The position numbers and the translations under genes were made by a program. A stretch of 61,574 bases of DNA, the filler included, from Hausera hauseri (Eukaryota): NCBI GenBank assembly GCA_046269625.1. It is 12 parts of 12 records of this genome, joined end to end, with 100 filler letters (N's around TTAATTAATTAA, not from the genome) between each part and the next. Parts side by side here need not be neighbours in the genome. Positions count along the whole stretch, not along the records: positions 50,713 to 55,767 come from JBJURY010349712.1; 11 more parts are not named here. One strand, written 5' to 3'. Below are positions 1-61,574 of the stretch, one piece after another. Each line of letters opens with the position of its first letter. Positions within the stretch are counted from its first letter, which is position 1. The notes under the pieces are model-generated. The model did no database searches. It was not told where the DNA came from and was given only the letters and a program-made list of their open reading frames with translations.

Positions 1-1
1 T

Positions 2-430
2 GGACAAGCTGCATCTGGATTTTTAGCGATATATTTCTTAATCCAACTAATTAAGGCAGCCATCCAAGCAGTAATAAACGGATATGAAATATTTATATTG
101 ACTGGATTTTCGTGTAAAATTTTGATTGCAATTATCACACCCTTCGGAGAGTTATCACAAAATATACGAAGAAGGCAGATGAAAAACGGATGTAGAAAGT
201 CACGCTGGTTATCATAATCGCAAACGAAAAGGGAGACCTATATTTTTGTACAGGCAGAAGCTCTCGAAATCTAAGACATGAAGAAATAATTCGGATGATG
301 ACAAGCCTAAGGGAGACGAAACCCCCTTAAAAATAGGTAGACATAAGACATACTCCATCGTTAAAGCACCATTGCCCATGTTACCCCATCCGCTCCAGGC
401 TATGAAGACTGCGACAAACGATCAATGAGT
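2..430 (+). pseudogene. TM region and cytoplasmic tail of chuvirus-type class III fusion glycoprotein (env-like)
   Basis: Translates GQAASGFLAIYFLIQLIKAAIQAVINGYEIFILTGFSCKILIAIITPFG...YEDCDKRS, nearly identical to ORF 13196-13663. Confidence 0.85.
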
Positions 431-834
431 TTACATCAGACAGAAATCTATAAGAGAACAATGGGCTTGGAAGACCCTTATAAAGGGACAAAACGGTATG
501 GAATTTTACGGAAAATGTGATACCGACAGCCTATGGATGATTCTAGAATTTTACACTCACCAAGAGAACCTCAAAATACAGAAACCAGACTACCTGTCTG
601 GGGAAATACAAAATTATAGACTTTCCGGAATACAGAACCGCATACTAACAACCGAGAACCATTAATTAGTACTCATGAAATGGAAGAATCGAACGTCGAA
701 AACAATGAATTATATCCTAATGGGGAACTAAGATAACTAACAGGAAATATAATACCCTCCCAGAAATCAGAATAAACGGTCACAAGATATCGGCAACGAA
801 ACGCCCAAAGGTTGCATCAAATTGTTTTGGAACG

Positions 835-2757
835 GTAATCGAAAGACGACCTTCGCCAAAATTACTATTAAATATTGGAAAGTTTATGCCCTAATCGACA
901 CAGGTTCCGAGATGTCTTACATCAAAAACGACTGAATTCCTGAAACGTTAAGTGGACAGTTATATCTGCCATCTACGAAGGATCCAGGAAGCACAGGAGC
1001 TTTAGGCCAAATGTCGAAACCGATGTTTCAATGGAACCCAGAAGATCAAATAGTTGGACAGTTTTTCCGTCATGAATTTGCAGTCATAAAACAATGAAGT
1101 GATTATGTAGTTTTAGGCTGCGACTTATTGAAAAGACTACCAAATGTAGCAATCGACTTGCAAACAGGGAAACTAATAGAGATTAGGACAAATAAATGCG
1201 TAAATACCACCAAAGAGAGGAAATTTGGAGAATTACGGATCCCAGTAGATGAAAATATTCCACCAAGAACAGAAATAACAATCTACGCCCAAATCCAACA
1301 AGATGGTGACCAACCAGTATATTTTGAACCAAAGGAAACATTAGATCCAAATGTAATACTCAGTAATACATTGACGAGAGTACACTCGGGTCGTGTGCCG
1401 GTCAGGATAGCGAATAATGCACCAACCCCAGTCAAGCTTCATGCTTATACTACATTATGGAATACCTATACAGTGTCGTCCATAACCATTGAAGAAAAAC
1501 CTTACAAATACGCCGAATTTCTGCCTGATAGTGAAACTAAGTTTTCAACTGAATCTTACTACCGATTCTATGAATTATTATGCCGTTATAAATCAATAAT
1601 GGCTAAAGACGACGAGCATATTGGTAGAGCAAAAGCTTTGAAATTGACTATTCCGCTTAAGAAAAAGCCTGGTACAAATGAGGAGACAGATCTTGAAGAT
1701 CAAAAAATTCCGAAATGGTATCCTCCGCCACATTAATTAAGACCCGAGATAACAAAAGAAGTCAAACAGATACTTAAAGCCGATATAATTCTGACCAGCT
1801 ATAGATCTTGGTATTCACCAATTCATATGGTTAAAAAAAGGTACTACAAAATATCGATAACCTTATGATGAAAGATTCCTTTCCGTTACCGTCAGTAAAA
1901 GAAGCTTTAGATAGGCTCTCAGGAACAAAATGGTTTACTACTCTGGACTTACAGTCTGAATATTAACAAGTGGAAATCGATGATAAAGATCGCTATAAAA
2001 CCGCGTCTAAAACGCAAGATGGTGTCTATGAATTTAATGTCATGCCATTTGGTATTACCACTGAACCAGCTATTTTTACAAGAATGATGAATAAAATGTT
2101 GATAGGTCAAGACCATGCATTTGCATACTTATATGATGTAATGATAGTGTCCAAAAGAGAAGAGAAACATTTAAAAGATATTGAGCATACATTAATGAGA
2201 TTAGAGCACGAGGATTAAAATTGCACCCAAAAAAATGTAAATGGGCCGAGAATGCAGTATCCTACCTTGGTCACATAGTTGGAAAAAGAGGGTCGAATCC
2301 AGATAAATCATTATTGAACAAGATGTCAGATTGCATGGAGCCGCAAAATCAGAAAGAGTTAAGACACTGGCTAGATTTATGTGGATATTACGCCATCTAT
2401 GTGACAGACAATTCGAAAATAAATGCACCTTTATATCGTCTACTTAAGAAAGGAATTAAACGGAAATGGACAGACGTCGAACAAAAGGCTTCCGATGAAA
2501 TGAATAAAATTTTAGCAAGCGAACCAGTCTTACGATACCATTCATAATTAAGGCAGATTCCAGTAAAGAAGGCATTGGATACGAATTAGCTCAGAAACGA
2601 AAGGATGATGAGTTGGAGCACCCAATCGCTTATGGAGTACGATCCTTGGAAAAGGCCGAGAAATTATTCCGTTACTGAATTAGAAATCTTATACGTTAAA
2701 GAAGCAATTCGACACTTCAACGTTTGTGTACGGACAGAAAATCATAACTGTTACTGA
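835..2757 (+). pseudogene. pol: Gypsy pol: aspartic protease, beta-rich spacer, reverse transcriptase, partial RNase H
   Basis: LIDTG protease motif; ORFs 1128-1736, 1970-2218, 2221-2547; catalytic YLDD degraded to YLYD; apparent deletion at about 2757 removes the RH end and the IN Zn finger. Confidence 0.9.
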
Positions 2758-3560
2758 CTTGTATCGATCGACTAACTTTATCCAATTGGTAGCGATAACC
2801 GATCAAAGAGCAGAAACTTTGGCAGAAGCTGTAGTAAGAAGAAGAATTTGTCGGTATGTGCCCCCAAATCAAATAGTGACAGATCGAGGAAGAAATTTTA
2901 CTAGCGAACTGTTTGAGAAAATTTCTAAAATAATTGAGATTGAGCGGTTAACTACAACCGCATACCATCCTCAATGTAATGGAATGGTTAAGCGAATAAA
3001 TGCAACTGTCATACGCATATTATCCACAGTAGTAGCCAAGGACCAAAAAGATTGAAACGAATTTCTAGAAGGAACTCAATTTGCCATTAATACAACACTA
3101 CATCCAGCGACAAGATTTCCACCATTCTTCATGATGTATGAACGTGAAGCTGCGTTACCAACAGATTTAGGGATGACGCCATACATTCTCAATCCCGAAG
3201 ATTTAGAACAGAATTTTGCAGAAGTGATACAGATGCGATTACAAAAATGCTGGAAAATCGCCAAAGAAATGCTTCGGAATATCATGAGTAGTTTAAAAGG
3301 CAATATGAAAAGAAAGCAAAACCACGCGATTTAGAACAAGGAAATTGGATTTATGTACATTACCTAGTAGCTAAGAAAGGTACGTCGTTAAAACTGACTC
3401 GTACAGGCAGAGGACCGTGCGAAGTTACTAAAGTTACGCTAACTACGGCGTACATCAACAAGAATGGAAAAGAAGAGGTTGTACCAGCACAAAGAGTCGT
3501 TAAGACAGATATACGACCCAATAAACGTTACAATTTACGACAACGCGAAACAAAAACTTC
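2758..3560 (+). pseudogene. Gypsy integrase core and C-terminal GPY/F-type domain
   Basis: PNQIVTDRGRNFTS, TTAYHPQCNGMVKRIN, GPCEVTKV, RYNLRQR. Confidence 0.9.
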
Positions 3561-4154
3561 TTCAATAATTACTAGACTGATCTCATACGTTCAAACAGTT
3601 TTAACAATGTCGTTAATTGCTTTGTATATCCCAAAAGCACAAACTCAATGGTAGGACGATAAAGCTACGCTAGGAGACGTATATGGAAATCGGAAGAATG
3701 GATTAACGCCGAAAACCATTATAACGGAAAATAAACCAACTGCTGAAGAGATCCAAAAACAAGAAGACATTATTCTGTTACAATCAATGAAGGCTCATTA
3801 CTTTTCGCCCGACTCTGTGTGCGTTGGATTTAAAACCTGGAGACCGCATCAAGATTTCGGAAGATTTCAAGTTGTACTATACGATGTAACAACAAAAGAA
3901 GTGAAACACTGATTTTAAACCCGGAGATTATACACAGTGCTAAGACAGATTATGGAAACATCTACATCCTTACTTATCGACTACACTTACCAGACTCATC
4001 GGAAGTCTATATCGAAGTAAACCCACAACTTCAGTTAGTTATTCTTATTTGAACCAGATGATTCAAAGTGAAACTCGACGAAATACTACAATCCACCGAA
4101 TCAAATATAAGGCTATTGGATGAAAATATCAAAGGGATCTCAGTAAATAAAGAA
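3561..4154 (+). pseudogene. Signal-peptide-led ectodomain in frame with integrase; truncated by the contig end
   Basis: After RYNLRQR the IN frame reads IITRLISYVQTVLTMSLIALYIPKAQTQW* then ...SMKAHYFSPDSVCVGF...FQVVLYDV, and after a shift TDYGNIYILTYRL. Confidence 0.6.
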
Positions 4155-4254
4155 NNNNNNNNNNNNNNNNNNNNNNNNNNNNNNNNNNNNNNNNNNNNTT
4201 AATTAATTAANNNNNNNNNNNNNNNNNNNNNNNNNNNNNNNNNNNNNNNNNNNN
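4155..4254. other. Artificial contig spacer (44 N + TTAATTAATTAA + 44 N); same spacer at 11290-11389, 15968-16067, 20629-20728, 25340-25439, 30987-31086, 35792-35891, 40230-40329, 44625-44724, 50613-50712, 55768-55867
   Basis: Identical 100-nt cassette 11 times; the palindromic core puts stop codons in all six frames; sequences on either side are unrelated. Confidence 0.98.
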
Positions 4255-4262
4255 AAGAACTT

Positions 4263-4845
4263 ATGTACCCTGATAAATATCAAACCTCTTCCACTGACAC
4301 TGATAAAGTAAAATTTAACCCAACATCCTCAGATCTCAATGGGATGGCACAAAATATTAAGAAAACCACTTTCCCACATCCCTCAGAATCTAATATTCAG
4401 GAATTGCTTTATCCCGACGCACAACCATCGTCATATCATGATGAAATGTTTGAAACTGACAAAGGAATAGCCACATTATCTCATCCATCAGCATCAACTG
4501 TACAAGACATTTTGTATCATGGTGACGATCATCCAATACCTATTGATACTCAACCAAAACCTGAAGTATTATTCGGACATCCCTCTCAATCAACTATTGA
4601 AAAGTTTCTCTATTCAACTAGCATTGAAACACCCCCATGCACTTAAAAGAAGATAACGTTAAGAATAATAGTGCACAACGACATCCGTCTGAATCGACAA
4701 TTCAGGAATCACTTTATTCTACCCGTGTTCAATCTCCACAGTTGGATGGAACGTTAACAAAATTCAAGAATATTAATAGCCATAGCCATTCGTCATCGTC
4801 CACTATTGAGCAATCCATGTATTCAGATTCTCAAGAATCCCCACT
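4263..4845 (+). pseudogene. Protein with five HPS-x-S-(T/N)-(I/V)-(Q/E)-xx-(L/M)-Y repeats; frameshifted near 4640
   Basis: HPSESNIQELLY, HPSASTVQDILY, HPSQSTIEKFLY, HPSESTIQESLY, HSSSSTIEQSMY across ORFs 4263-4646 and 4637-4990. Confidence 0.65.
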
Positions 4846-5111
4846 GCGAAACGATTTAATCCAATGGGCTCTTAAAAAATTTGTTAGTATGACTAATGGC
4901 GAAATGTTGCAACTAACAGATGCCAATCCGGAACTCAAATTAAGCGGAGTGTGGTCTAGTAAATGCAATATATTCAATTCGTTCCTATGATAAATTTCAT
5001 TCTACTGATTCGGGAGATATGGAAAAGCAGACACTTACCATAATAACGTCGTATTAAATCAGTGTTTTGCCATTTACATTTTGATCATCTGTTTTAGGTT
5101 GTTTCATTATA

Positions 5112-5830
5112 ATGGACCTACATGGAAAAATTGTTCTTATGATTTGGGCATTATTTCGAATTACTCTTAAATCTATTGAGGCAATCGAGCGAACCGTAGT
5201 TGAACGTGGCTATGACACTATAAATTTTATTGTTTCCACTGCTCAATCAGAAAGGCTTCCATGGGTTAGGAAACAGACCCTTATTGTGCTGGCAAATATT
5301 GCTACAAATGCTCATTATAGAAAAAAAGATATTGGACAATGAATATTTATTGGAAAAGATTAAGTTGTCTGCTAAATCATCAAATTATCAATTAAAAATG
5401 GCTGCCGTTCCTGTCGCATTCTACATAATGAAAACAAATTCCTCAGATTATTGTGGAGATCTTTCAAATCTGGAGGACGACTTCAGAATCGAGTATAAAG
5501 AGTTATGGGATATTTTTAAATCAGATTCCAAGCTTATTTCCTCTTTATATCATAATAGACAATTTCAACTAGATATCAGACTTTGGAATATTTCCATCTC
5601 AGACAAAGTCATCATCGAACGAAGAACAAGCTTTGTTTGAATTGCTTCATATAATAAAAAATTTATCATCTCATAATTGTGATGATATAGCGGAGAACAG
5701 GAAATGTTCTTTCTATCAACCCAATTCACAACTGGTCTATTGTGATTTGTTCCAACCGTATCTTGTGGCATTCACCGATTGCGTATCCGTCCATCCGATG
5801 AGTCATTCGATAGAAAGTCAATTCGTTGGA
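5112..5830 (+). pseudogene. Degraded host-like coding fragments: ARM-repeat-like segment followed by a degenerate B-box-like Zn finger
   Basis: VRKQTLIVLANIATN...KIKLSAKSSNYQLKMAAV resembles ARM helices; CSFYQP...VYCDLFQPYLV..DC...HP resembles a B-box1 with ligands lost; frameshifts present. Confidence 0.35.
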
Positions 5831-5935
5831 AAGACTCAAAAGGGCCACAGCCAAAGTAATTTTAATTGGATTATAATTGGACATTCTTCTCTACTCACTA
5901 CGCTACCAATGAATTGTCTGATTGAGGGACCGAGC

Positions 5936-7050
5936 ATGCCCGCCTCCACTGCACCGCATCCCTTATCCCTGTTTGCCTTTTCCAATAATGTACACCTCTA
6001 TACTTTCAGTGCACTAGAGGAACTTTACACTGTCTTTACAGACATTTTTCCCTCTTGCTTCACCATATTTTTATTTGTCGCATCATGGCTCTATACTTAA
6101 CGTTTATGACCAACTTTCTTCCTTTTCCTCCCCAATCATCCACCTCACTCCACTTTCGCCTACGGGGTGGATCGGACCCCGATCCTTCTTATGCTGAAAA
6201 CTCCACCAAGACCAGATCTGGTCGTCGTCCTGCTGAACCTATATCATCAGCCTCTCGTAACCTTCCTTGCACAGATATTTTCCTTGACAAAACTAATTCA
6301 AGTCGAACCTGCCTACAATTTCATTTGCAATGGCTTAAAGCCAATCATATTACCGATTCTTTCTTGCGTGCGAACAGCTTGTTGCTTCTTCCAGCAAATA
6401 TCAAGCAGCAAATTAATAATATTGCCGATATATTCACCTCCTCAAATCCATATGACAAGCTCTATGAATCAGTACTACATAGTACTGACCCTTCCATTGA
6501 CAGCATAATACAGAAATACTTTAATGAACATGCTGTAGAAACTCAAAAGCCGTCTGATTTTCTTAAAACCGCAATTTCTCAACTGAGTTCCTTAGGCGTC
6601 ACTCCTACAAACAATGCCGATCATCCTCGGCGGTATTTTCTTTCTTCCTTACCCACTTCCATCAGAGCATTGCTCACTGTCGTAGACATTTCAACGGCAC
6701 TTGCAAAGCTCGCCTTATTGGCAGATAAAAGTTTTGACATCTTACAATCTAACAACTCACAACAATTCGACACACGATTACAGCCCAACTTAGTGATTTA
6801 TCTGTGCCTTGGAGAAGCGAAAACCGTGTTTCGCGCGATTGTAGTTTTTCCAGGCATTCTTATCGATCCAAATCTCAAGATGGAAGAATAATTTGTTTCT
6901 ATCACAACAAATTCGGCAGAGACGCAAGGAAGTGTCTTTTGGGCTGTCGATTTTACGACGAAGGTTATGCAGTAGACAGCCCAATCTGCATTTATCACAC
7001 AAAGTATCAGTCCAAAGCTAGGTCGTGTGTGCCAGGATAGAAATATTATA
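5936..7050 (+). pseudogene. gag: UBL-Gag: ubiquitin-like domain (5936-6171, ends LHFRLRGG) fused to CsRn1-type Gag
   Basis: ATG 5936 MPASTAPHPLSLFAFSNNVHLYTF..., then after frameshifts FYLSHHGSILNVYDQLSSF and LHFRLRGG|SDPDPS. Aligns with the intact UBL frame at 57913-58140. Confidence 0.8.
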
Positions 7051-7199
7051 AAAAGAATTCTAGTTTTCTCCATCTTCTTCGCCTTCTCGCTCTTATCATT
7101 CCTCTTCTTTTTCCCAACAAACCTCAAAAAACTAACAACGTCGCCAGGTGCCACGTCACATTCTGGTATAGCCAATACCGCTGAATTGTCTGGCCGTCT

Positions 7200-10100
7200 T
7201 GACACCGCCTCTGCAGTTTTTCTGTTAAAAGCTGCATCGCTCCCCAACAGTGCTTCACACATCGACTTCTTCATCGATTTAGGAGCTGCCTTTTCGCTGC
7301 TTCCTTTGTCCTTCACTGCGACATCCACTATATCTTCTTCTCCACCGCTTTTCATTGCCAGTGGTCAACTGTTGCACATCGCAGATACCACGGAACTTAT
7401 TTTCACATTCGCCAACTGGCCAGATAAGTTTGTCTGGTAATTCCACGTGGCTAATATTAAATCCTCCATAATTTGTCGCACCATCCACTGTCGCTCAGAT
7501 TTTCTGGCCGCACATGATCTTCTAGTTGACTGCAAGTATCGCTGTCTGGTGCGCAAAAACTCCGTCGTGGATGCTAACAAATATCTACCAAACAGCCCAG
7601 TAAAAACTCCAACGTTTTCGGCTGTCAATTCGCGTGTGACTGTGAAATCTTGTTTGTCGGCTAATAACGGTACAGTTAGTAATTCATCCATTTCTGCCAT
7701 CATGTAAAACGCATCTAAGTCGGTTTTAAAACAGCCAAGTATACGAAGTGTCGATGGTGACAGTTATGGTAGTTCTTTACCAATACCATCCACTGTCGCT
7801 TCTAGTGATAAGCTTCAATCATTGTCATCGCGGGATTCCATTTTCAAATCCTTTATCACAATTTCTTGCTTCCGCACACTCAAAAAGGACATCAACTTCA
7901 AACCACCTTCTACAACTTATTACCACAAAGTAACCGAATACCAAAGACCTATCAGACAAAAGGTCAGACCATTGTCACCTCGCAGGGGAAAAGCAGTTGA
8001 ATCAGAGTTTAATGAACTCGAAAAGGCTTGCATTATTCGATGATCAAAGTCACCATGGGCATCACCATTGCATGTAGTAACAAAGAAAGATGGCACCTAC
8101 AGACCATGTGGCAACTATCGGCAGTTAAACAACCTAACAGCTCTGGATGCTTACCCTTTACCTCTCATAAAGGACATTCTGCACAGTCTTACCAATACTA
8201 ACACGTACTCCACAATTGACTTTCATAAATCTTATCATCACATTCCGGTTGCACCTGATGATATTGCAAAAACTGCTGTTATTACTCCATTTGGCATCTA
8301 TGAATATATCTTTATGCCATTTGGTTTACGTAGCGCTTCCCAAACTTTTCAGCGACACATTGATACCGTTCTCTCAGACCTTAACTTTGCTCATCCATAC
8401 ATTGACGACGTATTAATTGCCTCCACATCTGTTAAACAACATCAAAAACACTTTCGTATTATCTTTCACATACTACATCACAGCAATTTGCAAGTCATTT
8501 TCTCCAAGTGTCATTTCTTTCAAAAACGTGTTAATTTCCTAGGCCACATGATCACTCCTCATGTCCACTCTCCACAACAGGATCGACTACAACAACTAAA
8601 AAACGTAACGCTACCAAAGACTACTACGGATATGAGAAGTTTATAGGCACACTCCACTTCATCCACAAATAAGTACTGCATTGTTCTGAGCTCACAGCAC
8701 CTTTCGCACATCTATCTTCGGGAAAAACGAGGCAGTACATCCATTGAACTCCTTATTTAATCAACAAATTCGATGACCTACGCGAAGGCCTAAAACCGTC
8801 GAAATACTAGACTATCCAAAGCCCAAGGCAGATCTTTTACTTACTACCCATGCCTCTACCACTGCTACCGGTGCAGTACTACACCAGATCTCTAATGGCG
8901 TCGACGAACCATTAGAATTTTACTCCAGGAAAATTACACAACCCGAAAGCCGTTACTCAACGTTTGACCGTGAGTTACTCGCCATAGTTCTGGCAGTAAA
9001 ACATTTCAAACACCTACACCTCTCTCGTCCATTTGTCATTCAAACTGATCGCAAGCCTCTCCTGCATATCATATCATTAAAACAGCCATCACCGAGGCAA
9101 GAACGACATATATCATACCTGTCTACATTTAGTTTTGTTTTAGAATACACCTCAGGCACAGACAATTTGGTAGCAGATTTTCTTTCGAGGTCGGTTGGCT
9201 CCATTACAGTTGAGCCGATTTTCTCATCCGAAGTCTTAAAGGCCAATCAATTGTTTGCTAACTTCTTTAGCTCTTTCAAATTCTTCGAAATCATTGATGT
9301 TATTGCTTTTGATACGTTGAATTCCGGTAATAAAAAAATCATTCTAACTCCACCTTTACAAAAGCCAGCCTTTATTCACGCGCATTCACTCCATCATCCG
9401 GGTTCGAAAGCAACCTTTCGCCCACCTCAATTAATTCGCAAAGATGTACAGGGCTGGATTAAGGAATGCGTAGCCTGTCAAAAATACAAAATCATCAAAC
9501 GCCTTAAACCGCCGCTTTACCGTTTCCTCTGTACATCGCGTTTTCTTACAGTTCGTCTTGATCTCGTTGGCCCTTAACCTTCTGATAACGGATATCAATA
9601 TATCCTTACTACAATGGATCGTGATTCTCGCTGGCCTGAAGCGTTCCTCTCCGTTCAACGAACAGTGATTCAGTAGCCGATGCATTTATAAAAATCTGGA
9701 TCAGTCCTTTTGGTTCCCCACGTTACGTAATAATGAATCAAGGTCTACAATTTGAGTCGAAACTCTTCAAGTCACTTATCAAACACTTGGGGATATCCAA
9801 TTTTCATATAACACCATATCATCCTCAAGAAAATGGCCTCGTTGAAAGTTTCCATTGAACAATGAAAATTTCTCTAAAAATCGTGGCTGACAATCATTGT
9901 AATTGGATGTCCATTCTACCATTCGTTCTATTAGGGTGGCGCAACACACCCTCAACCAATACCGGTTGTGCTCCAGCCGAGGCACTCTTTGGGAGTCCAA
10001 TTCGGGCCTTATTTGAACTTTCTGATCTCGATGACAACCCCACAGATGAAAACATTCGTGCAGCACAATCTCATTTTGTCGAGGTCAGCTCAGACTTTTT

Positions 10101-10320
10101 CTGCCGTCTCTTCAACAATAATAAATCGTATATTCCGAAGGATTTATACAAAACCAAGTTTGTGTGGCTGAAGGATCAATCGCCTTCGGGTTTTAGACCT
10201 CAATATGTTGGTCCATACAAACTGCTGAATATTTCATCTCATACAGCTACCATCTTACACCAGGATAAACCTTAAAACGTTCATATTTCGAGTATGAAGC
10301 CCGCTTTCTTCATTGATGAC
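7200..10320 (+). pseudogene. pol: Gypsy pol (PR-RT-RH-IN), disrupted
   Basis: ORFs 7027-7440, 8068-8646 (YIDD), 9167-9577, 9862-10275. Confidence 0.93.
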
Positions 10321-10848
10321 AATCCGGATGCCAACTTTACCTCCAATTCAAATTCATCTCCTACTCCTGGTCTATCCTCAAACTTTCTCCACGACTTTGC
10401 TCCGTTGCAGCAAATTTTTTTTTCTGTCACACTCAATCGTCACCTTCCACTTCGTCTCCCTTCCTCTTATCATCTTCGCCACCTTTTTTACCACCATTAC
10501 GTACATCGACTGTTTCATCACCTTCAATTGCATCGCCTTTTTGCTTGACTCATTTTCTTTATCACACTCATCATCTTCAATATAAGCAATATCACACATT
10601 GAACCATATAATTACACAAAACTTCCATCACAAAATGTCACTCAATAGCCCAGCACAAATCAATAGAGTAATGCACGAAGAGTGACATTTAGTACCCACA
10701 GCAAAGAAAAGTACTTTAATGGTACACAATGCCTGACACATACCAAAACCGAATAGGCACTAAACATTGTTCCTTTGTTACTTCATTGTTTTCATTTTCA
10801 TCATCCTTTTCATTCATTTTTACCTTTACATAGTTTCTCATCTTCCAC

Positions 10849-10897
10849 AAGGAGGTGATGTGGTGCCGCAGTCGTGGACACAAAGCGTGTCCCCACC
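10849..10897 (+). promoter_or_regulatory. Polypurine tract and start of the 3' LTR (only about 40 nt recognisable)
   Basis: AAGGAGGTGA followed by TGTGGTGCC; same arrangement as GGAGGGTGA-TGTAGTGC at 18766-18782. Confidence 0.7.
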
Positions 10898-11389
10898 AAA
10901 ATGCTGATGGAATTATTCCTTCTCGTAATTTAGTATTATGTAGATCTACAATCCACGAATGCCAATGGCTGACAGAATTTTCCTGATATCTCCGCATATT
11001 GGCAGGTAAAATCGCAACATGCACCAATAAAAAGTAATGTTTGTCGAAACTCAGATGGAAATTTTTAACAAACGGCATATTGAGACCGAGATAATCCAAT
11101 TTTGATGAAACGGACAATCAAGTTCATTCAGCATATTTATAGCTTCCTCACCGATCTCATGCGTTGCATCATCATCATTAATTCGAATAATTCTATGTTC
11201 TACTGCATGTTGATTTCTAACACTTTTCTTGTCATTCATCTCACAATCCGAATTAATATACACAACGTTGGACACGTATAATCCACTGGNNNNNNNNNNN
11301 NNNNNNNNNNNNNNNNNNNNNNNNNNNNNNNNNTTAATTAATTAANNNNNNNNNNNNNNNNNNNNNNNNNNNNNNNNNNNNNNNNNNNN

Positions 11390-12840
11390 ACTGCGTTCTG
11401 CGCCCATTTACATTTCTTTGGATTTAGTTTCAATCCTGCTTGTTCTAGTCGCATGAGCGTATCTTCGATGTCCTTTAAGTGTTCTTCTTCTGTTTTTGAT
11501 GCTATCATCACGTCATCTAAGTACGCGAATGCATGATAAAGTTTCATAAGCATCTTATTTATCATCCTAGTAAAAATACCAGGTTCTGTGGTGATGTCAA
11601 AAGGCATAATATTGAATTCGTACACGCCATCGTGCGTTTTGGTCTCCGTCTTATATCGGTTTTCTTCTTCGATTTCCATTCTCCAGTATCCCGATTGTAA
11701 GTCCAGAGTGGTAAACTATTTTGTTCCTGATAGTCTATCTAAAGCTTCTTTTACTGATGGTAGTGGGAACGAATCTTTCATCATCAGCGTGTTTAATACT
11801 CAATAATCTATACAAAATCGATGCTTTGTAGTTCCTTTCTTTTTAACCATAAGTATAGGTGAGTACCATGACCGGTAACCAGGTCGAATTATATCGGCCT
11901 TTAACATTCGTTCTACCTCTTTAGTTATTTCTGGTCTCAGTGATTGAGGAGGCAGATACCATTTAGGAATTTTTTGTTCTTCTAGATCGAATTTGTCGTT
12001 AGAATCCGGTTTTGTCCTTAATGGAATTGTTAATCTCAAGGTTTTTGCTCGACCTATGTCTTCCTCGTTTTGTGCGATCATGGCACTGTATTTACATAAT
12101 AATTCGTAAAACTTGCAATAAGCCTCAGGAGAGAACTTTGTATCAACGTGAGGTGGAAATTCGGCACACTTGTATGGTTTTTCTTCTATTGTTACTGCTG
12201 ATACTCTGCAAGTGTGACCTAAGGTAATGTTAGCGTGCAGTCTGACGGAAATTGGGGCATTGTTCACCAATCTAACAGGTATTCGTCCCGTCACTACTCA
12301 GCATAAAATATTGATAAACATAAGGTTTGGATCGATATTTTCTTGAGGTTTAAAGTATACTGGCAGATCTTCGTCCTGTTGAATCTGTGCAAAAATTATC
12401 ATTTTAGTCCTGGGCGGAATATCTTCGTCTACTGGAATCCATACTTCGCCTGATTTCTTCTCTTTTATTACTTTTGTCCCTTTTATTGATTCGAGTTCAA
12501 TTAATTTTCCGTTATGCATATCGATTGCTAGGCCTGGTATTTGTTTCAATATATCGCAACCTAATACTACATCATCCCTTAATTGGTCCATTATCGCAAA
12601 TTCATGTTGAAGTGCTTGACTCATCATATAAATGATAGGAGTCCACTTAAATTTTGGTTTCGATATCTGTCCAAAAGCTCCTACGCTACCCGGATCCGAG
12701 GATGAAGGTGGGCACAACTGGTTCCGTAATGTCCCTGGTATGGATTCATACTTTAAAAATGATTTTTTGATCCTGTATCAATTAAAGCGTATACTTCCCA
12801 ATATTCAATGTATACTTTTGCAAAAGGTCTACCTTCTACT
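11390..12840 (-). pseudogene. pol: Gypsy pol: protease and RT (truncated by the contig end)
   Basis: WEVYALIDTGS, VVLGCDIL, SWYSPILMVKKK..RFCIDY, HAFAYLDDVMI. Confidence 0.92.
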
Positions 12841-13195
12841 ACTGTTCCGTAATAATTTGATACTGCTTTCGGCTGCTTAATGGTAGAAATTTTGTGCCCA
12901 TTTATGGTTATTTCCGGCGATGAAACGATATTTTCTGTTAGTTTCCTTAATTATCCTCTAGGGTATAAATTATTAGTCGCCGTCTGATTAACACGATCGT
13001 CGATGAGTGGTTCTTGCGATAGTATACCGGAGATTGAACATAGTTTCGGATTTTCCCAGATGGTTTGACTATTATCCCCTGATCGTTTTTTGTAAGTCCT
13101 TGGTTGATGACATTCATTTTCCGTAGTACTCAATAATGTTTTGTTTTTTCGTAAAGGTCTTTATAGTCAATAGGTCTTTGATAAACCTCTGATTT

Positions 13196-15242
13196 TTATG
13201 ACGTGATTGATCTTTTATCACAGTCTTCGTATACTGGTGCGGTTGGCGGCATAATAGGTAATGAGGCGTTAATCACTGAATACATCTTGTGTATCTTACC
13301 TCTGGAATTTCCTTCTCCTCCCTTAAGCTTGTCATCATGTGAATCATTCTTTCTTGTTACTGTTTTCTTATTTTCTCGTTTATACAAAACTGATGGTCTT
13401 CCTCCGTGTTTGCGATCATAGTATTTGATGTGGCGTTCTACGTCATTTTTCCATCGATTTTCTTCATAGGCCTTAAGCATCTTCCCAAACGGTGTGATAA
13501 TGGCAGTTAAAACTTTGCAAGAGAATCCTGTTAACGTGAATATTTCATATCCGTTTATAATGGCTTGAATTACTGCTTTGATTAACTGGACTAAAAAGTA
13601 GATAGCTAGAAATCCAAATGCGGCTTGTCCGAAAATTAAAAATCTCCCCCAAATCTTATACAATATTTCTGAAGTTACTCTTTATTAGTGATTAGCGCCG
13701 AGTAACGACTCCAATTTCGCTTGAAAGCGAGTGTCATCCATGACCATTGACATGGCCCGATTCAGTTCATAAGTTCGCTGTCGCGGAAATGCTAAAAATT
13801 GCCTAAAAGTTTCTGTCTTTTGGCCTACAAATTCCTTTATTAGCTGTATCTTCGAATTTATCTTCCGATAATCCTATGATTAGATTTGTCCCCGTTAGTT
13901 TACTAGGGGCCGCGGCCGTACCTTCATTTGGTAGACTTATCCGGTCGGTTCCACTGTGTCTAAACATTGGTGCCCACAGACTCGTCTTGCATTCCTTCAG
14001 TATTGTTGGTTCAGTCGAATTTGCCAATAATACTCTGGTGAGTGGCATTTCTAGCCTTGGTATATTCTCGTAAATGACCGGTAATTCTTGCATTCATCTT
14101 TTTCCTCTATGTTGATCGGCACGTCTTTTTTTCACATTCGTAAATTAATAGGACTTCTCCGGTAACCCGTCCAAAAACACCTTCTTTCATTGGTATAATC
14201 GGTGATGCCAATTTTGGGTTGGCATAAATTAAAGCCAGCTTGGTTCTCATGACTTCAGTTTCTAATCTGCAATCATTTGTTATCATTTGTAATATAGTTC
14301 CGCTATTCCGGTCTACCCTTTGTAATAGAAATATTTGTCTAGGTTTTTGAGGTAATCCTCGATCCGCACACCTTGTGTTTTTAAATCATACGTTTTCATA
14401 TCCATTTTAGTTTTCGCTACAAAAAATGCTTCGTAGTTAGTGGCATACATAACTACATCGCAGCGTGATAACATATCCTTTCCAATAAATTTTAACCCGT
14501 GCACATTTGATATTAATATCGTCGGTGTGGATTGTTCTATTACATCTTCCCTTGATCTGGTATTAGCATGTAATTTGCTCGAATAACGCTTTCCAGTGGT
14601 CTCATTAAATTTTAATTCTTTGATTTTGATAAAATTGCAATCCTTTTTAGAGGGTGGATTCCATACGATAACCGAACTTGGGAACGTGCAAGCACCATCA
14701 TGAATATGACATTTCTGATTTTTGGTGATTAGTTTGGTAAGGCTATGAAACATCGCTATTAATGATCTTAACTCGGTTTCGTAAAAATCTACGACTACTA
14801 TTCCTCCTTCTATTCCATTCCCTACATCATATACTCCTCCGACACAATAACCGTTGTGCATGTTCCATTTTCCCACTACCACTTTGTAGGCTCTAATTAT
14901 TTTTCATTCTTGGGCTTCCAATTGCCTGTCCACGTTCATTGGTATCAATTGTGTAATAGGTTTGATTATTGACGAATGGCCGTGAATGCTACCACAATGA
15001 AATATGCTGCGGGATCTACGTATCGTACATTCTGTTGCATCCATTGCGATTAACTCACGTTGTTGATATAGTATATATTTTTTCTCTATTGTCTGGAGCT
15101 TGTGGGGCCTCGCATCCTCACATGCTTCCAAGTCCATCAAGGAATATTTCTGTCCCACCTTGAATTTGTCACAGTCGTCTATTGTGACTGCTCCCATCTG
15201 CTTCACTAACATCATTATTATTAGTAGATTGATTAACCAATT
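13196..15242 (-). pseudogene. env: Chuvirus-type class III viral fusion glycoprotein (env-like)
   Basis: Signal NWLINLLIIMMLVKQMGA, then IDDC..YSLMDLEAC, ILYQQ, TECTIRRSRSIFHCGSIHGHSSI, GYCVGG, CHIHDGAC..VWNP..DC, NDCRLETEVMRTKLAL, VTGEVLLIYEC, QELPVIY, IWGRFLIFGQAAFGFLAIY..IINGY. This motif order is the one I recognise from chuvirus-derived glycoproteins. Confidence 0.85.
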
Positions 15243-15905
15243 TGATTCGTTTCCTTTCCTCGAAGAGATGTTTCGTACTATGTCCTCTAAGTTATTGATC
15301 CTTTTCGCATTGTCCTCTTTTTCGAATGGTTTAGCCCATTTTATTTCTTTAGGTACCCTTCTCGTCGCTTTCCTAGCTAACCAGATTGTCTTGTCGAACT
15401 CATTCTCTCGGAGAGGATTAGTTTTTACAGCTAAGTATATCAAAACTTTCCTTAATTCTTCCATCGTATTATCCATCATGATTCTACCAATTACTGTTTC
15501 TTCAATGAGAGTACTTTTAGATAATTTGAATCGCGATGTTTTCATTGTCCGCGCTATATTATATATTAGTCTTTCTTTTTCAGACAATGTATCACCTTGT
15601 AGTCCGGTATAATTGACTATTCTTATTAAATCTTTCATTAGTTCAACTAATTCTTCGTTATCTGAGCTCGGCGTGGGTACTGACAATAGTCTTAGTTCTC
15701 TGATCAAATCCGCATTATAGTCCACTTCTTTTATTGTCCTCAGTCTTCCGACCGGTCGTTTCGGTTTCGTTGACTGTAAGGTTTCACTTATAGGTACTAG
15801 ATTTTTATCGTATTGTGTTTTGTCATCATCCGTTTGCAAATATTCAAAGTACATTGCGGCGTCCTGAATCCCCATAATTCTTCCAACGCAATGTTCTGTA
15901 TGCAC
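15243..15905 (-). CDS. Unknown charged, helical domain in frame upstream of the glycoprotein signal peptide (possible Gag/matrix-like part)
   Basis: First about 220 aa of ORF 14904-15905, continuous with the signal peptide; no Zn knuckle visible. Confidence 0.5.
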
Positions 15906-16067
15906 CTTCCTTATGGCTTCGTCTTTGGTTTACTCACTAGCGATTATTGCTATTATTTGATTCTCTTNNNNNNNNNNNNNNNNNNNNNNNNNNNNNNNNN
16001 NNNNNNNNNNNTTAATTAATTAANNNNNNNNNNNNNNNNNNNNNNNNNNNNNNNNNNNNNNNNNNNN

Positions 16068-18895
16068 GCATACCATCAGATACCGGTAGCACCAGATGAC
16101 ATAGAAAAAACTGCCGTAACTACTCCTTTTGGCCTCTACGAATACCTATTTATGCCATTCGGTTTACGGAATGCTGCACAAACTTTTCAGAGGCACATCG
16201 ATTCAATCCTTGCAGATTTCTCGTTTGCACGGCCTTATATCGAAGATATTCTAATCGTTTCGTCTTCAGCCAAACAGCATGAAAAACACCTTCGCGCAAT
16301 ATTCCAACGCCTTCACCACCATAACCTACAGATTAACTTCGACAAACGCAACTTTTTCAAGAAACGCATTAATTTCTTAGGTCACTTCATCACACCAGAC
16401 GGTCATTCTCTACAATCAGACCGAATCGAAGCCCTTAAAAACATACAATTACCACGTACAACCACCGAAATGAGTAGCTTCCTTGGCACATTACACTTCG
16501 TGCATAAATACGTCCCGTACTGCTCAGAATTAACGGCTCCGTTCGCACACCTAAGCGTCGGTAAAAAACATCAGCCAATTTAGTGGACACCTGAATTGGT
16601 TGATAAATTCGACAGGCTAAGTGAAGGCCTCAAAAGTGTTGATATTCTTGCCTTTCCCAAGCCTGATGCAGAGCTCATCCTCACCACAGATGTGTCAACC
16701 ACTGCTGTAGGCGCTGTACTTCACCAGATCTACAAGGTAGAAAACCAACCCTTGGAATTCTTTTATCGCAAACTAACAATACCTGAAACAAAATATTCCA
16801 CGTTTGATCGAGAACTATTGTCAATCGTGCTCGCTCTAAAGCATTTTTCACACCTACTTGTCGCTCGCCATTTCACTTTGCAAACTGATCATAAGCCTTT
16901 ACTTAACATCATGACCATGAAACACTCTTCCACACGCCAAGAACGCCAAATATCATATTTGTCGACATTTAATTTCGATATTAAACATATAAACGGAGTT
17001 AACAATTTAGTTGCTGATTTTTTATCTAGGTCGGTTAGTTCGATAAGTTTTTCTCCCATTCTTACGCAAGAACAACTTCAACAGAACCAGCCACCTCCAG
17101 ACATGCTTAAGTCTTTTAAATCTTGCACAATTGTTGACAGCGTGGCTTTGGACACATCCAAATTAGGTCATTCAGTAATCATTCTAGCACCTTCCTTGCA
17201 CAGACAAGCATTTCGTCATGTACATTCACTACACCATCCTGGTGCTAAAGCCACTTTTCGTCTCCTCCATCGACAAGTAATGTGGCCATCAATGCGTTCC
17301 GATGTGCAGGCATGAGTTAAGGAGTGTGTGGCATGCCAAAAATACAAAACAACTAAGCATTTAAAGTCACGACTGTTCCACTTTCCCTGCACATCGCGTT
17401 TTCAGTCCATGCATATCGACATCGTTGGCCCTCTTCCTCCTGACAACGGTCATCAAATCATCTTCACCCTGATGGACCGTTCCTCGCGATGGCCAGAAGC
17501 CATCTCTCTGCGGAGCACAAACACCGACACCATAGCTGACGTTTTCATTCGCACATGGATTAGCATGTTTGGATCACCTCGTTTCATCATCACGGACCAG
17601 GGTCCACAGTTTGAATCCAACTTGTTCAAATTCTTTGTTAACCGACTGAGGATCCACCACATTCATACTACGCCTTATCACCCCCAATCGAATGGCCTCC
17701 TAGAACGTTTCCACCGTGCATTGAAAACGTTACTACGCATTCTCGCAGAGTCCAACAGTAGTTGGACCAATTTTCTTCCGTTCGTTCTGCTTGGCTGGAG
17801 GAACACTCCGTCAACTTCTACAATATGCTCGCCTAGTGAAGCATTATTCGGAGCTCCTGTCCGATCATTATTTTAACTAACCGCCCTAGACGACACTACC
17901 ACAGATGAGACTATACGGGCGGCGCAAAATCACTTCGTCAAAGTCAGCAAAGACTCGTTTTGCAGGATACTTCACAAAGATAAAACATACCTACCTGAAG
18001 ATTTGTACACTGCTAAATTGGTATTGCTGAAGAATCAAGCCCCTTGCGGTTTCCAGCCACGGTATCTAAGGCCCTATAAACTTATACAGCTCCACTCGCA
18101 TAACGCTATCATATCCAAAGACGGTAAAGACTGCACAGTACATTACCAACCTAAAGCCAGCTTTCCTTATCGACGACACTTTACCACCTGACACGCCAGC
18201 TTCCTTTCTTACTCCTCCACTCCCTGCTATCCCTACATCTATTACTATACCACTTCCACTTCCCTTTTCTGCGCCTAGTCTTGCTTCTTCATTGTCTACA
18301 CCTTTAACTTTTATTACTACCAATCTTCCTATCTCTACCACTCCTTCTGTATCATCTTCCTAGCCCACTCTTTCACTTAACACAATTCCAATATCTACTT
18401 CAACCTTTTCTACTCTTCCTTTATCCACCACTAAACTTTCCATTACTCCATCGTCTCCTAACACTTCTCAATATCTTTAACCCTCCGTCTTTAACACCCA
18501 CTCTTCCCCCTACACCTTCTTCACCTTCTTCATCTTCGCACAACAACACATACACCAAAACTTACCAATTTTTTCCCCAATCCCAATCTCTGCAAACAAA
18601 CACACTGCACAAACACACAACACGCAAAGTCACATTCAGCCAATATGGTAGGGAAAAATCAGTCGAAGGTATTCAACACCTTATACACACTAAGCTCAGC
18701 TAACACACACTTCGTTTTGCGCTTTTTTCTCTTTCTTTTACCCTTTACAGTTCCAGCTTTGCCACGGAGGGTGATGTAGTGCAGGCGCCGACTGTTGCCC
18801 TTTGGCCCATTTCGTTGGGCACGGCCAGGTTTTTCGCTGCCTGCGCGTCAGACGCATAGGCGGGCCCCGATTTTCTGCCTCGAGGCCGCACCATA
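16068..18895 (+). mobile_element. CsRn1-like Ty3/Gypsy 3' half: RT end, RNase H, integrase, PPT, 3' LTR
   Basis: MPFGLRNAAQTFQR; TTDVS..YSTFDRELL..TDHKPL; HHPG..CQ; HIDIVGP..TDQGPQFES..YHPQSNGLLERFHR. Confidence 0.95.
18775..18895 (+). repeat. Putative short (about 120 bp) GC-rich 3' LTR
   Basis: Follows PPT GGAGGGTGA; imperfect inverted termini TGTAGTGC...GCACCATA; abrupt return to AT-rich DNA afterwards. Confidence 0.6.
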
Positions 18896-19003
18896 CGATT
18901 GCGTCGTTAGACAGTCTTTACAAAACTATTGTTTTATAATTGCATGATAATCAATATTTGCTTAAAGATATTGAACTGAAAAGTATCGATACTAGTTCAA
19001 CAA

Positions 19004-20200
19004 ATGCGGATGTTTTACTGCGAACTAAGCGATATCGAATTATGCCATTGGATATTCGTTTCTCATCGCAAAACGATAGTATCCGAAGATGATATGGAAA
19101 AGGGATTCATCAATAAACGTTCCTTCAATCATATATCGACAAGACCATTTCAAGACCTTGGTATTTTAATGATGTTCAATCAGAAGGGCCATTCGTTGTG
19201 TGATCGATACCGCTACCATGCTTTCATTATCTATTGTCGATCAGATCGGATATGGGTAAAAGGATTGGGAAAACGTTTAGAATCACCGCCGTTGGAGTAC
19301 AAATGCTGCATTAAAACTCGAGATTATATTGCAGCACATTCGGAAATTCAGAAGATTAAGGATTTCATTAAAAATCTGTGGCCAATTTTGGAGAATCTTT
19401 TACTGAATGTGATTCATCCGAATTATCAAATAAACTCAAAGGTGACCGCAATTCGACTGGAAGATGTTTCCAGCGACAATCATCTGCCAGATATTCTTCG
19501 TAGTGTGAACATTTTGTATGCATTTGATGATCAATTCTGGCAGCTGCTTCCGATGACCTTACGGAAGGATTCGACTGCTACATATGGGTTAAGTAGTACC
19601 CCTTGGTATTTGATTTCACAAACAACTCCTCTTGTCAATGGTCAGATTCTTTATCCAATCAAAGTACAAATCGAAGGATTTTTTCGTCCTCATTATCTTA
19701 TCCAGATCGAGCCATCTCCTCACTCTGGAACATTACAGGAAAATGCCATCAGTAAACTTATAACAGATTATCTCTGAACACATTCTTGATTCTCTGCATT
19801 TGGTCGATTCCAATTTGACTTTGACTGATTCCGGTTTACCACATATTTATAGTTTTGTTTGCTGTATTTTGGCTTATTGGATTCCTTTCAGTCATTCTAA
19901 AATTGCCAGATTCTAAATCATATACATTGCCAATCCGTCCGTGCGCATTCATTCTACCAGCTATATTTCTCGTATGGCTGTTTATTTATCGTTGGAAATC
20001 TATGTAATGGAATAAGGAACAGAAAAGCCGACGGATATTTAATTTAACAATGTCACTAAATGCTAAACTATTTCAAATGAACGAAAGCATTATCGTTACA
20101 TCACAACGAAACAGAAAATGCAACATGATAGTTATATATGTCGTGTATTACTCCATATTTCAGAGCTCGGAAACAGTACATTACATATTGAATACTGTAA
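19004..20200 (+). pseudogene. TIR-domain protein followed by two predicted TM helices; intronless and disrupted
   Basis: YHAFIIYCRSDRIWVKGLGKRLESPPLEYKCCIKTRDY matches TIR box1/box2 (YDAFISY..D..WV...LE....C...RDF). Another frame at 19831-20004 gives IFIVLFAVFWLIGFLSVIL and AFILPAIFLVWLFIY. Confidence 0.75.
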
Positions 20201-20894
20201 AAAAGCGGAAATTTCCCAAATGAAGATGCTCGAGGCATTTATACTATCGAATCAAAACTGTCAATTTACTGTAATCGGTTTGCCTCTGCGATCAGTTGTG
20301 ACTAATGTTTTTTATTTCCTTGATGTTCTCATGTTCTTTCTCATTGCCTGTGCCGATAGTCTATTCTAAATACCGATCACCCATTGTCTGAACCGGTCTC
20401 GTCAAAGAACCCCTCTGGAATTAATAATCGAGGCTCAATGGGATCTTTATGATGAGTGCACTAAAGTCGATCACATTCTCTCACCGCATATCAATCATAA
20501 AAGTATACATTTGTTTGAATATTGTAAATATTAATTGAAAGATTGAGAATTTTTTAAATATATGGATTTTGTCAACCATTTTCCTTTTTAGATTATCAAA
20601 TATTAATTTTTTTCTGAATTTGTGCTCTNNNNNNNNNNNNNNNNNNNNNNNNNNNNNNNNNNNNNNNNNNNNTTAATTAATTAANNNNNNNNNNNNNNNN
20701 NNNNNNNNNNNNNNNNNNNNNNNNNNNNCCAGAAATCACTGGTAATGATACCCCTGACTGATTAAGGATTTTGGTTCATTTCCCCTGATCTCTGTGTAGC
20801 ATTGTTATGCATGTCTGGAAATAAAAACAAAAATGAGTAATCTGCCCAGAAAATCACATTTTTGTCAATTAATTTTATTGTGTTACTTCCACAG

Positions 20895-21062
20895 ACCCGC
20901 AAGCAACAGTCGAGGATTCAGGATGTCCTGTCAGGAGCCAATATAGATTATGAGCTCATTGATGTGTCTGCAAACAAGGAGGACTTGGCTAAGATGAGAA
21001 AGGTTGTGGGCGATGAACATGCCCTGGCACCTCAAATTGCCAATGGAGATGTTTATTGTGGG
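20895..21062 (+). CDS. SH3BGRL: Internal exon of an SH3BGR-like (thioredoxin-fold) gene
   Basis: Acceptor ttccacag and donor gtaagc flank a 168-nt phase 0/0 exon: TRKQQSRIQDVLSGANIDYELIDVSANKEDLAKMRKVVGDEHALAPQIANGDVYCG. Confidence 0.88.
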
Positions 21063-21578
21063 GTAAGCAGTCATCACCCGTTGTGAAATTCTCACAGAAA
21101 TTATGTATGATTTTTACATGTATTTAGCACAGATATGAAGTTATTGGTATTTTTAAATGTTAATAACTTATGGTGTATATGTGATAAAAATCATTTTGAA
21201 AAGCTCAGTCATACTGAAGGTATTGCATCTTTACGTAAAGTTGTAAATACTGTAATGTATCACCAAAGACCCATTTTAATACCATGCATGAACAAGGAGC
21301 GCCAGAGATATATATAGTCATTGATTGTACGTGTAAATGGCGATTAGGGTAAAGATAATTATACAATTCTACGATCAATATTGAACACAACCTTATCCAT
21401 CAACTTAGTAAGTTAAGTAGGATGCAGGCTATCTCGGTAGCTGTACCGTCCCTGATCTTAACCTTCAGACAAGTAAATAGTATTATATTATGTTCTTTAT
21501 ATGTTGGTATGTTCTGATTGAAGCCAAATTGTCACTGATCCTGTACATTACTAATCATAAGTATCCAAACATATAAAT

Positions 21579-21595
21579 TGGTGCTCCGAGTGAGG
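21579..21595 (+). promoter_or_regulatory. Primer-binding site (tRNA-Ile(UAU)-like) of an LTR element; probable 5' LTR at about 21326-21571
   Basis: TGGTGCTCCGAGTGAGG, close to the complement of the tRNA-Ile(UAU) 3' end (CCTCACCTGGAGCACCA); lies just after ...AAACA and before an ATG at 21638. Confidence 0.6.
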
Positions 21596-21679
21596 AAAAT
21601 CACTCGACAATTAAAGACTTGATCATCTAAATAAGTATGAATAGTGACTTTAGAAGTTTTGTATTAGGCAAAAGCCTAG

Positions 21680-22644
21680 TATAGGTCGCACAATACAATT
21701 ACTAAAATGCAGTCGATAAAACAACTGGTGAAAACGTGGGGAAACAACAACTTCAGATTAGAAGGTTTATTTTAAAAAATATAGGTTGACGGAGTGATCT
21801 CGACGTCGTGTGTAGGTGGAGTTGAACTCGACACCGTGTAAGACGTTGGCGGAGACGTCCTCGACGCCACATGGTATTTGGTTGAAGTTGTTTCGTTTGT
21901 TTTGAAACTACATTTGCGTGAACTTTATTTCAGTTGTCGTTGTCATCGTCACGGCCGCTGCTTTCGCTGTTTGGTTGTTTCGTTTTTGCGTCGCGTGTAG
22001 TCATCTGCAGAAAAGCTAAGTAAATATAATAAGAATGTTAAAGAAATTGATCAGGAAATTATTTGCGTTCATATCTGCATCCATTCGATTGAATTTGTAT
22101 TTGATATCTGATAGTCATGATGGGAATTACTGTTGACAAATGAACAGGTTTGTCCACAATGTGAAAACGATGAGGTGTTGATGACGGTACGACTGACAGA
22201 AATCGTGTGCTGATGAGCTGTCGTCAGTTGTGAGGAGACCACGTGACGTAGTCGAGCCGATAAACAAGTTCCATAACGAATTAATGAATGATGGGCTCAT
22301 CGTAATTTCAGTAATTGCCATCGTCAATGATCAGTATCGCTGGATCATCGAATAAATCGGAAAAGGTCGGTAGATTGTCCATTTTATTTGTTATCGGTAA
22401 TGATGACGATGTTGCAGCAACATCTGCGGCTGACGACGACTATGTCAACGATGCGGATTTGGTGAAGTTGTTGATTTCCCCTTTTATGAAAAGTTTTACT
22501 CTTCTGCTTATCTGTGGATTTAAACAAATGGGTTTAAATCCAGACTTTTGTTACTTATATTTTTGCGCGAATTCGAGATTTGTTTACTTTTGGAATTATT
22601 TTTTGTTTGTAAAGCAAAGCTTTACAATACTCCCCCGTTCTTTT
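21680..22644 (-). repeat. PPT plus putative 3' LTR of a minus-strand element nested in the preceding one
   Basis: Minus strand AAAAGAACGGGGGAG-TAT-TGTAAAG (LTR start 22626); AATAAA near 21770 followed by a GT-rich tract. The left boundary is approximate. Confidence 0.55.
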
Positions 22645-23493
22645 GAAGTGTCATGCTAATTTTGTTGGAGGATTTTTGGTAGGTATTTATTGCAACGTGT
22701 GGAGAATAATGTAAAAGTGCATAAATGAACATTTAAATTATTGTAACTACGGAGTTTAAACCTGTCGTATTCACCAAATTGTGTACCGAATATCCTCGAC
22801 CAATCCAGGTAGACTAAATTCCCAAATTTTCGTTTTGGCAAATGAAATAAATCGACTGTTGTATTTTTAATTAGCTTTTAATACAAATGTGAACCCTTTT
22901 GGCTAACTTTGGACAAAAATGAGGATCAAATTTAAGCTTATTTTACGCAACACATTAAATTTAACTCAGCTTCAACCACTACAAAATTGAATTTGAAATA
23001 AATTTAGCATTTTTGTAATATTTTAATTAGCCTGGTCTAAAAATCAGGAGTTATTGTTTTTGTATATATGAGGAAAGGTTTGGAAAGTTTAAATTCTTAA
23101 ATAGCCGATTAATGTATGTTTGAACGGGGAATAATGAATGAGTAGCGAATTGATTTTTTTGTTTAAGTCTTAAAGAATTGATGTACTTACTTACGGATTG
23201 ATGTACTCAGTTTTGCTGTCACTGAAATATTTATTCACTCACCATGTGTCTATTTCTTGCTAAAAGGAGAGTTATGGATGGGGTGACAATGGTTGTGGAA
23301 TTACTTGCTAACCGTGTCAAATTGAAGGCGATGTTTGATAGATTGTACGGCAAGTTTTTTTATGCGCCATGGTAGACGGTATTTTTGCGCGAGATATGTT
23401 TTTCAGTAAAGTGCTAGTGTTTGTCGATTTGGCACTTGAGTCAAGTTATTCTGTACGTTGCATGGTTGAATGCAGGGCACTCGCTGCCTATAA

Positions 23494-23550
23494 AAGACGG
23501 CATGAGTGAGTGTCAGTTTTGGCACTGTGGGTTTAATCCCCACCTGTTTT
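23494..23550 (+). ncRNA. 57-nt tRNA-like fold, copy 1
   Basis: Acceptor-like AAGACGG/CTGTTTT; stem GTGTCA-GTTT-TGGCAC; T-arm GTGGG-TTTAATC-CCCAC abutting the 3' acceptor strand. Confidence 0.55.
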
Positions 23551-23802
23551 GTTGCAGCGTTTGCGCTATGTGCAACCAGGCATTTGAGTGAATGGTATCG
23601 AGGTAGGCCGTGTCGATAAGTTTTGTGTGTCGATAGTTTAACGACGAAATTCGACCATAAGGGCGTTGCACACAACGCAACTTTGTAATGGGACAACTGC
23701 TGCGGGATGGCCGGCTAAGCGTTTTGAATCGATAAATGTTAGGCTTCTCAGCGAGTTCCCAATGCTTCGCCGGGTTGTGTGTGGCGTGCTTGTCGCTTAT
23801 TA

Positions 23803-23859
23803 AAAGCGGAATGAGCGAATGTCGACTTTGGCACTGTGGGTTCGATCCACACCTGCTTT
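23803..23859 (+). ncRNA. 57-nt tRNA-like fold, copy 2
   Basis: AAAGCGG/CTGCTTT; TGTCG-ACTT-TGGCA; GTGGG-TTCGATC-CACAC (canonical T-loop/B-box, one stem mismatch). Confidence 0.6.
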
Positions 23860-23899
23860 GATGCGACATTCACGCTGCATGCAATTGGGTTCTTTTTCT

Positions 23900-25339
23900 T
23901 TCAATCCTTTAGGGTTCTACTGGAGTCGAGGTATCTTTTATGCTGTCCTGGTGCGACTCGATACCGGTGATGGAGGGGTTTGATTGCTTATTATTGTACA
24001 TTCCGTTTTCGGAAGTGTGGGTGTTGGGGTAATATGTGTTTCAGTTTGGACCGGGGTTGGGTCACATGCTATGGGAGTGTCCATATTGAGTGGATCAATC
24101 TTCTCGTAGTTTTCTCGAAGCTTGTCTACTTCTCACATGCTTGGTACGTCTTAGTGGGTGGGTTCTTCCGTATCGGAATCATGATCGCCGAATGCGGGTT
24201 TTACGTTCGACAGGTGGACAATATGTTCGTCATTGTCGCGTAATATTTTGACGTTGTGATCAGTGATTTCTATGAGCTTGTAGGGGCCCTTATAGTACGG
24301 TTCAAAACAGTGTCTTTGTTGGCTTTTTGGAACCAAGCGATTTTGTCAATTTGTTAAACATGGCTGACTCGAATTGGGTACCTTGATCTGTTATAATGTT
24401 TTTGGGTACTCCGAACCGAAAAATCCACGTATTTAGTAATACAGCCACAACGCTTTGCGTTGTGATTTGGCGGATTGGAATGGCTTCGGGCCATCTTGTT
24501 TTCCGGTCGAGGATGGTTAGGATGTGCTGATATCCGTTACATTCGGGAAGTGGTCCTACTACATCCATGTGGATGGTTTCAAAACGTGAGCCAGTAGGAT
24601 AGTGTAGGACTGGGGTTTGTATGGTTTTGTTGACTTTGTACTGTTGGCAAAGTGAACATTCTTTTGTCCACCGCTTTATGTCGCTTAGTATGCGATACCA
24701 ACAAACTCTACTGCTTAATAGGCGAGCTGTGGCTTTTGATCCAGGGTGATGGATGTTGCGAATGGTGTCAGACGCCGGTTTCCGTAGGTTTGCTGCCAGA
24801 ATTGGGTGTGGACAACCATTGAGGATAATATTGTAGTGTATTCCATCCTTTTTGTCGACTGTTTTGAAGAACGTAACCTCCTCTTCATGTGGAGGGTTCA
24901 ATCGGAGAACCTCTTCCGTAAAAATTGGGTCAAAGGATATTGTCGATATCCCAGTTCTAAAAAAGAAATCAACAAATGTGTTATTTTTTCCAGTTATGTG
25001 CTCTATCTGGAATGAAAATTCTAATAGAAATAAAATGTGTCGCTCTTGACGAGGAGATGGGTTCTTCATACTCATCATGTAAGTGAGTAATTTGTGATCC
25101 GTGCGGATTGTGAATAACTTTCCTTTGAGGAAATGTCGGAAGTGTTTGACACTGAGGATTGTTACCAGTAATTCTCGGTCAAAAGTTGAATAGCGTTGCT
25201 CAGCCGAATGGAATTTGTGGGAAAATAATTCAATGGGAGCATTTTGCTATCGATTGGTTGGACAAGCATGGCGCCTGCAGCGATTGTGGATGCATCTGTT
25301 GTTAAGATAAACGGTGCATCTCGTTTAGGATAGTGTAGT
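23900..25339 (-). mobile_element. CsRn1-like Ty3/Gypsy RNase H-integrase segment (same subfamily as 44725-49290)
   Basis: TTDAS, YSTFDRE, HHPG..CSLCQ, IHMDVVGP, TDQGTQFES, GPYKLI; internal deletion near 24335; clear nucleotide similarity to 44725-46500. Confidence 0.93.
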
Positions 25340-25439
25340 NNNNNNNNNNNNNNNNNNNNNNNNNNNNNNNNNNNNNNNNNNNNTTAATTAATTAANNNNN
25401 NNNNNNNNNNNNNNNNNNNNNNNNNNNNNNNNNNNNNNN

Positions 25440-25725
25440 ACTACCAGCAAATTGTTTTCTAATCGATTCAACGACTCCCGGTGCAGCGCTTTTTATTTCT
25501 GACAAGGCGTGTTCCTCTAATGATGGTAAAATCTACTTGTTTTCATATAGTACGTCCTGCACTGTTTTTGCTGCCACGGCTCTAACACGCTTCAACACCG
25601 GAAACGCTAAACGTGCCAATGTACGCAATCATCCATAGTCTTACTGTTTACTAACGAAATATGGCAGATCACCGCCCTGCTGAGGTTTACTGTAAATGGA
25701 AACGATTTCATAACCAATTATTTTG
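25440..25725 (-). pseudogene. Polinton/adintovirus small virion protein with amphipathic helix (pVI/pX-like)
   Basis: IYSKPQQGGDLPYFVSKQ*DYG*LRTLARLAFPVLKRVRAVAAKTVQDVL resembles the QxGxG...LFR.A.P.LK pattern with protease-type cleavage sites. Confidence 0.65.
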
Positions 25726-26193
25726 GATTCGACAGAAATGAAGAGTTAGACTGGTTGTGGTGGAAATTGTTATAATGGAAATTGTACACATTTATTACGA
25801 ATGAACGAGACGTGGGGGTAATTTGTATCATTCTGATGAGACAATACTTACAAAGTAAGTATCCCTTATTTACAATGAAATATCTCGTTTACATTTATTA
25901 CGAATGACTTCAATAACGGGACGAAACAGTGTCATGACCTTCAATGTTGTGAATGTAATTTTAACTAGTATGTATCATTGTGATTAGACAATATGTATAA
26001 TTGTGATGAGGCAACACTCACAAAGTAAATGTCTATTGTTTACAATGAAAACAAACCTGCATGAACAAATTTGATATAGAGATGCAATTTCATTTCACGT
26101 TTGTCTTTAAACAGTGTCTTTGGAAAACAATTCAGCAGGTGACAGTCTCTCAAAAAGCCACGGTACAGCGAATATTCGCTCAGAAATTTCCGA

Positions 26194-26565
26194 TTGTATA
26201 ATGGATACAACTTACATTATCTACGCAACGCTATTCAATTGCCATTGACGCAAACGGTCAAAATCAAAGCGGTGAAATATGGTCTATTGGTGAAAAAGAT
26301 CAGCGATGATGATTTGGATACAATGGACGACACAATTAGAAAAGTTGACAGTGATTTGGCGTTGAGTAACGATATCCGAGATACATCGTCGATTTTTCTT
26401 AAAGGAAATATGGCGAAAATTGTCAGTTCACATATGGAAGAAGCAGCAGCAGTTTTGCCACCGGAAGGAGCTAAAGGCTACTTGACACTGAAGTTGAAAG
26501 GATACAAGGAAAGGAGCGGCGTCAATTCCCCATTATGGAAAATGGGGAAGTTTACTATGATTTAA
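26194..26565 (+). CDS. Polinton accessory ORF convergent with PolB (possible ssDNA-binding protein)
   Basis: Open 123-aa frame followed by AATAAA at about 26605; function is a guess from the beta-rich C-terminus (YLTLKLKGY..SPLWK). Confidence 0.45.
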   Translation: MYNGYNLHYLRNAIQLPLTQTVKIKAVKYGLLVKKISDDDLDTMDDTIRKVDSDLALSNDIRDTSSIFLKGNMAKIVSSHMEEAAAVLPPEGAKGYLTLKLKGYKERSGVNSPLWKMGKFTMI

Positions 26566-26852
26566 CTGACTTAGTGTTTTTGTGATTTTAGTTTTTCTTT
26601 GATCAATAAATAAATGTATTCGTGTTACATATTTTGTTTTCTCGGGCAAGGTTATTGTTTTACTTTTACTTCTATCTTAATAATAATAGGTTAAGTAACC
26701 GAAAACAAAACACAAGACACTGAACAAAATACGTTATTGAAATATAAAAAACAATATACATCGGATAATTGTCAATGATTGTCACAGTAACTGAACTGAT
26801 TTGTCTGAACCGACAGAGCACCGATTGTTTGGACGTGCGTTTATTTTATCCC

Positions 26853-29800
26853 CTAATGTCCATACGCCCAACTCTTATTTCGCCCCACCCACTTTCGCTT
26901 ATTATCGTTACATGACAAAGCGACTTTCGCACTATTTATTGTGTACAGCTGGTGTTCAGTTGATCAGATGATCGTTTGAGACAACAGCCACTGATTGTCC
27001 TCCTTGCGCTGCTGCTGCTGCTTCATATATACGGCGATAATTACCGTGACCGATTGCCGTCTGTGTTAGCTGGACTCATTTTGCACGCATTTTCGGTCCA
27101 CAGCTCGTCAGAAGACTATAGCACTTTGGGCGTAGCAATATCCATTCCCGATACCGGACACGACCTTCACTTTCATCCTTGAAGCAGTCTATTTTATTTG
27201 TGATCTCGCTGCTGTACAAGGGATGATCCGGTGTATAGTTGGACGTGTCCAGTAATCCATCTGACTGCAGTAGCTGTTCGTGATTGACGTTTTTCAGCCA
27301 CAGGAAAAAACTCTGTTCCCGGCAATTATGTAAATATTGCAGCCGTCAAACATTTGCCGGTAACGTACCAATTCGCGTTACTTCAGCTCATACATCGGCA
27401 ACTTGCTTAGGTCCAATACCACTTGTCCGATGTAACTTGGCCGGTCTAGAACGACTTCTCTGTTTAACAGCACCGCAACCAATCTATCGGCAATGTGCAT
27501 TGACCGCCGAAATTGTGCCTTGCAGGTATACGTAACCAGACGCTTTTCCTAATTATATAGGTGTACATTGAGCCGCTTTTTCGGATTCTTCACTGTTTTT
27601 CCGTACAGGGAATTGTTTTTCAGCTTGTAGTAGTCCTTTTCAAACTTTTTACAAGCTTCGGCTCGTTTCTCCGAATTTCCATCTATGTACGCCTTGAATA
27701 TGGGAGCCTCAGCAAATAGAATTGTAAGATGCATCTGTGTGACGCGAACTGTAGCAGACGCAAATGGACCACGTAATTCAGCTTCGGTTCATGCGTCATG
27801 AGCAGTTGATTCACTTTTGAACCTGGCGGACATTGGTTAAATGGTGCGACCGGTAAATCGTTTAAAACCATGCAGCTCATCTGGCATCACGAGATCGACT
27901 TCCATCAGGTATCCGACTGATTCTGCCGTGTCTGCTCGTAGGTTGACCATTATGTTGTCCAAATCTTGTATGTAGACTACACATTCAAATGAACCGTACG
28001 GCAAGGGTTGCGAAAGCGCCCAGCCGTACAGGTTATTAATATCAATATACAGCAGTGATGTGGTAACGGCAGCATTGACCTGATGCTTGTTGACAAATGT
28101 CATGCCACCGTGAATACCAACATAAAACAGCCGGTACATTTCCGGATCTTGCAGCAGCTCAATGTTTCGATCCAGTGACATTAGAGCTGACGCCCAACTC
28201 ATTCCCGGTATGGAATAAAAGTTGAGTGGCGCCAACCTATCTTCTGCCAGCGCTTTGGTACGAAATGCTTTGCACACGTCGGCTAATAAGTACACGTTCA
28301 GTTTGAGATACTGGATCATGTAATCCAACATGTTTCTACAGCCCAGTTCTGTCCAAGATTCTTGTGCTCTCCGATATTCATCTTCTGTGATACCTGTCCA
28401 TCGTGGCGGTAATTCCTCTGCTGTCCGGAGTCGATCATATGGTGTTGCAAAGTCATATAGAAATATGCCTTTGCTGCGTGCAATATGTGTAGGAAACTGC
28501 GTCAGTGCTATCGGCACATCTGGCAAGGCATTTACCAGCTTTGTTAATGATTCATAGAGAAATTGTAATGAATGAAGGAAGCGTACCTGGTATCGGTTTA
28601 CTCGTGCCGACAGCGATATATATTTCTCCATTGTCATTGGGATTATGGACAGTTCTCAGTGCGGAAAGGCGTTAATGGCCCATTTGAGAATATGGTTACA
28701 GTCATACCCTTGGAAATTATGAAAGCTCATCGGCAGGAATGGTCGCACTCGCCTTGCTAAATTGCATGAATTGCATGCTGCTTCCAAGTATCGACCGGTG
28801 AAATGGTCGTGATCCGGTACGAGCCGTTTCTGTGCATAAAACGGTATTATTTTGTGCTACAGATAGCATTCATCGGTGACAGCGAAAAGCAACGGTTGAT
28901 ATTCGTCTTCCTAAATGAATCGTTTATTGCAAATGTTGTGATACCACGGCGCGATTTCCGTTTCCACTATGGTTTGCAACTGCTGCAGGAAATTACGTAC
29001 ACAGATCCAACCATGGAAAACGTAATACTGCGGTTGTTCTGCGGCTTTTATCGGTACTAGCAACATAACGACGGCAATTGGAACGTGATTTGATCGCGTA
29101 CATTGAGCCATGGTAGAATTGCTTCAATATCGGCATACACCACATATGCAGGACTGTCCGTTTTAGACCAATCACTGAATCTGAGCGTCCCTTTGACGGG
29201 CATGACGTACATTGTTGTCCCTGATGCGTTTTGTCTGTATAGTGTGACACGTTTCTCATACGTTGTTTCTGATCTGAATCCATGCAGACATGCAGAACAC
29301 CATTTGCATCGTATTCGCTTTTTGATGAACTGGTCATACTCCATGTTCAACAGTCTATCCAGATTTGTCACTGCCACGTAATGAAATTATTCGGCCTGCT
29401 CTAACAACAATATATTTACCGAGCGTCCATTTGGGTTCCGACTGCGACAAATTATGTCCACATGGGGGTTCTTATAAATTTCTTTGTCTTCCGGTATTTC
29501 AACTATTGTGTTGTACCGGAAAACGTTGATTGACAGCGTCGGATTACGCCGTTCAAAAGCCGGAATGGTTTTGAGTTTTATCGGCATCCAGCATTCATCA
29601 AATTGCATTTCGGAAAATTACTGCCGATACTGATTTGGACGATTTGCATGATATTCGTTCACTTCGCTCTACTTCAATACAGCCAGAATACTGTACAAAA
29701 AACAGTATTCGTCACCAGTATTTTGTACATTCACTACCGCAAGAGACTGCTTTTGAGATGCAGGTGTCGATGTGAATGACCGTCCAGACAAATATACCAC

Positions 29801-30184
29801 GTCACTCGACTTTTTAATGATAAAGTCGAGTGTGACAATTCGTATAATTTGCCATCCACTACCCTTTTCGGTATAGTTGGCGATTTTCTCATCCAACTTT
29901 TCGCCTACATCGGCATTAAGATCTTCGGAATACGGTACGGCTCGATATGACAGATACCATTGTTTCCTGTGACCTTCAGAGTTTTCAAATTTTGCAAATG
30001 CATAATATTGCACTTTGCAGTTGTTGGGTTTGAATTTCGCCACGTATAATTTCAAACGGCAACGTACACGGGACGGAACATGCCTCAGCTGTAGTGTTGT
30101 TATCCCCGACATGTTTACTTTCATGCCCACATACGATTTGTTTAGATCGTACTTGACAGTAATGGAAGATTCCTTCTGTTGCAT
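26853..30184 (-). pseudogene. Protein-primed family B DNA polymerase (Polinton type), frameshifted
   Basis: GSGW, VVNVQN..CFLYSIL, IPAFERRN..SINVF, YADIEAIL, endonuclease VII-like DHDHFTG..ACNSCN, FHNF.GYD, EKYIS, KGIF.YD, YLLADV, GGMTFV, YIDINNLYGWALSQPLP, KLKNNSLYGKT, DTSNY, DNKR...AYGH*. YxDTDS not intact. Confidence 0.93.
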
Positions 30185-31086
30185 CTGCTCCTGCTGCTTC
30201 TGCTGCTGTTCGGTACTGTTTCAGATTAAGTCGTTAAGACTTTTTGAGGTCTGACGTTTCCTGCTTGTTGAGGGGATACTGGTTTTTCTTCTCGTCATCA
30301 CTATTTCCTTTTTGTACCCCTGAAACTGGTTCAAGTGGTCCTTGTGCTGGTTATAAAATTGGTCATAGTTCGTTCCGTCAACTATAGAACAACCGAGACA
30401 AACGTAGGTCCGTTTACCGTGCACCGTTATGGCGCCATAGTACTGCACCATTACACTATGGCAACAATTAAGATCATGCACTCAACTACTACAGTATCGC
30501 GGGTATATGGGATAATGCACAATCATCATCTCTGCAGGCGTAAACGGGTCGCGATGATGCTTGTGCATCGCATAAATGTCAGGTTATGGACAAGGGGCCG
30601 AAATACTACCGCACATTGGGCATAAATATGAGTTCGTTAGAACGGTGTAATATTTAGCCATCTGCTGATGGCACTGCTCATACTCCGCATGTATGCGCGA
30701 GACGCAATACATGGGATAACTGGTACACTTCAGAATGGGAAACAAAATAAAATAAATGTTTTCTATTAAGTTATAAATACTATAAATTGAAATATGACAA
30801 CTTATTTGTCGGTCTTGAGAAAAAAAGAAGTCTCCTTAATCCCTTATAAACAACTATTCTAATCGCTACAACAACAACAACAACAACTAAAAATCACATG
30901 GAACAGTACATTGAAAGCGAGATTAAGAAATTGACCAATGACATTTTGACTGGACATGTGTTTGATGTTCAGTTTTTGTGTGAGCTNNNNNNNNNNNNNN
31001 NNNNNNNNNNNNNNNNNNNNNNNNNNNNNNTTAATTAATTAANNNNNNNNNNNNNNNNNNNNNNNNNNNNNNNNNNNNNNNNNNNN

Positions 31087-34000
31087 AGGGTGAACAGAGC
31101 GTGAAATAAATGAGCATTGAGCAAATCGGGAGTTAGACAGATACTTTGTCCCAGCGATCCATTGGCGTGGAAGTACTCGCCTAATACACACTATATAACG
31201 GGCCACGGATGGAGGAGGTCCATTTGAGTTTAAGTGGAGTCACAAACGGGTAGTAGTTACCTAGGGAACTAATTGGTAAGTTCCGCCACTAGATAGAGTG
31301 CTTTCCCTTGGATGGTGACTGAAGGATATCTACCACAAAGTCTCAAATTAATGGTGCCATAGTAGTTGGTACCGCAGGGTGTGGCCAAAGGCATTAATGT
31401 TTATAAATGGGCCGCTCTAGTTTAGACCTGTACCAAGCCCGTAAGATTCGCTCATACACATCAGTTCACACCACCCTGTGTTGAGATTACTGAAGAAACT
31501 AGAGGAAACGGTAACTAAAGTAACCAGTTGTATATAAGGAGAGGTTATTGAATTTTAAGTTGATCAAATTTTAAGAAGAGTTTGACGAATTGCAGAAAGA
31601 ATTCTCCCTAAGTATTGAAGTATGATATGAAATTTCGAAGACGCCTGATATACGTGTTGAAAAACGAAGGGCATATGTAATGATATTAATGAGACTAATT
31701 TTTGAGAAGATTGTAGTCACATAATAGAAAAGTAAATCCCCATATAACAAGTGGTAGTTGTAAAATAAATTTAGACGAGTACAATAGCATAGTATAACAA
31801 AATAAACAGAGAACAATGGCAACCTCAACTCCAGACGAAGAAAAATTATTTTGGTACCTCAGGGACAGATAGATCGGATGACAGAAGAGTATAATAATAT
31901 GAAGATAGCCTATGAAGAAATGAAAGCTATGGTCGAAAGTTTACAAATGGCAAGTGTAAATCCGGGAAGAGAGAGCAAAATAAAACAGAGTATAAGAAAG
32001 GGAGATATCATCAGAAAAGCGTTGGATAAGATAGAAACTATGGTTACCAAAGCAGACCTAAATAGGTCGAACATTTCTTCAACCTTTTAACGGGAAAGAC
32101 CCAAAAATATTCAAATTGTGGATAAGGCAAATAGGAAAATTCTCTTTTTTTCGAAATCGACCACACAAGAAAAGAAAGAAATAACTTATTTGACGTCCGA
32201 AGCGTTAGTCAACGATTTTATTCGACGGAGATTTCAATCACATCAGGACGAATCTTGGGAAGATTTCAGAAAGATATTAGCCAGTCAGTATGCCAAAGTG
32301 ATATACAATGTGCTATCGCAGCCCATAGGATTATTAGGCAAGAGAAAGAGGAATCAATTCAACTGTACAGTGATAGACTTCTCAATATGGCGGAAGCAGC
32401 TTATGAAACTCCTGACGTCACCTCGGCAGATATAGGCAGGTCGCTTATTCCGATATTTGCGGACGGATTACGCAGCACTAGAATTAGCATTAAGTTAATG
32501 AAAGAAGAACCACCCTCCATACAGGCGGTAATTCAAATTGCAGTAGTAGAAGAAAATTTCACGAAGAGAATAAATATGAGGTTAGGCAGAGATAGAGGAG
32601 AAAGTGCACTAGAAGAACATATGGAAGTGGACCATTACAGACATAAATGGAAAAATAGAGTGTCAGACCACGGAAATCGAAATGATTCTAGAACGATAAT
32701 CCCAAGAGTGGCACATGAGATTCAACACATTAGACAATGTTATAAATGTGGGAAGTTTGGACACATCGCCATAGAGTGTACAAGTGATCAAACACAAATG
32801 AACCAAGGGCAGCGAAATTTAGGTGAAAGCAGAAATGTTTTCGATGCGGAAAAGTTGGACATTTCGCAAAATTCTGTCTGACAAGTAGTCAGATAGCAAG
32901 TCCTGGAAGTGCATCACAAGCAAATCAGGAAAACGAAAAACAGCAGTTCATTGGGAGTAAGAGACAAAACGAGAAGGAAGTAGAGTGCAAATGGTAGAAC
33001 GAATCTGTATGACACATCTGAATCTATGGAAATAGGAGAAGCCAATGCAAATAAGACAGGTGAACTTAGCAACAGTCGAGTCAACCGTCAGACCGAGTCA
33101 ACTAGAAATATCCCTCCCATGACCCACACAGTCACTTATGCCCCGTTAACAACGAAAGAATCAAGGTAACCCCTCCCACAGAGATAAATGGTCCAAGAGC
33201 TTCGTCGTTCAGAAATATGCAAAATGGAAGTTATTCCATATCACCAACAACCAGGTACTAACTCACAGCGAAGTCCAGATCAGCATAAAGAAATGCATAG
33301 AAACATGAAAGAAGAAATCCCGGCAAGCCAAAAGAGTAATGAAGAATCCCAGAACAGAAGCTATGAGATTAATTATATTCCAGATCCGAGTTCCTGTATA
33401 CTATATTATGGGAAAGTACGAGTACGTTGTTTGGTTGACACAGGAGCCCAGATAAGCATCTTGGGCGAAAGAGTATTTAATATAAGACACAAAGGAAAGC
33501 TAGTCCAGCACGATATCGACCTTAGATCAGTCTCGGGCAGTGCACTAAACGTTAAAGGACAATCCACTCTTGAATTTAAGATTGAAAATACGTGTATGAA
33601 ACACAACTTCACTATAGTTTCCAACATGTCCAGACGCGCAATAATTTGACGAGACTTTCAAAACCAACATAATGCTCGGATATATTTCGATCTTCGGAAA
33701 ATTAGAATTAATAATTGAGTATATCGAATTACAAGACGATATTCACATAGCTTCGATTCTGAGAGTCAAAAAAGGCGGTCCTCAAACCATACTCCGTTAA
33801 CCTAGTAATAGCCTTCACGAAAAATAATGAGTATTGGATGGAGAAAGACAAAATAACTGAAGAACCCCTGACACAAGATGATAACATCAATGAGACCGGC
33901 TTACAAACCATTCATGGCATAGTACAGCTAACCAAAGAAAGAGAATTTCCTATCATGTTGATAAATCATACAGGAAAAATCATCACTCTTCATAGGGGTT

Positions 34001-35791
34001 GCATTATAGCCAAAACAGAGAGAGAGGAAGAAAGTAAGAGCCATGTAAACATGAATGGAGTTGAGTTAAATGAAGATGAAACAAGGAAACAGTATGTCCA
34101 GAGCAACAACCCGATCCAAAAATAGTAGAAAGAGATCAAAAATATATTCACCATGCCAAAGTACTACATGAAATAAAACAAGGGCTATGGAAACAGAAAA
34201 AGAAACATCGATAGCGGACTTATCAACGGAAGAAGATGGAATCACAAAACTGCTGGCAACACTAAAAGCTGATACGGAACACACACAAGTGATTGAAACG
34301 TTTGTGAGAAAACATAGTGATATATTTGCATTGTCTGACATCGAACTGGGTAGACGCAAACTGTCGAAATGAATATTGACACAGGAAATCACGCTCCAAG
34401 AAGCCTATGCCCATATCATATTCCTTTAGGAAACAGAGAGATCGTAGTAAAAGCAGTTGAGGGAATGCTTAACGCATGTATTATAGAACGAACCCACTCA
34501 GAATGGTCTTTTCCTGTAGTTATTGTCACAAAGAAAGACGGCACACACAGATTTTGTGTGGATTATCGAGCCCTCAACGTGATAACACCAAATGTTATTT
34601 TTCCCTTACCACTGACTGACGACATACTAGGCATGCTAGACGAGTCCACGTACTTTACGACACTTGACACCAGATCCGGATTTTGGAGTACACCGATGGC
34701 ACCGGAAGTAAAAATAAAGAACGCATTCTGCACCCATTCCAGAATATATGGATCGAATGTTATGCCGTTCAGCCTTAAAGGATCTCCTGCCACATATATG
34801 TCGCTCATGAACCGCGTGTTGGAAGGTTTATAGACATTCGCCCTTGCCTACATAGATGACATATTGGTTTTTACAAAAGGAAATATAGAAGGCCATTTAT
34901 ACCATACTGAACTAGTATTCGAGAGGCTACGTCATCATAAAGTACGACTTAAGCTCAGTAAATGTGAATTTCTGAAGCAGGAGACCAAATACTTAGGCTT
35001 CACTATTACGAATTAAGGCGCACCAACGACTACAAGAGAAGTTGGAGGATTTCTATGAACATATCGGTATTATCGAAGATTTATCCCAAACTTCTCAGCT
35101 AATTAGTTGCTCTTCCGAGAAAGTTCGCGAGATTTCACTGGAACGAAGCATGGCAGAAAACATTTGAGTATCTGAAGGAAAGTTTGTCAGTAGTACCTCT
35201 GCTTGAATACCCGAATCCGCACAAACCTTATGTTCTGTACACAGACGCTTCGGAGTACGCCATTGGCGCGGTTTTAGTGCAAAATGAGGAACAGGAGTTA
35301 TGTAAAAGGGAAGTTGAGTATTAAGGAAAAGCTCATATATTTTCTTTCTCACCAGTTCACGAAGTCGCAACAAAAGTTGTCAGTTACGGAAAAGGAAGCA
35401 TATGCGATTCATTTTGCCTTGCAAAAGCTTCACTTCTACTTACATAATAGTGAATTTATAGTAAGAACAGATCATATGCCACTCAAAGCCATGCTACGGT
35501 CAGAATAGAAGAATACAGCCATGGATTCTAAATCTACAAGGGTATCAGATGAAGATTGAGTATATACCCGGGCCGGAAAACATGGTAGCTGATCTGTTAT
35601 CGAGAATGCCTTACAAAGTTCACACGGATGTACACCCTGAAGATAAGGAAGGAACACTTGACATAGACGACCATAAGTTCCACATTTCAGTAATAAATTC
35701 CACTGACAGTCAGTTATACGAAACGCATAATCGAATAGATTCGGAGCAGAGTGACATAGAGTGTTTATGTATGAAAGAAGAACAAAATAAA
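31087..35791 (+). mobile_element. Degenerate Ty3/Gypsy retrotransposon (gag with two CCHC knuckles, PR, RT, RNase H)
   Basis: gag from about 31816 with EEHMEVDH, CYKCGKFGHIAIEC and CFRCGKVGHFAKFC; LVDTGAQIS; SEWSFPVVIV.KKDG..RFCVDYR; YIDD at about 34850; YTDAS, EKEAYAI, TDH, VADLLSR. Confidence 0.94.
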
Positions 35792-36709
35792 NNNNNNNNN
35801 NNNNNNNNNNNNNNNNNNNNNNNNNNNNNNNNNNNTTAATTAATTAANNNNNNNNNNNNNNNNNNNNNNNNNNNNNNNNNNNNNNNNNNNNCCGTGCACT
35901 TCAATATTTTTCTTATATAAACTATATTGCACCTGCCAAATGATATAGATTACTGGCTTCCCCTTTCTTACACGACCAGGCACCTGATGCTGACTTAGCA
36001 ACGCTGATAACCTCTCCGTTATACGACATGGCACGTGCTGATAACTAATGTCCCTAACAATACTGCCAGCTTCCCCTTCCTTATACCGTCGGGATTTTGA
36101 TGATGACTAATGTCCCTAACAACGCTGTTAACTCCCCTTCATTATTCTCGCCTAGTGTGCATTCACGTTGTAATATTCTGTGGTCATTTCCACTCGATTA
36201 GTGATTTCTTGATTAAATGCTTCCCTTTTCTCTAGTATATGTGATCCACTGACACTTATCCTTGGTCTTGGAAGCTCTTTGGATTTAAATATTATTCTCG
36301 TTGCCAGTTTAAGCTTGCAGATTATGAGAGCATGATCAGTAGTACAGTCTATACTGTGTTTAGGTGGTGTCTACGTGTAATTATAAAGTCCAGCTGGTGT
36401 CAGTATCCAGACCTTGGCTGACGCCATGATACATTGTGGCAATTCTTAACAGCAAAGAAGGTGTAGGTTATGCATAGGTGGTTATGAGTTCCAGCAATGT
36501 TTGACCGTTTTCGTCAACTTTTCCAATACCATGATGACCTCGAGTTACTGGCCAAGAATGTTAGTCAGATCCAAGTTGTGCATTCCTGTCGCCCATCAAA
36601 ACAATTCTTCCTCGTTTGGGATTTTGTTTGCAGCATGTCAGATAATACTGTGGGAAAATTTCTGCAAACAAGCTAATGAAAATATCGAAAGAAAAATCAT
36701 TCAATTATT

Positions 36710-36900
36710 CTAAAAACACATCAGCAGCTGTGATTGATATTCATGGCTGTCATAAATAGAGCAATAATATCTCTGCAGATCTCCTGGGCAAAACTCCAGT
36801 CCATGAGACATACAGTGATTAAAGGTAACACCGAGATCTCTGACTTTCGCCTGAAGGTCACTTAAGTGACCTGCAATCACAGACACACACTCGTAAAACT
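36710..36900 (-). mobile_element. Small non-LTR retrotransposon RT C-terminal fragment
   Basis: KVRDLGVTFNHCMS resembles the VRDLGV..D..LSF motif of CR1/L2-group ORF2. Confidence 0.45.
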
Positions 36901-36929
36901 TTGGAATTAGTCTTTGTTTCCTTGCCACG

Positions 36930-38050
36930 TTTCCTGCCTTTGTTTTCTTGCACTAGTCCTCGTCGAGAGTTACCAATGTCAGTAAATCCAATAAATCTTT
37001 CCGGACTTTGTTATACCCAGAGATTATTTGCTGACATCAGTAATATAGTCAAGTATAATATAAATCAGGGGACTGTTGTCGTGAAGTAAAACGTTCACGT
37101 CGACTAACAGAGCTACAGGTTCAAATTCTGGCGTTTCCCCCCCCCCTTTTTCACTTGGTAGTGTCTCCTTTGCTGACTTCAAAACTCTGTTAAAATCACT
37201 TATAAGCTTGCTGATCTTTCTATCGTTATTTTAATGCCTGTAATAAGATTGCTTGGCCTGTGTTGTAGATAGCCCCACGTTGAATTCTTGAAGTTTCTTC
37301 TTGGTTGACACGGATTTGGGGTGATCAGATTATTCATTGTGATAAAGTTGAGGCGACGATCGCTTCCGCCTAATTGCTCACCTATCTCTCTCCACTACTC
37401 CAGTCAAGTTAGGTGTACAGAATGCAAGACTAGGTGTGTAGGTGGTATGCCATCTTCTTTAATAGAAGGTAAGGTGATCCTTGGGTTTGTTTATAAGTGT
37501 CACCAAATGTTCGTCCTGCCAGCTAACTTCTCGTTTGTCAGCGTGATCATTTCCCCAGCTCTGATATTGGCTGTTAAAGTCAAGTAGTTAAAAAGTTGTC
37601 TTCTGGTATCATTATACTGGGAAGATTCCTTGTCTGGTGGTTTGAATAGTAGTAATTTAATACATCTATATTTATATGGTCTTTCTTTATTTGTAAACCT
37701 TGATACTCGTCCCCTTCCTGATGCGTCTTTAGTTCGGCAGCACTGATGTTAGTTCTCACCAAGGTTAGTATTCCTCCGTTTCTCCAGCATTTTTTGTGGG
37801 TTCTGAAACACTGATAACTCTAGTCTTGTTGTTGTTGTTGTTGGATCTCAGCATCGTCAAGCGTCAGCTCTTGTGGATGAGCCGTGAGAAGGGCTGTAGT
37901 CCTAAGAAGGACTCAGGTGAGGTTGCGTTGAGCATTCTTGCTGTCCCCGTGGAGCCTAGTCCTACAGGCTGTACCGCAATTCTTGGGCTCCTAGTGATGC
38001 ACCTCTCAACTGGGGACCCTGACGATCCTTCCAACGTTGGCCAGAATGGC
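36930..38050 (-). mobile_element. Degenerate LINE 5' portion with APE endonuclease
   Basis: Minus-strand frames give IDVLNYY, DFNSQ..WG, LINKPKDHLTFY*RRWHTTYTPSLAF, LGGSDR, the pattern of LINE AP-endonucleases. Confidence 0.65.
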
Positions 38051-38923
38051 TTNNNNNNNNNNTCTTGTGAAACATTACCATACGTAGATTTGCTCATTAT
38101 TCCAGCAACCACCGAAAAATGTTCTCGCTCACCACCCGAGCTCATTGATTGTATTATAACCTTCTTGCTTTTCCTGCAAGTATTCTTTCCTCTCCACCAT
38201 ACACAAAGTCTACATTTAGCTCTACCATGGAAGGTCTTTGTAGGCTCATCTCTGATAGGTTTTAATTACGTTTTGAGAAAATTCTTTCACAGACGAAATA
38301 CTGACGGTTTAAAAGATTCTTAATAGCACAGAAATATTAAACTCTTTTATAGATTCAGTTTGTACACCCACCCGAGCGAATCGTCTTCACCTTCATACGC
38401 CTTCAGACGTCGACTTGAATTTTTTGAAAGAAAGCGGCTGTCATCTTGACGTCATCAGCTCTTCCATACAGTTTATCTTGGACCGTCACCGGGAACGGCC
38501 ACAGAAGCTTTCTCTGTTCCACGTACAATGGTTGTTCAGCTGTCATTTTCTCAGTACTGATTGGGGAGCGAATCTAAAAATGATCAGTGAACAATTTGGT
38601 TATTTAAGTGATCACATTTGCAGCATTCAACTGTGTTTGCTGAACATATGTTTGTTTACCGAATTTGTTCATTGATAAAAATCATCCATTTTTTTTTTCA
38701 AATACCTCTGGATTTGCAGATAAGCAAATTGTTGGTGCATCGTATCCAAACCGTTGTCCATTTTGGAATTTCTGCCTTTAGCTGATGAAATGCCTTAAAT
38801 TATTATCTGTTAGTTCAAGCCAACATAACAACTCACCAGGCGTTTTCTGACGCTTTCCAAAATTACATTCTGTTTAAAAAAACAAAACGTTCCAGGCGTT
38901 TCCAGAACTTTCTCATTTTCTTT

Positions 38924-39210
38924 GACAGCAGTATGGACATGTTTTATTATACATGACATAAGTATGGACATGTTTTATTATACATGACATAAGTATGGAC
39001 ATGTTTTATTATACATGACATAAGTATGGACACGTTTTATTATACATGACAGCAGTATGGACATGTTTTATTATACATGGCAGCAGTATGGACATGTTAT
39101 ACTATGCATGACAGCAGTATGGACATGTTTTATTATACATGACAGCAGTATGGACATGTTATACTATACATGACAGCAGTATGGGCATGTTTTATTATAC
39201 ATGACAGCAG
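38924..39210. repeat. 31-bp minisatellite, 9 copies plus 8 nt
   Basis: Unit GACA(GC/TA)AGTATGGACATGTTTTATTATACAT head-to-tail, no spacers. Confidence 0.95.
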
Positions 39211-40329
39211 GTAGTCTCGTTTTTCATGACAAAAAAGTGCCAACACTTTTTCATACATTCGCCAAGCACAAGTCCCTTTTGCTGCAGGCAAATCTGAGCA
39301 TCACCTTGGCATAGTAGGGCCTACTGGTTCCATAAACGAATGCATGGCTTACATGAGGACGGTACGAAATATTGTAAAATGTTGCGTGGCAACCGCTATT
39401 TACCCCCATCAAGTCATGTGGGGGAATGTACAATGCTCTAACATCGGGCTTTGTGAGAATATGCGCTGCTTATTTTTTTATTTGTTATTCATTTGTAGCC
39501 CCATGTAGCGCCCCAGTCTTATCTGCTGATAATGTGCATGCTTACCTTACATGTTTTCAAGAAGAGCTGACGCTCTAAAGACCTTATTTGATGCGTGCTG
39601 GCAATCGATATAATAATTATACACAGAGTATATTTATAATTTATTTCGAATTATATCAATACACGCACTCTCTGTTGAGAGAGTAAAGGCGGCCTGGCGT
39701 TATGATGACACCACAACCCACTCATGTACCAGTGTCAAAATGTGGATACTAGCTCCATATTGCCCTATATTTTAATGAAACTGCGACCACACCTTGATGA
39801 CAGCGAGGGGTGTTTTGACAATATTGGTTACCGCCAGACAATATTGACCTGGCTTTCATTTCACCTCAAACTTCGACACGTGCCTGGCAATATTGACCGG
39901 AAGTTCATGACAAAGTTAGTTTAAAAGTAGCCGGGAGGTGGAAAACTTAGTTGTCGTCTTTGAAACGCCAGAATATAAACTAGAGGTAAGTAAACAGTCT
40001 CTTAGTGTTTTAGTCTTCTTTATTGTATTTTTATATTAGGCACCTTGAAGGATAACTTCAATTATTGGTACAATATCTCAGTATTATAACGTGTCATGCA
40101 GAATAGAAGAACGTTGCCCTGACTGAGCCTCACTCTCACCACAGCCCTCGGAAAAGACTCGTCTGTCTTCCTCCGTTTTATTTCATTGATAACCCGTGTC
40201 CATCGTCGTTTTGGTCGGCGCTTGCTTCGNNNNNNNNNNNNNNNNNNNNNNNNNNNNNNNNNNNNNNNNNNNNTTAATTAATTAANNNNNNNNNNNNNNN
40301 NNNNNNNNNNNNNNNNNNNNNNNNNNNNN

Positions 40330-40400
<71 letters not shown>
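40330..40400. repeat. (GA)n microsatellite at a contig start
   Basis: Perfect GA run. Confidence 0.98.
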
Positions 40401-40406
<6 letters not shown>

Positions 40407-40540
40407 CGCGGTTGGGGGGAGGACCTCGGAAACTGTGAATTGGATTTGGAGGTGTCCAATTGTATGAAGTTTGAGCATTACGCCTGGCATGGCAAGTAAT
40501 AATTAAGACATAACTGGCATACTTGGCCACCATACACTTT

Positions 40541-40565
40541 AAGGGGGAGGGGGTGTGGTAATGTG
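40541..40565 (+). promoter_or_regulatory. Putative PPT and LTR start
   Basis: AAGGGGGAGGGGG immediately followed by TGTGGTAATG. Confidence 0.45.
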
Positions 40566-40806
40566 AAGTTTAGAGGATTGAAATGTTAAGTTATGCGTAC
40601 GCATAGAGAAAATTAATATTCCTAGATATGTTTTATAATCGAACCCACAGGCAAGAAGTGGGTCGGTAAAACAATCTGGAGAAGATTTAACTAGGACATT
40701 AACGCAGCGGGTACATCATGAAACAGAATAAGAATGGATGCATTGAATCGTCAGAGTTCGAGATGTTCAGTGGTGTGTCTATGTTCCACTAATGGAGCGA
40801 ACAGGA

Positions 40807-40854
40807 AGTAGTAGTTGTAGTAGTAGTAGTGGTAGTAGTAGTAGTAGTAGTAGT
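40807..40854. repeat. (GTA)n microsatellite
   Basis: Imperfect GTA run. Confidence 0.9.
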
Positions 40855-41745
40855 GAAACATTTCTCTAACGAAAGAACCGGAACCATAAAAGCATAACTA
40901 GCATAACTAGCCTAAACATCGTCCAAGCGCCATAGTTTGTAATTTTTGATTTAATTAAAATGTGTTTTGTCTTTTTAGCTAAATTAGAATTGCAGACAGG
41001 ATTATTTGCAATCAAGGTTTAAAAAAATCAAGCATGGTGATGGCTTTTAGAAAGTTAAATTTAAACTGAAAATTAAACACAGGGTACAAGGGTTGAATGC
41101 TAAGTTTGGCGTTACTTTTCACTTGGAAAAGATTATTGCAATATTTGTACTATGAAATGTCTACCAGCCAGATATTGATGAAAACGTGTGATACCCAACA
41201 TAACGTCCAATGCTTCTCGCTGCACATTTGAGTAATTCTTTTCGGCTGATATAAGTATTCTCGATGAAAAGTGAATTATATACATATTATATATATTCTT
41301 TGAATCATGACTTAGTAATATTTACTAGTCCATTTAAATAATATATTTAAACAAAAGAAATTGTAAAAAGTGTAGAAAATTTTCAAAAGATTTTTCTTTA
41401 AATATTCGATAATCTTAAATAGAAATTCAATTTTGTAATATAAAGAATCAAAAGAAAATATCCTGAATTAAAATTGATAAATTTCGAATCTGTTTTTCTA
41501 CTTGACAACCCATTAAATTTATTACACTATATAGATTCTATGAGTTTGCACCCATAATAGATTGAAATCAATTCTGTTTGGAAAATTTTCATTCGGCAGC
41601 TTTGAAGAATTTTGAACAGCAAGAGAAGTCAAATGAATTTGGAAAATGTGTATAGTTTTTCCGTTCAAAGACAAGTATGAAAGTGTTTTAAATGAATTTA
41701 TTATTTTTAAAGAATTCATCCGAAGTGCCACCCGGTAGAAGTCCA

Positions 41746-43180
41746 TGTGTGAAAATAAAATTTATCAAAGATGAATCGGCAAAAAACTGCAGCCCAAACA
41801 GTGATTGAAATAATTTATTTAAGATTTATTGAATATTATAATCAGTCTCAGAGTCAAATGAACAAACATCTGACGCGAAACAGGACACAATTCACGACGA
41901 TAGTTCCCGTAAGTTAGCAATTTTGGTTAATTTAACATTCTCGGAACATTTTGTATCTAGCATCCAGTCCATTGTCGATCTGTCCGATTTACAATCGAGA
42001 CGAAAGTTGTTTTCTGAAAAACATCATGAATGTTTTGTTGCAACGCATCGATTCCAAAGACAAAAAGTCCTTTTTCAGTGTTCCAGTCACCGAGGAACAA
42101 GCACCAAACTATTCGATGATCATCGACAATCCGATGGATTTACAGACCATCGGTCGAAAAATTAGTTCCAGCCAATATCCGAGTATTTCGTCGATGTTGA
42201 ACGATATTATTCTCATGTGCAAAAATGCACTCATTTACAACACGTCGGATACGATTTATTTTAAAGTTGCCGCTCAGGTGAGTTGGTTTTGTCAATTGAT
42301 AAAATTTCGTTTTTTTTTTCTATTCTCAGTTGTTGAATTTTTCAAAGAAGATGTTTTCATTCGAAAATCTTTCAAAAACCGTAATTAGTATGTCACTAAC
42401 TAGAACGTTTACCGACGATGAGCTGGGCGATATAAACTCATCTTTAGCAAGTATCAAGTATCTCCAGAAAGAAATATCCCGAGTTAAAATGTGTCGATCA
42501 TTACCAGTAAGACGGTGTTTGAGGAATTGATCGAATTTCGTTCCATTGCAGAGATCGATTCAACAGAATTACTCCAATCTCAGGAAACGACATACACCAG
42601 CATCGAAATTACCCCCAGGAAAACATGCCTGTCTGCGTCCAGTGGAGACGATAGTTCTTAGTAAATATGTTGCGTTAGCCGTACGACTTGAAATAACTGT
42701 CGTGCGTTATTCAGGTGCAACAGAGCGGTCTGATTCAGAACTGGAAGAGAACGGCTCGATTGTCCTGCAGTCTGATGTGCAGGACGAGGAAGATATTGAT
42801 GAAGATGAATCAACAGACATGGATGATGTCGTTCGGTCATGCAGAGAAGCGGCCAAGAAAGCCCGCCAGGCATTGGTACGTGCCGGATGTCCGACGATAT
42901 ACCGATTGGAACAGAACAGTGACAGCGTGGTGGCCGTTGATGTAACGTCTGGTAGGCAGTTTGCGATAGATCCCGTTGTACGGTCCATGGTAATGCGTCT
43001 GTCATCGGCAAATATCGACAAAATGATTGGTGATAGTATGGGTTTTATTTGTTTGCCAGATGATATCCACATAATTCTATGAATAGATCAGCGGACTACG
43101 ACCATGGTCAGTCAGTTGTGTTATACACCCAGTGAATATGTTTCACTGACAACAAGTAAACCATTAGAGGCATTTAGGTA
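41746..43180 (+). CDS. BRD7/9: Bromodomain protein BRD7/BRD9-like, multi-exon with very short introns; outer boundaries approximate
   Basis: KDKKSFFSVPVTEEQAPNYSMIIDNPMDL...LMCKNALIYNTSDTIYFKVAAQ|LLNFSKKMFS; GT-AG introns at 41909-41960 and 42278-42329 (52 nt each), the second restoring the frame of the last helix. Confidence 0.85.
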
Positions 43181-43559
43181 AGCTTTAAATTATCATTTAA
43201 TTTTCATTAATAATATGAAATAACAAAATCGCTTTACCTGCGCAACTAAAATTACGCAATTTTCAATTAAGTAGCATTTTGGCACTTGTTCAATTGTCCC
43301 ACACAATGCTTAGGAATTTTGATTTGTTTTTTACCAAAATTTTGTTCGTTTCCTCGAACTAATGTTCTTTTTGATATTCGATTTTTAGTGTTTGAAAGAA
43401 CATTATGTCGAGAAAAGGAGCAGAAATTTTGATCAAAGTTCAAAATTCCTAAGCATAGTAATGGAGGGGGGTGGAATTTGAATAAGTGCCGAAATGCTGT
43501 CGCATTTAAAATTGTGTTAGTAAGAGAACTAGAAGATTCCATTACAAATTATTACATTT

Positions 43560-44624
43560 TCTAACTTCCTTTTCTCTTTTTTATATTTTGACGTCACTCT
43601 TTTCGACCACTCGATTCGCCTGGGTTTCAGTCTATTCGAAAATTGTAGTATCGCTGATGTGGAGTAAGGAATTTAACTATTCGGTATGGTCCTTCGTATC
43701 TATCCCCATTTTTGTGTGGGTCTTTTTTTACTAATACCTCTTCCAAAACTTGCAACATTCGGTGTCCGCGTTTTTGATCTACCAATAGTTGTAATCTTTT
43801 GGCGGCCTTTTACTATTTTGCTCCACTGTCGGGTTGTTTTGGACTCCCGCATTTTGATGCAACCCATGCAAAGACAGTTTCTTCCCGAACACTACTTCAA
43901 AGGGGCTCATTCCGATTGTTGCTTAGCAAGTTGCATTTATAGCGAACTCTATTCTCGTGATTATGGTGTCCCAGCTTGATTTCTCCTCGTCTGTTTTCAA
44001 AGTCGTAGCACTCATGTCTCTTATTGCCCGTATCGTTCTTTCTGCCATACCGTTTGCTTCATGTTGATAAGGCGCCGTAAATTCCTGTTTAATTCCCAGC
44101 TGCTCGCACATTTGTCGCATTTTTGTACTTTCGAAAACTTTCCCGGGATCTGTCAAAATTGGTTTTGGTCTTCCATAACGATAGACCCAACAATCTAGTA
44201 CTGAGCTCACCACATTTCTTCGTCTTGTGAGTTCATCACCGCTAACGATACCAACTTGCTAAAACTATACACCATTACTAATATGTACCTGGAACCCTTT
44301 TCGGTGGTGAAAAATGTGCGATATCCATGACTATCTGATGAAAAAGCTTGATTTCTTCTCGAGGCAGAAATGTTTTTTTAGTTGCTGTTGTGTCTGCCTT
44401 TCTTTTTCTGCAAATTCCGCACTCTTGAACCACTCGTTATATAGTCTCTCCCATTCTTGGACAAAAATTAGCACCCTTCATATATTCCCACAAATTTTTG
44501 TAGCCCAAATGGCATAACTCTTCGTGAATCAATACAATCAACTGATAGCGTTCTGGTTCTGGAATAATAATTTGTTTCTTCCATCCATCTTTCATGACTA
44601 ATAGTTCATCCTCTATTTGGAATT
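43560..44624 (-). mobile_element. Ty3/Gypsy integrase fragment
   Basis: WVYRYGRPKPILTDPGKVFES..TAPYQHEANGMAERTIR; GPYR-type tail near 43690. Confidence 0.88.
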
Positions 44625-44724
44625 NNNNNNNNNNNNNNNNNNNNNNNNNNNNNNNNNNNNNNNNNNNNTTAATTAATTAANNNNNNNNNNNNNNNNNNNN
44701 NNNNNNNNNNNNNNNNNNNNNNNN

Positions 44725-47700
44725 CTACTTGAGTCGAGGTATCTTTGACGCACACCTGGTCCGACTCGATACCGGTGCGGTTTGGGTTTGACTGCGTATT
44801 GTCATACGTTCTATTTCCGAAAGTACGGGCGTTGGGGTAATGTGTATTTCAGTTTGGACCGCGGTCGGGTCATACACTACGCGAGTGTCCATATTGAATG
44901 GATCATTTCTCTCGTAGTTTTCTCGAAGCTTGCCTACTTCTGTCATGCTTGGTACGTCTTGTTGGATAGGATCTTCGGTATCGAAATCTTGATAGCTGAA
45001 TGCGGTTTTACGTTCGACAAGTGGACTATATGTTCATCATTGTCACTTAATATTTTTTCATTATGCTCAGTGATTTCTATGAGCGTGTAGGGACCCGTAG
45101 GGATCCGGGACGGTTCAAACCCGTGTCTTTGTAGGCTTTTGCGCCAAAGAAACGACGCTTCTTGTAGATTCTTCGGCACAAGTGGTTTCTTGTGATTGTT
45201 GTGGAATGTAGGGTTCATGTCTATTGACAGGAAATGCTTCCGAGCTTGGTTGAGAGCAGGGATGGAAGTTACTTTCTCGTTGCTTACCAGATCTTGTGGG
45301 AATATTAGGTGGGCACCAAATAATAGTTGTGCTGGAGAGGCATCTGTGCTAGTGTTTGGAGTGTTTCTCCATCCAATAACACAATGGGTAAAGCATCGAG
45401 CTAGTTCTTGTTATAGTGTCATAGGATTCGTAAGGATGATTTGAGTGTACGATAAAATCGTTCGATCAAACCATTCGCCTCTGGGTAATATGGCGATGTA
45501 TGTATGTACTTTGAATTAAGCGATTTGGTTAATTGGTTAAACATGGCTGATTTGAATTGGGTATCTTGATCTGTTATAATGTTTTAGTTACTCCAAACCG
45601 AGAAATCCATATATTTAGCAATACAGCCACAACGCTTTGCGTTGTTATTTGGCGGATTGGATTGGCTTTTGGCCATCTTGTTTTCCGGTCGAGAATGGTT
45701 AGGATGTATTGATATCCGTTATATTCGGGAAGTGGTCCTACTATGTCCATGTGGATGGTCTCAAACCGTGAGCCAGTAAGATAGTGTAGGATTGTGGTTG
45801 TATAGTCATGTTGACTTTATACTGTTGGCAAAGTGAACATTCTTTTGCCAAACGCTTTATGTCGCTTAGCATGCGAGGCCAATAGACTCTACTGCTTAAT
45901 AGGCAGCTGTGGCTTTTGATCCAGGATGATGGATGTTACGAATGGTGTCAAATGCCTGTTTCCACAGGTTTGTTGCCAGAATGGGACGTGGAAAACCATT
46001 GAGGATGGTATTGTAGTGTATTCCATCCTTTGTGTCGACTGTTTTGAAGAACGTTACATCGTCTTCATGTGGAGCGTTCGATCGGCGAACCCCTTCCGTG
46101 AAAATTGGGTCAAAGGATATTCTGGAAAAGAAATCAGCGAATGTGTTATATTTTCCAGTTATGTTCTATCTGGAATGAGAATTCAGATAACATGATATGT
46201 GTCACTTGACGAGACGATGGGTCTTTCATATTCATCATATGAATGAGTGGTTTGTGATCCGTGCGGATTGTGAACGCAGTCCCTTCCAGGAAATGTATGA
46301 AGTGTTTGACACAGAATTATAGCTAGTCATTCTCGGTGGAAAGTTGAGTAGGGTTGTTAAGCCGAATTGAATTTGTGGGAAAAGAATTCAATGGGAGCAT
46401 TTTTGCCATCAATTGATTGTGCAAGCATGGTGCCTGCAGCGATTGTGGATGCATCTGTTGCTAAGATTAAACGGTGCATCTCGTTTAAGATAGTGTAGTG
46501 TAGGTATGTGAAGATGCGTCGTTTTTGCATTGGCAATTGCCTGTTCAGCCTCATCTGTCCAGTTTACTTGGGATTTCTTGAGTCTATGGCTTAGAGCAGA
46601 TAGAGCAGACAGGATTTCCGTGCAGTGCGGAATGTAGCGATGGCAGAAATTGATTGTGCCAAGGAAGCTACGAAGTCCAGTCACTGTGGATGGCTTCGGT
46701 ATTTGTTTGGTGGTTTCTAGTCGCTCAGGACGTGGTCTGTGACCATGTGATGTCAACCGAAGGAATACGGCTTCTGTTTTAAAGAATGAGCATTTGTTTA
46801 TGTTCACCTGTAGGTTGCTATCATTCAACCGATGAAACACATGTTAGAGGTGTGTTTTGTGAGTCGTTTCATCAGATGATGCAATCAATATGTCATCTAC
46901 ATATGGAATGGCATAAGGCATGTCGATGAGGACTTGGTCTATGTGACGTTGGAATATTCAATTTGCATTTCGCAAGCCGATTAACATGCGTATATACTCG
47001 ATCAAACCAAAAGGCGTTATTACGGCCATTTTGAGGATGTCTTTGATAGCGACATGGATCTGGTGGTATACTTTACCAGATCGATTATGCTGAATATTGC
47101 GGCTCCGTGTAGGCCATGCAATATGTAGGTTACCAATGGTGTTGGGTATGAATCGTTGACGGTGGCCGTTATTTAACAGTCTGTAGTCACCACAAGGCCG
47201 GTATGAACCGTCCTTTTTGCAAACCATGTGCAATGGTGATTCCCACGGCGATGTAGAGAGGCGTATGAGGCTTGCATCTTCGAGATGGCTGAATTCGGCT
47301 CCCGCAGCTGCTCGCTTGACATGGTCAAGCTCCCTCCGGGGTTGCCGAATCGGACGATCACATGCAACGAGAAAATGTGATGTTTTCACCTCTTTCTGTG
47401 TTGGTTGTGTTGAGCGTTTCAACAAGTTAGGGTATTGCGCTTGGACAAATGGTGTGATGTTTTGCAATTTTTATGCCTGTGACTGCGTTTATAGTTAGCG
47501 TAAATGCGGGTGGAGGCAAAAGATGGCTCCCGTGGATGAGTTGTTGATTTCGGCAATCAACAATGAGATCGTAGTAATCTAGGAAGTCAGAACTAAGGAT
47601 TTGGTGCATGACGTCGGCCAATATGAATGACCAAGCGTATGGTTGGCCTTGTAGACTAAATTGTAGGTACAGTGCACCTGTGGTTGCTATTCGCGTGCAT

Positions 47701-49290
47701 TGACGGCTTTGAGCGATGCATGTGAGACTAGCGTAGTCTAGCGTATGTGTTGTATCAGCGATAAAGCTGCACCAATGTCGATTAGAAAATCTAGTTGTTT
47801 CGCGATGTCACAGTGTAGTGGCTCTGCCTCGAGAGTGAAAATAGCATCGACAATGCGTTCGCTATTTTATATGGCAGTAGTGATGATTGGGTTTCCAGTC
47901 GACGTTGGTAGTCTGGCCCATTTAGTTTTTTGATAGCTTGTAAAATTTGCAGCCCGGTCGACAGATTTTTAAATCCGGACCGATGTGATTGCGATAAATG
48001 CAAGTGCCTTGCATTTTGGTATTTGCGGATGGCTTGTCGAATTGGCAACCATGATAACATTTGTAGGCCGATTCGCCAAATTGTGTGTGAAAATGACAAA
48101 TTTTTGTAAATGTGCTTTTTTCTCTTAAGCGATTGGTGCCGAGGTGACAGTTTGGCCCTGACTGGAAGAATTTTGTGCCTCACAAGGGCTTGAATGGCGC
48201 ACTCATATTTTGTCGGCCAATGTGCTATCGGGCGGTAATAATACTAGTGCCGCTTGGATTTGGTTTGGTTAACTACTGAGGAAGTAACACCGTAGTATGA
48301 GCTGGTTGTTCTGAAAGTCGAACTCAGTATTGCTCAAGTCTGAGCGTAACTTTTGAAGCAGAGCAGGAGGTTTCATATTCCCTGTTTGTCGCTTGGTGAA
48401 GATCAGGTTGAATTGGTATTGTTGGGATGGCAGATATGCTTTGCATATTGCTGCTTTGATTTTGTCCAACGGCTTTTCATCTGACAGTAACGTGTGCAAA
48501 TCCGTTATTGCTGCGAACATTGTTGGCTGCAGGTATTTAATCAATGTTAAGGTCTTGTTTAGTTGGCCGGTGATGCTGCATTGAGTAGCCTATGTTTCAA
48601 ACGCATGGAACCATTTTAATGGCGTTCCGTCCGAACCTATGAAAAAGGTGGGACACGATAATTTTGGTGGTTTGGCCGGCGATACTGAAGCAGTTTCGGC
48701 TTTCTTGTCGGGAGTATTGGTGTCAATGCCTCCTTTTAGTTTGGGGGTTGCGAGCAGTGTCGCATTGTATCTAGGGAAATAGTTCAGAATTGGACTATCC
48801 CATGGTCGCAAAATGTTTGCGTTATGTGAAAAGATGTGGTCCGGATACGAAGTGGCGAGCTGTTGTAGCATTGCATTAACGGATGTATGTCGAGAAATGA
48901 TACGCTTTTGTGTTGCATAATCCGCGTATGAAAAATTGAATTTCTTGCTGTGTTGTTGTGTCATCGGAACTGTGTGCCGATTTGAGTGTGTTGGTGCGTG
49001 AAACCTTGCTTGGGTTTTTGAGCTTCGTCACTTGTTTTGTATCATTCGTTGTGATTTTTTTATTGATAGTCGTGCTGAAGATCTTGCCAGCGGGTATTAT
49101 GTGATCACGTTTAGTGATGTAAGCATGGGTGGCCAGATTGTTTTCGACGGCACTGGTGAGTGTATTTACTGGATTAATTTCAACGGTGTTTGTATGAGTT
49201 TCAGCCGAATTATTATCAACGTCTGTATTTGTTGAGAAAACCGGATGTATTTCCGCGGTTCTGTCCGAAAGAGATGTGTGTGAGGTATTC
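44725..49290 (-). mobile_element. Degenerate CsRn1-like Ty3/Gypsy with UBL-Gag (gag-PR-RT-RH-IN)
   Basis: UBL ending PKLKGG; Gag KLSCPTFF..WF..FE; knuckle CHFHTQFGESAYKC; FLIDIGAALSLI; SPWESPLHMVCKKDGSYRPCGDYR; YVDD; ATDAS; IN motifs. Confidence 0.94.
48728..48964 (-). CDS. Ubiquitin-like domain (79 aa) at the Gag N-terminus, open reading frame
   Basis: MTQQHSKKFNFSYADYATQKRIISRHTSVNAMLQQLATSYPDHIFSHNANILRPWDSPILNYFPRYNATLLATPKLKGG|IDTN. Confidence 0.78.
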
Positions 49291-49340
49291 GCTACACTAT
49301 TTTAGAGATTATCGCTTTAATAACTATTATAACTTTCCTC

Positions 49341-50080
49341 TATAACAACGCGGCGGCAAACAGTCAAATAAAACGAACGCGAACAAAGAAAAACAAAAGA
49401 ACAAAGCCGGATAAAAGTCGCAACGTTTATTGGCATTAAATTCTTCGTCCGCTGAGGCGTACGAGTCCTCAGATGAGGATCGAATCGGTGCTAGCCTGAA
49501 ACATCGGAAGGGAAGAGCCGGCGTGTCGTCCTAACTGGAACTGATCATCCGCTGGCGTCGGTTTCCATTGGCTTGGTAGATGGGAATTAGCTGGCTCTCT
49601 GGTGGAACCCCTGATTCAAATAGGCGATCCGTTGCGGCCATTAGTATTATAAAGACTGGCAGGAAAATGGAGGAGTCAAATAGCCGCCAACTGTTTCCAT
49701 CGGTGTAAAATTGTTCCAGCGTGGCGTCCGGAAGGAAATAAGGATCGTCATCCTTTAAACTGGTAGGGTGCCGTATGAAACGACTGTGCTGTAGCAGCTC
49801 ACGTGCTGTTCGGTAATCCGAATAGGATCGGCACGGAGCTTGTCGTCTTGACGAAGGTTTATGGGATCGCCTCGAGGCTTTCCCCTTTGCCCGACTCTCA
49901 GGTAGATAAGCGGAGTCCGATAGGTTCTCCTCTGCATCGGGTTGATGCTTGGTTGTCGAGACCCGTGGGATGCGATTTCCCGATGCTATTTTGACCCCAC
50001 TCCTTATGATCGGCTCCCGGGTCTTGCAGTATTAGTGGCCGTCATCTGGTTCTTTCCCTGGGTTTTCAGAGTTTCTGACA
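49341..50080 (-). repeat. LTR-like GC-richer block
   Basis: Minus strand starts TGTCAG, has AATAAA near 49430 followed by a GT/T-rich tract, and ends GTTATA; no second copy in the window. Confidence 0.4.
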
Positions 50081-50712
50081 TCGTTTTCTTTTTAGAAAAG
50101 TTCTATTCAGGTTTTTACTGTGGATTTAAACAAACGAGTTTAAATCTACAGATTATGCTTTGTAATTTTGCTTATTGACTACAAGTGCTGGTCACTTCAG
50201 CACTTGTAATCCCCATTTTTGCATTCATTTTTATATTATTTTTGTGTAAGCGAATTCGTAATTTCCTTAATTAAAATATTGTATATTTTAATTAGGACGA
50301 ATCCATGAAATTGTTGATTACGTTGTTTTATAATTTTGTTGCACCATTGGAATTTATTTTAATTTACACGCTCAATTAATTTTTATGTGATTTATTTATT
50401 TATTTCTTACTGGAGCTGTGCTTGAATTTTATTCATTTTGGATTGTTTGTGATAGTAAGTGAAAACTTACAATAATGTTTCTAGATTTGATTATATTATA
50501 TGGCATGATGTTGTTGAAGATCAACGAATATTGTATTTAAACTTCTTTATATAAATTAGATGTGAAACTATTTTGTCTTGCTAATCATTCTAAATGTAAA
50601 ACGTTATAGCACNNNNNNNNNNNNNNNNNNNNNNNNNNNNNNNNNNNNNNNNNNNNTTAATTAATTAANNNNNNNNNNNNNNNNNNNNNNNNNNNNNNNN
50701 NNNNNNNNNNNN

Positions 50713-52770
50713 TATTTGCATTATTCTTCTTTTTGGAATCTTTCTATCCCATTCAATTGGTAAGCATGGCCTTTTATAATCGGGTTGACATATAAACACT
50801 CTTTCTTCTAAGAATAATCTGTCGATTTTGGTTAACTCCTTCTGTTCGGGTGAATTATCTGTTAGGGATAACATGACTATTTTTGGTTTTGATGGTATCT
50901 TTATTTTGAAAGTCTGATCTTCATAGAGGGGTGAATTTTTACCTTCTGACATATGAATCTGTACCGAGTAAATAGTTCCCTGTGTAACTTTACAACAATT
51001 TTCCCCATATGAAGACGTAGATGTGCATAACATTTTTTTTTCTCTGTACAAGGTTAATGTTCCCCAATTTTTGTTCATTGTTTTGTTACTATTTGTCCCG
51101 ATTTGTGGATTGAGGGATCTCAGAAATAGGCAATTTTTTGTATGATTGTATTGAATATACAAATCTCCTGGAGTAACTCCTTGCATATCCCATGGTTCTA
51201 TTTTTAAAATTTTCTTCAAATACCTCATAAAATCCGAAAATGTATTCAGCGATAATTGGGTAGATATACTTATTGCTTTCGTTGAGCTTGCAGTTGACTG
51301 CGTAAATGAATCTGGTATGCAGCAGACCAATATACTCATTAGTAATAGCATTCTAGGGGGTCTTGAATCGTGTTTAATCCGTGATAATTGAGTTTTTACA
51401 GGTCTTTTGGTTTGTCGCTGGCTTTTAACGTACAATAATATTACCAATGTTAGTATAAAAATGAGAATCACAATAGGTGCAATAATTATTAGTAGCAAAT
51501 ATCTATCGTCTTGTTTTGTTGTATTACTAAATATCTGGTTTTTCACTACTGTCTTATTTTCTTCCAGTGCTACTTGTCGTTCCATATGGGTATCGAATCG
51601 TTTACCGGGGGTGGTTATGTGGCATAATGCTATTGTCTTTTGTCGGTATATTATTTGTACAATATAGAGACATTGAGGTTTGAGATTGTCACAACCGATA
51701 GATGTAACTTTAAATGATGCGCATTTAACCGTATCATCATCAAATAATATCATATATTCACTATCGGGGAAGTTAAACATGGCTTTTCCATCATTCACTT
51801 GATAAGGTGTGTTCAGAGGAATAAATCGAATCATTTGAACATGTTTAGGGAGTCGTAGACCGTCATAGGATGCATGTAATGGTGAATCGAGTGTATTAAA
51901 GTACGCTGTGCTGATCCAAAACATGTTTGGACATGGAGATGGCAATTGTAAGGTTAATAGTACCTGCCTATCATTACCTGGTACACAAATTCCAGAGGGT
52001 TCCACGCTGGAATATTCTATACTATAATCTTCATTATTTGTTAGCTTCGCTGTGCATGTTATAGTGTAGGTGACGTTTTCTATTCTAGGTAGAATTCTCA
52101 TAATTCCTTCGAGGTTAATTATATCGGCGTTTATTGGTCGATCGAATTCGAGCGTTAGACGACATTTTTTACTATCTTCAATGGGATTAGCCGTTTTGAC
52201 CTTTACCCTGGTTAGATCAGTACTCATCATTTCTATGGGTATTTTAACAAGAATGGTTCGTCGCATTGTAATATTGTAACCAAACCCATTTGATCCCATG
52301 GTGATTTGTGATAATTGAAAGGTTAAGGAGTAAGTATGTCCATGAATAACTGAGCAACATTTGTTGTCCTTTAATTCCGAATGAGCAACGCAAACAGGTC
52401 TATTTGCTTTGAACAGTGTTATTACTTCTCTTTCTTGTCCAGTTAATCTATGTACATAGGTGATCATCAAGCATTTTTTCTTTGAATTATAATGGATTGA
52501 AAAAACCTTGAACATGAATTGTCGATTGTCGTTCAAGTCTAAACTCGTATTTTCTGGTAGTTTCGAATAGTCTCGATACGCGACATGCAAATTCCGTCCC
52601 TGGTCAAGAGTCGAGATCGAAGTTTGATTCAATTGGGGTGTTGAAGTTAGCTGTGCCAAAATATTAGTCATGCACAATGTCATTATACATGAGTATAAAG
52701 TCATTTTTCCAAATGGCGATCGTATACCGTGGCATTGCCGATTTATCGAATCATCTTCAACGAGATACAA
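50713..52770 (-). CDS. Intronless polyprotein of tandem type I membrane-protein units (signal peptide, Cys/beta-rich ectodomain, TM, signal peptide, ectodomain); runs off the contig
   Basis: About 686 open codons. SP1 from Met 52704; TM YLLLIIIAPIVILIFILTLVILLYV (about 51500-51427); SP2 MLLLMSILVCCIPDSFTQ from 51351; repeated I(H/Q)YN...C...TL...C...CC.V..G..YS. Confidence 0.8.
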
Positions 52771-52900
52771 TTGATCATGCCAGGGTTCTTGTGAGTTTTG
52801 TGGAAGATATGAAGAATATAGTCAATAGTATCAATGTAACAATTGTTAACAAAATTGCTGTAGTCATAAGTTTTATGTGCAGGTCGTTCAAGGTAGTCCA

Positions 52901-53631
52901 ATGAATAGCTTCTTTCAAACGTTAAATGATAAGGTGGCCAATCAACAAGTACGATATTAGTAAAATATAAAACATGGGATTAAGTACAAAGTAAGGCAGA
53001 TGTCGATAGGCTAAACGAAATAATTGGATCGTTGATGAGGGGCCAACGAGAAATGCAAGCGACTATTCAAACTCAAAATGCTGAAATAGAAAATTTAAAG
53101 AATTCTAATGAAGCGTTAGTGAGAAATCAAAAACATTCACCAACAAGGATAAAGGTAAAGTTTGCATCATGGCACTGAAAGTAAGTTATTTGTATTTAGG
53201 GTGCCAGTGCATCAGAAGTGAGCATTGATCCTCGTGACGTAATCATATTATAAAGAGGTAACAGTTCTTAGAATTCATGTAGTTTCTCAAAACTGAAATT
53301 CAAAAAATCAAAAAGGAAATTGACGATGGCGAAAAGAGGAGAAATCGATCGATTGAAACGTTGAATGATTCGATTGAAGTTGATATTACGTTATAATTTT
53401 CTTGAGAATTCTGAGATAATTTCAGTCAAACGAGGAACGATTAAATGAATTTTATGCTTGTATAATGGCCTGTCATTTCATGAAAGTAAGGATAATATTG
53501 GATGGTAAAAATAAGGAAAATTGCAGAATGAATATGAAGGGAGATTGGACAATTTATCGACAATTGTCAACAGTGGCAAAAAAGATGTAAATGAATGTAA
53601 AAAGAAAATTGAGGAGTTCAAGAATGATTTG
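52901..53631 (+). CDS. Fragment of a host coiled-coil gene with putative 25-50 nt introns
   Basis: E/K/Q-rich heptad segments separated by short GT..AG stretches such as 53258-53282; exon structure tentative. Confidence 0.45.
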
Positions 53632-54341
53632 GTTAGTTACTGTTTCGAAATGTTTCGGTCTTTTCACAAACTATTTTCGGATAACAAATTGAAGCAAAAT
53701 GAAAAAAATTTAGTCTTTAAAATGCAATATGGGTATGTCTGATTTATGAACAGAACAATCTCACTTACCTACAGTTTCAGTATGAACTATAATCTAAAAA
53801 TAGTAAAAAAGGCATCAAGCAATGAAATGTAACTATTAATACCATTTACCAAGAGTTTATTTCATAATCCAACAAACAAAAAATGTAGATACATGCAGTC
53901 ACGCGTATCGATACATACAGCCAGGGGTCGAAAAATCATAATTTTACACCATTGGTTATTTTTCATGGGAAAACCTTTGATTTTTACAAAGTTGCAATTT
54001 TCCGGAAGTTGGAATGATGAAGCTTCCTGAAAGATGGCTGAAGGTTCATACACGTTCGAATGGTTGACCTAAAGTATTGCTGAGTACTTATTTACAGTTT
54101 TGATTAATAATTGGTCTCTTCTATACACGGTATAAATATTTTGCATTTCCTTTTTCGACATACTTTGGATTTTTATTTAAAATTTCTGCGTTTCTTTTGG
54201 TCAGCCCTGTATGTTTATGAAAAAATGTTTAAGTTTTTTATTCGGCTTTAAAAACGCTTCGAATGTTTGTTGAAATCTCCTATATTTAAGACTGGTCAAT
54301 AGAGAAAAACATTATTAGCTAAAAGGTGTCGGATAATAATA

Positions 54342-55767
54342 CAGTCAAACCTCGTAAATGTCGCACCTCTGTAAGAGGTCCACCTCTACAAAAGCTCCTT
54401 TTTTAAAATCACGGATATATTATCGATAAAATAAACTCTCTAATATTGCACCTCGTAACAATCGCCACTACGCAAAATGTACCTGTGTAAATCTCACAAA
54501 ACACGTAAATAACCCTTCTAATGTCGCCATCCTGTCTTACTACGTGAGGACAGAACCAAAGAATTTGTATGCACGCAGTAACTCTCATCATGTATACCAT
54601 GGACCATTCACTGTGACTACTGTAGCATGGATGCACACACACGTTCACACCTATATTATACAGTCACACCCTTATAACACGTTCACACTACACACACAGG
54701 TAGGTTGCCCTTACATTTGTCTCATTCAGTACGCTAGACCACGGCTGTTTTATTTCATACCGCTTACGCACACGACAAACGTTTGCACTTTCACTCATTA
54801 ACCTTATCTAACCTTGAGACATGTCTAATAGTAAACAAAATAAGGAGTTAGCTCTTGCGATTTAAGACTCACTACTTAAAGAAATATCGACCGGTGTAAG
54901 AAAGCGCCTTATTGCAGAAAAGTATGAACTCAGCAGGAAGCAGATCTAACATTATTCGTAAGAAGCACGATATTATGGAGGCAGAAAGCAACAACTCCAA
55001 CAACAATCGCAAACGTTTGCATGGCAGCAACGTAGTGTCAACAATAGATGATGTGATGTGGCGATGGTTTCAGTTGGCGCAACAAGCGAAAATTCCTATC
55101 TCTGGGCCAATTCTCCAAGAAAAAACATTCCATTACGCAGCTGAACTGCAACTAACTGACTTGAAAGCTTCAAACGGATGGTTGCAACGTTTCAAAGTCT
55201 GTAATAACATTTACTGTGTCACGATGAGTGGAGAAGCAGCTGCCGTGGATAATGATAGCACACAAGATTGGATTTTACGCATTCCAAGCCTGGTACAAGG
55301 ATATTCTCCTCGAGACATCTGTAACAGATAAAATTGGTCTTATGTATCGAGCCCTTCCTGTCAAGGCACTCAAAGTTCGAGGCGAAGGTTGCAAAGGCGG
55401 GATGCGCAGCAAAGAGAGAATAACAGTTGTGCTTTGCTGTAGCCAACTGGTGGAATTCGAAAAGTCACTAGTAATTGGGAAGTCGCATTCACCCAGTTGC
55501 TTCAATAGCGTTGTAATGGTATCTGTAACATGGAGATTGAACAAAAAGGCTTGGATGACATCTTTACTGTTCCGCGAATGGTTATCATCATTCAACGGTA
55601 AGATGCACCGCTCAGGCCGCTATGTTCTATTCATTCTTGACAACGTTCCTTCTCATTCTCGCGATTGCCGCTTCAGCAACGTCAAGCTTCTCTTTCTGCC
55701 CGCAAATATGACAAGTCTGCTGCAGCCGCTAGACTAGGGAATAATACAACCCTTCACAATGATTCGT
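54342..55767 (+). mobile_element. Tigger/pogo-family DNA transposon (left TIR and frameshifted CENP-B-HTH/DDE transposase), truncated
   Basis: TA + CAGTCAAACCTCG terminus; WFQ...IPISGPILQEK, ASNGWLQRFK, SKERITV, NKKAWMT, ILDNVPSH, FLPANMTSLLQPLD. Confidence 0.95.
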
Positions 55768-55867
55768 NNNNNNNNNNNNNNNNNNNNNNNNNNNNNNNNN
55801 NNNNNNNNNNNTTAATTAATTAANNNNNNNNNNNNNNNNNNNNNNNNNNNNNNNNNNNNNNNNNNNN

Positions 55868-56716
55868 AAATTAAAGCCCCACCAAAAAACTTACCGATAG
55901 AGATGTAATCGAGATTCTTAAAAAATTAAAAAAGCATTTCATAGAGGATTTAAAGGAAATTCTTCATCGGGATATTTGTCAAAAAGTCATTGAAACAACC
56001 GCATATGGTTCTTTTAACAATTGGTGGGATTTTAAGGAAAATGAATATAAAAGTACGACCGTTGAAAAACAAGAAATCCCCTAAGTAGGAAGCAATTTAA
56101 AATCCACATACGTCCAGGATTCCCTATCCAAAGACGATTCGTCAAATTTATTTCCATCACATATCCCTAACTATATAAGCCTGCCGAAAATTAAAAGATT
56201 AGCGAAGCCGAGCTCACCGAAAGACGAACGCGGTCATTATTTCTATCAAACGTCGTCGGATTCAGATCGTCGTAATTACAAATCATATCGAGATTTCCAC
56301 AAAAAACATTACTACTACCACGGATACAACCGCCATTTCAACAAGAAACGTAACCATTTTCGTAATGAAGGGTTCCACCATGGTGGAAGATACAATCGGT
56401 TCGATGAACACCACGATTATCGAGATTATCACCGGAATAGATCTCGTTTTGAACGGTACGACAAATTCGTTTCAGAAATCGATAATTCCGATTTGGGTAG
56501 GAATGAACGTCCGAAAACCCCAGTAAAAGAGGAAATATTGCCGGAATTCAGTTCGAATAAATCGAAAGGTGCGCCGATAAATGACATAAAACCGAAATAT
56601 TTTGATGCTGTTGATGATGTGGACGTTACGAACAGAGTTACCGAAAAAGTTTCTGCAAAGCCCGAACACAAAGACGTAAAGAAATTGAAATCACTAACTT
56701 TAAAGGAAAAGCAAGT
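55868..56716 (+). pseudogene. SETD1: Central fragment of a SET1/SETD1 H3K4 methyltransferase with an in-frame stop at 56082
   Basis: Frame missed by the ORF track: EDLKEILHRDICQKVIETTAYGSFNNWWDFKE...SLPKIKR, matching the conserved SETD1 segment E.K.I..RD..KK.VE..AF..F..WW. Confidence 0.72.
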
Positions 56717-56719
56717 ACT

Positions 56720-57870
56720 AAATCCATACTCAGCACTATACATTTATGATGAAATTATAATAAAATTTAATTCCAAATTAACACATGTTAAACACTTTCA
56801 TTCAGGGTACATGGTCACCGTTGTGTTACATCAATTTTATATTTTCACAAATATTACCCTACAAAATGATAAGCACAGATAAATTTTTCCTTATAATCCA
56901 TATCAAAACGGTAGATCTATATACCTATCCTACTTACTCGACTTATATCACTGAGTATATTTGCCGTTTTTCTCATGTATACACGATAAACAGATTTTGC
57001 TTAAAGTCAAAAGGCACAAAAGTTCATGTCCACGGTACTACCTTCAATCTAACAATTTGTAAACTTTATACTGAAGGTACCTTGATCATCCATTTGCAAT
57101 ACAAAAACCCAATACTTAAAAACAATGATGTCCATCTAAAGTTTATTAGACAACCAAAGCATACGACGTATATTGCTGAAACGAATTCTACAATAACGAA
57201 TTCTGTGTCTGTGACAAATGATGATGTGGATGTTTTCTGTCGTTTATATCCTGTTGCAATCAAATTAATTATTACCGATGCAATTCCCGTATATATTTAT
57301 TATTAACCCACCTAATCTTCGGACTCGTTTTACACAAATACTGATCCACCTAACATCTCATACACCATCATGTGGCATTCAGTGTTACTGCACGGAAATA
57401 ATTACCAACGAGAACATAATAAAGTACTTCAATATATCCATGATAGATGTAAAAAATGTGACGATTTCTTTTGTACCTCACATCCATATATTTTATTTAT
57501 ATGATCCGCACACCTATCTGTCAAAAACAGTACGAAAATATTTTGACAAATGTCTAGCAATATACGTCAGAAAACATGTTCAAGACATTAATGAATTATT
57601 CCTTGATGATTTTATTCAACTGATTGACGTCAATTTAGAATTCAGACAAAAATTTCTATATAATACTCATCTACAAAAGGTAACATTTCTCCAGGCAGAA
57701 CTACTAACTCCTATGAGAATATCAATTAATCAGTTCCTCGCTTCTTTAATTGATTCAGATTATAATTCAAAAAATTTGGCAGTAAATAAAGCTGCAATCG
57801 TTTCCGATTTGGTAAACAGTATCGTGCATCACAATTCAGAAAATATTATCTTTCCATCATTCATAAATGA
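56720..57870 (+). pseudogene. Unknown intronless AT-rich coding region (frameshifted ORFs 56785-57306 and 57278 onward)
   Basis: Overlapping long same-strand frames; no recognised motif. Confidence 0.35.
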
Positions 57871-57872
57871 TT

Positions 57873-60800
57873 TGGTTGAGGGACCTGGCGTGCCCGCCCC
57901 GTTGCGCCATGTCCCCTCTCTTTTCTCATCTTTACTAATACTAAACATGTCCACACATTAAGGGTTACACACAAACAAACAGCTCATATTTTTTATACTG
58001 AATTGTACTCTTATTTCGGCTCCTCTGATTTTTATCTTATGCACAACGGTCTAACTTTGCAACCTTACGACTCTCTTTCATCCTTTGCACCCACGAAATA
58101 CTCCATCACTCTCACTGTCCATTTTCGCATCCGTGGTGGATCAGACCTTGACCCTTCTGCCGAAAGTTTAACATAAACCAGGTCTGGTCGTCGTTTTGTC
58201 GACTTCACACCATCAACATCTCCAAATCTTCCCTGTACAGACTTTTTCCTAGATAAAACTAACTTGAGCTGAACTTGGTTACAGTTTCACTTTCAATGGC
58301 TCAAAGCCAATCATATTACTGATTCCTTTCTGCGGGCTAACAGTTTGCTGCTATTGCTTCCATCTAACATCAGGCAGCAAATTAATAATCTGGCTGACAT
58401 ACTCTCTTCTTCAAGCTCGTACGATATGCTGTACGAATCGGTTCTACATATCACCGACCCTTCTATCGACAGCATAATACAGAAGTACTTTTACGAACAC
58501 GCCATTGGAAATCAAAACCATAGGATTTCCTTAAAACTGCCATCTCACAACTGAGTTCTTTAGGCGTGACTCCCACAAACAATGCTGATTTTCTTCCTTG
58601 GTACTTCCTCTTATCTCTGCCAACCTCCATCCAAGCGCTGCTTACTGTAGTAGATGACTCTACTGCATTCAAAAAACTCGCCTTATTGGCAGACAAAAGC
58701 TTTGATATTCTGCAGTCTAACAACTCGAAGCCTGTAGTCGCAGCAACTGCTCACACACTGCCAGACAACACTTTATTTGCGCAACAAGTAAACATGATGC
58801 AGAAACAATTTGATACCCTACAACAAGCAGTTTCTGCAATCACAGCTCAACTCAGCGACTTATCCGTGCCCCGAGGAAGCAAAAATCGAATTTCCCGCGA
58901 TCGCAGTTTTTCCAGGCACTCTTCTCGTTCTAAATCTAGAGATGTGCTTTTATCACAACAAATTCTGCAGAGATGCAAGGAAATGTGTTTTAGGCTGTCG
59001 ATTCTACAATGCACGATATGCCGTAGACAATCCAATCTGCATCTATCACGCAAAGTACCAGTCTAAGGCTAGGTCATGCGTGCCAGGAAGTAAATATTAT
59101 AAAAAGAATTCTAGTTCTCCATCTTCTTCGCCTCCGCGCACTCACTATTCATCCTCTTCCTACCAACAAGTCTCAAAAAACCAATAATGCCACCAGATGC
59201 CACGGCACATTCTGGTACAGGCAGTATCGTTCAAACTACTGGCCGTTTCAACACCGCCTCTGCAGTCTTTCCGTTGAAAGCTGATCTGTTATTTGGGAAC
59301 ACATCACACGTAGATTTCCTTATTAATTCAGGAGCTACTTTTTCACTTTTTCCTTTGTCTTTCGCTCTTACATCTAACACAATTCTGTCTCCTCCACTCT
59401 TTACTGCCTGTGGACAACCTTTGAACATTGTAGGTGCCACAAAGCTGTCTTTCTCATTCTACAACCTACCAGGGAAATTTCCCTGGAATTTTCACATAGC
59501 CAACATCCGATCGCCCATAATAGGCTCCGATTTCGTGGCTGCATACGATTTGTTAGTCAACTGCAAGCAAAAATGCCGCCTGCGCAGAGACATCACTGCC
59601 AATTCTAACAAATACTTACCAAACGACCAGTCGGAAACTTTGTCTTCCTCAGATTGTTCAAATGTCAGTGTGACATCCTGTTCATCGGTTTAGAACAACG
59701 CGCTTAACATTTCATAAATATTTTCAATCTCATCAGGTGGAAACAAATCAATTTTGAAACATTCGGTTGAACCAAATGTTGTTAATAAAGCATCTAGGCT
59801 TTCTACATTGATTACAGCAACGGACTCTTAAAATGATATGCCATCATCATTCTTATCGTTAGATTCTGACTTTAAATTCTACATTAAGACTTCTTGTTCC
59901 CGCACTCTTAAGAAGGACATCAATTTCAAACCGCATTCATCACATAGTCACCGAACACCAAAGACCTATTAGACAAAAGGTCAGACCACTGTCACCTCGC
60001 AGACGAAAAGCCGTTGAATCAGAGTTCAACGAACTCGAAAAAGCGGGCATTATTCGACGATCCAAATCACCATGGGCTTCGCCTTTGCATGTTGTGACGA
60101 AGAAAGATGGCACATACAGACCATGCGGTGATTATCGGCAGTTAAATAATCTAACAGTCATGGATGCTTATCCTTTACCGCTCATAAATGACATCCTGCA
60201 CAGCCTTACCAACACTAATACGTACTCCACAATTGACTTGCATAAAACATCATCAAATTCCTGTTGCACTTGATGATATTCCAAAAACTGCTATTATTAC
60301 TCCATTTGGCCTCTACGAATATATCTTTATGCAATTTGGTTTACGTAGTGCTTCTCAAACTTTCCAACGGCACATTGATACCGTACTCTAAGGCCTTGAC
60401 TTTGCTCATCCATATATTGATGACATATTGGTTGCCTCTACGTCTGTCAAACAGCATCAAGAACACCTTCGTACTATCTTTCACAGATTACATCACAGCA
60501 ATTTGCAAGTCAACTTCGCCAAGTGTCATTTCTTTCAAAAACGTGTAAATTTCCTAGGTCACGTCATTACTCCTCACGGCCACTCTCCACAACCTAATAG
60601 ACTACAACAATTGAGGAACATAACTGTACCAACGACTACCACGGACATGAGAAGTTTCTTAGGCACACTCCACTTCATCCACAAATACGTACCTCATTGT
60701 TCTAAGCTCACAGCATATTTTGCACATTTATCATCCGGGAAAAGAGGCAGTTGATCCACTAGAATCCTGATTTAATTTCTAAGTTTGGCCACTTACGCAA

Positions 60801-61574
60801 TGGCCTAAAATCCGTCGAAATACTGGCCTCTACAAAGCCCAGTGCAGATCTTATACTTACCACCGATGCCCCGACCACAGCAACTGGTGCGATATTACAC
60901 CAAATATACAATGGCGTCGATGAACCATTAAAATTCTATTCCCAAAAGCTCACGTAACCCGAAAGCCGTTATTCAACATTTGAACGTGAGTTACTCGCCA
61001 TAGTTATGGCAGTAAAACATTTCAAACATCTACTTCTTTCTCGTTCATTTGTCATTCAAACTGATCACAAGCCTCTCCTGCACATCATGTCGTTAAAACA
61101 TCCATCACCGAGGCAAGAGAGACAAATATCATGTCTGTCTACGTTCAGCTGTGTTTTGGAATACATCTCCGGCACAGACAATTTGGTAGCAGATTTTCTA
61201 TTGAGGTCGGTTGGCTTCATCACTGTTGAGCCAATTTTCTCATCCGAAGTCTTAAAGGCCAATCAACCGTCTGCTGACTTCCTTAGTTCTTTTAAATCCT
61301 TTGCAATCATTAATGGCATTGTTTTTGATACTTCAAATTCCATTAATAAAAATATCATTCTAGCACGATCTTTACAAAAGCCTGCTTTCGTTCATACGAA
61401 TTCACTCCATCATCCAGGTTCGAAAGCAACCTTCCGCCTGCTTCAATGTCACGTAGTATGGCCATCAATGCGTAAAGATGTACAGGGCTGGGTTAAAGAA
61501 TGTGTAGCCTGTCAAAAATACAAAATCAACAAACACCTTAAACCGCCGCTGTACCATTTTCCCTGTACATCACG
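57873..61574 (+). mobile_element. Degenerate CsRn1-like Ty3/Gypsy with UBL-Gag (same family as 5919-10900); runs off the window
   Basis: Colinear nucleotide similarity to 5919-9540; UBL 57913-58140 ending VHFRIRGG; two CHCC-type knuckles; PR FLINSGA; RT YIDD; RH; start of IN. Confidence 0.95.

Follow-up and report, generated by a model that had tools for sequence, protein, structure and literature searches.

With a probability of about 0.8, the Hausera hauseri DNA analysed here holds a decayed, high-copy Ty3/gypsy element in which a class III env precedes protease and reverse transcriptase (RT), and whose intact ancestor encoded a single Gag–accessory–Env–protease–RT–RNase H–integrase polyprotein similar to that of Burro elements. 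The window, the whole stretch of 61,574 nucleotides including filler, consists of 12 short, repeat-rich contigs with N-spacers between them. Two of these contigs carry an env-before-pol element: copy A at 11390–15967 on the minus strand, and copy B at 1–4154 on the plus strand, which is 68% identical to copy A over its positions 2–517 and 704–2258. Both copies have decayed through many stops and frame changes, neither forms an open frame, and copy A is truncated by its contig ends, in the leader at one side and in the RT at the other. Of 23 further ORFs scanned in the window, 11 matched transposon families (Gypsy Gag/Pol, DNA polymerase B and DDE) and 12 were without any match in the same scan. 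We infer the single polyprotein from the two broken copies, the copies in a sequencing run (X1) and intact relatives.

The sequence-only reading had proposed the order leader, signal peptide, glycoprotein, transmembrane helix (TM), tail, linker, LIDTG protease and RT, and six-frame translation of copy A showed this order on the minus strand. The leader, a helical accessory region (15243–15967), contains an in-frame stop at 15930–15932 and is cut by the contig end. It is followed by an internal signal-peptide-like stretch (15242–15189; Kyte–Doolittle hydropathy 1.95), which is found at the same place in relatives, and by the fusogen ectodomain (13643–15188), which is broken by stops at 14904–14906 and 13682–13687 and by three frame changes near 14300, 14100 and 13815. 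The TM helix (approximately 13642–13580) and a second hydrophobic stretch together occupy 13484–13642. The cytoplasmic tail and the linker to the protease span 12813–13483, with the linker part accounting for about 410 nt; stops lie at 13196–13198, 13130–13132 and 12951–12953, and the frame changes near 13115. The aspartic protease (12497–12812) has its LIDTG motif at 12785–12771 and a frame change right after the active site. Between protease and RT lies a weakly dUTPase-like spacer (12121–12474): a profile of five such spacers searched against the PDB at E values up to 10 gave a single, weak match, to a dUTPase (E = 1.8), and the Pfam dUTPase family did not match the spacer. The RT itself (11390–11950; RVT_1, E = 4.7e-20; YLDD at 11523) carries stops at 11800–11802 and 11716–11718 before the contig end cuts it. 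The DTG motif lies about 700 nt, or about 230 codons, behind the TM region, and a single protease is present.

Env is predicted to be a class III fusogen of the chuvirus G and herpesvirus gB-like kind, consistent with the chuvirus-type glycoprotein suspected from the sequence. Three of the five scanned Env pieces matched PF24664 in the correct order, at positions 8–106, 331–386 and 532–622 of 653 (E = 1.2e-7, 8.3e-5 and 2.4e-14, respectively), the last match falling in the TM region. We modelled the leader together with the N-terminal half of Env (to 14316), placing X at one stop and using a 30-row alignment; the Env part reached a pLDDT of about 90, the leader 30–65. In Foldseek, the Env model best matched chuvirus-like glycoproteins (E = 9.8e-21) and also matched HSV-1 gB (E = 3.5e-8), and VIA aligned 206 residues with gB (Z = 8.6, rmsd 6.0). 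A gB-like fold is therefore found in the N-terminal half of the ectodomain. Env also has the signal peptide, ectodomain and C-terminal TM that this fusogen type requires.

Copy B repeats this order on a second contig, as had been noticed, and extends it downstream. It starts inside the Env TM, followed by tail and linker (1–864), and continues with a broken pol region (865–3560) that comprises protease (LIDTG at 891), spacer, RT, RNase H and integrase, as recognised by Pfam (RT_RNaseH_2, E = 1.2e-8; rve, E = 3.9e-7) and by tblastn with intact relatives. This order of protease, RT, RNase H and integrase is that required of Ty3/gypsy elements (Metaviridae). In frame after the integrase end, at 3561–3909, there is a signal-like hydrophobic stretch (3577–3633; hydropathy 1.58) and then a short ORF. 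This segment sits where relatives carry a second membrane module; it showed no significant sequence similarity to their modules, and an atlas search with it was uninformative.

Codon-level comparison of the two copies indicates that the linker evolved as protein. The motifs IWEN/VWGN, EPLI and N.LYP.G.LR.LT.NI, previously listed as shared, are indeed present in both copies. On gap-free alignment blocks, third-position changes were in excess in all five regions compared. Changes at codon positions 1, 2 and 3 numbered 6, 4 and 24 in the TM, 32, 24 and 49 in the tail (P = 0.003 for the excess), 10, 11 and 29 in the distal linker (P = 0.0003), 67, 50 and 179 in protease plus spacer, and 16, 9 and 54 in the RT, with pN/pS values of 0.11, 0.43, 0.30, 0.26 and 0.15, respectively. 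In the indel-rich middle of the linker, the proteins aligned in one frame only (4 of 2,000 shuffles; 1,243 and 922 of 2,000 for the other frames). Copy B stays in one frame over 365–759, interrupted by three point stops (518–520, 617–619 and 734–736). Two of these oppose sense codons in copy A, and the stop at 518–520 opposes an indel in copy A, so that a shared stop at this site could not be excluded from the two copies alone. In X1, 434 contigs were placed on copy B 470–780; the depth lacking the copy B stop was 741.5 of 741.6, 235 of 246 and 352 of 403 units at the three codons (87–100%), and no indel in X1 reached 20% at any of them. The conserved stop between env and protease that would separate the two thus did not appear among the three stops of copy B. 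An X1 contig of 687 nt reproduced copy A from tail to protease with zero differences. Programmed −1 frameshifting close to 13115 was weighed as well and rejected: inspection by eye found no in-register slippery heptamer there, and copy B stays in one frame.

The family is old, abundant and present in high copy number. At 80% likeness, 11,463 X1 contigs were placed on copy A, covering 30 of 30 bins, and most were less than 95% alike, which argues that the copies are old. X1 is possibly the source of the window itself, in which case its contigs represent extra copies and not an independent sample. A word-index protein search found no longer close relative of the window element, and a scan of a viral contig set found no relatives of it. 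Both contigs end inside the element, and neither contains a repeat of LTR size, the longest direct repeats being 29–31 nt; a profile of the Gag capsid made from six relatives did not match the linker, in agreement with the earlier statement that no LTR or gag lies between env and protease.

Intact relatives show what an undecayed element of this layout looks like. A HMMER search of 1.84 billion proteins returned 36 matches, all to the Env part and all distant (Env 22–36% identical to the window). Among 14 long relatives scanned, five had the order Env–protease–RT–RNase H (four of them also with integrase) and four had Env–protease, each within a single protein, and five had Env only; Pol preceded Env in none. 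P0038, with 4,844 amino acids, was a further case. We also examined eight metagenome loci (L001–L008). L001, L002 and L004 each have one ORF without stops, 3,426, 3,703 and 2,693 codons long, respectively, that runs from Env or Gag through integrase, and Gag, Env and Pol lie within one ORF in P0021, L002 and L004. L003 ends within Env and has a stop just before the Env signal peptide, L005 holds only a broken piece of Env, and L006 contains Env and then a stop, without Pol. L007 and L008, RT-only and unrelated matches without Env, were dropped. No LTR pair was found on L001–L006. The Env TM led to a DTG motif within one ORF in 12 of 15 relatives with a recognisable TM, a count comprising the rows in which our pattern detected the Env TM (it missed L004); the other three (P0004, P0026 and L006) did not lead on to a protease. 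In P0038, P0012 and L001, additional protease copies directly follow Env.

The RT of copy A was 42–52% identical to the RTs of nine Env-first relatives and 27–35% identical to the RTs of five further Gypsy elements in the window. Although only Env was used to find the relatives, it is their RTs that come closest to that of copy A, which argues against a nested env. In an RT tree made up of window and relative sequences, Env-bearers were not separated from the Env-less contig at 31087–35791 (an open fork with a long branch). An Env tree, computed in a rapid version and showing a long branch for the window row, was left out of our conclusions. As for the single polyprotein put forward by the sequence-only reading, the linker constraint, X1 and the relatives make a common frame for Env and Pol most likely, whereas neither copy in the window is open.

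A polyprotein of Env and Pol standing apart from Gag, as first envisaged, found no support. Seven relatives (P0002, P0008, P0011, P0012, P0021, L002 and L004) contain Gag, recognised by capsid and/or CCHC knuckle, in the ORF of Env, 219–810 residues ahead of mature Env. The copy A contig offers only 259 codons ahead of mature Env, and the Gag capsid profile matched only another contig of the window and not the leader, ruling out the leader as a Gag capsid. This combination places Gag beyond the contig end and suggests that the leader is accessory cargo. Most likely, then, Gag is absent from copy A only because the contig ends there, and the leader most likely once followed the Gag nucleocapsid and preceded Env. 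In eight relatives, a Bcl-2-like domain occupies the leader's place. By eye the leader resembles this domain, and it aligned with a Bcl-2-like profile at the expected position, but not significantly, with a score of 4.3 bits that was equalled by 36 of 1,000 shuffles and by the reversed leader. Its model is helical with pLDDT mostly under 65, its VIA matches were helical bundles of a generic kind (Z no higher than 6.3), and an atlas search with it returned only unnamed clusters (at most 0.90).

The Env tail contains short motifs that may serve in ESCRT recruitment, Env sorting or proteolytic cleavage. Both copies have a putative P(T/S)AP motif, PTAP at 13246–13235 in copy A and PSAP at 386–397 in copy B, as well as LYP with a leucine four residues on, at 12968–12960 in copy A (with a stop inside the motif region) and as LYPNGEL at 710–730 in copy B. 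Among 11 relative tails, YPxL or YPx3L occurred in five (shuffle mean 0.42; 0 of 5,000 shuffles) and a Tyr-Pro pair in ten (shuffle mean 3.2; 0 of 5,000), but the tails are related by descent, so these shuffle counts overstate significance. In the tails inspected, Tyr-Pro sits 30–90 residues ahead of DTG. P(T/S)AP occurred in one of the 11 tails (206 of 5,000 shuffles) and is not family-wide, and PPxY, also in one of 11, was at chance level. The pattern [LIMH]YP matched eight of ten tails; it was picked post hoc, and this count is no fair test. A Tyr-Pro motif could equally be a YxxL sorting signal or a protease site. In retroviral Gag, TSG101 is bound by PTAP and ALIX by YPXL (PMC8952333). 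At the other end of Pol, a hydrophobic stretch followed integrase in all seven relatives that reach past it. The modelled post-integrase module of L002 (pLDDT 58.6) comprised two domains, with fibronectin type III as the best match (E = 5.8e-7).

The topology of membrane proteins suggests how such a polyprotein would work. Gag and the accessory domain would be made in the cytosol, after which the internal signal peptide would direct Env into the ER and a signal peptidase cut would part the Gag–accessory half from the Env–Pol half. The TM would then halt transfer, so that the whole of Pol, from protease to integrase, would remain in the cytosol as an extension of the Env tail. It would thereby gather where Env is, enter budding particles with it and be freed by the protease; such tethering of Pol to the Env tail for packaging would follow from the topology and is plausible. 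One ORF would yield Gag, Env and Pol at 1:1:1, whereas retroviruses make Gag in large excess, so that some control of the ratio would be needed. The copies seen of this family include no intact one, and its Gag has not been seen.

We weighed several other accounts of these data. Short, repeat-rich contigs raise the concern that env is part of an adjacent or nested element or that a contig is chimeric; this is very improbable and largely refuted by the same junction in two copies 68% alike, by the lack of an LTR-size repeat, by the junction contig in X1 and by the agreement of Env and RT on the same relatives. It is also improbable, if less starkly so, that Env and Pol are separate products, with Pol kept at a lower level than Env by a regulated stop, by frameshifting or by splicing within the linker. 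The frame change of copy A near 13115 does adjoin the copy B stop at 518–520, two frames are open over 13129–12954, and X1 depth over the linker is low and variable, with splicing invisible in DNA; but PSAP and LYP share one frame in copy B, the copy B stop is not common to other copies, and the ORF is continuous in those 12 of 15 relatives.

The single ORF might instead release its protease early, so that Pol joins Gag and RNA in the cell and Env is an accessory or acts in cell-to-cell spread only. An aromatic residue followed by proline is a classic retroviral protease site, and the Tyr-Pro pairs in ten of 11 relative tails, at 30–90 residues before DTG in the tails inspected, like the extra protease copies behind Env, would fit such early cleavage. 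Retroviral proteases, however, need dimerisation, which is usually attained in the particle, and the Env TM is constrained like the RT; we regard early release as possible but not the likely course. Somewhat more doubtful, and tentatively drawn from the motifs above, is a budding mode resembling that of RNA viruses more than that of retroviruses, in which the ESCRT-recruiting late domains PTAP/PSAP and LYPx3L would have shifted from Gag to the Env tail. Pol would then form a loop with two anchors, the Env TM at one end and, at the other, the signal peptide that starts a fibronectin type III-like membrane protein, a possible attachment factor, until the protease releases it at maturation. This reading of tail motifs and double anchor is the only part that could be new, and the open-access papers listed in our searches included none on this matter.

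Returning to the single Gag-to-integrase polyprotein, its layout has precedents. In planarian Burro elements, env was described in 2019 as lying in frame between gag and pol (PMC6431247), and the arrangement is therefore not new. Burro/GYPSM1, giant (over 30 kb) Gypsy-like LTR elements of planarians, have, as here, an Env with matches to mononegavirus-like glycoproteins in frame before the protease (PMC6431247). They have a dUTPase-like domain between protease and RT, to which the weakly dUTPase-like spacer of the window element may correspond, and the relatives found here likewise have Gag, CCHC, ubiquitin-like and Bcl-2-like parts before Env in one ORF. The window element differs in its compact tail and linker (those 230 or so codons from TM to DTG) and its one protease. 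The likeness is one of layout and domains, with both window copies decayed; the window element would work like a Burro element and is a candidate member of that group.

A GAG-ENV-POL order with gB-type ENV has also been reported from Nematoda, Bryozoa and Platyhelminthes, with nine flatworm and ten bryozoan rows in supplementary file 1 (Chary and Hayashi, PMC13524379). The errantiviruses of that paper share with the window element the order, the gB-type Env, the Gypsy Pol and the many copies, and they are intact, whereas the window copies are decayed. The paper counts an HSV/gB-type ENV within 2 kb upstream of a Gypsy POL; in copy A the distance is about 700 nt. By eye, six Schmidtea C1a rows in its supplementary file 2 resemble the window Env in motif order and cysteines. 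In the accessible text, the words polyprotein and fused do not occur, and cytoplasmic tail, ESCRT, fibronectin and Bcl-2 are not mentioned. Anakin elements of mosquitoes are likewise reported to combine a chuvirus-like glycoprotein with an LTR element (Dezordi 2020). Anakin is a BEL/Pao element, whereas the window element is Gypsy. The nematode element NERV reportedly has a continuous gag-env-pro-pol ORF. Its Env is placed before Pol (Sacco et al. 2022, as cited in PMC13524379), and by eye the Env rows that supplementary file 2 of the latter gives for nematodes look far less window-like than the planarian rows.

In layout, the H. hauseri element is thus one more decayed family of a kind known since 2019. 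Its bearing is on the whole kind, namely on how working ratios of Gag, Env and Pol are obtained from one ORF and how Pol enters the particle. The tail motifs may offer a handle on this question of ratio and packaging.

Upstream of the true aspartic protease, both Env-first copies of the window carried a 'PEITINGHKI / PEIRINGHKI' stretch (12917-12880 (-) in copy A and 760-800 (+) in copy B), which looks like the relic of a duplicated protease start. Tandem protease copies, several in each case, were found in three Env-first relatives: the proteins P0012 and P0038 and the metagenome locus L001. Another such protein, P0006, differed from all other relatives in the region ahead of Env (residues 115-295), in which neither a capsid nor a knuckle was present; this region is a putative accessory domain.

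An ordinary Gypsy element of the window, at 31087-35791 (+), encoded a capsid, two CCHC knuckles, protease and RT; no Env lay between its Gag and protease, and its RT was 39-44% identical to those of the Env-first relatives. Four Gypsy Pol copies, which are related to one another and belong to a different clade, were located at 4255-11289, 16068-20628, 44725-50612 and 55868-61574. We also observed a fragment of a DNA polymerase B of the protein-primed type at 27840-28655 (-) (PF03175, E 7e-11), perhaps a Polinton/Maverick piece, and a tandem repeat at 38920-39210 with several copies of a unit of about 62 nt (91-97% identity). The longest open frame of the window, 702 codons at 50716-52821 (-), had no match in a Pfam scan at E 0.001.

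Behind the integrase of copy B, whose end is marked by RYNLR at 3526 (+), a signal-like stretch continued in frame, together with a short ORF (3561-3909 (+)). At the corresponding place, relatives encoded a second membrane module, which was FN3-like in the metagenome locus L002. Both L002 and L001 additionally had a DEDD exonuclease match (PF00929) in a separate ORF 3' of the polyprotein (L001:10617-12104, E 1.4e-5; L002:12085-13470, E 1.1e-3). Between the protease copies of L001 and ahead of its RT, we observed a module composed of signal peptide, ectodomain and TM (L001:4750-5320), which resembles the post-integrase module.

Follow-up and report, generated by a model that had tools for sequence, protein, structure and literature searches.

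The window, by which we mean the whole 61,574-nucleotide stretch of DNA analysed here (spacers included), carries on its minus strand a 703-codon intronless frame that belongs to a high-copy repeat. Our preferred reading, to which we give a probability of about one half, is that this is a truncated copy of the repeat, that its two paralogous units, predicted to be FN3-like membrane proteins, are carried as accessory cargo by a giant, Burro-like Ty3/Gypsy retroelement with an env, and that the encoded polyprotein is split by host signal peptidase.

The window was made up of 12 contigs of 4.2–7.0 kb each, joined by N spacers of 100 nt that share a fixed core of 14 letters. Because the 12 contigs are unlinked, their order and proximity are uninformative and any arrangement across contigs is an artefact; windows stitched from contigs in this way give a false impression of linkage. 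The frame lay on the contig at 50713–55767 (∼5 kb), and most of the other contigs were decayed Gypsy fragments.

Copy Number and Edges of the Repeat

Depth was expressed as the summed contig depth in runs X1, X2, X3, and X4, a quantity that is not equal to copy number. In X1 it ranged from 1,857 to 16,952 in 12 bins over 50713–52740, and from 2.45 to 14.9 in seven bins over the flank (52910–54092). Median X1 depths were 8,148 for the repeat, 4.5 for the flank and 113 for the adjoining Tigger transposon, giving a repeat to flank ratio of ∼1,800 and a depth ∼70 times that of the transposon. Matching X1 contigs numbered 3,492, with 267 at an identity of at least 99%, 659 and 1,300 in the next two identity classes, and 1,266 below 90%. 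The multi-copy, intronless coding sequence supports the mobile-element nature proposed in the initial annotation, and this combination is not specific to Ty3/Gypsy or Burro-like elements. A single-copy spliced host gene, the case that would have overturned that proposal, was ruled out by the lack of introns and by a depth far above that of the flank. The adjoining transposon (54342–55767, plus strand) was a decayed element of the pogo/Tigger type (DDE_1, E = 6.6e-23) with an X1 depth of ∼40–140; the start of its terminal repeat is presumably that of Tigger.

One X1 flank contig (52791–53077) crossed two predicted introns with no gaps; X1 thus contains unspliced host DNA and therefore includes genomic DNA. 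The depth profiles of X2, X3, and X4 followed that of X1 (r = 0.97, 0.87, and 0.73, respectively), and X2 amounted to 1/26 to 1/53 of X1 across the ORF and to 1/18 to 1/51 in three transposon-side bins that had substantial X1 depth and were covered by X2. Since these depths scale with X1, they are accounted for by traces of DNA from the same organism or a close one, and the three runs were rejected as proof that the repeat is present in other species. None of the data sets listed as containing the sequence was from RNA, which has no bearing on whether it is expressed.

At position 52761, contigs of X2, X3, and X4 ceased to match the window and continued in related sequence unlike the window flank, while diverged X1 contigs left the match slightly before this edge. 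One X2 contig that continued beyond it showed 2 differences in 130 nt. Because other copies continue past 52761, the window copy represents a longer unit that has been cut. The junction itself may be an assembly chimera, a possibility that we hold to be real but secondary; the adjacency of the host gene would then be an artefact and the repeat unit would be unaffected. It would fit with the observation that no contig bridged 52761, that depth was 0 at 52769–52781 in all four runs, and that the X1 flank contig ended at 52791. However, such a coverage hole proves nothing by itself, as an insertion with a subsequent deletion, or a polymorphic insertion, would look alike.

Variation among the copies was consistent with a maintained frame in one region and with neutrality in another set of differences. 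Between 52636 and 52728, 17 of 30 variant rows fell at third codon positions (15 of 27 places, p = 0.014); within the predicted signal sequence SP1, third positions made up 9 of the 14 variable places, with no variant listed at the ATG. As judged from these sequence variants, the third-position excess indicates family-level selection on this frame, signal segment included. The 39 best-supported differences in the ORF looked neutral (13/39 at third positions, 17/39 synonymous, p = 0.12, with 892 further rows outside this count). Where depths were given, many of the 39 set the window copy apart from nearly all the others and may thus be changes private to it, as in an inserted element. There was also a second length class, with ∼48 nt less sequence upstream of the ATG as estimated by eye from loose-end offsets, and some X1 and X4 copies lacked three 2-letter pairs at 51267–51275 (6 nt, in the linker that follows the second signal segment SP2); the frame was kept in both cases.

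The Flanking Host Gene and the Proposed Third Unit

Beyond the edge, an intron-containing gene does exist on the plus strand, as the initial annotation had stated. Its splice model gave 232 codons without a stop, a spliceable length reached by none of 300 shuffles, with one intron per 40–160 nt. Pfam searches with this low-copy fragment returned sub-threshold matches of coiled-coil type only, and the fragment is not part of the element. Elsewhere in the window, a bromodomain exon of a host gene was found at 41936–42385 (plus strand; PF00439, E = 2.5e-19), and a tandem array with a 31-nt period at 38861–39272.

A further transmembrane segment upstream of the frame had been taken as evidence of a third unit. 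This region was covered by a single contig at depth 6, and because it lies beyond 52761 and is antisense of an exon and intron of the spliced host gene, it is not a polyprotein unit. Stop-free 19-residue windows with a Kyte-Doolittle hydropathy (KD) of at least 2.5 occurred 17 times in the six frames of the window, and the antisense of AT-rich exons and introns mimics a transmembrane helix. Full-length copies of the repeat may carry more units, and the segment in question is not one of them.

Table 1. Features of the contig at 50713–55767 (coordinates are those of the window).
Feature	Position	Strand	Basis or remark
High-copy repeat unit	50713–52761	−	Cut by contig end at 50713; joined to low-copy DNA at 52761
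ORF from first Met, aa 40–703 of P0001	50713–52704	−	No stop, no intron
SP1, predicted signal sequence, aa 40–57	52651–52704	−	Hydropathy; followed by S/T-rich linker
Ectodomain 1, D1, predicted FN3-like seven-strand beta-sandwich	52234–52530	−	AlphaFold2 on two-sequence alignment
Ectodomain 1, D2, likely beta-sandwich (approximate limits)	51871–52233	−	Start homologous to truncated end of ectodomain 2
Ectodomain 1, D3, E-F motif at aa 380	51598–51870	−	FN3-like motif
TM1, predicted 24-residue transmembrane helix, aa 441–464	51430–51501	−	Hydropathy
Basic loop of 26 residues, predicted to be cytosolic, without Box1-like motif	51352–51429	−	Hydropathy and charge
SP2, predicted internal signal sequence, aa 491–508, starts with Met	51298–51351	−	Hydropathy; followed by S/T-rich linker
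Ectodomain 2, first domain, D1 paralogue	50887–51180	−	Alignment
Ectodomain 2, start of second domain	50713–50886	−	Alignment; cut by contig end
Low-copy host gene fragment, likely coiled-coil	52764–53732	+	Six predicted phase-0 introns of 41–47 nt
Upstream segment initially read as transmembrane	52800–52867	−	Antisense of host exon and of 47-nt intron 52836–52882

Open Reading Frame and Predicted Membrane Topology

The stop-free frame extended from 52821 to 50713 on the minus strand, where it ran off the contig end, and contained no intron over its length. Its first Met was residue 40, at 52704, and residues 1–20 of P0001 derive from the low-copy flank. Frames in 500 shuffles reached 172 codons at most, and the next-longest within-contig ORF in the window was 341 aa, so that the ∼2 kb intronless frame reported at the outset was borne out.

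Topology was predicted from Kyte-Doolittle-type hydropathy and charge, with cleavage sites placed by eye. SP1 was of moderate hydrophobicity (best 8-mer KD 1.96), TM1 was strong (mean KD 3.1), and the loop that follows it had 5 K/R and no D/E among its first 15 residues. SP2 was short and strongly hydrophobic (best 11-mer KD 3.14); no 19-residue window there reached KD 1.6, its core being too short for a full helix, and by eye its end showed the pattern of Pro and small residues that is typical of signals that are cleaved. The linkers after SP2 and SP1 were rich in S/T (9 of 19 and 7 of 16 residues, respectively). Eight N-glycosylation sequons were counted in the ORF, five of them within ectodomain 1. 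A transmembrane helix, a short basic loop, an internal signal-like segment and the next ectodomain were thus all present in one frame by hydropathy and charge. The order from SP1 through ectodomain, transmembrane helix, basic tail and SP2 to a second ectodomain, as first annotated, was recovered by hydropathy, although the ORF is incomplete and ends at the contig break.

Two other ways of making the products would fit any carrier. SP2 could remain uncleaved, leaving one multi-pass protein, or spliced or sub-genomic RNAs could yield the units separately, with translation of each starting at a Met of its own. Both SP1 and SP2 start with Met, and spliced messages are the typical route of expression for additional ORFs in LTR elements according to the part of PMC5408684 available to us. 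Against this, the frame is open throughout the loop, and SP2 is too short in its core for a second helix, has by eye the ending of a cleavable signal and, like SP1, is followed by an S/T-rich linker. We therefore regard both arrangements as rather unlikely in comparison with a polyprotein cleaved after SP2.

Paralogy and Fold of the Ectodomains

Local alignment of ectodomain 1 with ectodomain 2 gave a score of 92, as compared to 34 ± 5 for shuffled sequences, and none of 1,000 shuffles reached it. The first domains of the two ectodomains were 32% identical and had four Cys in common, in agreement with the shared Cys pattern noted at the start of both. The two ectodomains are paralogous tandem units.

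AlphaFold2, run on the two-sequence alignment, predicted D1 as a seven-strand beta-sandwich (pLDDT 81.2, pTM 0.72), while a single-sequence model of the whole of ectodomain 1 gave no confident fold (pLDDT 32.6). The match of D3 to the D1 profile was weak (E = 0.061), and a Pfam search with D3 was without match. The FN3-like E-F strand motif occurred three times (aa 158, 380, and 612), once more than had been listed in the initial annotation; three or more occurrences arose in shuffles at a rate of 0.0001 (10,000 shuffles), for a pattern that was picked post hoc.

Foldseek searches with D1 ranked cytokine-receptor FN3 domains (E = 0.0055–0.05, the most frequent) and glycosidase sandwich domains first. 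No match was obtained at E = 0.001 or better, and matches to viral models (BFVD) were weak (E = 0.0027 or higher). With VIA-align, D1 aligned to a C2 domain (Z 8.3, rmsd 3.1, 87 aligned residues), to CD45 (Z 7.5, rmsd 3.4, 84 aligned) and to the fibronectin FN3 domain of 6msv (Z 7.2, rmsd 2.5, 78 of 83 aligned), so that the structural scores tied among C2, CD45, fibronectin FN3 and glycosidase-type sandwiches. Pfam fn3 matched neither the whole protein nor five domain pieces, and Atlas matches to FN3 (0.76–0.82) were below the reliable range and serve as leads only. The structural check suggested at the outset thus yielded a confident sandwich for D1, but no FN3-specific match at E = 0.001. 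On the predicted model, FN3 is favored for D1 though tied with other sandwiches. The units are probably FN3-like, with three domains each, and are not an established member of the FN3 family.

Searches for Relatives

The ORF protein gave nothing above the cut-off in Pfam; a match to PTPS (E = 0.0004–0.005) was below the cut-off and was rejected. A search of 5.8 billion sequences with residues 41–703 confirmed none of 3,445 candidates, all within lengths of 364–1161, and a PDB sequence search with the protein returned none. Among viral and metagenome contigs queried with the protein and with alignment A1, none of 6, 17, 586, and 53 pattern matches was confirmed. A search of 1.84 billion representatives returned two matches, a cadherin-repeat protein and a DUF11-repeat protein (E = 5.7e-6 and 1.7e-5), both rejected as relatives because they were sums of weak repeat matches. 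In the literature, covered mostly at the level of abstracts, no retroelement with tandem FN3-type membrane proteins was met; the original description of Burro may bear on this question. In PMC13524379, as far as it was accessible, the words 'accessory' and 'fibronectin' were absent from the main text, and 'fibronectin' and 'FN3' from seven supplements.

Candidate Carriers of the Repeat

The contigs at 11390–15967 (minus strand) and 1–4154 (plus strand) held related, decayed Gypsy elements of gag-env-pol order, with ∼59% amino acid identity and env matches to PF24664 (E = 1.2e-7 and 2.4e-14). An internal hydrophobic segment (KD 3.02) was present at the gag-env junction of these env-before-pol elements. 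The HSV/gB env supplement of PMC13524379, which runs to 1.1 million characters, contained a 5-residue motif of their env in just two rows, each of them a Schmidtea element; because of this one shared motif and the short introns, a flatworm host is weakly suggested.

Past the integrase, contig 1–4154 contained a signal-like hydrophobic segment (KD 2.32 at 3598) followed by a beta-rich stretch, implying that the env-before-pol class can carry 3′ membrane-targeted cargo. The region at 3560–4154 (plus strand) appeared FN3-like by eye only and was broken by stops and frameshifts; it is possibly a 3′ accessory protein. Local alignments of the ORF protein with this post-integrase region were at shuffle level (profile probability 0.09), and an HMM of the ORF protein had no match in the window outside the ORF below E = 0.09. 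A by-eye likeness between SP2 and the signal of contig 1–4154 ranked only third or fourth among 119,460 positions. The ORF contig breaks off within the ORF; neither RT, integrase, LTR nor env was linked to the ORF on it, and only short chance repeats were found. Searches for long relatives of the env-before-pol element that might end in such units confirmed 0 of 403 and 0 of 680 candidates, which is weak evidence. The initial annotation had suggested that the frame may be the 3′ accessory region of the env-before-pol retroelement. The two lie on separate contigs and the proteins share no detectable homology, but the post-integrase segment of contig 1–4154 gives this assignment circumstantial support.

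Further ORFs lay near Gypsy coding regions. One at 18980–19774 (plus strand), on a contig that has a Gypsy integrase ∼1 kb upstream of it, was TIR-like; it had no Pfam match, and all 18 of its weak PDB sequence matches were TIR domains of TLR or MyD88 (best E = 0.027). It is possibly immune-domain cargo or else a neighboring host gene. The others, within 56085–57958 and 5573–6097 (both plus strand), preceded gag in two Gypsy copies related to each other; they measured 174–265 aa and were without Pfam match.

The same polyprotein might instead belong to another carrier, such as a Polinton/adintovirus-like, Penelope-like, LINE or BEL/Pao element or an endogenous virus, and we judge this to be an outside but serious contender. 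The ORF contig is without a linked element, the sharp upstream edge would fit a non-LTR element that truncates at its 5′ end, and DNA viruses carry FN3 and cytokine-receptor-like proteins, in line with the weak BFVD matches. A protein-primed polymerase is also represented in the window: a DNA polymerase B fragment with an upstream ORF (27840–28655 and 29672–30220, minus strand; PF03175, E = 7e-11), likely a Polinton/adintovirus-like remnant. Nevertheless, several membrane proteins in one frame would fit RNA-replicated elements better than DNA viruses, the viral contigs searched held no relative, and the env-before-pol elements of this assembly already have an internal hydrophobic segment at their gag-env junction.

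Least probable is massive amplification, with no mobile carrier, of a host family of surface-receptor genes that lack introns and are possibly retrocopies; this reading would agree with the FN3/cytokine-receptor-like fold and layout, with a frame still open among decayed elements and with the third-position excess, but accords poorly with the absence of introns over 2 kb beside a host gene so densely split, with a depth so far above that of the Tigger transposon, with a unit that adjoins a cut host exon mid-frame, and with the want of relatives among 1.84 billion representatives bar the two weak repeat-protein matches.

Proposed Mechanism and Implications

If the repeat is indeed cargo of a Burro-like Gypsy element, SP1 would start translocation of ectodomain 1, with its approximately three Cys-bridged sandwich domains. 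TM1 would halt transfer, leaving the basic loop in the cytosol, and SP2 would re-open translocation for ectodomain 2. A cut after SP2 by host signal peptidase would free unit 2 and leave unit 1 anchored by TM1 and the spent SP2. Glycoprotein polyproteins of enveloped RNA viruses are processed in such a manner. For an RNA-copied element this would be a way to encode several membrane proteins with neither introns nor additional promoters. Since there is no signaling tail and no match to a fusogen, the products are most likely binding modules; they may act in decoy, adhesion or receptor-interference roles on the surface of the host cell or of a particle, and not as fusogens.

More tentatively, the end of giant flatworm env-bearing Gypsy elements might be formed by duplicated FN3 receptor-like membrane proteins of host origin, in an array processed by signal peptidase. 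Such a decoy or adhesion battery, present in thousands of copies, would be comparable to the cassettes of immune modulators in large DNA viruses. If true, a retroelement would meet its host at the cell surface by something other than env, and one could begin to ask how giant elements of the planarian type spread or escape defense. In the abstracts and partial texts surveyed, invertebrate retroelements carry accessory proteins that for the most part are intracellular or enzymatic, or they carry a single fusogen.

Comparison With Known Systems

Ectodomains of class I cytokine receptors (EpoR, IL-7R, the TSLP receptor complex) provided the most frequent Foldseek rows for D1, and likewise have four Cys in the first sandwich domain and a single transmembrane helix. 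In contrast to these receptors, the ORF, in which ectodomain 2 is incomplete, has neither WSxWS nor the cytoplasmic Box1, its loop is only 26 residues long, and its structural scores tie with C2 and glycosidase sandwiches.

Capture of surface proteins by retroelements is documented in crocodilians, where CrocERV31 captured nectin3 and CrocERV29 captured KIT-ligand, as described in the accessible part of PMC4299795. The present case resembles these in that a retroelement would carry a host-like surface protein that lacks introns, has three sandwich domains and evolves under purifying selection. According to the same portion of PMC4299795, the crocodilian captures are single, Ig-like ORFs with a recognizable host parent, whereas the units here are FN3-like, arranged in tandem in one frame and without a recognizable parent. 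Small transmembrane ORF3s are known from rotifer retroelements (PMC5408684, in the part available).

The structural region of the planarian secretory cell nidovirus is, in the sections of PMC6211748 at hand, a single-frame polyprotein with predicted signal-peptidase cuts and host-like extracellular modules, as here. It belongs to an RNA virus and not to a genomic repeat, and its modules are of fibronectin type II, a different fold (same sections of PMC6211748).

The env-before-pol element of the window fits the GAG-ENV-POL errantiviruses with an HSV/gB-type env, described from Platyhelminthes, Nematoda, and Bryozoa in the accessible text of PMC13524379; the ORF itself is not an env. The system most like our preferred reading is Burro/GYPSM1, a giant planarian Gypsy element with thousands of copies, env between gag and pol, and host-like accessory domains, as set out in the available part of PMC6431247; Burro elements are also mentioned in the part of PMC11410931 at hand. 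The cargo named in that part of PMC6431247 is intracellular (BIR, BCL2-like, MATH, ankyrin, Smc, and SUMO-like), with no FN3 or tandem membrane units described there. As in Burro/GYPSM1, a giant polyprotein with host-like domains would here be present in high copy number, and the env-before-pol order recurs on other contigs of the window (compare the same part of PMC6431247). A tandem FN3-like array in one frame was not met in our literature search, which was mostly of abstracts; both of its ingredients, retroelement-captured surface proteins and signal-peptidase-cut polyproteins, are known.
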